Shown one piece after another: positions 1 through 39,630 of a DNA stretch of 39,630 bases. The notes under the pieces are model-generated. The model searched no databases and was not told the origin of the DNA. It saw only the letters and a program-made list of their open reading frames with translations. This DNA comes from Candidatus Cloacimonadota bacterium. GTDB lineage: Bacteria > Cloacimonadota > Cloacimonadia > Cloacimonadales > TCS61. A program made the translations under genes and the position numbers. The stretch's first letter is position 1, and the number at the start of each line of letters is the position of its first letter. Where the stretch lies: NCBI GenBank assembly GCA_034660955.1, contig JAYEKK010000120.1, positions 1-39,630 on the forward strand. Direction: 5' to 3'.

Positions 1-31
1 GAAGACTCCTCAGAGTGACGCAGCAACATAA

Positions 32-1333
32 TCACCCTGAGAATGCACCAAAAATTACACCCGTTATTGTTGCCATAACCACAACCAGAGAAACAAAAAC
101 TACTGTTTTTTTTGTTCCCATCACACTACGAATAACCAGCATATTTGGTAGCGATAAAGCTGGACCAGCCAAAAGTAATGCCAATGCCGGACCCTTTCCC
201 ATTCCATTTCCCATCAGTCCCTGCAAAATTGGAACTTCTGTGAGAGTGGCAAAATACATGAATGCTCCTACAATGGAAGCGAAGAAATTTGCCCAGATCG
301 AGTTTCCGCCTACAAGTTTGGAAATCCATTCAGATGGGATCAATCCTTCATTCCCGGGTCGTGCCAACAATAAACCGGCAACAACAACGCCAAAAAGCAA
401 TAAAGGCAGAATCTGTTTAGCAAAAACCCAGGTAGAAGAGAACCACTCACCAACTTCTCCTTCATCTTTACTGGTAAAATATGAAAGTCCAATCATGCCT
501 ACTATAAATGGAATCATCGGTTGCCAGCCGGAAGCAAATCCAGAGATGATTACGGCAATTCCCGTAACTACGATCTTCCAGAATTTCATTTTGTAGATAG
601 TTATCAGGATAATTCCCAATGCTACTGAAAAAATTGAAGTGATGACCCATTTTGTATCATAAATCGCATTCCAAATTTCTGAATCTGTTACGGGTTTTGC
701 CCAATTGGCAAAGATAAGAATAAAGATCATTGAAGCAAAGAAGACCAAGTTGTGCCAGAAGGGACGATCTTCATCAACTTCCGGCATCAGCATTTGCTGT
801 TGTACTTTTTCCTCTTCATCTTTGCGGAAAACAAACCCCATGATGAGTCCGATAACAATACTGAAAATGATTGCCCCTACAGCTCTGGCTATTCCCATTT
901 CTAATCCCAATATACGTGCCGTGAGGATGATAGCCAATATGTTTATTGCAGGACCGGAATATAAAAAGGCTGTTGCCGGACCAATTCCTGCACCTCTTTT
1001 ATAAATTCCACTAAAAAGAGGTAGGATCGTGCAGGAACAAACTGCCAGAATTGCCCCAGAAACAGAAGCAACAGAATAGGCGACAATCCGTTTAGCTCTG
1101 GCTCCCAGATATTTCATCACCGCGTTTTTAGAGATGAATACACCAATGGCACCGGCAATGAACAATGCTGGAATGAGACACAATAGAACATGTAAACGGG
1201 CATATTCCTTTAAAAGATGAAAAGATTCCATCACCGCATTTTGGAAACGAGCAGCATTCACGGGTAGATAATAAGCTGCCAAGAATATTACTACCATCAA
1301 CAGCAGTATTTTCCATTCATTTTTCCAAGACAT
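32..1333 (-). CDS. Multi-pass membrane permease (COG0701 / ArsP-like family)
   Basis: 433-aa ORF, hydrophobic throughout. It contains the Cys-rich segment AVCSCTILPLF typical of this permease family. A GAGGA RBS lies about 8 nt upstream of ATG 1333. It is on the same strand as, and downstream of, an ArsR-type regulator. Confidence 0.7.
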   Translation of the reverse strand: MSWKNEWKILLLMVVIFLAAYYLPVNAARFQNAVMESFHLLKEYARLHVLLCLIPALFIAGAIGVFISKNAVMKYLGARAKRIVAYSVASVSGAILAVCSCTILPLFSGIYKRGAGIGPATAFLYSGPAINILAIILTARILGLEMGIARAVGAIIFSIVIGLIMGFVFRKDEEEKVQQQMLMPEVDEDRPFWHNLVFFASMIFILIFANWAKPVTDSEIWNAIYDTKWVITSIFSVALGIILITIYKMKFWKIVVTGIAVIISGFASGWQPMIPFIVGMIGLSYFTSKDEGEVGEWFSSTWVFAKQILPLLLFGVVVAGLLLARPGNEGLIPSEWISKLVGGNSIWANFFASIVGAFMYFATLTEVPILQGLMGNGMGKGPALALLLAGPALSLPNMLVIRSVMGTKKTVVFVSLVVVMATITGVIFGAFSG

Positions 1334-1429
1334 TATTTAATCCTCATTTCTAACTTTCCAGTTGGGAATGCGCTTTCTTTTGAAGCTTCTGCTTCTCCTA
1401 AATCTTTTAGAATTGAATCTAACCAAATA

Positions 1430-1474
1430 GAGATTCTTCCTAAGAACAACGTGCAAGATACGTCAGAAAGACAG
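1430..1474. repeat. 45-nt dispersed intergenic repeat, copy A (partner at 3173-3217)
   Basis: GAGATTCTTCCTAAGAACAACGTGCAAGATACGTCAGAAAGACAG matches the copy at 3173-3217 at 42/45 positions in the same orientation. It contains a small TTCTT-N3-AAGAA hairpin. Confidence 0.8.
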
Positions 1475-1490
1475 CTCTGCTTATACACTT

Positions 1491-1805
1491 TCAAATTGCA
1501 TTCATTTTATCTTTGTTACTGTCGATTACATTTGTAAGGCAACTGAACATCGAAAGAACACAACGACACTGCAATTTATAATAAACACAATTTCCGCGTT
1601 TTTCGTCGATTATTATACCGGAATTTTTGAGGATTGTAAGGTGTTTAGAAACAGTAGAAATATCTACTCCGATCAGTTCAGTAAGTTCTTTTACGCAATA
1701 TTCCTGTTCATCTAATTTGTGTATAATATACAAACGGGTAGCATGGGCCAAAGCTTTGCTGATGCGAGCCAGTTCTTCATATTTTCTCTTTTCAAGAACA
1801 TCCAT
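1491..1805 (-). CDS. ArsR/SmtB-family metalloregulatory transcriptional repressor
   Basis: Winged-HTH signature: LAHATRLYIIHKL...CVKELTELIGVDISTVSKHLTILKNSGIIIDEKRGNCVYYKL. The ATG at 1805 is preferred over the GTG at 1844 because a perfect GGAGG sits 4 nt upstream of it. Confidence 0.85.
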   Translation of the reverse strand: MDVLEKRKYEELARISKALAHATRLYIIHKLDEQEYCVKELTELIGVDISTVSKHLTILKNSGIIIDEKRGNCVYYKLQCRCVLSMFSCLTNVIDSNKDKMNAI

Positions 1806-1932
1806 AAAACCTCCATTTTTGTAAGAATTTATTATTTCTCTCACAACCCATTGCCTATTTGGTCAAACCGCCAAACGGTGTCAAGAAAAAAAAGACACCT
1901 TGAAGCAGATGCCTTTCTCTATCTTAACTAAA

Positions 1933-2937
1933 TTATTTCATCAAGATCATTTTCTTTGTGGAAGTATATTTTCCAGCTCTTAATTTATAAAAATAGATTC
2001 CACTTGAAACAGGATTATCGGAATCATCGTTTCCATTCCACGTAACTGAATATTGCCCTGCAGAGAGCTGTTCATTGACAAGCTGTTTCACTTTCTGTCC
2101 TTTCATATTGTATATCTCAAGAGTTACAAATGAAGACGTTTGAGTTACGTCGAACGAAATCGTTGTAGCAGGATTGAAAGGATTTGGATAATTTTGATGT
2201 AATGAAATTTCTGCCGGAACAACAGGATCATTTACACTTGTTGGGATTAGATTTACTTGAGCAGCCTGCAAAATCTCAAGACCATCCCAATCTTGAATAA
2301 TTGCAACTGCATGTAAATCTTCTAAATTCCAATCAGGTTGCATTTCCACACCCAAAGCAGCAGTGTAGATAGCCGTTTCACCAATATTAGAAATTGTAAC
2401 ATTTTCTTCGTCCGATTTAGCTACAACCAAATAATACCAGGGATTTTCATAACTGTAATCTACCCAGTTTGTAATGACAAAAAATATCTTATTATTGCTG
2501 CTTGTAATATTTTCTATCAGAGTTACTTCTGCATATATCTCAAAGCTGTCTTCTCTACTCTGTTCAAATTCCAGATCGATTGTGTATGAGCTTTCCAATG
2601 TTTCAAGATCTTCATAAGCTTCATTAAATGTGGTTATACTACAATTCCAACCTTCAATCAGGTATGTTCCGCCAAAATAAGCAGTTGGATATATCGAAAC
2701 TTGATAAAGATCATTTCTACCCTGAGCACCTGGAGACATTTCATAAGGATATAAACTCCAGCTTAAAGGTATTAAATATTCTCCTGATTCATTTAGCGAA
2801 TTTAATGCACTCCGTGCAAGTCCATCCGGTCCTCAACATCCGTTATCTATTGTGAATACTTCACCTACCACATATCTCTGATTGGCAAATAGGGTTAGGC
2901 TAAGCATTAATAAAATTATAACTAACGTAAACTTCAT
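1933..2937 (-). CDS. T9SS-sorted secreted protein with N-terminal thioredoxin-like domain; in-frame TGA at codon 35 (candidate selenocysteine, motif G-C-U-G-P)
   Basis: A GGAGG RBS lies 4 nt before ATG 2937, followed by the signal peptide MKFTLVIILLMLSLTLFA. The frame is open from 2937 to 1933 except for one TGA at 2833-2835. The track ORF 1933-2739 is its 3' part. The C-terminus NYPNPFNPATTISF...GIYFYKL...KKMILMK is a T9SS sorting domain. The N-terminal domain is paralogous to that of 16241-18430, which has its TGA at the same codon. Confidence 0.6.
2806..2818 (-). promoter_or_regulatory. SECIS-like hairpin downstream of the in-frame UGA
   Basis: On the mRNA strand the sequence is UGCAC-GGA-GUGCA (5-bp stem, GGA loop). 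It begins 14 nt after the UGA at 2833-2835. The spacing and G-containing apical loop fit the general bacterial SECIS layout. Confidence 0.45.
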
Positions 2938-3172
2938 CTTCCCTCCAAATAATTCTTGATAATATAACTTATGCAATTAGTATTCCCAACTTTTTCTTTA
3001 AATAGCTTGAATTAATCTGTTTAACAAAATTGTCACACTGAGTACGTTCTTGGTGAAGTGGAGATGATATTCATAATTTAATCATATCCTTCGATACATC
3101 CGATAACTACCGGACACTCAGGACGACAATAATTTTAATATTTCAATTAGTAGCCATCTGTGATTAAAATCT

Positions 3173-3217
3173 GAGATTCTTCCAAAGAACAACGTGTAAG
3201 AAACGTCAGAAAGACAG
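3173..3217. repeat. 45-nt dispersed intergenic repeat, copy B (partner at 1430-1474)
   Basis: GAGATTCTTCCAAAGAACAACGTGTAAGAAACGTCAGAAAGACAG is 42/45 identical to copy A in the same orientation. Confidence 0.8.
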
Positions 3218-3250
3218 ATTTTATTTCATTATTAGAATTCAGTTTTTGAT

Positions 3251-3280
3251 TTTATCCGTGCTTATCCGTGTTCATCTGTG
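3251..3280. repeat. 3 x 10-bp direct repeat array (TTTATCCGTG / CTTATCCGTG / TTCATCTGTG)
   Basis: An exact 10-bp period is visible directly in the sequence, about 120 bp upstream of the helicase start. The motif is related to the ATCCTGT heptads at 29532-29661. Confidence 0.7.
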
Positions 3281-3398
3281 GCAAGCAACAAAAACCTTGC
3301 TAATATAAACCACTCATAAATTTTGACTTACGTAATTCTCAGAATCATATATTTTATCTTTCTGGTCGTTGCAAATAATAAAAAGTAAAAGGAAACAC

Positions 3399-5114
3399 AT
3401 GAGTAATTTAGAAAAATTCGAAAACCTGGGGTTATCGGAACAATCGCTGCTGGCGATAAGTAAAAAAGGATTTGAAGAACCTTCTCCAATTCAAAAATTA
3501 ACGATACCTCTACTCCTGAAAAACGAGAAAGATATTGTAGGACAGGCACAAACCGGAACCGGAAAAACTGCCGCTTTTGGTCTGCCGATAATGGATAATA
3601 TAATAGAAAATACCGGAAAAGTTCAAGCACTTATAATGGCTCCAACCCGCGAACTTGCAGTGCAGGTAGCAGAGGAGATGAATTCTTACCGTGGTGGAAG
3701 AAGCATTGGAATTCTGCCGGTTTATGGTGGACAATCTTACGATCAGCAATTTCGCCGACTTAAAAAAGGTGTGGAAATTATTGTAGGAACACCTGGTCGT
3801 TTGATAGATCACTTGAACCGTGGAACATTAAAACTGGATGACCTTAAATTTATGGTTTTAGACGAAGCAGATGAAATGCTTAATATGGGATTCATTGAAG
3901 ATATTGAACTGATACTTTCTAAAACACCAAAAGAAAAAAGAGTTTTATTGTTTTCCGCTACAATGCCTCAAAGAATAGTGCAGTTAGCAGAAAAATTCAT
4001 GGGTGAATACGAAGTCATAAAAGTTCAATCTAAGCAGCTAACGGTAAATTTGACCGACCAGATCTATTTTGAAGTTCGAACCTCTGATAAGTTTGAAGCA
4101 CTCTGCCGAATTATCGATGTGGAAAAAGAATTTTATGCACTTGTTTTCTGCCGCACAAAACTCAAGACAGATCATCTCGCGAATGCTCTAATTGATCGTG
4201 GTTATGATGCAGCTTCACTGCATGGTGATATTTCTCAGGCTCAGCGGGAACGCATCCTCAGCCAATTCAAGAAGAAGCGTGTAACCATTCTGGTTGCTAC
4301 CGATGTTGCTGCTAGAGGTATAGATATTAATAATCTTTCACATGTTTTGAACTACTCTCTTCCACAAGATCCGGAAAGTTATGTACATCGGATTGGAAGA
4401 ACAGGAAGAGCCGGAAAACAGGGAACTGCCATCACTTTTATCACACCATCCGAATATCGCAAATTAATGAATATCCAGCGTATTTCCAAATCTGAAATTC
4501 GTAAAGAATCACTACCAAAAGTTAAACATCTCATCAAGCTTAAGCGTAAGAGAATTGTTGAAGAGATCAATGAGATAATTGTTGCAGGTAAATTTGATGA
4601 GAATATGCATGTGGCAAATGAACTTCTGGCACAATATCCGGCAGATCAGGTGATATCAGCTTTGTTAACTCATGCCTATAAAGATGAATTTTCTCCTGAC
4701 AAATATACCGAGATCCACGAGCCGGGCAAAAAACATAAAATTACTTCCAGAAGACGACCCGATAATTCTCCAGATCAGGAAGGCATCACACGTTTATTTA
4801 TTGCTCTGGGACGCAAAGATAAAATGGATCCCCTTAAACTTGTTAAGATGATCCAGGAAGAAGCAATGGTAGATCAACATCTTATTCGCAATGTAGAGAT
4901 TTATGATAATTTTTCTTTTGCCAATGTTCCTTTTGAAGAAGCAGAACATATCATTGAAATATTCCGTGGAAGAGGCAGAGATAAAAAACCCCTTATAGTA
5001 GAAGCAAAAGAAAAAGAGAAATCCAGTAAGAAGAATTTTCGTTCCGGTGCTCCTCGTAAAAGTTATGATAGAAAACGAGGAAGCGGGAAACCACGCAGAA
5101 AGAAAAGATATTAA
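3399..5114 (+). CDS. deaD: DEAD-box ATP-dependent RNA helicase (DeaD/CsdA-like) with C-terminal DbpA-type RNA-binding domain and basic tail
   Basis: Helicase motifs present: Q-motif region PSPIQ, AQTGTGKT (I), PTRELA (Ia), DEAD (II), SAT (III), HRIGRTGRAG (VI). The ATG at 3399 has an AGGAAA RBS 4 nt upstream, and the upstream in-frame ATG at 3369 lacks one. Confidence 0.9.
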   Translation: MSNLEKFENLGLSEQSLLAISKKGFEEPSPIQKLTIPLLLKNEKDIVGQAQTGTGKTAAFGLPIMDNIIENTGKVQALIMAPTRELAVQVAEEMNSYRGGRSIGILPVYGGQSYDQQFRRLKKGVEIIVGTPGRLIDHLNRGTLKLDDLKFMVLDEADEMLNMGFIEDIELILSKTPKEKRVLLFSATMPQRIVQLAEKFMGEYEVIKVQSKQLTVNLTDQIYFEVRTSDKFEALCRIIDVEKEFYALVFCRTKLKTDHLANALIDRGYDAASLHGDISQAQRERILSQFKKKRVTILVATDVAARGIDINNLSHVLNYSLPQDPESYVHRIGRTGRAGKQGTAITFITPSEYRKLMNIQRISKSEIRKESLPKVKHLIKLKRKRIVEEINEIIVAGKFDENMHVANELLAQYPADQVISALLTHAYKDEFSPDKYTEIHEPGKKHKITSRRRPDNSPDQEGITRLFIALGRKDKMDPLKLVKMIQEEAMVDQHLIRNVEIYDNFSFANVPFEEAEHIIEIFRGRGRDKKPLIVEAKEKEKSSKKNFRSGAPRKSYDRKRGSGKPRRKKRY

Positions 5115-5436
5115 GATTCAAAAGACCCGACTTTCTAATCCGGCTTTTGCCGGAGAAGGGAGTTAGGAATTTTGGAGTGTCGCTACGGAGAATTAGCATA
5201 CCGTTCTTAACTCCACTCTCGCTTTGCTCTTGCGAAGTCAAGTCCGGTAACCCACTCAGAAAGAAAAGATATTAAGATTCAAAAGACCCGACTTTCTAAT
5301 CCGGCTTTTACCGGAGAAGGGAGTTAGGAATTTTGGAGTGTCGCTACGGAGAATTAGCATACCGTTCTTAACTCCACTCTCGCTTTGCTCCTGCGAAGTC
5401 AAGTCCAGTAACCCCCTCAGAAAGAAAAGATATTAA
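5096..5436. repeat. 161-bp tandem repeat, 2 full copies plus a 19-nt third start, overlapping the last 19 nt of the helicase CDS
   Basis: The unit starts at 5096, 5257 and 5418 (CAGAAAGAAAAGATATTAA...). The two full copies differ at only about 4 positions. Each unit contains a CCGGC-TTTT-GCCGG hairpin and a 10-bp stem, GAGTTAGGAA...TTCTTAACTC. Confidence 0.9.
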
Positions 5437-5480
5437 ATTATATATGAAAAACAGCTGGATTAATATGGATTCCTAATTTA

Positions 5481-5924
5481 TCATAGACGTTCTAAAAGAC
5501 CATTGATACTCTCTCTCATTTCCAATAAGTCCCAATTATTTATTGCTTCATTAAGTTTTTCAAAAATGGCTTCTGCGTCAACTATATCATTTCGAAGACT
5601 ATGTAGTTCAGGAATTATAGCTGAACCACCAATGTATGGCAATTTAGGGAATTTTTTTAGTCTTTGACGAATATTAACAATTCCCTCAGCAACTTTTATA
5701 AAATCATCTAATAATTCTACAGTTTCCTCTGATGGTTTCGTTTTAATTTCCTTAATGTGAGTGAGTATTTCAAGTCCCCGATAAGTCAAGCGAGTTACCA
5801 TTTCACCTTTTAGCTGCTCGATTTGAATTAAACGATCAACATGGGAATTATAGAGTGCAATGAGAAAGCTAATAAACGAAATAACTAAAGCTATTAATGA
5901 TATGGTTATTGCATCAAAATTCAA
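5481..5924 (-). CDS. Hypothetical N-terminally membrane-anchored protein
   Basis: 147-aa ORF with one N-terminal TM helix (ITISLIALVISFISFLIALY) followed by a helical, charged domain. No family recognised. Confidence 0.5.
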   Translation of the reverse strand: MNFDAITISLIALVISFISFLIALYNSHVDRLIQIEQLKGEMVTRLTYRGLEILTHIKEIKTKPSEETVELLDDFIKVAEGIVNIRQRLKKFPKLPYIGGSAIIPELHSLRNDIVDAEAIFEKLNEAINNWDLLEMRESINGLLERL

Positions 5925-5972
5925 TTCAATCTCCTAAAATAATTTCATTTCAAACAATTTTATCTATCAAAT

Positions 5973-6635
5973 TTATTCCTTCTCTCCAACATCCAAAAAA
6001 CTTAATACATCATCCACAAATAGAATATTGTTGGCAATAATTGTGGTTCTCGAAGAGCTTTCCAGTTTATCATCAATTTCTTTTGCTTGCGCCAGGTGTT
6101 TCGCGGCTTTGGTGAGTAGTTCTTTCTCAATACTCATGAATGATCTGGTTTCTTTTCGGTATTCCATTATCTCACTTTTTAATTCTAATTTGTTCAATGC
6201 ATCCATTACAGACATGTATTCTGTTTTTTCTTTGAAATCTTCGATAAGTGCATAACCGGCATTATTATATTGCCAGGCTTCGATGTCGTAACGGTGTAGA
6301 GCATTTGCAAATTCTGCTGCTTCCAGAAGATGTTGTGCTTGTTTTGTGTAATCATTATTCGCTTCTGCTTCTTTTACTGCATCTTTAGCAGAACGGTAGG
6401 AACTCCATAAATTTGCTTCATCTTCAAGAACTTCTTTTTCAGAAATTTTTTCAGTTTGTTCCGGTGCTTGTTCAGTAGTTTTTTCTGCGATCGGTTCGAG
6501 ATCTGTTACGGCAACTGAATCAGTTTTTTCTTCGCTTTTAAGTGATTCTATAAGTTCCTGCTTTGTTCCGGATTCTTTTGAATTACATCCGATTATTAAT
6601 AGTACAACAACGGCAAACATAAAATATTTTTTCAT
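5973..6635 (-). CDS. Hypothetical lipoprotein
   Basis: MKKYFMFAVVVLLIIGC has a lipobox-like IIGC, followed by an acidic, helical domain. The start is set at the MKKYF Met rather than at 6647. Confidence 0.55.
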   Translation of the reverse strand: MKKYFMFAVVVLLIIGCNSKESGTKQELIESLKSEEKTDSVAVTDLEPIAEKTTEQAPEQTEKISEKEVLEDEANLWSSYRSAKDAVKEAEANNDYTKQAQHLLEAAEFANALHRYDIEAWQYNNAGYALIEDFKEKTEYMSVMDALNKLELKSEIMEYRKETRSFMSIEKELLTKAAKHLAQAKEIDDKLESSSRTTIIANNILFVDDVLSFLDVGEKE

Positions 6636-6653
6636 TGCGTCCTCCATTCTTAA

Positions 6654-7142
6654 TTAAAACGGTTCAAATCTATTTTTTTGCCAATAAGTATTTTCTGCTT
6701 CATCTGCAATTTTGATTAGATCATCATAATGCTGTTTTTCCCAGCTGACCATTTTTTCGAAGAACGCTTTCAAGACTTTGTCATCAACTTGATCTGCCGA
6801 TCTCTGATAGAATTCAAAAGCGTTCTTTTCTAAGAGTGTAGCTACAGATATAGCAGAGAACAACATTTGATTTGAGCCGATCCTTTTAATAAAGGTATCT
6901 GAAAAGATCATGTTTTCTGTATCTTTTGTGTCGATTGTCTTCAGTTCTTCTTCATTGGTTATAGTTTTATAATATCCTAATAGATAATTATAGTGTCTTT
7001 GCTCTTCTTCAACCATATTTTTAAAGAAATTTTTAACTTCCTCATCATTAGAATTTGCAAGAGCATTTTGATAAACACCTATGCTGTCCATTTCTCCCCG
7101 CATTGCATTTTTCAAAGCTGATAACATTTCATTCTTTTTCAT
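6654..7142 (-). CDS. Ferritin-like / rubrerythrin-family diiron four-helix-bundle protein
   Basis: Two E...ExxH half-sites are present (EEQRH and WEKQH, each preceded by a helix containing Glu). The ATG at 7142 has a GGGAG RBS 5 nt upstream; the alternative start at 7157 has none. Confidence 0.65.
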   Translation of the reverse strand: MKKNEMLSALKNAMRGEMDSIGVYQNALANSNDEEVKNFFKNMVEEEQRHYNYLLGYYKTITNEEELKTIDTKDTENMIFSDTFIKRIGSNQMLFSAISVATLLEKNAFEFYQRSADQVDDKVLKAFFEKMVSWEKQHYDDLIKIADEAENTYWQKNRFEPF

Positions 7143-7677
7143 TTTTTCTCCCTTCATTTAATTATAGATACGATATATTATCCACAAGTTGTCGATATTA
7201 CTTTTGAGTCAAATTTATTTTCTCACTGCTTAAAAGACCTAAGCTGTTTCTTTAATTTATGGTTGACAATATCAGCTAAATCAGATGAGAAAATATAGCA
7301 AAGGAACAATAGATGAATAAGCTTGAAGAAGAATTAAAACTGCACATACAAATGAAGCTTGACGAAAGCAACAAAAGTTCTATCGAAAAAGCATAAATAG
7401 AGAATGCAGCAAGGTTGTATAATTTTATCTATGGTGTTGTGATCTGGTTTATTTCATTGTCCATTCTATCCTATTTGCAGAAAAGTTTTCACCTTATTAT
7501 TTTAGTAATTATTCTTGTTATAGATATCCTGATAAATTTATTTGGAAAAATATCACAATCTTGATTTAGCGCTACTTCTTAAAATACGTCTGTCTGTAAT
7601 TTATATGATCATAATTATTGTTTGTGCTGTCAGTGGTCAATAAGTTAAGTAATTGAATATTTATTGGAATTAAAATA

Positions 7678-7708
7678 ATAGGGGAAAGCCGAAAAAGCTT
7701 TCCCCTAT
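7678..7708 (-). terminator. Rho-independent terminator downstream of the BNR-repeat gene
   Basis: 12-bp perfect stem ATAGGGGAAAGC / GCTTTCCCCTAT with a 7-nt loop. It is followed on the minus strand by UAUUUUAAUU. Confidence 0.7.
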
Positions 7709-7817
7709 TTGCAAACAATTATGATTATGTGGCTTAAGGAGACGATGTTTTACTTCGTAAAGCCAACACTAAATGTTTGCGTTACATATTTTCAGTAATA
7801 AACACCACCACGGTTAA

Positions 7818-10800
7818 CTATTTCAATAAGATCATTTTCCTAGTTGATGAATAGTTTTTAGAATTCATCTTATAGAAGTAAATTCCACTTGAAACAGCTT
7901 TGTTGTTATTATCTTTGCCATCCCATATGATCACATGAAAGTCTCTTTCAAGTTCTTCATTTACAAGGGTATTAACAAGCTGACCTCTCATATTGTAAAT
8001 GCTAATTGAAACATGACCGGCTTCTTTTGTTGAGAAACTGATCGTTGTTGTCGGGTTGAATGGGTTAGGATAGTTGCCTGTAAGTTCTGTAATAAGCGGT
8101 AAGATATTTTCTGCTCCTGTTCCTGTGTACAGAAAGTTGATCTCTACAAGTTCAGATTCACCAGGGTCATCATAAATAGCTCTTACGCCTGCATCATAGT
8201 ATTCACCATTAACAAGACCATAGAAATCATATTCTAATTCTGCGATATTGCTTACTACCTCTACTTGATCCAAATACACATTATAGCCAGTAAGATCGCG
8301 CATTTCTTCTGCTGGAACATCCCAAGTGAAGTGAGCATAATCTTCGATGCATTCTACTGCCAGATTTTGTGGTGGATTGAATATTGGGTTGTATGTAAAG
8401 GGAACCTCAATAATTACAGATTCTCCTGGATCATCATAAACTGCAGATACTCCAGCTAAATATTCCTGAGCTGGTATGAGATCAGAATAGATGTATTCGA
8501 ATACATCTATGCCAACCGTGGCAAAAGGTGTATTCATGTCATCAAGATAAATATTGTAACCGCTAAGGTCTCTGGTTGTTACATCTGCAATAGTATGAGT
8601 AAAATCGTCGATGTAAAACAAGGGAGTATCTCCTGCAGGAGCGGCTGCAAAAATATCAATTGCACCAAGCTGGCATAATCCGGGAGTACCGGTAGATTGC
8701 AAACTCCATTGCCATGTATGTATGAATACGCCATCTACATAGAATTCAGCCAAGTCTGTATCGAGGTCTATTAATGTTTCAACTTCAAACCAGCTTCCTA
8801 CAGGATGAGTGAAGGTAGCCGCATTAGTACCGCCAGCACTAAGAGTTCCCGAACCGGTGGAACCAAAGTAAGCCTCAAGAGCCCACTCGGTTCTTACTCT
8901 TCTCCACTCAGTAAATTCATGCAGAAGGTTGAAGTAACCACCGTAGGTTGGTTCGATATACATCATGAAGTTTACACTATATGAACCAGTTATGAGATCT
9001 CCAAACGGATGAATAATATCTGATGCTCCCGTGATCTCAATCGAATTACTCGGGCTGTTAGATTGTATATCTACTACATAACAATCATCAGATCCACCAG
9101 GAGAATTACCCCAGGTAAACCAGTCTGTTGATTGAGTACACAGGAAATCACCGGCAGCATATGAATCGAAATTATCAGAGAATATTACACCACCCGGTGC
9201 ATCCCAAGTGAGAGCTCCTGTAGCAGGATCTACTTGGACATTTTCAGGAGGGCTTAATTCTTCTGAAGTATATCTGGCAATAATTCCCCCATTACCCATT
9301 GCGATCCCAAGATTACTATTGGCAAAATCCAATCCCCATAATCCAATAGAACATGGAATTGGTACTGAATTCCAAGTAAGACCACCATCTGTAGTATGAA
9401 ATCCCTCATCAGCGATTGCCCAAACCTCATCTAAGCTTATTGCTGAAACTCTGTTGAAACCATCGGTAGTTCCAACTGGTTGTTGAGTCCATGTAGCTCC
9501 CCCATCTGATGTGTTTAGCATTGTGCCACTATTACCGGCTGCCCAGCCATTTTGGGAATCTACAAAAGAGATATCATATATTGTTTCAGTTGTTCCACTT
9601 GTTTGCTGCATCCATGTTGTACCACCATTATCTGTGTAAAGAATAGTGCCATCTACACCAACGACCCAGCCAATATCTTCAGAAACCATTTCAATACTTT
9701 TAAAATCTACAGTTACACCACTTGTTTGTTGATTCCAGATTGCTCCACCATCAGTAGTATGTAGAATATATCCATCTTTTGCAGCTGCAAAAACCTCTGT
9801 ATTGCTGACTGCCTCGATTCCTATTACATCTTCATATATGCCGGTAAGTTGTTGTGTCCATGTTTCTCCTCCATCCACAGTAGCAAGAATAGGAGTCTGC
9901 CCAGCTTGATCATCACCGGCTGCCCAGCCATGAAGTAGATCAGGAGCGAATGTAATATCCCAGATCCAGTCATCAAAACCAGAATCTTTACCTTCCCAGG
10001 TCAATCCACCGTCATCAGAATGAATTATAAACCCTTTAGTTCCGCAGCCCCATACATTATTTTCATCTACAAAAACAGTTCGTCTTAATCCGGAAGATGT
10101 TCCTGCTCGTTGAGCTATCCAGTTCAATCCTCCATCAGTTGTTTTGTATACTACTCCACCAGAACCTACGATCCAGCCGGTAAGATCATTTACAAAGTGA
10201 GCTCCAAGGAGCCAGTCAAGAGCAAAACTCTGTTCAACCCAAGTTGCACCACCATCGGTTGTAGCTAATATTTCACCATCAATACCTACAGCCCAGAGGT
10301 GATTATTATCACCCATTCCAATTCCATAGAGATTTTCATCACCAGGATTTGTTTGTTCTACCCAGATCGTTCCACCATCAACGGTATGAAGTATTGAATG
10401 CTGCCCAGCTGCCCAGCCTTCATTAACATCATAAAAAATGATATCTTTCATAGAATCAGTAGTAGGATTTGTCTGTGTAGTCCATGTTGTGCCACCATCA
10501 GATGTGTGAATAATGTAATCGCTGGCAGAAACTGCCCAGCCATTAAGGTCATCAATAAAAAAGATCGAATAGATTTTACTGCTTATACCACTGGTTTGTG
10601 CAGTCCAATTTATGCCGCCATCAGAAGTATGAACGATAGTACCATAACTACCAGCTGCCCAACCATTAAGAGCATCAACGAAAATAATGGATTGCAAATT
10701 TGTAGTAGTAGTACTATTTTGGGAAGTCCAACTATTACCACCATCAGTAGTATGGAATATCAGTCCATCATTTCCTGCTACCCATCCTTCTAAATTATCA

Positions 10801-11039
10801 ATAAAACTTACATCATAAAGTCTTTCTGTTGTATTAGTTTCTTGGTATTCCCACGTTGTTCCACCATCTTGTGTATGCATTACAAGACCTTCGCTTAAAA
10901 CTGCCCATCCATCATCTCCAATAAATTGAATTTCGGAAATATACCCTCCTGCTACAAAGTCCCAATCTGCAAATAATGATAGTGAACAAAAGGTGAGCAG
11001 AATAAAACTTAAGATAAAAATTAATTTTTTCTTTTTCAT
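7818..11039 (-). CDS. Large T9SS-sorted secreted protein with about 13 BNR/Asp-box (Ycf48/sortilin-like) repeats forming tandem beta-propellers, plus Fn3-like modules
   Basis: Signal peptide MKKKKLIFILSFILLTFCSLSLFA with an AGGAG RBS. The motif x-T-x-D-G-G-x-T-W recurs about 13 times (HTQDGGTTW, HTTDGGNSW, HTSDGGINW and others). The C-terminus NYPNPFNPTTTISF...GIYFYKM...RKMILLK is a T9SS sorting domain. Confidence 0.85.
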   Translation of the reverse strand: MKKKKLIFILSFILLTFCSLSLFADWDFVAGGYISEIQFIGDDGWAVLSEGLVMHTQDGGTTWEYQETNTTERLYDVSFIDNLEGWVAGNDGLIFHTTDGGNSWTSQNSTTTTNLQSIIFVDALNGWAAGSYGTIVHTSDGGINWTAQTSGISSKIYSIFFIDDLNGWAVSASDYIIHTSDGGTTWTTQTNPTTDSMKDIIFYDVNEGWAAGQHSILHTVDGGTIWVEQTNPGDENLYGIGMGDNNHLWAVGIDGEILATTDGGATWVEQSFALDWLLGAHFVNDLTGWIVGSGGVVYKTTDGGLNWIAQRAGTSSGLRRTVFVDENNVWGCGTKGFIIHSDDGGLTWEGKDSGFDDWIWDITFAPDLLHGWAAGDDQAGQTPILATVDGGETWTQQLTGIYEDVIGIEAVSNTEVFAAAKDGYILHTTDGGAIWNQQTSGVTVDFKSIEMVSEDIGWVVGVDGTILYTDNGGTTWMQQTSGTTETIYDISFVDSQNGWAAGNSGTMLNTSDGGATWTQQPVGTTDGFNRVSAISLDEVWAIADEGFHTTDGGLTWNSVPIPCSIGLWGLDFANSNLGIAMGNGGIIARYTSEELSPPENVQVDPATGALTWDAPGGVIFSDNFDSYAAGDFLCTQSTDWFTWGNSPGGSDDCYVVDIQSNSPSNSIEITGASDIIHPFGDLITGSYSVNFMMYIEPTYGGYFNLLHEFTEWRRVRTEWALEAYFGSTGSGTLSAGGTNAATFTHPVGSWFEVETLIDLDTDLAEFYVDGVFIHTWQWSLQSTGTPGLCQLGAIDIFAAAPAGDTPLFYIDDFTHTIADVTTRDLSGYNIYLDDMNTPFATVGIDVFEYIYSDLIPAQEYLAGVSAVYDDPGESVIIEVPFTYNPIFNPPQNLAVECIEDYAHFTWDVPAEEMRDLTGYNVYLDQVEVVSNIAELEYDFYGLVNGEYYDAGVRAIYDDPGESELVEINFLYTGTGAENILPLITELTGNYPNPFNPTTTISFSTKEAGHVSISIYNMRGQLVNTLVNEELERDFHVIIWDGKDNNNKAVSSGIYFYKMNSKNYSSTRKMILLK

Positions 11040-11691
11040 TTCTTTCTCCTTGTTTTAAGAATAATATTTGTTCAACACAATAATTCGAATTAAAAATCAT
11101 AAATCCGAATTTTTTCTTAGCGAAATTGATATTAATTTTATTTTGGAAATTTGGTTTTATACAAAGTTGTTTCTTCGTTCTTCTCCTATACGCCTTTCAG
11201 ATAAAATTCTTCTTTCAAATTTAACAGGGATATCTTGCTTTCTTCTCTCAATTGTTCTCCTATTGATAATATTACGTTTAATCATTTAATTCTCCTTTTT
11301 TAATTTTATAAGAAGATTTTTTCTTGATCTTCTCTCATAATATTTTTTAAGTTGCTGAATAATAGGATTTAAAAATGAATTGTTATTTCTTGTATTATTC
11401 ACTAAAATACTCATTTGAACAAGATTAAATAATTGATATTTTAAGTGAAGATTAATACTTTTGACAGTTTCAACAGTTCCATATTTTTTTAATTTGTTCA
11501 TAGTACACCACAAAATTGATCTTTTTAATATAAATTTAGAATTTCATTTCTACTTAGAAAATTTCTTTTAAAAATCAATCACATAATACATGAAACAAAT
11601 AAATATATTTGCTTTTACAAAGTCAATATTTTAACAATATTTTTTGCAAATATAATTTAAACGTTAAATAAATATATCTATTTTCATCGAG

Positions 11692-11726
11692 AAAAAAAAT
11701 GCCCTGACGATAAAATCATCAAGGCA
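11692..11726 (-). terminator. Rho-independent terminator downstream of the S8 protease gene
   Basis: On the minus-strand RNA: UGCCUUGAUGA-UUUUA-UCGUCAGGGCA (11-bp stem including 2 G-U pairs), followed by a run of 8 U. Confidence 0.7.
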
Positions 11727-11787
11727 AATTCTACTATTTCATATACAAGAGAAGACTTCTCTTACAATGATGTTAGGGTAAAACCTA

Positions 11788-14700
11788 TTATTTCAGTAAG
11801 ATCATTTTCCTTGCAGAGGAATAGTTTTTAGAATTCATCTTATAGAAGTAAATTCCACTTGAAACAGCTTTGTTGTTATTATCTCTACCATTCCATGATG
11901 TAAAGTGAACACCTTCCTGCAAGCTCTCTGAGACCAGAGTTCTTACAAGCTGCCCGCGCGTGTTGTAAATTTTCAAGCTCACAAAACCATCTTCTTTGAT
12001 ACTGAAACTGATATTAGTATCAGGATTGAATGGATTAGGATAGTTCTTGCTCAGCTCATTTATGAATACTGGAACTACTTCCGGTTCAATTCCCGATGTA
12101 GGATCAAAAGCATTACCTGTTCTTTGGGGATTACGCTTGAAGTTTGCCCAACGAATTTGGCCAACAGGATTTTTGTAATCGATCAGATAGTATGAAGTTT
12201 GGTTTGCCACCAATATTTCAATATCATCATCATCATCAGCTAATCCTAAGGCAGGAGCTACTTTAATAGGATTTCCTAAATTTATTGGGAACATGAAGGT
12301 TTCATTGCCTGTGATATCTATTGAATGCAGGTTTCCCGCATCATCTCCAAACACAATATCAGGAGTTCCATTTGCGTCCATATCAACAATAACAGGAGTA
12401 GATTCAACTATTTCACCGATGCTTACAGGGAAATTTGGAAGATTATTCCCAGCTTGGTCTAAAAGATAAATATTACCTGGTTGATCTATAAAACAAATAT
12501 CGCTAGTTCCATTATTATCGAAGTCTGTAGCTACCAATCCTGTACGAATTTGAGCACCTACATCCAAATCCCAGATAAGAGAACCGTCATTATCTATCAC
12601 ATAAACAACACCTAGTGTTGTGGCGATCATTACTTCGGGATCATTATCGGTATCTGCGTTAAATATACTAGGACCCTGAACTGAACCTAAACCGATATCG
12701 TAAGGCCAACCGGAAAGATTGGAACCCGTATTGGAAGAGATCGCATTTAGAGAACCTGTAACTGTTGTTACTATAACTTCAAGATTTCCATCACCATTCA
12801 AATCAGCCACAGCAGCAGAAGACATTACTGGAGCACTCAGAGAAGCCGGGAAATTAGCAAAGGAGGTGCCATCTGAGTTTATTATGTGAACCGCTCCGGT
12901 TGGGTATGTACAAACAATAACTTCCATTGTGCCATTATCATCAACGTCGGCAATTATCGGATTACTCTTTAAAATTCCACCCGCCACATAGTCAAAAAGA
13001 ATATTCCCACCATTATCATAAGCGATCACATGACCGGCATCATTACCAATAACAATATCTTCAATGTTGTCACCATCTACAAAACCAACTGCAACAGCAA
13101 CTGCGATATTAGAACCGGTATCAATAGGGAATGGGGCAACAGGTGTTCCATCTGCATTCATAACATGGATCATTCCTTCATAATCACCGAAGATTATTTC
13201 TCTTGAACCATCATCCTCAAGGTCTACAATAGCTCCGCTCGAGGTAGAAGCACTTCCTAAAACCAAAGGCCAACCAGCTTGAGCCAGGGTTAGTTCAACC
13301 ATTAGTTCAAGTTCTGCCACGTAAGGCCAGGCAGCACTAGGATTAGCCGAAATGCTCATAGTAAAAGGAATGGAATAATCAGAGAGTCCGGGAGGTGTTT
13401 CAAAACTAAAAGGATCACCTGAATTCCAGCCGTTAGATCCTGAAGAAATATCTGCATAAATCATTTCATCATTTAGTATCGTTACTTCAGCAACTTCGCA
13501 ACTGAGAGTAGCTGTAATATCTTCTGCATCAAGCCAGAATCCGTCATTTTCTATATTGATAGAAAGGTTTATAACTTCACCAGGATTTGGCACGCCATCA
13601 CCATCACCAGTTTGTTCGGTTATTGCAATTTCTGCAATAGAGAGTTTTGGGATAAGATCGTACATTGCTCCTTTAAAAGAATTAACACGTCCGCTTCCTA
13701 ACATGCCAACGTACACTGGATCATTAACATCTTCTATGTCATCGCATGTATATTCCAATCTGGTTTTTAACTCTGCAGGTGTTAAATCTGGATGTAAAGA
13801 TTTTATAAGACCAGCAACACCGGCTGCAACTGGAGAAGCCATCGAAGTTCCATTAAAATATGCATAACCATTTCCACCTATTATTGTAGAGTATATATTT
13901 GATCCCGGTGCAGAAACATCAACCGTGGTTCCATAATTTGAAAAATTGGATTTCACATCACTATCCGGACCGGTAGAAGCAACACAAACTGCATTTGTAG
14001 CACTACCAGGATAATGTGGCACACCTCCGATATTCTGATTATCATTACCGGCAGCAGCAACAACAATAGAACCATGACTCATGGCATAATTTACGGCATT
14101 ATTAGCGGTAGTTCCACTACCACCACCGCCCCAGCTACAATTAATGACATCAGCACCTGAATCTGCACAATAATAAATTCCAGAATAACCATTTTGGATA
14201 TAAGGAGAGTATGTAAAATCGGGTGAATGGCGGGATGAGATTAACTTAACATTCATCATAGGACCAGTTACACCAAGGTTATTGTCTCCTACTGCACCAG
14301 CACATCCGGCTACATGAGTTCCATGGTCATTATCGACATATCCCTGATAAGATTGGTTATTATTATTATAGAAGTTCCAACCAATGCAATCGTCTACCTT
14401 TCCATTTCCATCATCATCTAAACCATTACCACCGGAAACAGTTCCATTTGTCCAGTTTATGGTCATGGAATTTCCGCCGGACGTAGAATTAAGCTCAGGT
14501 TCATTGATCCAGATATTATCCTGCAGGTCAGGATGGTTCCATTTGATACCGGAATCTACAATACCGATAATGACTTCATCACTTCCCGTTGTATAATCCC
14601 AGGCGGGTTCGCTTTGTATAAACTGATGATACCACTGCGAACTATAAGCAGTATCATTAGGGACATAATCAGTTTTATATATCGGATCAAACTCAGCATA

Positions 14701-15078
14701 GATAATATTTGGATCGGCAGAGAGTGCTTTCAAAGCCTCATCAATAGAATCATTATTTTTCAAAGTAATATAATAAATACATCTTGGGTATAATCCGTTA
14801 TCGTTCCAATCAAGATCTTTAAGGGAAGTAATAGCTTGCTTCAGATCAACAAAAAGAAAATCTTCTGCAATTCTATCGAAACTTGCAATTCCTGTTTCAA
14901 CAATACCATCACTAACTTCATGTTCCAAAATTCCTTCTCTGTTACCAATAGCATCCCATTCAAACCCAACAATTATTCTGTTAGGTTGAAAATTTCCCTC
15001 ATTAAATGGAATTACCACATCGGCAAAAAGCGATGTTAATAATAACACAATTACAATAAATAAAAATAACTTTTTCAT
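11788..15078 (-). CDS. Subtilisin-like (S8) serine protease with FG-GAP/VCBS-type repeats and T9SS C-terminal sorting domain
   Basis: Signal peptide with an AAGGAG RBS. Catalytic triad contexts are present: IGIVDSGI (Asp), DHGTHVAG (His), GTSMASPVAAG (Ser). Calcium-binding-like DxDxDG repeats recur (ADVDDNGTMEVIV, ADLNGDGNLEVIV, VDMDANGTPDIVFGDD). The C-terminus NYPNPFNPDTNISF...RKMILLK is a T9SS sorting domain. Confidence 0.9.
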   Translation of the reverse strand: MKKLFLFIVIVLLLTSLFADVVIPFNEGNFQPNRIIVGFEWDAIGNREGILEHEVSDGIVETGIASFDRIAEDFLFVDLKQAITSLKDLDWNDNGLYPRCIYYITLKNNDSIDEALKALSADPNIIYAEFDPIYKTDYVPNDTAYSSQWYHQFIQSEPAWDYTTGSDEVIIGIVDSGIKWNHPDLQDNIWINEPELNSTSGGNSMTINWTNGTVSGGNGLDDDGNGKVDDCIGWNFYNNNNQSYQGYVDNDHGTHVAGCAGAVGDNNLGVTGPMMNVKLISSRHSPDFTYSPYIQNGYSGIYYCADSGADVINCSWGGGGSGTTANNAVNYAMSHGSIVVAAAGNDNQNIGGVPHYPGSATNAVCVASTGPDSDVKSNFSNYGTTVDVSAPGSNIYSTIIGGNGYAYFNGTSMASPVAAGVAGLIKSLHPDLTPAELKTRLEYTCDDIEDVNDPVYVGMLGSGRVNSFKGAMYDLIPKLSIAEIAITEQTGDGDGVPNPGEVINLSINIENDGFWLDAEDITATLSCEVAEVTILNDEMIYADISSGSNGWNSGDPFSFETPPGLSDYSIPFTMSISANPSAAWPYVAELELMVELTLAQAGWPLVLGSASTSSGAIVDLEDDGSREIIFGDYEGMIHVMNADGTPVAPFPIDTGSNIAVAVAVGFVDGDNIEDIVIGNDAGHVIAYDNGGNILFDYVAGGILKSNPIIADVDDNGTMEVIVCTYPTGAVHIINSDGTSFANFPASLSAPVMSSAAVADLNGDGNLEVIVTTVTGSLNAISSNTGSNLSGWPYDIGLGSVQGPSIFNADTDNDPEVMIATTLGVVYVIDNDGSLIWDLDVGAQIRTGLVATDFDNNGTSDICFIDQPGNIYLLDQAGNNLPNFPVSIGEIVESTPVIVDMDANGTPDIVFGDDAGNLHSIDITGNETFMFPINLGNPIKVAPALGLADDDDDIEILVANQTSYYLIDYKNPVGQIRWANFKRNPQRTGNAFDPTSGIEPEVVPVFINELSKNYPNPFNPDTNISFSIKEDGFVSLKIYNTRGQLVRTLVSESLQEGVHFTSWNGRDNNNKAVSSGIYFYKMNSKNYSSARKMILLK

Positions 15079-15349
15079 AACTACTCCTTATAATTAATTT
15101 TTTTATTTTTGAAATAAGTGAAAACAATATATCACCTATATTTCTAACAAACTGCATATAAAGGAATTATATGCTATTTATTTTGATTTTCAATAAAACA
15201 GAAACTCAATATATTTGTCAAGAAAAGCAAGAGTTCTATTTAAATAAATATCCACAAATATATATGCAAAAATTGTTCCGCAATATACAGAACTATATCA
15301 ATAACAGTTTTGACTTTACAAATATCCATAATTATTAGATTGATCTCTT

Positions 15350-16192
15350 ATGAAAAAGGTAGTAGAATGTAATTATGAATTATTAGATTGCGGTGAATTT
15401 GAGAAATTAGAACAAATCGGAGAAGTAATTATTTGCCGACCTGCATTACAGGCTACATGGAAGCGAAAACTTGATGATAATATCTGGCAACACTATCATG
15501 CTAAATTTGATCAAGCAAAAAATATATGGACTAATGTTCCAGATGGAAAATTGCCATATTTTGAATGTAACAATTTAACTCTTGAGCTAAGGTTATCTCC
15601 CAATAGACAGATAGGTATCTTCCCTGAGCAATTAATAAATTGGCAGTGGCTGAGAGAAGTGATCTCTCAAGCAAACCGACCTCTGAATATCTTAAATGGA
15701 TTTGCTTATACGGGTGCATCTACCCTTATTTCATCTACAAAAGGGACTACTCTTACCCACATTGATGCTTCTTCAAGCAGTGTGAATTGGGCAAAACAGA
15801 ACTGCCGATTATCTAATTTAGAAAATAATAATATCCGTTGGATCGTTGATGATATAATTACTTTTCTTTCTCGTGAGGTTAAACGTGGTTCTGTTTATGA
15901 TGGGATAATCTTGGATCCACCTGCTTTTGGTCATGGGAAAAAAGGGGCTATTTGGAAGATAAGAAGAGATTTGCCAAAATTAATGAAATTAGTTGATAAA
16001 CTTTTAAGTAACAATCCGGAATTTATAATTCTATCATGTCACGATAAAAATTATAAACAGCGTGAATTACAAGATGAGCTTACAAAATTACAAAGTTTAA
16101 AAAACGGAAAAATTGAAACAATAGACTTAAAAATTGAATCGGAAACCGGTAATGACCTAACTGCAGGGAAATGTGCCAGATGGAAAAAATAA
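15350..16192 (+). CDS. Class I SAM-dependent methyltransferase, COG1092 (RlmI-like catalytic domain without PUA)
   Basis: LNGFAYTGASTL, HIDASSSSVNWAKQN and ILDPPAFGHGKKG align with the RlmI-type fold. The substrate cannot be assigned. Confidence 0.7.
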   Translation: MKKVVECNYELLDCGEFEKLEQIGEVIICRPALQATWKRKLDDNIWQHYHAKFDQAKNIWTNVPDGKLPYFECNNLTLELRLSPNRQIGIFPEQLINWQWLREVISQANRPLNILNGFAYTGASTLISSTKGTTLTHIDASSSSVNWAKQNCRLSNLENNNIRWIVDDIITFLSREVKRGSVYDGIILDPPAFGHGKKGAIWKIRRDLPKLMKLVDKLLSNNPEFIILSCHDKNYKQRELQDELTKLQSLKNGKIETIDLKIESETGNDLTAGKCARWKK

Positions 16193-16216
16193 AACGCCCC
16201 AACAAAAGGGCGTTTT
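16191..16216. terminator. Bidirectional rho-independent terminator between convergent genes
   Basis: AAAACGCCC-CAACAAAA-GGGCGTTTT has a 9-bp stem flanked by A-run and T-run, so either strand ends in a U-tract. Confidence 0.75.
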
Positions 16217-16240
16217 ATTTATACTGTAATGTAAAACTAT

Positions 16241-18430
16241 TTATTTGATCAACAACATCTTTTTAGAAACTTCAGAAATTTCTGTTTTCATCTTCACAAA
16301 GTACATTCCACTAGAAGTAAAATTACCATTGTTATCTTTTCCATTCCAAACAAAGTTTGTGTTTTGCACAATTTCATTATTCACAAGTGTTTTAACAAGC
16401 TGTCCTTTTATATTAAATATCTCAACTGATACGGGCTGCTGAATATCATTCTCATTTATTGAAAGAGCAATATTAGTAGTTGGATTAAATGGATTTGGAT
16501 AAACAGAGATAGAGTTAACAGCAACTACATTAACTGTGTTGTCTTCAGAATCTGTTGGTTCCAATTCGTAAGGAGTTGGACCCCCATAAGCACCCATATC
16601 GTTTCTTGATCCATCAAGATCGTTGTACATTGCATCAGGATTACCGGCATTTATGCAAGGTGAACCAGCCTGCAGCCACCAAGATGCAGAAAGTCCATTA
16701 TAGTCTGTTCCATCTCCTGCTGTTGGTGCCACGAAGAGTGGATCTTCATCAATATTACCCTCACCTGCAAATCCACCCGTTACACAACTATATGTAATTT
16801 CAGGAGTACTTAGATAATATATCACACCATTATCTATAATGATTGAGTTAGTAATAACCGGAACTGAATTCAACAAGAACATCAGATATGAGGTTGAATT
16901 AGTCGATTCATTATTGGCAATGGTATTATTAGTAATTATTGCATTAGAATTATTCGATAAGTTGAATGCACCCCATTGTCCCGTATTATTCACGATCACA
17001 TTATTTGTGATCTCAGGAGAAGATGTATTACAGATTATGCCACCCGTATTACCTGAATTTGTATTATTGGCAATAATACTTTGTGAGATCAAAACATTGT
17101 CAGACCCGATAATCTCTATTGCAGAGCTGTTATTATCAAATATCCTACAGCCGATAATATCTACTTTAGAGTCGCCCTCAATCTTGATCGCAGAAACAGC
17201 AGTATTAGAAATCTCACAGTTAGAAAGAAGATTGTCTTCTTGAGTATTAAAAAATCTTATACCATTCCAAGAAGTATCTGAAGTGAAAACAATTGGTTCA
17301 CCTCTTGCCGAAGAAGCATCGGCCAATAGAAGCCCATTTATTGTAAATTGAACATCACTATCAAACTGTAATACAACATCTTCATTGATAACTAATTCTT
17401 CACCTTCTGCAATTTCAATATCACCGGATATTATATAAGGACTATAGTTAGTTACCCAATTACCAGAAAGAGCACCAGAGACATTTGAACCATCTGTTAC
17501 GGTTATATAATCTTCAATAGTAATTTCAGCGAATTCTCCATCAACCTCAATTCTAAGAGTAACATCAAATACTCCAGGCTCTGTATAGAAATGGAAAGGA
17601 TTTTCTTCTGTGCTGTCAAAAATTCCATCACCATCAAAGTCCCATTCCCAGCTTTCGATTCCTGTTTGTGGAAACGATGTACTTGTAAATTGAACACCAA
17701 GATGAGCAGGACCTTCTGTTATGTTAGTACTAAACATAGGAAGTACCCCGGTAAACATAGTTGAAATCCCTTGTAGGACTACATGATTAGTCCCAAGTGT
17801 TTGAACTAATACAATTCCTTTCAAATTTATTAAATCCCAACTCGGATCCATTGGAAAAGAAAATTCATAACTACCTGTTTGACCAACAGAAGTTAAATCA
17901 AAAACTGTAGATTGATCATAGGCAACAGCAGTACTGAACCAAACTTCATCAAAATTGTAGGTTAGTATATAAATAACCTTATTATTTGTTGTTGTGATAT
18001 TGTTTGTTACTTCAATATCCGCAGTAAGGACTAGCTCATTCTGTCCTGAAACCATCATAGAGAGCTCCATAGATAGTGGACTATCATTATTTACAATTGA
18101 GTTATATTGCGGTTGATAATTCATGGGGTTGTTGGGGTAACCTCCAACAATAGGTATTGTTCCTCCAAATTGGGCATGAGGGACACCGCCAACATTGTAC
18201 AAACTGCCCCGTGTACTATAACCAGGGCTTGGATTTGGACCTCCGCTTTCCCATAATATAGGTATTAAGTAATCATTACTATTATTCAAATTAAGCAGCC
18301 CTTCCAGGGCTGATGGACAATATTGTCAGCCACTATAAGAGGCAAAAACTTCTCCAACTACCTCAATTTGAGTAGCATACACGAACAAAACGGACATTAG
18401 CATAACTATTAATAATAAAATCTTTTTCAT
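16241..18430 (-). CDS. T9SS-sorted secreted protein: N-terminal thioredoxin-like domain with in-frame TGA at codon 35 (candidate selenocysteine, motif U-Q-Y-C-P), PKD domain, parallel beta-helix repeats
   Basis: An AGGAGG RBS lies 7 nt before ATG 18430, followed by the signal peptide MKKILLLIVMLMSVLFVYA. A single TGA occurs at 18326-18328 and the frame is otherwise open to 16241. A PKD signature is present (WEWDFDGDGIFDSTEENPFHFYTEPGVFDVTLRI), along with PbH1-like repeats (ITNNVIVNN, ITNNTIANN, ITNSIIIDN). The C-terminus VYPNPFNPTTNIAL...GMYFVKM...KKMLLIK is a T9SS sorting domain. Confidence 0.65.
18296..18312 (-). promoter_or_regulatory. SECIS-like hairpin downstream of the in-frame UGA
   Basis: On the mRNA strand the sequence is CAGCCCU-GGA-AGGGCUG (7-bp perfect stem, GGA loop). 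It begins 13 nt after the UGA at 18326-18328. Confidence 0.55.
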
Positions 18431-18659
18431 TTTACATCCTCCTTTTTAAGGCGCACTTATATATTTTTTAGAGACTATATTTCAAGCAAGTTTTATTCCT
18501 ACTTTAACAGAATCATTTTCTTTGAAACTTATAAGGTAGTTTCAATTTTAACCAAGTACATTAAACTAGACATAGAATCGCCATTATTCTTGTTTTTCAT
18601 TATATACAGATTTACTTTTTTTATTGACTCATGAAATTGATTATTACATTTAGCAAAAT

Positions 18660-19691
18660 ATGAAAAATTTTAATTTATCTATTGATGTTGGTGGAACATA
18701 TACACGTCTTCGAGTAGAAATAATTGAGAACAAAAAGGTTGATTTCTTGTCTCGAGAATACATAAAGAAAATCAATTCTAAAGAAAAATTAAGAAATTTC
18801 ATAAAGTTTTCTCTAAATGATATTGATCCCTGCATTAAACCAACACATTGTGTTATCGGTTTTGCCGGAGCACTAATAGATAATTGTAAAGTAGAGATCA
18901 CAAATTGGAAGGATAACCCTACGATAATTATGGAAGATATGATCAAATGGGGATTGCCGGAAAATAATATGATCATGGTAAATGATATGGAACTGGCAGG
19001 ATACGGAATTCTAGACATGGAAGAGAAAGCTGAGATGAATTCGGATAAATGTAAAATTCTTTTTAAACCGGATTTTAATGTCAAGAATCGTATAGATAAC
19101 AAACTTGTAATTGCACCCGGTACCGGATTTGGAACAGCAAGTATTATCCAGTTTACTGCGCATTCCGGTGAAAAGGTAAAAGATGTGTTATCTTCTGAGA
19201 TCCAGCATATTCAAGTTCCACCGTTAGATAACAGACACGCAAAAATAATTGATATTATTCTTTCAAGCAAACCAGAAAGAAGTTTTTTAAATTTTGAAGA
19301 TTTTGTTTCAGGAAAGGGATTATGTGAAACCTATGAAGCAATATTAAAATTGGATGGAATAAAACAAAAAGAAAAAGATGCTCAACAAATTGCTGAAACT
19401 GCGGTAAAGGGAAGCGATAAATCTACCATCGAAGCACTCAATATTTTTTACAGATGTGTAGGCAGAATTATTCAAGCAATGGCGTTGACAATACAGCCTT
19501 ATGGTGGAATTTATCTTTGCGGAGCTTCCACCATAAATAATAATAAATTCATTCACCAAAGTGGCTTAATGAAAGAATTTCACAATTGCCTGATCCGTCA
19601 GCAACTTCTATTGCAATTTCCGGTTTATATAATTACAAAACCGGATATAAATATTACAGGCGGATTGTGGGCTTGCAGGAATATAATATAA
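18660..19691 (+). CDS. glk: Glucokinase (Glk family)
   Basis: Collinear with Glk landmarks: IDVGGTYTRL (GDVGGTNARL), ITNW, NDMELAGYG, APGTGFG (GAGTGLG), SGKGL, GGIYLCGAS (GGVFIAGGI). Confidence 0.8.
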   Translation: MKNFNLSIDVGGTYTRLRVEIIENKKVDFLSREYIKKINSKEKLRNFIKFSLNDIDPCIKPTHCVIGFAGALIDNCKVEITNWKDNPTIIMEDMIKWGLPENNMIMVNDMELAGYGILDMEEKAEMNSDKCKILFKPDFNVKNRIDNKLVIAPGTGFGTASIIQFTAHSGEKVKDVLSSEIQHIQVPPLDNRHAKIIDIILSSKPERSFLNFEDFVSGKGLCETYEAILKLDGIKQKEKDAQQIAETAVKGSDKSTIEALNIFYRCVGRIIQAMALTIQPYGGIYLCGASTINNNKFIHQSGLMKEFHNCLIRQQLLLQFPVYIITKPDINITGGLWACRNII

Positions 19692-20471
19692 ATGCAATAC
19701 GATAATGTAAAAGATAAATTTGCTTCGGCAATAGATAAATTTCCGGTTTTTAGGAAGTTGTTTTATCTATTGTTAGATATGCTTCTGCTGCGTCAGTGGT
19801 ATGTAAAACGAGAGATCAAAAAGTATTTTCCAACAGGAAAACTACTGCAGTTTTATGATGCCGGTGCAGGATTTGGACAGTATTCTTATTTTATTCTGAA
19901 GCATTTCAAAAAAGCAAAAGTTCACGCAATCGATCTTAAAACAGATTATATGGATTCATTTGCAGATTATGTTAAAAAAATTGGCTGGCAAAATTTAACA
20001 ATTCAGCAGGCAGATCTAACAAAATACACACCAAAAGAAAAATTTGATCTGATCATCGCAATTGACATTCTGGAACACATTGAAGACGATGAGCAGGTTT
20101 TACAGAATTTCAGAAAAGTGCTGACACAAGGTGGGAAGTTGATAATTTCATCTCCCAGCAATTTTGATGAATCTGCCAAATTCACAGCAGAACATGTACG
20201 TGCTGGTTACAGCAAAGAAGATATCTGTTCTAAACTGGAGAGAGCAGGTTTTAGCGTTAGATCATTTCAATATTCTTATGGAAAATTTGGGCATATTTAT
20301 TGGAAATTGGCACTTAAGATTCCTCTTTCATTGATCTCAAAATCTAAGATATTAGCGATCTTCCTTCCAATTTATTATATCCTCCTCTACCCCATTGCCT
20401 TTGGTTTTATGTTATTAGATTATTATAATAAAAATGAAATTGGAACCGGTGTGATAGTAGTTGCGGAGTAA
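19692..20471 (+). CDS. Class I SAM-dependent methyltransferase with hydrophobic C-terminal segments
   Basis: Motif I is YDAGAGFGQYS. The post-I/II regions are AIDL and IIAIDILEHIEDDEQVL...GGKLIISSP. The start abuts the glk stop. Confidence 0.75.
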   Translation: MQYDNVKDKFASAIDKFPVFRKLFYLLLDMLLLRQWYVKREIKKYFPTGKLLQFYDAGAGFGQYSYFILKHFKKAKVHAIDLKTDYMDSFADYVKKIGWQNLTIQQADLTKYTPKEKFDLIIAIDILEHIEDDEQVLQNFRKVLTQGGKLIISSPSNFDESAKFTAEHVRAGYSKEDICSKLERAGFSVRSFQYSYGKFGHIYWKLALKIPLSLISKSKILAIFLPIYYILLYPIAFGFMLLDYYNKNEIGTGVIVVAE

Positions 20472-20530
20472 GGGCTTGCCACGGCAAACCCTTACCGACA
20501 GTATTTCACATCAATTTATAAAATGTTAAC

Positions 20531-20995
20531 TCATTTTTCAATAATTTCAGTGCCACATTGTATTTTACCCGAAAGCTCATCTCCCGTAACAAATTCACCA
20601 TTATCATCAATATAAGATAAAAATTCCCAGCGGACAATACAGAAATATTTATCGTTTCTGATCAAATAGTTTGTTGAGCTGGGACCATCAGCACAGAATT
20701 TAATATCTGCTCTCCAGCCGACATTGTACCAATAACTATTTTCATAAGGATAGAACATTGACATCGGACTCACATCTTTATCGAGCAGTGACCATTTTGT
20801 TTCAAATACTATCTCGTAGCCGTTGTAAGTTTTATTATCAAATTCAAAAGTTGCTGTAGTAACTTCATTTTTAATATGCTCAAGAGAATCGAGAGCTTGA
20901 TAGAATTTGATAAATACGGTATCCTGAAAATCTTCAGCAGATGCAATTACAGCTATAAACAAGAAATAGATAATAATCCATTTTTTCTTTTTCAT
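20531..20995 (-). CDS. Hypothetical secreted protein
   Basis: 154-aa ORF with the signal peptide MKKKKWIIIYFLFIAVIASA. No family recognised. Confidence 0.5.
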   Translation of the reverse strand: MKKKKWIIIYFLFIAVIASAEDFQDTVFIKFYQALDSLEHIKNEVTTATFEFDNKTYNGYEIVFETKWSLLDKDVSPMSMFYPYENSYWYNVGWRADIKFCADGPSSTNYLIRNDKYFCIVRWEFLSYIDDNGEFVTGDELSGKIQCGTEIIEK

Positions 20996-21187
20996 AATAT
21001 TCTCGATGTTTTGTTTTGCTCATTGAACACACAATATTTAAAACATATCAAAAGAATTCATAGAATCAAATTTTCTGTCAAATAATTTGTACTTTTTCAG
21101 CGTTCACATTCCAACTTAAAATTGACAAAGAAAAGATTGTTAATTTTTTTGTTATAGTTAAATAATAAATATAAATCAGGAGTAATA

Positions 21188-22411
21188 ATGAAATACAAAT
21201 TAATATTAATATTTATGCTAATAACTGTTCTGTTAACTGGGAATTCAATTTTTTCATTCGATGGAATGCCGCTTGAATATTATGGAAATGATGTTTATGG
21301 AGTTGGAATGGGTGAAACGGGATCTGCCGATCTTTTCCGTATAAATCCCAATTTTCATAATCCATCTTTAGCTGCAACAACGAATAATGTATTATTCTCA
21401 ACAGCAGTATCACTCGGGTATATGTGGTACAAAGATTCTGATAATAATGAATTCCGTGATGATGGTATTTATATGCCGTATTTCACGATGGCAATTCCCA
21501 TAAAAAACCATAGATTTGCTTTCAGCTTTAATTCTATCGCATCCGGAAATATTGAGAATGCGAAAGAGCTTGAATTCGAAAGTTTTAGTGATACATTGCA
21601 ATATTCCGAAGTTAACAGATTAAGTACTTCATTGTACAAAGCAGATATGGTGTATGCATATAAAAGCTCCATTGTTAATATTGGTGTTGCCATGAATTAT
21701 TATCTTGGTCACCGTATCCGATATTGGGAAATAGGTTTTGAAGATAATGATTATACAGATGCAAAATATGAAATTGAAAAGATTTATAAAAACCCGGGAT
21801 TTACGGTTGGGCTTTCTAAAAAGATCGGAAAAGTTTCCTTGGGTGCTGCCTATTCTTCCCACGTAAAAATGGAAGGAGATGTAACCTATAAATATGGTCA
21901 TACACCCTATGCAGATACATTAAGTTTGGAAGATGATTTTCTTTTTGAAGTTCCAGCACAGGTCTCAGGAGGAATAACCTGGAAATTTATGGAAAAATAC
22001 AAAGCTTCTTTAGATGGCTATTATCAAATTTGGCAAGATACTGAAGATTACAACAACAACACATTAAAACTTGGTTTGGGGGTTGCCTATGATCCTCTTA
22101 GCGGTTATGGCTCATGGTTTGAAAATATCCCGTTAAGGTTTGGAGGTTATTACCGAGAACTTCCATTCAATGTGAATAACGAAAAAATAATAGAAAAAGC
22201 AGTTACTTTTGGCTCTTCAATTCCTCTAAAATCACCCAATAAAAAAATTGAATTTGCAGTTTCATACATAACTCGCGGAGATGTGGATAAACATGGACTT
22301 AGTGATGAATCTTTGATGTTCTCATTTGGAATTACCGGCTTTGATATTTTTAAGAAACGTTACAAAAGAATTGAACATCGTGAAATTCCAAAAGCTGATG
22401 AGGACAGGTAA
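21188..22411 (+). CDS. Putative outer-membrane beta-barrel protein (possibly FadL/PorV-like)
   Basis: AGGAG RBS and a signal peptide. An N-terminal G-x-G-M-G-E-T-G-S-A segment resembles the plug motif of FadL/PorV-type barrels. An alternating aromatic/hydrophilic strand pattern runs throughout. The family call is tentative. Confidence 0.45.
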   Translation: MKYKLILIFMLITVLLTGNSIFSFDGMPLEYYGNDVYGVGMGETGSADLFRINPNFHNPSLAATTNNVLFSTAVSLGYMWYKDSDNNEFRDDGIYMPYFTMAIPIKNHRFAFSFNSIASGNIENAKELEFESFSDTLQYSEVNRLSTSLYKADMVYAYKSSIVNIGVAMNYYLGHRIRYWEIGFEDNDYTDAKYEIEKIYKNPGFTVGLSKKIGKVSLGAAYSSHVKMEGDVTYKYGHTPYADTLSLEDDFLFEVPAQVSGGITWKFMEKYKASLDGYYQIWQDTEDYNNNTLKLGLGVAYDPLSGYGSWFENIPLRFGGYYRELPFNVNNEKIIEKAVTFGSSIPLKSPNKKIEFAVSYITRGDVDKHGLSDESLMFSFGITGFDIFKKRYKRIEHREIPKADEDR

Positions 22412-22418
22412 AAACTTA

Positions 22419-23990
22419 ATGAAATTCAGGTGGAGCTACAGACATTCTGATAAAGACACAATTTTTGATCAGATAAGAGAAAATCGGAAAATAGGCGATT
22501 CCTTTATCCATTCATCTATTGATGATATACCAGATATTTCTCTACTCAAAGATATTGATATTGCTGCTGATAGAATCATTAATGCCGTTCAACAAAAAGA
22601 GAAGATCATAATTTATGGGCACGACGATGTTGATGGTATCACGGCGACATACATTTTATATGATTTTTTAGAGAAACTTGGTTCACAAAATCATTTTTAT
22701 TATATTCCAAATAGATTGATAGACGATCATGGAATACAACAGAATTTTATTGATAAAGTAAAAGAAGAAAAATTCAATTTAGTGATTACTGTAGATGGTG
22801 GTATCTCGTGCAAGAATGCAATTATTGAGATAATGGAAAACGGCTGCGATGTTATTGTTACTGATCACCATATTGTCTTGGAAAATCTTCTGCCGCCTGC
22901 CCTGGCAATTATTAATCCAAAACAGAAAGATTGCAAATTCCCATTTGATATGATAGCCGGTGTTGGGGTAGCATATTTCCTGATAAAAAGGATTTCTGAA
23001 ATAACCGGAATAACTGACGATAGAAATTATCTTTTCTGGGTGGCGGTCGGCAGCATATCAGATAAAGTTCCCCTGTTGGATGTCAACAGAATATTTGTGA
23101 AGGAAGTATTGGATACATGGAGTACTTTCGATGATAACACACTTTACAAACTAAGCCCTTATTTGGAACCGGGGATTAACTATTCTCAGAGAATGAATAA
23201 CATCCATTACATCATTAAATTACTATCTAACGGTAGGGGTAAAAAAGGTAAACATAAGAGCATGAAATTGCTTGTAACTCATAATAAAGAAAAAGATGTC
23301 ATCGTTGCTGAAATGCAGAACCAACAAAAAAATCATGAGGTTAAACTCGACAATATTCGTCGCTATATTCGAACTAAAATTCCACATATATTTGGGAATT
23401 CTTATGTGTTTAGAGATCTGGATCATCAAATTCCATTTGAACTTTTGGGCTATTCCGCTTCTTTTATTACAAAAAAACATAAAGTTCCAGTAGTTTTCAT
23501 AAAGAATAAAAACGGAATAGCTGTTGGAGAAGCACGAGGAACTGATGGCTTTAATCTGGTTGATGCTTTTACTTATAGCCGTGAACATCTTATCCAGTAT
23601 GGAGGTCATGCAAAAGCTGCCGGATTTACAATTAGAAGTAGTGAAATAGATAAATTTATTAAAAAGTTTGAAGAGTATATTAACTTAAAACATTTAGTTA
23701 TTGAGGAGAATAAGAGAATAGATATTGATGCTGTTATCAGTAGCAGAGAACTAGATAAATTCAACGAATATATTCAAATGGATTATAACCTTTTACAACC
23801 GTTTGGTCAAGGAAACCCGGAACCGAAATTTCTCCTTTTAGATTATCTCCCTCAGCGAGATGTGCAACGAATGCAATTTAAAAAGTTGGAGAATAAGATA
23901 GAATCTGAAGTGTCTTATAACGTTGTGTTCACTTTTAGAGATTCATCTTTTAAATTTATAGATTACCGAGAAAAAATATATATGTTATAA
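22419..23990 (+). CDS. recJ: Single-stranded-DNA-specific exonuclease RecJ (DHH/DHHA1 family)
   Basis: Motifs present: IIIYGHDDVDGITA (DHH motif I/II), VITVDGGIS, VIVTDHH (motif III), GGHAKAAGFT (DHHA1). The start at 22419 lies just after the upstream stop. An ATG at 22398 is an alternative. Confidence 0.85.
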   Translation: MKFRWSYRHSDKDTIFDQIRENRKIGDSFIHSSIDDIPDISLLKDIDIAADRIINAVQQKEKIIIYGHDDVDGITATYILYDFLEKLGSQNHFYYIPNRLIDDHGIQQNFIDKVKEEKFNLVITVDGGISCKNAIIEIMENGCDVIVTDHHIVLENLLPPALAIINPKQKDCKFPFDMIAGVGVAYFLIKRISEITGITDDRNYLFWVAVGSISDKVPLLDVNRIFVKEVLDTWSTFDDNTLYKLSPYLEPGINYSQRMNNIHYIIKLLSNGRGKKGKHKSMKLLVTHNKEKDVIVAEMQNQQKNHEVKLDNIRRYIRTKIPHIFGNSYVFRDLDHQIPFELLGYSASFITKKHKVPVVFIKNKNGIAVGEARGTDGFNLVDAFTYSREHLIQYGGHAKAAGFTIRSSEIDKFIKKFEEYINLKHLVIEENKRIDIDAVISSRELDKFNEYIQMDYNLLQPFGQGNPEPKFLLLDYLPQRDVQRMQFKKLENKIESEVSYNVVFTFRDSSFKFIDYREKIYML

Positions 23991-24006
23991 ACGGAGAAAT
24001 ATTTTT

Positions 24007-24177
24007 ATGAAAGTGATACATGAATTATGTGATATTTGCGGAACCTGTGTTGCAGTGTGTCCTGTTGATGCTATTACCATAACAGAATTTACGGTTGAAA
24101 TCGATAATGATATATGTACAAACTGTTTGAATTGTTTGAAAGTATGCCCTGCAAAAGCTATCGAGGAAGGTGAATAA
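24007..24177 (+). CDS. Small 2x[4Fe-4S] ferredoxin (56 aa; too short for the ORF track)
   Basis: Translation: MKVIHELCDICGTCVAVCPVDAITITEFTVEIDNDICTNCLNCLKVCPAKAIEEGE. It has two CxxCxxCxxxCP clusters. A GGAGA RBS lies upstream. The stop overlaps the start of the next gene (TAATG). Confidence 0.8.
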   Translation: MKVIHELCDICGTCVAVCPVDAITITEFTVEIDNDICTNCLNCLKVCPAKAIEEGE

Positions 24178-25370
24178 TGGTAAAAGATAGATATGATATT
24201 GTCGTGATCGGAGCCGGACCGGCAGGGAGTGTTGCAGCCAGATTTGCAGCCGAGAATGGTGCTTCTGTTCTTATGTTGGAACGTGATAGAGAACCGGGGA
24301 TTCCCGTGCGTTGTGCAGAAGGTGTTTCCCATAACGGCATTGTTCCATTTATTGATATCGATAAGCGTTGGATCGCATCACAAATAGATATTGCAAAACT
24401 TACTTCTCCAAATGGTGAAAGTGCATTCATGCATAACAATGGAACTGGCTATGTTCTGGAGAGAAGAATATTTGATACTGCACTTTGTGAACTTGCAGCA
24501 AAACATGGAGCAAGATTAATTACAAAAGCAAATGCACTTGACCTGATAAAAGAAAACGATAAGATCACCGGAGTAAAATACCGCTATATGGGAAAAACCC
24601 GGGAAGTTAAATGTGATTTAGTCATCGCAGCCGACGGTACAGAATCTCGTGTGGGAAGATGGGCAGGAATAAATACAACCGTAGCCCTTAGGGATATTGA
24701 TACTTGTGTGCAATACACACTTGCCGGTCTTGATCTAAAAAAAGATACATGCGAATTCTATTTTGGAAATAAAGTCTCTCCCGGAGGATATGTCTGGATA
24801 TTCCCAAAATCCGATAGTACTGCAAATGTAGGTATTGGAATTGCAGGACATCTTTCGCATGAAAAAGGACCCAAAGAATACTTAGATGAATTTGTAGCCG
24901 GGAGATTCCCCGATGCAACAATTACTTATACCATGTATGGTGGAGTACCAACTGCAGCTACCCTGAAAGAAATTGTTAAAGATAATTTTATGATAGTTGG
25001 GGATGCTGCACGACAGGTAAACCCGATAACAGGTGGTGGAATTGTACAGGGAATGATAGCTGGAAATATTGCCGGAAAGGTTGCTGCTGAAGCTGTTAAA
25101 AAGGGACAATTCGATGCAAAATTCTTAAAGAAATATCGCAAGGAATGGGATAAAACACTGGGCAATACCCAAAAAGTTATGCACTCAATGAAAGAGAAAT
25201 TCCTCTTTATGACCGATGAAAGATTCGATAATTTAGTGGGATTCTGTAAGAAAATACCTTCAGACAAATTCAGCTTAAAAGCATTATTTACAGAAGCTGT
25301 AAAAGGAGATCCTAAGCTGATGCTGGATGTTGCAAAATCATTTGTTGTGAGTAAAATAAAACTGAAATGA
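24177..25370 (+). CDS. Geranylgeranyl reductase-family FAD-dependent oxidoreductase
   Basis: Motifs present: YDIVVIGAGPAGSVAA (FAD GxGxxG), VRCAEG (catalytic Cys context), PGGYVWIFP, VGDAARQVNPITGGGI. All are hallmarks of the GGR family. Confidence 0.85.
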   Translation: MVKDRYDIVVIGAGPAGSVAARFAAENGASVLMLERDREPGIPVRCAEGVSHNGIVPFIDIDKRWIASQIDIAKLTSPNGESAFMHNNGTGYVLERRIFDTALCELAAKHGARLITKANALDLIKENDKITGVKYRYMGKTREVKCDLVIAADGTESRVGRWAGINTTVALRDIDTCVQYTLAGLDLKKDTCEFYFGNKVSPGGYVWIFPKSDSTANVGIGIAGHLSHEKGPKEYLDEFVAGRFPDATITYTMYGGVPTAATLKEIVKDNFMIVGDAARQVNPITGGGIVQGMIAGNIAGKVAAEAVKKGQFDAKFLKKYRKEWDKTLGNTQKVMHSMKEKFLFMTDERFDNLVGFCKKIPSDKFSLKALFTEAVKGDPKLMLDVAKSFVVSKIKLK

Positions 25371-25954
25371 CCGAAAAACAGAAGAAGGAGCTATTTCGAA
25401 AATCATTCCATGTAAGTTCGATATTGCTGCCCCTTTCTTATTACTTCATTTTCCAAAATCGAAAAGTAATGTTTTTGGTTCTTGTCCCTCTAACCGCTAT
25501 TGCGTTGATAATTGATATAGCACGACTTGAACACAAAACATTTAAGCGTATATTTTATAATTTAGTTGGACTTTTACTAAGAAAACACGAGATTCACAAT
25601 TTTACCGGTGCAACATATTTAATGATATCCGCAGTATTATGTATTGGCTTTTTTCCTAAGGAAATTGCTGTTGTTTCTCTTGCTTTTCTGGCAATTGGAG
25701 ATACCCTGGCTGCTCTTGTGGGAATACCGCTTGGTAAAAGAAAAATATTAAATACTGATAAAAGTTTGGAAGGAAGTTTAGCCTGTTTTACGGGATGTTT
25801 TATTTTCGGACTTCTCTTCTTGCATCCGGCAGTTGCCCTAATAGGTGCTTTTACGGCAACAATTGCAGAATTTTCATGGATTCCATTAGATGATAATATA
25901 AAGATTCCAATTGCTTCCGGATTGGTTATGAGTTTTGTGAATATGTTCTTTTAA
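25367..25954 (+). CDS. Polyprenol/dolichol/phytol kinase-family membrane protein (COG0170, CTP-dependent)
   Basis: 195-aa multi-TM protein with an N-terminal RKSFH motif and the KSLEGSLA motif of the CdsA/dolichol-kinase superfamily. An ATGA overlap with the GGR gene suggests translational coupling. Confidence 0.7.
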   Translation: MTEKQKKELFRKSFHVSSILLPLSYYFIFQNRKVMFLVLVPLTAIALIIDIARLEHKTFKRIFYNLVGLLLRKHEIHNFTGATYLMISAVLCIGFFPKEIAVVSLAFLAIGDTLAALVGIPLGKRKILNTDKSLEGSLACFTGCFIFGLLFLHPAVALIGAFTATIAEFSWIPLDDNIKIPIASGLVMSFVNMFF

Positions 25955-25990
25955 GTGGAATTGTTATAAAGAAAACATGAGGATAAAAAA

Positions 25991-26923
25991 ATGAAATTAT
26001 CATTTGTGATACCAGTTTTTAATGAACAAGAAAGTTTGAACCAATTGTATTCTGAAATCATAGAAAATATTAAAGAATATGAATATGAAATAATATTTGT
26101 TGATGATGGCAGTACTGATGACAGCTACAATATTTTACAGAAATTAGCATCGGAAGATAAGAATGTTAAACTTATAAAATTCAGGAAGAATTTTGGGAAA
26201 TCTGCCGGTTTGAATGTAGGATTTAAAGCAGCAAAAGGTGACGTTGTTTTCACGATGGATGCAGATCTTCAAGACGACCCTAAAGAGATAGAACAATTCA
26301 TAAAAAAACTGGACGAAGGATATGATATGGTTACAGGTTGGAAAGTGAAACGTCGTGATCCGATCTCAAAAACATGGCCTTCCAAACTTTATAATAAAGT
26401 AACATCCAACACTTTTAAATTAAAACTACACGACTATAATTGTGGATATAAAGCATATAAAAAAGAGGTGGTAGATGAACTGGATATTTATGGCGAAATG
26501 CACCGTTACATTCCGGCACTGGCGAATTCTTTAGGATTTAAAATTGCCGAGATCCCGGTTCATCACCGCAAAAGAGAATTCGGAAAAACCAAGTATGGTT
26601 CGGAACGATATTTACGTGGATTTCTGGACCTCATTACCGTAAAACTGGTAACCGGATATATTCATAGTCCACTCTATTTATTTGGCAGAATCGGTTTCGG
26701 ATTTAGCTTTGTTGGTTTCATTATCGCCCTTTATCTTTCCATAATGAAATTGGGTTTTGGCATTCCATTGTATAATCGTCCACTTTTGTATTTGGGAACT
26801 CTTTTAATGATAATCGGGTTGCAATTCTTCTCGATTGGACTTCTGGGAGAATTAATTATCAATCGCAATAGAGATGGGAACAGGAAGAAAAATATTTCGA
26901 TATCTGAGAAGATAAATTTATAA
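25991..26923 (+). CDS. GT2 polyprenyl-phosphate glycosyltransferase (Dpm1/GtrB/ArnC-like) with two C-terminal TM helices
   Basis: Motifs present: SFVIPVFNE, IIFVDDGSTDDS, MDADLQDDP (the DxD). C-terminal TM helices as in GtrB-type enzymes. GAGGA RBS. Confidence 0.8.
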   Translation: MKLSFVIPVFNEQESLNQLYSEIIENIKEYEYEIIFVDDGSTDDSYNILQKLASEDKNVKLIKFRKNFGKSAGLNVGFKAAKGDVVFTMDADLQDDPKEIEQFIKKLDEGYDMVTGWKVKRRDPISKTWPSKLYNKVTSNTFKLKLHDYNCGYKAYKKEVVDELDIYGEMHRYIPALANSLGFKIAEIPVHHRKREFGKTKYGSERYLRGFLDLITVKLVTGYIHSPLYLFGRIGFGFSFVGFIIALYLSIMKLGFGIPLYNRPLLYLGTLLMIIGLQFFSIGLLGELIINRNRDGNRKKNISISEKINL

Positions 26924-26942
26924 TCAATTTTAGAGGGAAAAC

Positions 26943-28304
26943 ATGAAAAGTTATTTAAGTGAATTTGTAGAAATAATGAAAGAAGAAGGATTGGAAGATT
27001 TGGTGATCCAGTCGTTTTCAAATTCCTATTATAAAATTCTTGAAGGTGCAACCGGAACACTCTCAGAAGCAGAGATCGAGCCGCCTGCAAAAGAAAATCT
27101 AATAAATTATAATGAACTGGAATTCTCTTCCTCTTCCCCATTAGAAAAACTTGTTGTGATAAAATTAAATGGTGGACTTGGGACCAGCATGGGACTCAAA
27201 AAAGCAAAAACACTTCTTAAAATTAAGGGAGAAAATAATTTCCTGGATGTTATTGTTCAACAGATATTACATTTACGGAAAGAATCTAAAAAAGATATTC
27301 CATTGATTTTAATGCACAGTTTTAATACTCAAAAAGATTCACTTTCCTATTTAGAAAAATACAGCAACCTGGCTCTTCCTCATATTCCACTCGATTTTGT
27401 GCAGAATAAATTTCCTAAGATTAAGTTAAGTGATCTTTCACCGTTGAATAATGAAAATGATAATCTTAATTGGAACCCTCCCGGACATGGTGAGATATAC
27501 ACAGCTCTTGCTATTTCCGGTGTTTTGGATAAACTGATCACACAGGGATTTGAATATGCATTTATTTCCAATTCTGATAATCTGGGTGCGGTAATTGATG
27601 AAAAAATATTAGCCCATTTTGCTGAAGAAAATATTCCTTTCATGATGGAAGTTTGTAAAAGAACTGAAATGGATAAGAAGGGAGGGCATCTGGCGCAGAC
27701 AAAAAAAGGACAGCTTATGCTGAGAGAAACAGCACAATGTCCGGATGATGAAGTTGCAATTTTTCAGGATATTAATAGATATTCTTACTTTAATACGAAC
27801 AATCTTTGGGTAAATCTTAAAGCATTAAAACAACGTTTGTATGAAACCAGATATCTGCTTCCACTCACAATGATTTTGAATAAAAAAGAAGTTGATGGTG
27901 AAAAAGTTTACCAGGTGGAATCCGCCATGGGAGCCGCAATAAGTGTATTTAAAAACTCTCGTGCTATAATTGTTGATCGTGATAGATTCGCACCGGTAAA
28001 AACAACAAATGATATGTTGGCGATTTTAAGTGATGCTTATGAACTCACATCTGATTATAAGTTAAAATTAGTTAATGAATATAGCAAAGCTCCACATATC
28101 GAATTGAAAGATGAATTTTATAAAAATATTAATGATTTTGAAAAACGATTTGCAAATGGGATCCCTTCTTTGAAGAAATGCAAAAGCCTTGAAATTTCAG
28201 GTGATGTTTACTTTGGAAAGAACGTTGATATAATTGGTGATGTAAAGATAACTAAAGATAGAAAACTGGAAAATTGTACTTTACATGATGAGAAAGTTAA
28301 GTAG
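26943..28304 (+). CDS. UTP--glucose-1-phosphate uridylyltransferase, eukaryote-type (UDPGP family), not GalU-type
   Basis: KLNGGLGTSMGLKKAKTLL is the UDPGP-family nucleotide-binding loop. The approximately 450-aa length and NPPGHGE/SNSDNLGA segments fit the UGPase architecture. Confidence 0.8.
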   Translation: MKSYLSEFVEIMKEEGLEDLVIQSFSNSYYKILEGATGTLSEAEIEPPAKENLINYNELEFSSSSPLEKLVVIKLNGGLGTSMGLKKAKTLLKIKGENNFLDVIVQQILHLRKESKKDIPLILMHSFNTQKDSLSYLEKYSNLALPHIPLDFVQNKFPKIKLSDLSPLNNENDNLNWNPPGHGEIYTALAISGVLDKLITQGFEYAFISNSDNLGAVIDEKILAHFAEENIPFMMEVCKRTEMDKKGGHLAQTKKGQLMLRETAQCPDDEVAIFQDINRYSYFNTNNLWVNLKALKQRLYETRYLLPLTMILNKKEVDGEKVYQVESAMGAAISVFKNSRAIIVDRDRFAPVKTTNDMLAILSDAYELTSDYKLKLVNEYSKAPHIELKDEFYKNINDFEKRFANGIPSLKKCKSLEISGDVYFGKNVDIIGDVKITKDRKLENCTLHDEKVK

Positions 28305-28310
28305 GATTAC

Positions 28311-28565
28311 ATGTTAAAAAAGGTTGATGTAATTCTTCCAATTTTATCATGTATGCTTATTATCTTCATTTATATTCTAAAAATTGAAAATAGTAGATTT
28401 ATTTTGGGAAGCATTTTGATTATTTATGGCTCATGGGGTATTTTCCGAAAAAGGATTTATATTAAATTAGAAGCATTCGAAGGTCTTTACGCAATCATAT
28501 TTTCAATTTTATATATAATAGCAGGACTTGTTTCAATAATTACCAAACTTAAAGACTTTTATTGA
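28311..28565 (+). CDS. Small hypothetical membrane protein (3 predicted TM helices)
   Basis: 84-aa hydrophobic ORF immediately after the UGPase gene. No family recognised. Confidence 0.4.
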   Translation: MLKKVDVILPILSCMLIIFIYILKIENSRFILGSILIIYGSWGIFRKRIYIKLEAFEGLYAIIFSILYIIAGLVSIITKLKDFY

Positions 28566-28583
28566 TAAGCGTTAGAACTAATT

Positions 28584-29444
28584 CTAACTATTCAATAGAT
28601 TATCAAAGTCGTTTTCAATTTCGCTGTAAGAGTCTTCCAGTATTTTTTTTAATGTGGCTTTTTGTATTTGTCTAACCCGCTCCCGAGATAATCCAAGCTC
28701 TTCACCTATCTGTGCAAAATTCTTTGATCTTCCACCTTCCAGACCAAAATATTGCTTTATAATATAGGCTTCACGAGTCCCAAGAGCATTAATTGATCTA
28801 TCGATACTTTCTTCCACTTTCTCACGATAGTACAATGTTTTTGGATCGACTCCACTCCTATCAGTCAGCAATTCACTAAGTGCTACGTTACTGTGATTTC
28901 TAGAAAAATCAGCATTATCAATTGAGAGCGTATTCTTAGTTTGACCGCTTACTTTTTTTATAGCATTTTCATCCAGATTTGTGATCTCAGAGATCTCTTT
29001 GATTGTTGCTTTGTGTCCTGTTTCGCTGAAAACTTTATCTTTGGCATATTTAATTTTATTAGCTTGCGTTGCTTTCCCAAGCGGCATTCTAATGACCGAA
29101 GTTTTCTCTGCGAGCGCAAAAAGAATTTTCTGTCGAATCCACCAAACTGCATAAGAAATAAGTTTATTATGCAATTTTGGATCGAATTTATCAATCGCTT
29201 TAATAAGCCCCATATTTCCTTCACTGATAAGTTCAGAAAGAGTTAATCCGCGATTTTGATATTTTGCTGCAATTTTAACCACAAATTTAAGGTTGGAAGT
29301 AACAAGTTTTTCGATTGCTGCTTTATTACCTTTTTGAGCTTTAATCGCTAATGCGTGCTCTTCTTCTCTGCTCAATGGTTCGATCTCTGCTATCTGATTA
29401 AGATAACTCTGCAACGCCTTATCATTAAATACGTTTTCTGCCAT
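28584..29444 (-). CDS. RNA polymerase sigma-70 family factor, compact RpoD-like (no region 1.1), as in FCB-group primary sigma factors
   Basis: Region 2 is KFVVKIAAKYQNRGLTLSELISEGNMGLIKAIDKFDP...YAVWWIRQ. Region 3 is IRMPL. Region 4.2 is FAQIGEELGLSRERVRQIQ. Confidence 0.85.
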   Translation of the reverse strand: MAENVFNDKALQSYLNQIAEIEPLSREEEHALAIKAQKGNKAAIEKLVTSNLKFVVKIAAKYQNRGLTLSELISEGNMGLIKAIDKFDPKLHNKLISYAVWWIRQKILFALAEKTSVIRMPLGKATQANKIKYAKDKVFSETGHKATIKEISEITNLDENAIKKVSGQTKNTLSIDNADFSRNHSNVALSELLTDRSGVDPKTLYYREKVEESIDRSINALGTREAYIIKQYFGLEGGRSKNFAQIGEELGLSRERVRQIQKATLKKILEDSYSEIENDFDNLLNS

Positions 29445-29531
29445 TAACTATTCCTTTCCTTTTGACTAGATTAACATGATCTACAGGAATATGTCTAAAC
29501 AAATTTCTTTTTTATCAACTTCTTCAATTTT

Positions 29532-29661
29532 CATCTTGCCAATCCTGTAAATCCTGTCTAATTCTTTTCTGACGGGATTAACAAGATTAACGGGATAATG
29601 TCTTTTTCCCTTCTTTTTTGTCTTTTCAGTTTTTATCCTGTCAATCCTGTTTATCCTGTCC
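29532..29661. repeat. Three blocks of 9-10-bp-spaced heptad repeats forming alternative inverted repeats
   Basis: Block 29532-29558 reads ATCTTGC / ATCCTGT / ATCCTGT. Block 29571-29598 reads ACGGGAT / ACAAGAT / ACGGGAT, in the opposite orientation. Block 29633-29661 reads ATCCTGT x3. By hand alignment the middle block is an imperfect reverse complement of both outer blocks, roughly 20/28 and 23/28 Watson-Crick. Confidence 0.8.
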
Positions 29662-29668
29662 ATTCTTT

Positions 29669-29971
29669 TCAAACCTGGAATTCACGAATATGATCATAAA
29701 TAAAATCAAGAAGTTCATCATTGTTCATATTAAGTTTTTTTGCGAGAGAGAAAACGATTTTTACGCCGGAAAGATTCATTCCAAGTTCAAGCGTTAATGT
29801 AATGATCGTGGTAACTTTTGTAACATCGTCCCTTGTAAAAAGTCTTGTATTATGATCTGATCTGATAGGTTTTAATAACCCTTTCCGTTCATACATCCTA
29901 ATAGTTTGATCATGGACCCCAAGCTGCTTTGCAACTTCTCCGATCTTAAGCAATTTATTTTTATCTACCAT
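29669..29971 (-). CDS. MerR-family transcriptional regulator (HspR-like)
   Basis: N-terminal HTH: LKIGEVAKQLGVHDQTIRMYERKGLLKPIRSDHNTRLFTRDDV. This is followed by GMNLSGVKIV, as in HspR-type repressors. Confidence 0.75.
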   Translation of the reverse strand: MVDKNKLLKIGEVAKQLGVHDQTIRMYERKGLLKPIRSDHNTRLFTRDDVTKVTTIITLTLELGMNLSGVKIVFSLAKKLNMNNDELLDFIYDHIREFQV

Positions 29972-29987
29972 AATTTCCTAATATAAT

Positions 29988-30908
29988 CTATAATTCGGGC
30001 AATACTTTACGCGGATTGATAGCTTTCCCTTTTATCCGGTATTCAAAATGAAGATGCGGACCACTCGCTGTCCCCGTTTGCCCCACCGTAGCAATTGGCT
30101 GTCCTTTATTTACCATCTCTCCCAACCTGACAAGATTCGTTTCATTATGTGCATAAACAGTCATGGCATTATCATCATGCTCAAGTATTATTACGTTCCC
30201 ATAACCATGCTGAGTACCTGAATAAACAACTTTACCTTTAAGAGCTGCATGGATGGGATTTCCTTTGTCGGCAGAGATATCAATTCCTTTATGAGGTCTG
30301 CCGTTACGTAAACCAAATTCTGAAGTTACTGTTCCATTTAAAGGTAAGGTTAGTTTGGTTTTTGGTTTTGTGATAGTAGGATGTGTAGGGATTGGCTTTC
30401 CTGTTTTTGTCGTTTTTGGTTTTGCTTCTTTTCCTGTTGGTTTGGAAGCTTCTACCGGTCTTGTTTTTCCTGCTATTAACATGATCTTTCTACCTGGTTT
30501 AAGTTTGTAAGTATTCAAATTATTGTAATCAAGAATATCAAAAACACTTAATCCATACATTTTAGCAATGCGGTGAATTGATTCTTTTGTTTTAACCAAG
30601 TGATAACCTTTTTTGGGGATTTTACGCTGGGTTACAAATTCCTGCTTTTTAGTCGGATGTGGATAAAGGAATATTTTTTGCCCAATAAATATGTGATCTG
30701 AAGTCATATTATTAAAGAGTTTAATTTTCTCGATAGAAAGTGAGTATTGTCTGGCAATGGATTGCAGTGTCTCACCCCTTTTTACAATATGATAGTCACC
30801 AGAAGGTGTAATATAAAGCGGATTACTGGATAGTGCAAGCATAGTAGAAAACAGTGTGATTAATACGAAACATAATGTAATTTGCAACTTCCATTTTTTA
30901 GTTTTCAT
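29988..30908 (-). CDS. LysM-domain (x2) M23-family peptidoglycan metalloendopeptidase
   Basis: Two LysM repeats: YHIVKRGETLQSIARQYSLS and YHLVKTKESIHRIAKMYGLS. M23 motifs: HKGIDISA, YGNVIILEH, GQTGTASGPHLHFE. Confidence 0.9.
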   Translation of the reverse strand: MKTKKWKLQITLCFVLITLFSTMLALSSNPLYITPSGDYHIVKRGETLQSIARQYSLSIEKIKLFNNMTSDHIFIGQKIFLYPHPTKKQEFVTQRKIPKKGYHLVKTKESIHRIAKMYGLSVFDILDYNNLNTYKLKPGRKIMLIAGKTRPVEASKPTGKEAKPKTTKTGKPIPTHPTITKPKTKLTLPLNGTVTSEFGLRNGRPHKGIDISADKGNPIHAALKGKVVYSGTQHGYGNVIILEHDDNAMTVYAHNETNLVRLGEMVNKGQPIATVGQTGTASGPHLHFEYRIKGKAINPRKVLPEL

Positions 30909-30925
30909 TCTATCTAATTTCCAAA

Positions 30926-31198
30926 TTAATATTTGATACTAAAACCTGAGTACTCTTCACCAATAATGATCTTGGATGTTTGTATTTCATCAACTCTTGC
31001 CATGGAAGGTCCTTCCTTCAGCATAGTTATAAAAATATTCATGGTATTTTCCTCTCCGATGGCAATAACTTTCACACTTCCATTTACCATGTTCTTTGCA
31101 TATCCTTTTATATTGAGTTCTTTTGCTCTGTGCAAAACAAATGCACGATAGCATACACCCTGAACTCTACCCGAAACTATTATTTCTAAATTTTTCAT
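30926..31198 (-). CDS. acyP: Acylphosphatase
   Basis: 90 aa. The VSGRVQGVCYR phosphate-binding loop and the GYAKNMVNGSVKV motif are present. Confidence 0.85.
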   Translation of the reverse strand: MKNLEIIVSGRVQGVCYRAFVLHRAKELNIKGYAKNMVNGSVKVIAIGEENTMNIFITMLKEGPSMARVDEIQTSKIIIGEEYSGFSIKY

Positions 31199-31352
31199 AG
31201 TATACCTAATTAATACGAAAACACTCTATAAATATGAGTGAGTCCATGTCAAATAATTTAATTAAATAGAAAAAAGTTTGATTGCATTTCTGTATCTATT
31301 TTGCACTTGACATCCCTAATATACTTTAGAAATCTACCAAAAAGGAAATTTT

Positions 31353-31967
31353 ATGAATAAAGAAATTTTTAGAAAATATTTAGAGAAACATTTACCCCAA
31401 AAAGCTGATGAATTGATGATCTCATTTGAAAGATTTCTAGAAGCTTTATGGGAGGAGAATTCTAAAGTTAATCTTATTTCGCGAAAAACACCTAAAGAAG
31501 AATACTGGACTCGGCACTTTTTAGATTCTCTTCTTCCAATAGAAATGACAGACCTTTCCAACAAAAAAATACTGGATTTTGGAACAGGTGGCGGATTGCC
31601 CGGAATACCCTTGAATCTTGTTTACCCAAGCTCAGAAATATATCTGCTGGATTCTACACATAAAAAGATCAATGCAGTAAAAGATATAATTAAAATACTT
31701 GACTTGCCATCGTGTTTCACGATTGTTTCACGGTTAGAAGATTTAGAGAGTAGTTGGTTTGGATTTTTTGATATTATAGTGTGCAGGTCAGTGAAAATAT
31801 TGCCGAAATATAAAAGCATTTTATTTAAGTTGATAAAAAATAATGGGAAGATAATTTTATATAAAAGCAAACTGATGGATGATATTGGGCAATTTAAAAA
31901 GTATCTGATCCATGATGTTTCACATCCTGCAATTGGTGAGCGAAAAATAATTGTAATTGAAATGTAG
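31353..31967 (+). CDS. rsmG: 16S rRNA (guanine527-N7)-methyltransferase RsmG (GidB)
   Basis: Motifs: NLISRKTPKEEYWTRHFLDSL and ILDFGTGGGLPGIPL. It occupies the classic position upstream of parA-parB. Confidence 0.85.
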   Translation: MNKEIFRKYLEKHLPQKADELMISFERFLEALWEENSKVNLISRKTPKEEYWTRHFLDSLLPIEMTDLSNKKILDFGTGGGLPGIPLNLVYPSSEIYLLDSTHKKINAVKDIIKILDLPSCFTIVSRLEDLESSWFGFFDIIVCRSVKILPKYKSILFKLIKNNGKIILYKSKLMDDIGQFKKYLIHDVSHPAIGERKIIVIEM

Positions 31968-32020
31968 CTATAAATAAATAGGCAGAGAATACGATCTCGG
32001 CTGAATATTCTGGAGAAAAC

Positions 32021-32776
32021 ATGGGAAAAATTATCGCAATTGTAAATCAGAAAGGCGGCGTTGGAAAAACAACTTCTGCGGTCAATATTGCCTCTGCCCT
32101 TGCAATTTATGAGAAGAAGACACTGTTAATAGATTTTGATCCTCAAGGTAATTCATCCAGCGGAATAGGTGTGGATGGAAATAGTCCTAATATTTACGAA
32201 GCACTTATAGGTGAAGTTAAAATGAGCGAAGTAATAAAGAAATCTCCGATATTAGACAAACTGGATATTGTTCCATCCAATGTAGATCTGAGCGGTGCGG
32301 AAATTGAATTGGTAAAAGAATATTCGCGTGAATTCAAACTGAAAGAAGCATTAGAACCTATCAAAAATGATTATGATTATATTATTGTCGACTGCCCCCC
32401 GTCGTTAGGTTTGCTTACCGTAAATACACTTACTGCCTGTACAGACGTACTTATTCCAATTCAGTGTGAATATTATGCACTTGAGGGCGTGAGTCAGCTT
32501 CTTAATACAATTAGATTAATCAAAAAAGGGCTTAATCCAGATTTGAATATTATGGGAATTCTGCTCACAATGTATGATAGAAGACTCAACCTTTCTCTTC
32601 AGGTAGCAAAGGAAGTGAGACGCTATTTTCAGGAACAGGCATTCAGTACTATAATTCATCGAAGTGTGAAATTGAGTGAAGCACCCAGTTTTGGGAAGTC
32701 AATATTCCATTACGATATTAAATCGTCAGGTGCAAAAAGCTATTTGCAATTAGCAAAGGAAGTGATGGCAAGATGA
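32021..32776 (+). CDS. parA: Chromosome-partitioning ATPase ParA/Soj
   Basis: Deviant Walker A is NQKGGVGKTT. IIVDCPPSLG and the PIQCEYYALEG motifs are present. Confidence 0.92.
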   Translation: MGKIIAIVNQKGGVGKTTSAVNIASALAIYEKKTLLIDFDPQGNSSSGIGVDGNSPNIYEALIGEVKMSEVIKKSPILDKLDIVPSNVDLSGAEIELVKEYSREFKLKEALEPIKNDYDYIIVDCPPSLGLLTVNTLTACTDVLIPIQCEYYALEGVSQLLNTIRLIKKGLNPDLNIMGILLTMYDRRLNLSLQVAKEVRRYFQEQAFSTIIHRSVKLSEAPSFGKSIFHYDIKSSGAKSYLQLAKEVMAR

Positions 32777-33624
32777 CAAAATTAGGAAAAGGATTAGAAG
32801 CACTAATAAGTTCAGTTCCGGAATCTACAGATGTTTCAACCGGAATAACAACGATAAAAACGGATAAAATAAAACCCAATAGATTCCAACCAAGAAAGTT
32901 ATTTAATTCTGAGAAATTACAGGAATTGGCGAATTCACTGAAAGAGAACGGGATAATTCAGCCCATCATTGTAACCACAAAAGATGAAGGCGAGTATGAG
33001 CTTATTGCCGGAGAGCGCAGATTAGAAGCTTCCAAATTGGCGGGATTCAGTGAAATACCTGTTATTATTCGCAGTGTATCACCCAAAGAACAATTACAAT
33101 TTGCGATAATTGAGAATGTGCAGAGAGAGGATCTTACAGCTATTGAAGAAGCAAATGCATATCAGCAATTAAATGAAGAATTCAAACTTACTCACGCACA
33201 AATATCTGAAATCGTAGGTAAGGATAGAGCAACAATAACCAATTTTATCAGGCTGCTGAAGTTAAGCGAGAATGTGCAACAGATGATACTGAACGATCAA
33301 ATATCATCTGGTCATGCCAGGGCAATATTACAAGTAAATGAAGAACTTCGTGATGAATTTTCACGGTTTATCTTAAAGAATAAACTTTCCGTACGAAAAA
33401 CAGAAGAAGAAGCTAAGCACATAAAAGAGACCGGATCAGTTTCCCATTCCAAAAAGAAAAAAGAAGTTATTAAAATTCCTGAATTAAGGGAATTTGAAAA
33501 AAAACTAAAACAGAAATTCAAATCTAAGGTTAAAATATCTGACAATAACTATAAAGGTAAAGTCAGTTTTTATTATTCCTCACAAGATGAATTGAATAAA
33601 TTATTGGAAAAACTGGGAAAATGA
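32773..33624 (+). CDS. parB: Chromosome-partitioning protein ParB/Spo0J
   Basis: ParB box: GIIQPIIV...YELIAGERRLEASKLAG. HTH: THAQISEIVGKDRATITNFIRLLKL. ATGA overlap with parA. Confidence 0.92.
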   Translation: MTKLGKGLEALISSVPESTDVSTGITTIKTDKIKPNRFQPRKLFNSEKLQELANSLKENGIIQPIIVTTKDEGEYELIAGERRLEASKLAGFSEIPVIIRSVSPKEQLQFAIIENVQREDLTAIEEANAYQQLNEEFKLTHAQISEIVGKDRATITNFIRLLKLSENVQQMILNDQISSGHARAILQVNEELRDEFSRFILKNKLSVRKTEEEAKHIKETGSVSHSKKKKEVIKIPELREFEKKLKQKFKSKVKISDNNYKGKVSFYYSSQDELNKLLEKLGK

Positions 33625-34286
33625 AAATTATTATTGCCATATTATTGATTATCGTTGTACTTATTACAGCTTGGTTCTATGCAGAAAACATCAAATTGAA
33701 AAAGCAGGTAGCAGAGCAACAAGGAGAATTAGATATTTCCGCAAAATACATAAAACGATTAAATAGAAAAATAGCAGAAGATCGCAATCTTGTTTCATCT
33801 TCCAAAACAAATGAAGAGAAGATCCGGGCATTGATGGATACTTACATGAAAGAGCAAAACAAAGATGTGTATGTAGATTCAGGGAAGGCTATTCAATATG
33901 ATGAACAACGTAGGTTTCTGCCTGACATTATTCCCGTAAAAGGTGATTTTGCTATAAGTCAAAGATTTTCTGAAAAGCATCCGGCATGGGATTTTGCGGC
34001 CGCCAAAGGCACAGAAGTTGTAGCTGTTGCAGCGGGTGAAATACTTTCAGTATATCACGATGAACATTACGGAAATGTAATAATAATAGATCATTTCAAT
34101 GAATATGCTACGCTTTATGCACATCTTGCAACTATTTTTTTTGAAAGCAAAAATACTGTAGAAAAGGGAGAGACTATTGCACTGGTTGGAAATACCGGAA
34201 ATAGCTCTGCTCCGCATCTGCATTATGAAATAATGTTCGATGGAAAAAATGTCGATCCAAAAGAATATATTGATGTAATAAAGTAG
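33621..34286 (+). CDS. Membrane-anchored M23-family (LytM-like) peptidase with coiled-coil linker
   Basis: N-terminal TM helix. M23 motifs: HPAWDFAAAKGTEV, YGNVIIIDH, GNTGNSSAPHLHYE. ATGA overlap with parB. Confidence 0.85.
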   Translation: MKIIIAILLIIVVLITAWFYAENIKLKKQVAEQQGELDISAKYIKRLNRKIAEDRNLVSSSKTNEEKIRALMDTYMKEQNKDVYVDSGKAIQYDEQRRFLPDIIPVKGDFAISQRFSEKHPAWDFAAAKGTEVVAVAAGEILSVYHDEHYGNVIIIDHFNEYATLYAHLATIFFESKNTVEKGETIALVGNTGNSSAPHLHYEIMFDGKNVDPKEYIDVIK

Positions 34287-34299
34287 GAGGAAATATAAT

Positions 34300-34698
34300 A
34301 TGAACAAGAATAGAAAAGTTGAGCTTTCAACTATAATTGGAAAAGGGAGTAAAATAAAGGGCACACTTTACGTTCAGGGTGGCGTGCGAATAGATGGTGA
34401 AGTAGAAGGTACAATTGAATCTGACGGATTCGTAACTATTGGATCTTCCGGTGTTGCCAGGGCTAATATTAAAGCAGATGAATGTCTAATCTCCGGCAAA
34501 GTAGTTGGAAATGTAACCTGTAAAGATGCTATTGAATTGGATAGAAGTGCCAGAATGAATGGTGATATTGTTGCTAAAATCCTAATGATACATACCGGAG
34601 CAGTATTCAACGGTAAAAGTTCAATGACTTCAAATTCCAAAACAATAAAAAATCCAATAATAAAAGAAAATGTGGAAAAAAAAGAACCAACTGAATAA
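34300..34698 (+). CDS. Bactofilin (CcmA-like polymer-forming cytoskeletal protein)
   Basis: The bactofilin beta-helix repeat pattern is present: IKGTLYVQGGVRIDGEVEGTIESDGFVTIGSSGVARANIKADECLISGKVVGNVTC. AGGAGG RBS. Confidence 0.85.
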   Translation: MNKNRKVELSTIIGKGSKIKGTLYVQGGVRIDGEVEGTIESDGFVTIGSSGVARANIKADECLISGKVVGNVTCKDAIELDRSARMNGDIVAKILMIHTGAVFNGKSSMTSNSKTIKNPIIKENVEKKEPTE

Positions 34699-34903
34699 TG
34701 AATTATTGAAATATATAAGTTTGATAACACAGTTAGGTCTTACCATAATAAGTTCAATACTTATTTTTTTAGTTGGAGCAATATACATGGAGAAGAAATT
34801 CCAAACAGAAGGTGTATTGATTTTGGTTGGTGTATTAATTGGTGTTGCTGCTGGAGTTTTTGCAGCATACAAATTATTAAAAAAAACGTTAGAAAAAGAA
34901 TGA
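34670..34903 (+). CDS. AtpZ/AtpI-family small membrane protein preceding the ATP synthase genes
   Basis: 77 aa with two TM helices and the GVLIGVAAGVFAAYKLL tail typical of the family. The start overlaps the bactofilin 3' end by 29 nt, so the exact start is uncertain. Confidence 0.6.
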   Translation: MWKKKNQLNNELLKYISLITQLGLTIISSILIFLVGAIYMEKKFQTEGVLILVGVLIGVAAGVFAAYKLLKKTLEKE

Positions 34904-35292
34904 ACAAAAATATGGAAGATAATAATAAATATATCAAAAAAATATTGCTGATTATTCTCTTGACAAACATACCTGCGTTTTTGACTTTACCGTGGTTCTT
35001 TAATCAGTCTATAAGTTGGATTATGGGTACAATAGGCAGTGCTGGAAATTTTTTTTGGTTGGCTCATAACCTAAAGAAAAGTATTGGACTTTTACCAACG
35101 AAATCACGGGTGAGTGCTGCAAAAGGCTCTCTAACAAGATATGCTGCATTAACAATATTTGCACTTGCAGTCTTCTTTCTGGTAAAGCCGAATATTATAA
35201 TTTTCGGTGCCGGCTTGCTTTCTGCACAGATCGTGATATATATAGTTGAAATTGTAAGAAATTTGAAAAACAATAAGTATTTTAGAGGGTAG
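34900..35292 (+). CDS. atpI: ATP synthase protein I (AtpI-like)
   Basis: 130-aa protein with about 4 TM helices, directly upstream of the a subunit. ATGA overlap with the preceding gene. Confidence 0.55.
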   Translation: MNKNMEDNNKYIKKILLIILLTNIPAFLTLPWFFNQSISWIMGTIGSAGNFFWLAHNLKKSIGLLPTKSRVSAAKGSLTRYAALTIFALAVFFLVKPNIIIFGAGLLSAQIVIYIVEIVRNLKNNKYFRG

Positions 35293-35293
35293 A

Positions 35294-36205
35294 ATGGCTA
35301 AAAAGAAAAGCCCGATCTTAAAGATTTTTATTTTATTTATTCTCATTGAAACAGCATTAGTGTTTGTTTCAAATGGATTTAATAAAAAACTTCAAGTAGG
35401 ATTTGATGACGGAAAAATTATCTTTAGAAACATTCAAAGCCATTACGACCTGCAAGAAAAAATTACCGAAGAATTCCAAATTGATGAACACTATCGTCAA
35501 ACTGGCGAAACACCAAAAATCTACGGTAGTAATCAAACATATGAATTCTTTAAAAACATATTTGGTAAAGCTTCCGCTATAGGAACATTCCAGCTTTTGC
35601 GTATGCTGCTTATTGTAGATATTGTGCTTCTATTCATTGCTCTCCTGATAAAAAAGAAATTATTAAAAAGACCATCGCAACCACAAATAATATTTGAAAT
35701 GATTTATTCTACATTTGAACAATTTGTAATAGAAACACTTGGCAAAGAAAGAGTTAACTTCACTCCATACATTGTAACGCTTTTTTTATTCATTTGGGTT
35801 TGCAACCTGGTTGGAATGATCCCCATCCCCGGGTTTATGGAACCTACCAGAAACCTAAATGTTCCACTTGGTCTTGGAGTTTTTGCAGTTGCAATAGTTC
35901 ATATAACTGCTTTTAAAGTAAAGGGTGTTTGGGGTCATCTTAAAAATTATGTAAATCCTGTAAAAAACCCTCTTTTCCTCTTGGATATCATTGGAGAACT
36001 TTCTAAAGTTGTATCAATTTCTTTCCGATTATTTGGTAATATTTTAGGCGGAGCTATCATTATTTTGGTTGTTTCATCGTTGGTTAGTTACGTGGTTTTC
36101 CCGGTTGGATTAAATCTTTTCTTTAGTTTGTTCGTAGGAACAATACAAGCTTTTGTTTTCACAATGCTGGCACTCACCTATATTGGCGTTGAGATCTCGG
36201 AGTAA
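35294..36205 (+). CDS. atpB: F-type ATP synthase F0 subunit a
   Basis: SISFRLFGNILGG contains the essential Arg. The C-terminal helices QAFVFTMLALTYI are present. Confidence 0.9.
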   Translation: MAKKKSPILKIFILFILIETALVFVSNGFNKKLQVGFDDGKIIFRNIQSHYDLQEKITEEFQIDEHYRQTGETPKIYGSNQTYEFFKNIFGKASAIGTFQLLRMLLIVDIVLLFIALLIKKKLLKRPSQPQIIFEMIYSTFEQFVIETLGKERVNFTPYIVTLFLFIWVCNLVGMIPIPGFMEPTRNLNVPLGLGVFAVAIVHITAFKVKGVWGHLKNYVNPVKNPLFLLDIIGELSKVVSISFRLFGNILGGAIIILVVSSLVSYVVFPVGLNLFFSLFVGTIQAFVFTMLALTYIGVEISE

Positions 36206-36207
36206 TA

Positions 36208-36960
36208 ATGGAATTATCTGTAGAATATATTAGAATTGCAGCATACCTCGGAGCAGGAATAAGTGTTGGTCTAGGTGCCATAACAACCGGAATTGGGTCA
36301 GGAATAATTGCCGGAGAAGGTGCTTATGGTGTTATGAAACAACCACAAGCCAATGATCAATTATTTAGAACTATGCTTATTGGTCAAGCTGCGGCACAAA
36401 CGGCCGGAATATTTGCGTTGGTTATTTCTATGCTGTTAATATATGGAGGTTTTGATATTGTTGATGGCGGCTGGTTCAGGGCAGCAGCTTTACTTTCTGC
36501 TGGATTGGCTATGGGAATTGGAGCTTTGGGTCCATCCCTCGGTGCCGGATATTCCGGTGGAGAAGCATGTAAATCTGTTGCTAGAATGCCAAAGCATGGT
36601 AATGCAATAATGGGAAATATGCTTATTGGTCAGGCATTATCACAAACTTCTGCAATATTTGCTCTGGTTGTATCACTGCTTCTTTTGTATTCTGTTCCAA
36701 ATCAGCCGGCAGGTCTTTCTGTTGGTAAAATTTTATTAAAATCAGTTTCATTGATTGGTGCAGGAATGGCAATTGGGCTCGGAACAATAGGGCCCGGGGC
36801 GGGTATTGGATATGTTGCAGGTAAGGCAAATGATATGATGGGAAGATTTCCCAAAGAAAGATCAATGATAATGAGAACGATGTTTTTAGGAGCAGCAGTA
36901 TCAGAATCAACAGCGATATATTCGTTAGTGATTGCTTTTCTGCTGATCTTTGCAGTATAA
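36208..36960 (+). CDS. Triplicated F0 c-subunit fusion (three c hairpins, predicted 6 TM); only the third hairpin keeps the ion-binding Glu
   Basis: Three collinear c-subunit repeats (about aa 1-82, 83-168, 169-250). Each has a Gly-rich helix 1, a polar loop (KQP / RMP / RFP) and a helix 2. The helix-2 carboxylate position is Q64 (CAA 36397-36399), Q146 (CAA 36643-36645) and E233 (GAA 36904-36906). GGAG RBS. There are no internal stops. Confidence 0.85.
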   Translation: MELSVEYIRIAAYLGAGISVGLGAITTGIGSGIIAGEGAYGVMKQPQANDQLFRTMLIGQAAAQTAGIFALVISMLLIYGGFDIVDGGWFRAAALLSAGLAMGIGALGPSLGAGYSGGEACKSVARMPKHGNAIMGNMLIGQALSQTSAIFALVVSLLLLYSVPNQPAGLSVGKILLKSVSLIGAGMAIGLGTIGPGAGIGYVAGKANDMMGRFPKERSMIMRTMFLGAAVSESTAIYSLVIAFLLIFAV

Positions 36961-36969
36961 ATAATTTAG

Positions 36970-37242
<273 letters not shown>

Positions 37243-37273
37243 GATTACAACGAAGACCAGACATTGAATGCAA

Positions 37274-37295
37274 GTTGGGAGAAATAGCTTCCAAC
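37274..37295 (+). promoter_or_regulatory. Intra-operon stem-loop after the c-subunit gene
   Basis: GTTGGGAG-AAATAG-CTTCCAAC has an 8-bp stem including one G-U pair. It lies between atpE and atpF and has no U-tract. It could be an mRNA stability or processing element. Confidence 0.3.
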
Positions 37296-37320
37296 AGTGA
37301 AATATTAATTTGGAGATTTT

Positions 37321-37803
37321 ATGATTAGTATAGATTATTCTCTCATTATTGTAATTCTTAATTTCGTACTTTTACTGATCGTTCTGAATAAGATTCTGTA
37401 TAAACCGATCAAGAAATTCTTGGGTGAGAGGCAACAAAAAATAGCTTCTGACTTGGATGAAGCAAAGGCATCGCAAACGCAAGCTGAGAAACTTGTAGAA
37501 CAAAAAAACGATGAGTTAAAGCAATCTGCAGAAGAGATCAGGAAGATGAAGAATGCCGCTACCAGTGATGCTGAAGGTAAAGCCAAAGACATTATGAAGA
37601 ATGCTAAAGAACAGGAAAAGCGGATATTACAAGATACGGAAGAACAACTCGAAACCGAAAAAGTAAAGGTTATGGAAATAATTGAAGATGAATTGACAGA
37701 AATGGTTGCCGAACTTTCTTCTAAATTCCTATCGGAAAAATTCGATGAGAAAAAAGATAAAGAACTGATAAAGAAAATCATCTCTGAGCGGGGAAGTAAG
37801 TGA
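37321..37803 (+). CDS. atpF: F-type ATP synthase F0 subunit b
   Basis: One N-terminal TM helix followed by a long, charged coiled coil (KASQTQAEKLVEQKNDELKQSAEEIRK...). GGAGA RBS. Operon position fits. Confidence 0.88.
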   Translation: MISIDYSLIIVILNFVLLLIVLNKILYKPIKKFLGERQQKIASDLDEAKASQTQAEKLVEQKNDELKQSAEEIRKMKNAATSDAEGKAKDIMKNAKEQEKRILQDTEEQLETEKVKVMEIIEDELTEMVAELSSKFLSEKFDEKKDKELIKKIISERGSK

Positions 37804-38345
37804 AAAATATACTCGTTGCTCAACGCTATTCTCAAGCTATTATTAGTGGACTCGATGATAAAGATATCAATTCAATATTAGCTGATGTTGAGATAATGGG
37901 CAGTTCAATAAAAACTGAACCGGAACTTGTGGATGCGGTTAATTCTTATTTATTTCCAGCTAATAAACGTTTGGGAATAGCATTGAGTATGACAAAGAAA
38001 TTAAAGAATACTAAACTGTGGGAAAACTTGTTCGGTATTCTTATCAAAAAGCATAGATTCAATATTGTTACAGAAATTCTGCAAGACCTGGAGAATAAAA
38101 TATTAGATAAGAAAGATCAGGTTAAAGTTGGACTGACCATCGCTCATGATTTATCTGAAGATGTACTTAATTCCATATCTGAAAAATTAAAAGATATTCT
38201 TGAAAAAGATGTAATTTTAGATGTAAAGATAGACCCTGAAATATTAGGAGGTTTTGTAGCAACTACAGATTCTCTGTTAATTGACGGATCAATAAAAAAT
38301 AATTTAGTAAAGCTGCTAAAAGTTAAGTCAAAAAAAAAGAAATGA
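37800..38345 (+). CDS. atpH: F-type ATP synthase F1 subunit delta (OSCP)
   Basis: GTG start overlaps the atpF stop (GTGA). 181 aa. The C-terminal [22 protein letters not shown] segment is typical of delta/OSCP. Confidence 0.8.
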
Positions 38346-38352
38346 GGTCAGT

Positions 38353-39630
38353 ATGAAAATACAACCAGATGAAATAAGTTCGATCCTAAGAGATAAGATC
38401 AAAGGATTAAAATTTGATATTGATATTTCCGAAACCGGAAAAGTTGTTCAGGTGGGAGATGGAATTGCCCGAATTTATGGAATGGACAATGTGATGGCTG
38501 GTGAGATGATAGAATTCCCTGGTGACGTTATGGGAATGGCATTAAACCTGGAAGAAGACAATGTGGGATGTATTATTTTTGGTGAGACACGAAAGATCAA
38601 AGAAGGTGATATAGCAAAAAGAACCAAGAAGATCTTGCAGGTTCCTGTAGGTGAAGCGATGCTGGGTCGTGTTGTGAATGCACTTGGAGAACCGTTGGAC
38701 GGGAAAGGTCAGATCAAAGCTGAAGCTTATATGCCGGTTGAAAGAAAAGCTCTCGGTGTTATACAAAGACAACCGGTTAAAGAACCTCTCCAAACAGGTC
38801 TCAAAGCAATCGATTCGATGATCCCGATTGGTAGAGGACAGCGTGAATTAATCATTGGTGACCGCCAAACAGGTAAAACAGCTATTGCTATCGATACAAT
38901 TTTAAACCAGAAAGATACCGATGTGATTTGTATCTATGTTGCTATCGGGCAAAAAAAATCATCAGTGGCAAAGATCGTGAACACACTTGAAGCAAATGGA
39001 TCTATGGAGTATACGATCATAGTTATTGCCTCTGCTGCTGAATCTGCTTCTTTGCAATATCTCTCACCATACACAGGATGTACAATGGGAGAATATTTCC
39101 GCGATAAAGGACAACATGCACTTATCATTTATGATGATCTCTCTAAACATGCTGTATCTTACAGAGAGCTTTCATTACTTCTTAGAAGACCTCCAGGACG
39201 TGAAGCTTATCCCGGAGATGTTTTCTATCTTCATTCACGTCTTTTGGAAAGAGCCTCCAAGCTTAATGATGAACTTGGTGGCGGTTCACTTACTGCTCTT
39301 CCTATTATTGAAACACAGGCAGATGACTTAACAGCATATATTCCAACAAATGTTATTTCAATTACAGATGGTCAGATATTCCTTAGTAACCGCTTGTTCT
39401 ATTCAGGTATTCGTCCTGCTATTAATGCCGGACTTTCGGTTTCACGTGTGGGAGGAAGCGCGCAACGAAAAGCGATGAAGAGCGTTACCGGACAATTGCG
39501 TGTAACATTAGCTCAATACACAGAGCTTGAAGCATTTGCAAAATTTGGATCAGACCTTGATAAGGCAACTCAGGCACAGCTTACACGAGGTAAACGATTA
39601 ATAGAAATTCTAAAACAATCACAATATTCA
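38353..39630 (+). CDS. atpA: F-type ATP synthase F1 subunit alpha (5' part; 426 codons, runs off the window end; absent from the ORF track)
   Basis: Own translation from ATG 38353, with a GAGG RBS: [18 protein letters not shown]... Walker A is [61 protein letters not shown] and [15 protein letters not shown] are also present. Confidence 0.93.

Follow-up and report, generated by a model that had tools for sequence, protein, structure and literature searches.

A triple-hairpin c subunit beside a Na+-type single-hairpin c subunit in an F-type ATP synthase operon of Cloacimonadota

The DNA analysed here (the window) is a stretch of 39,630 nucleotides from a Candidatus Cloacimonadota bacterium, assembly GCA_034660955.1, contig JAYEKK010000120.1, positions 1-39,630, read on the forward strand. 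It contains an ATP synthase operon with the following features.

34670..34903, + strand: atpZ-like small membrane protein (ATPase_gene1), the first gene of the operon (PF09527, E 3.8e-11)
34900..35292, + strand: atpI, putative c-ring assembly factor (PF03899, 25.5 bits, barely above the cutoff of 25.1)
35294..36205, + strand: F-type subunit a, 303 aa, extended by ~95 aa at the N terminus (PF00119, E 4.5e-45, residues 104-297)
36199..36202, + strand: GGAG, Shine-Dalgarno sequence of c3x, within the 3′ end of the a gene
36208..36960, + strand: c3x, 250-aa triple-hairpin (6-TM) c subunit (three PF00137 stretches, AlphaFold, dN/dS)
36208..36453, + strand: hairpin 1 of c3x, aa 1-82; Gln64 in place of the carboxylate, Ser31 at the Gln/Glu32 position, loop K44-Q45-P46
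36454..36711, + strand: hairpin 2, aa 83-168; Gln146, Ala113, loop R126-M127-P128, Thr147-Ser148-x-x-Phe151
36712..36957, + strand: hairpin 3, aa 169-250; Glu233 kept, Ile200 at the Gln/Glu32 position, loop R213-F214-P215, Ser234-Thr235-x-x-Tyr238
36982..36986, + strand: GGAGG, Shine-Dalgarno sequence of the single-hairpin c, nearer the consensus than that of c3x
36991..37242, + strand: c1x, 83-aa single-hairpin c (PF00137, E 5.5e-18)
37321..37803, + strand: subunit b (PF00430, E 1.3e-20)
37800..38345, + strand: subunit delta (OSCP; PF00213, E 2.2e-29)
38353..39630, + strand: probable subunit alpha, N-terminal part; open frame without a stop to the window end

The gene order is thus atpZ-like, atpI, a, c3x, c, b, delta, followed by the alpha frame that leaves the window. 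Pfam identified all of these genes except alpha, which was provisionally assigned by its place after delta and by the preliminary description of the locus. The standard F-type order given in that description (atpZ-I-B-c3x-c-F-H-A, with delta present) was confirmed: PF00119, PF00430 and PF00213 are all represented, the alpha frame starts at 38353, and V/A-type subunits are absent. Subunit a aligns with that of Bacillus PS3, including the conserved Arg in 'SFRLFGN', and has a median length of 303 aa among the Cloacimonadota loci. The genes for gamma, beta and epsilon fall outside the window and are present in a related full operon (L090). The start of atpI overlaps the stop of atpZ; an atpZ-like gene also heads the Fo operons of Desulfobacterales.

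The placing of the c3x Shine-Dalgarno motif within the tail of the a gene points to translational coupling of c3x. GGAG is the typical motif upstream of c3x over 75 loci, and the best match to AGGAGG averaged 4.2/6 upstream of c3x versus 4.9/6 upstream of the single c. The weaker c3x motif is consistent with c3x being a minor component, Shine-Dalgarno strength being a weak proxy for the c3x:c expression ratio and the trend itself weak.

The c3x frame runs from an ATG start to a TAA stop. The preliminary description had read it as three tandem c-subunit hairpins, for which a profile search should give three matches and a topology prediction six helices. Both expectations were borne out. PF00137 (ATP-synt_C) matched c3x in three separate stretches (E 6.8e-43, 145 bits, cutoff 24), and AlphaFold2, run with a 41-sequence alignment, produced six long helices arranged as three hairpins with a mean pLDDT of 94.4. 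Hairpin 3 and the neighbouring 83-aa c subunit share 54% identity, in line with the earlier estimate of about half, whereas identity among the three hairpins is just 31-39%. The R/K-x-P cytoplasmic loop and the helix-1 Gly motifs of the Gly-rich inner helix are present in all three hairpins, and 41 orthologues show no variation at P46, R126, P128, P215 or the Gly positions. Such conservation is expected for ring members that touch gamma and epsilon.

That the c3x frame arose through faulty assembly or annotation, or is a pseudogene in decay, with three tandem c genes read through, is extremely improbable: nothing was found in its favour, the frame is intact (235-259 aa) in 75 independent species-level assemblies, which excludes a missed stop or frameshift, its dN/dS is ~0.05, the predicted fold is confident, and the divergence of the hairpins excludes a recent repeat collapse. 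The view that the fusion is old and not an assembly duplicate was therefore upheld; c3x is an ancient triplicated c subunit within an otherwise F-type operon.

The c3x sequence was aligned with the c subunits of I. tartaricus, F. nucleatum and A. woodii using MAFFT. Q64 (codon 36397-36399), Q146 (36643-36645) and E233 (36904-36906) all fell in the Glu65 column, so that both Gln residues occupy exactly the position of the ion-binding Glu, as had been claimed, and Glu233 is retained. Of the helix-2 carboxylates that characterise each hairpin in the PF00137 family, c3x has only E233, in hairpin 3. Lost carboxylates have precedent in A. woodii c1 and in V-type c subunits.

A Na+ site comprises Q/E32 and E65 of one hairpin together with [S/T][S/T/Q]xxY from the previous hairpin (ProAD supplement). 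No hairpin of c3x has this full set, the residues at positions 32 and 65 being S31/Q64 in hairpin 1, A113/Q146 in hairpin 2 and I200/E233 in hairpin 3. Hairpin 2 offers T147-S148-x-x-F151 to E233, with Phe151 where Tyr70 is expected. With Ile200 in place of Gln/Glu32 and Phe151 in place of Tyr70, E233 would by the published motif rule form an incomplete Na+ site. The claim of a single ion site in c3x thus holds for the carboxylate, E233 being the only one left, and overstates the site, whose ligand set is incomplete. The adjacent c1x carries the two-carboxylate Na+ motif Glu33, Val64, Glu66, Ser67, Thr68 and Tyr71 (signature EVSESTY) and has the full Na+ ligand set E33, E66, S67, T68 and Y71.

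Related genomes were surveyed for the fused gene and its neighbours, as the preliminary description had proposed. The c3x gene was present in 75 species-level genomes, mostly of Cloacimonadota, plus two Marinamargulisbacteria. In 73 of the 75 the next gene 3′ (median gap 30 nt) encodes a single-hairpin c that carries the Na+ motif of the F. nucleatum type, and the signature E32/V63/S64/E65/S66/T67/Y70 of this c is identical in 69/73 loci. Desulfobacterales have relatives with 4, 5 and 6 hairpins in the same a-c(nx)-c1x-b Fo module; the 5-hairpin form occurs in the cultured Desulfatitalea alkaliphila. The c3x gene is phylum-wide in Cloacimonadota and, together with the 4-6-hairpin genes of Desulfobacterales, belongs to one larger family.

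Among the carriers of c3x its carboxylate pattern ranges from E-E-E down to Q-Q-Q. Hairpin 1 has a carboxylate in 38/75 species, hairpin 2 has Gln at that position in 74/75, and hairpin 3 has Glu in 64/75 and Gln in 11/75. Intact Q-Q-Q and G-Q-Q variants were found in 7/75 species, complete 1.5-Mb chromosomes among them. Median dN/dS values were 0.042 for hairpin 1, 0.048 for hairpin 2, 0.076 for hairpin 3 and 0.020 for the single c, indicating strong constraint on the carboxylate-free hairpins. At position 32 hairpin 3 has Ile in 72/75 species, and the ligands that it would offer to the next hairpin are nearly invariant (Ser66 in 74/75, Thr67 in 73/75, Tyr70 in 74/75). Since Ser-Thr-x-x-Tyr would complete the site of the next hairpin, its retention argues for co-assembly with the single c. 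Hairpin 1 likewise conserves Thr65, which points at the dead site of hairpin 2, so conservation of the position-66 ligand alone is no proof of a working neighbour site.

We consider it rather likely that c3x is a functional rotor subunit, most probably one that co-assembles with the Na+-type single c in one heteromeric F-type c-ring. A multi-hairpin c with lost carboxylates adjoins a single-hairpin c with the Na+ motif in one F-type operon, an arrangement kept throughout those 73 species. From these sequences we infer co-assembly, and with it the copy number, the ion/ATP ratio and the physiological direction of the enzyme. Each copy of c3x would occupy three ring positions and contribute zero complete Na+ sites, hairpins 1 and 2 having Gln for the carboxylate and Glu233 of hairpin 3 having no helix-1 ligand. 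Ser234-Thr235-x-x-Tyr238 would complete the Na+ site of the following hairpin in the ring, which in the window lineage would necessarily be a single c. A ring that held both c types would gain an ion-blind sector two to three hairpins wide. It would carry fewer Na+ per revolution than a single-hairpin ring of the same size, and hence fewer Na+ per ATP. At a lower Na+/ATP ratio, the Na+ gradient built by ATP hydrolysis could be steeper and might, for instance, reverse Rnf in a fermentative or syntrophic cell; equally, a larger sodium-motive force would be required for ATP synthesis. One observation counts against the hybrid ring: in the fused c10 ring of Bacillus PS3 a single E56Q substitution abolishes ATP synthesis (PMC8809890), so two or three consecutive blank hairpins might stall a synthase.

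Three other readings were weighed against the hybrid Na+ ring. The first, which we regard as fairly unlikely, keeps the hybrid ring and makes Glu233 a working H+ (or Li+/H+) site, so that mostly Na+ plus one H+ per c3x would be moved in each turn. The hairpin that carries Glu233 has Ile at position 32, comparable to Ile28 of E. coli, and the P. modestum Q32I mutant that Kaim et al. studied in 1997 reportedly lost Na+ coupling and kept Li+/H+ coupling. ProAD likewise assigns sites that lack any one Na+ ligand to an H+-specific class. Against this, Gln replaces Glu233 in 11/75 species with the gene retained, so Glu233 is not essential.

According to the second reading, which is improbable, the operon encodes two alternative rotors: a homo-oligomeric c3x ring (for instance four copies, giving 12 hairpins and 4 carboxylates) would replace the single-c ring under certain conditions. 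This would imply a low-ratio 'pump' and a high-ratio 'synthase' encoded by one operon. Jones and Fillingame are said to have obtained working rings from genetically fused c dimers and trimers in E. coli in 1998, and the frequent retention of a carboxylate by hairpins 3 (64/75) and 1 (38/75) would suit a ring of c3x alone. The Q-Q-Q and G-Q-Q subunits, in contrast, would provide no carboxylate and hence no coupling site if they were alone in a ring, yet these genes are intact. A gap of 30 nt moreover separates the two c genes, which share an operon and give no indication of being regulated separately, and E233 lacks the position-32 ligand. In a homo-oligomer of the window lineage, Ser-Thr-x-x-Tyr of hairpin 3 would face the dead hairpin-1 site, leaving its conservation without explanation.

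The third reading, a markedly improbable one, takes c3x as an accessory membrane protein that derives from a c subunit and does not rotate, for example a template that sets ring size during assembly or an element with a regulatory or stator-side role. It would account for the tolerance of carboxylate loss down to zero, and dedicated assembly factors (atpI, atpZ) are encoded in the same operon. It does not fit the Gly-rich inner helix and R/K-x-P loop of every hairpin or the Na+-site donor residues of hairpin 3. The predicted fold superposes on ring subunits, best on A. woodii c1 and then on V-type c and K subunits, and A. woodii c1, the sole characterised analogue, sits in the ring.

Chemiosmotic energy conversion has the ion/ATP ratio as its central gear, which is usually thought to be fixed solely by the count of identical c subunits in the ring. 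A. woodii provides a precedent in which a duplicated subunit removes one ion site. The c3x family suggests that energy-limited anaerobe phyla routinely drop two to five consecutive sites by means of 3-6-hairpin fusions, and the number of blank sites apparently keeps changing, because carboxylates have been lost repeatedly between close relatives. A broader reading, which we put forward tentatively and at a little under even chances, is that these genes define an undescribed, widespread F-type family whose rings combine a Na+-binding single c with a 3- to 6-hairpin c that is mostly or entirely ion-blind. The carriers under this reading are Cloacimonadota, Marinamargulisbacteria and Desulfobacterales, with patterns from Q-Q-E and Q-Q-Q up to E-Q-Q-Q-Q-Q. 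If it is true, a run of 2 to 5 adjacent hairpins would pass subunit a with no ion moved, which would contradict the finding that one absent carboxylate kills a bacterial Fo motor, and these anaerobes would have lineage-specific, evolvable ion/ATP gear ratios. A contiguous ion-blind sector would also be a natural test for models of torque generation in Fo. The same question bears on whether an 'F-type Na+ ATP synthase' is read as synthase or pump in metabolic reconstructions of Cloacimonadota and sulfate reducers. Since D. alkaliphila has been cultured, experiments are feasible.

Full-text literature searches turned up no c subunit of three or more hairpins from an F-type operon; an earlier mention may exist, notably in a review. 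This agrees with the initial remark that a triplicated F-type c was not known to be described. The same account had allowed that the fusion might prove both common in F-type operons and already characterised: it proved widespread in Cloacimonadota, and no prior characterisation was found in those searches. Two genomics papers on Cloacimonadota go no further than a 'Na+-dependent' or 'complete F-type ATP synthase'. ProAD (2025) notes in general terms that two or more hairpins can occur in c/K variants and gives F-type c logos for one or two alone. No solved six-helix c subunit was found in the PDB, where the best match covers four helices.

Among known systems, the F. nucleatum c11 ring (PDB 3ZK1) is close to the single c: c1x shares its Glu32/Val63/Glu65/Ser66/Thr67/Tyr70 set and 58% identity. 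This two-carboxylate motif binds Na+ experimentally, and the solved ring is a homomeric c11 (PMC3692424). A multi-hairpin partner of c is unreported in F. nucleatum, unlike the situation here.

The V/A-type proteolipids resemble c3x in having multiplied hairpins with sites partly lost: NtpK of E. hirae is doubled with one site, the M. jannaschii proteolipid is tripled with two sites, and that of M. kandleri is multiplied thirteenfold. To our knowledge, V/A-type rings are homo-oligomeric or, in eukaryotes, made of doubled paralogues, and are never paired with a single-hairpin c. The c3x model aligned with NtpK and eukaryotic V-type c with target-normalised TM-scores of 0.77-0.84 over four helices. 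V/A-type operons carry A, B, C, D, E, F and I, whereas the genes around c3x are those of F-type a, b, delta and probably alpha. Assignment of c3x as a V-type K subunit was rejected, the best V-type K model of NCBIfam (NF004913) scoring 64.7 bits against a cutoff of 211 and the operon being F-type. An N-ATPase c subunit was also rejected, as TIGR03322 (alt_F1F0_F0_C) gave 125.6 against a cutoff of 130.85, a score summed over the three hairpins. N-ATPase operons have the order beta-epsilon-X-X-a-c-b-alpha-gamma, with delta absent or fused to b (PMC11738941); here delta has a gene of its own and the genes run atpZ-I-a-c-c-b-delta-alpha instead.

Engineered fusions (E. coli c2/c3; Bacillus PS3 c2-c10) likewise bring covalently linked hairpins into an F-type ring (PMC8809890). 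They are artificial, whereas in c3x two to three successive carboxylate-free hairpins have been kept by selection.

The closest solved relative of c3x is A. woodii c1 (4bem_J), the best match in both sequence (E 8.5e-27) and structure. In A. woodii (F/V-hybrid Na+ c-ring, PDB 4BEM), as also in Clostridium aceticum, a multi-hairpin c gene lies between a and a single c in an F-type operon with atpI, a carboxylate has been replaced by Gln, and the partner c has a Na+ motif. The A. woodii ring contains c1 and c2/c3 in a ratio of 1:9, and the enzyme makes ATP. Differences are evident nonetheless. A. woodii c1 has two hairpins and c3x three, and the partner c has Gln32 in A. woodii and Glu32 here. 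Hairpin 1 of c1 has a full Q..ET Na+ site and hairpin 2 has Gln, which reverses the order given in the preliminary description, where the first hairpin had lost its Glu (our alignment; PMC7911925); in c3x hairpins 1 and 2 have Gln and the last site is incomplete. A. woodii c2 shares 70-71% identity with the hairpins of c1; for the window hairpins the identities are 31-54%. A rough NJ tree of hairpins (~80 columns) placed those of c1 beside A. woodii c2 and the c subunits of I. tartaricus and F. nucleatum, whereas the window hairpins grouped by position with the 3x-6x proteins of Cloacimonadota, Marinamargulisbacteria and Desulfobacterales. The similarity and clustering of the c1 hairpins with c2 indicate that the A. 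woodii duplication was recent and separate, and c3x was rejected as an orthologue of A. woodii atpE1 (c1) on pairwise identities and on the hairpin tree. The c3x family thus arose independently of A. woodii c1, and its hybrid ring would carry the A. woodii F/V-hybrid principle further by independent evolution.

The fused gene, c3x, starts with ATG, ends with TAA and encodes 250 aa. It lies among the following features of the window.

7818-18289 (-): three large secreted proteins with type IX secretion C-terminal sorting domains (Por_Secre_tail), namely a BNR/YCF48-like repeat protein, a subtilase with beta-propeller and FG-GAP repeats, and a beta-helix/PKD protein
31353-34698, immediately 5′ of the atp operon and co-directional with it: rsmG (gidB), parA, parB, M23 peptidase and bactofilin
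35294-35580: N-terminal extension of subunit a, about 95 aa, without a Pfam match
36208..36960 (+): c3x
36991..37242 (+): single-hairpin c subunit (single c), 83 aa
36623-37144 (-): antisense ORF of 173 aa, overlapping c3x in its 3′ part and the single c gene over half of its length
from 38353 past the window end: open frame, most likely alpha

The preliminary description had read c3x as three tandem c-subunit hairpins within an F-type operon that includes delta. Pfam ATP-synt_C matched three separate stretches of the protein (E 6.8e-43), as that reading predicted, and several NCBIfam 'F0F1 ATP synthase subunit C' models gave triple matches. An AlphaFold2 model based on 41 orthologues (mean pLDDT 94.4, pTM 0.88) contained the expected six long helices, forming three hairpins with turns at K44-Q45-P46, R126-M127-P128 and R213-F214-P215. 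The gene order from Pfam, atpZ-like (PF09527), atpI, a, c3x, c, b, delta, confirmed the operon type. Subunit a, with its conserved Arg, is of the F-type; its length is steady in Cloacimonadota, where the median is 303 aa, compared with 224 aa for Desulfobacterales operons. No sign emerged that the antisense ORF is a true gene; most likely it is spurious. The Por_Secre_tail proteins fit an FCB-group organism, and the set from rsmG to bactofilin is typical of the neighbourhood of a replication origin.

For alignment, c3x was cut into residues 1-82, 83-168 and 169-250. The comparison set consisted of the adjacent c, the c subunits of E. coli, I. tartaricus and F. nucleatum, and, for A. woodii, c2 and the c1 hairpins. 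Q64, Q146 and E233 line up with the ion-binding Glu65, and HMM-based mapping agrees, so that the Gln residues first noticed in hairpins 1 and 2 do occupy the carboxylate position and hairpin 3 does keep its Glu. Identity between hairpin 3 and the adjacent c is 54%, close to the half estimated originally; among the three hairpins it is 31-39%, which bears out their divergence.

The single c carries Glu33, Val64, Ser65, Glu66, Ser67, Thr68 and Tyr71, and shares the two-carboxylate Na+ motif established for F. nucleatum c by crystallography and biochemistry (PMC3692424). All seven residues of this signature recur unchanged in 69 of the 73 single-c partners of c3x, and every ligand is kept in at least 71. 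At the Gln/Glu32 position, hairpins 1, 2 and 3 of c3x have Ser31, Ala113 and Ile200. According to the ProAD supplement, a multi-hairpin Na+ site consists of the hairpin's own Q/E32 and E65 plus [S/T][S/T/Q]xxY of the preceding hairpin. By this rule hairpins 1 and 2 have no Na+ site, and hairpin 3 combines its carboxylate with an incomplete ligand set. Ile200 aligns with Ile28 of the H+-coupled E. coli enzyme, and hairpin 2 offers hairpin 3 Thr-Ser-x-x-Phe, not Tyr. In work by Kaim et al. 1997, a P. modestum Q32I mutant reportedly lost Na+ coupling and kept Li+/H+ coupling. Of the single ion site originally assigned to c3x, the one carboxylate therefore stands, but the site is incomplete at both positions; judged from its ligands, E233 is unlikely to form a Na+ site.

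A search of 5.8 billion proteins returned full-length c3x orthologues of about 250 aa with 57-98% identity, the named ones being from Candidatus Cloacimonadota MAGs. A genome scan with one genome per species (GTDB r232) yielded 189 stretches encoding a relative. The best 80 of the 189 were nearly all from Cloacimonadota, the exceptions being two Marinamargulisbacteria, one Armatimonadota-labelled bin and a few labelled 'uncultured bacterium'. The closest relatives in the scan were 98% and 97% identical, and that of Ca. Tenebribacter davisii 91%. The fused ORF is complete in 75 loci (235-259 aa) and is followed by a single-hairpin c in 73 of them (median gap 30 nt); the survey of related genomes proposed initially thus found both genes recurring. 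Median dN/dS (Nei-Gojobori, 58 unsaturated pairs) was 0.052 for the whole gene, 0.042, 0.048 and 0.076 for hairpins 1, 2 and 3, and 0.020 for the single c. The intact orthologues and low dN/dS exclude a missed stop or frameshift, a danger raised at the outset, and likewise a decaying pseudogene. c3x is a conserved, selected six-helix c-type protein of an F-type operon, and its constant companion is a Na+-type single c.

The carboxylates varied among relatives.

Residues at the carboxylate position of c3x, hairpins 1-2-3, in 75 species
E-Q-E: 33 species
Q-Q-E (window type): 27 species
Q-Q-Q: 4 species
E-Q-Q: 4 species
G-Q-E: 3 species
G-Q-Q: 3 species
E-E-E: 1 species

Hairpin 2 has Gln in 74/75. 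Where hairpin 1 has Glu65 it usually has Glu32 too (33/38), a full two-carboxylate site. Seven species, including four complete chromosomes, have no carboxylate in a c3x gene that is otherwise intact and conserved. Two loci with c3x 85-86% identical to that of the window (L005 and L024) are Q-Q-Q; since such close relatives differ, carboxylates have been lost repeatedly. On the complete Cloacimonadota chromosomes (L074-L077, about 1.5 Mb), c3x lies at about 6001-6753 in each with the pattern Q/G-Q-Q, and the neighbouring Na+-motif single c is retained.

In hairpin 3, Ser66 (74/75), Thr67 (73/75) and Tyr70 (74/75) are near-invariant; its own Glu is variable and its own position 32 is hydrophobic Ile in 72/75. 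Under the ProAD rule, this trio contributes to the Na+ site of the hairpin next in the ring. Where that hairpin would be hairpin 1 of a further c3x, the Q-Q-E, Q-Q-Q and G-Q-x lineages offer no site, and the neighbour needing the ligands must therefore be the single c. c3x thus combines two dead hairpins and one with an incomplete site, with donor ligands kept for the next hairpin. The sequences point, indirectly but specifically, to c3x and the single c as neighbours in one ring, with the caveat that Thr65 of hairpin 1 is also conserved, though it faces the dead site of hairpin 2. Carboxylate-free variants cannot work alone, which is consistent with such a partnership, as are the tight spacing of the two genes in the same operon and the Shine-Dalgarno sequence of c3x (GGAG), weaker than that of the single c (GGAGG).

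By analogy with A. woodii, in which c1 joins c2/c3 at 1:9 (PMC9171764; PDB 4BEM), c3x would enter the ring together with the single c, and each copy would take two to three Na+ sites out of it. Assuming for illustration 11 hairpins including one c3x, 8-9 ions rather than 11 would pass per turn, or about 2.7-3.0 per ATP rather than 3.7. A lower ratio means that synthesis needs a greater sodium-motive force and that ATP hydrolysis can attain a steeper gradient. Cloacimonadota are described as fermenters with Rnf and this ATP synthase as sole ion pumps (PMC8542988, PMC12590816), which makes ATP-driven Na+ export in support of reverse Rnf plausible. It is equally plausible that the enzyme would make ATP at a lowered ratio, the case made for A. 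woodii and C. aceticum (PMC7911925). The main difficulty is mechanical, in that a sector of 2 to 5 blanks would have to pass subunit a under load; in a fused Bacillus PS3 c10 ring, one E56Q is enough to abolish ATP synthesis (PMC8809890).

The first protein search also matched proteins of 304-406 aa with about 40% identity to c3x and four or five hairpins (E-Q-Q-E, E-Q-Q-Q-E, E-Q-Q-Q-Q), whose cluster members bear the names of Desulfobacterales MAGs and of cultured Desulfatitalea alkaliphila (WP_246911839.1). A second search, seeded with a five-hairpin (5x) protein, gave >2,000 relatives; among the matches listed, 117 sequences were new, comprising 84 4x (E-Q-Q-Q), 15 5x and 18 6x proteins, the last of 434-490 aa and mostly E-Q-Q-Q-Q-Q. 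All contigs examined had the order atpZ-atpI-a-c(nx)-c(1x)-b-b', and the single c (82-84 aa) had the same GEG...SESTGIY motif.

Desulfobacterales 4x-6x c loci (cultured Desulfatitalea alkaliphila included), each gene followed by a Na+-motif single-hairpin c
L081, 10001-11497
L082, 8001-9249
L084, 8001-9573
L086, 8001-9485
L087, 5001-6735
Patterns across these loci: E-Q-Q-Q, E-Q-Q-E, E-Q-Q-Q-Q, E-Q-Q-Q-E and E-Q-Q-Q-Q-Q

In a neighbour-joining tree of 77 hairpins, rough because of the method and the short sequences, all first hairpins of 3x, 4x and 5x proteins from three phyla formed one group, second hairpins of 3x proteins another, and last hairpins lay near the single-c clade. Extra middle hairpins of the Desulfobacterales proteins formed a cluster distinct from the second hairpins of 3x proteins, a placement compatible with later internal duplications. 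Hairpins of A. woodii c1 grouped with c2 of the same species and with the F. nucleatum and I. tartaricus subunits, in agreement with the identities of the c1 hairpins (70-71% to A. woodii c2, 34-40% to the window hairpins). Tree and identities together indicate one family of Cloacimonadota 3x and Desulfobacterales 4x-6x proteins, separate in origin from the A. woodii duplication.

An exhaustive phmmer search of 1.84 billion cluster representatives gave 71 clusters at E<=1e-30, including 2x, 3x, 4x and 5x forms with many patterns. P0150, a 434-aa c subunit, has Glu in all five hairpins and is encoded in a complete F-type operon, atpI-a-c5x-c1x-b-b'-delta-alpha-gamma-beta (L090, 4461-12630); F-type multi-hairpin fusions therefore exist without site loss. 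A large four-hairpin family (about 315-321 aa, E-Q-E-D/E) is 27-34% identical to c3x. On two short contigs its gene directly follows a 242-aa ATP-synt_A gene (L088, 1387-3079; L089, 2216-3907) with no other ATP synthase genes nearby, and may form an orphan a+c4x module. The distant representatives P0189 (968 aa), P0199 (524 aa), P0249 (1139 aa) and P0291 (631 aa), with 7, 8, 12 and 14 hairpins and Glu kept in each, are probably A-type subunits from archaea, comparable to that of M. kandleri.

Pfam operon content and the NCBIfam models led us to reject a V/A-type K subunit and, together with the definition of N-ATPases, an N-ATPase c. Database annotation of the family is plain 'ATP synthase F0 subunit C'. 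Structure comparison found no solved structure spanning six helices of this kind, and full-text literature searches yielded no description of such a subunit, of which there may be an earlier listing. ProAD speaks of multi-hairpin c/K subunits only broadly, and the F-type c examples it shows have one or two hairpins; Brandt and Müller 2015 is given in a 2026 paper as the source on 'multiple atpE copies' in anaerobes that depend on Rnf. As a sequence-level case, c3x is well supported. The nearest system is the F/V-hybrid rotor of A. woodii and C. aceticum, which follows the same principle but differs in origin, hairpin number and site layout.
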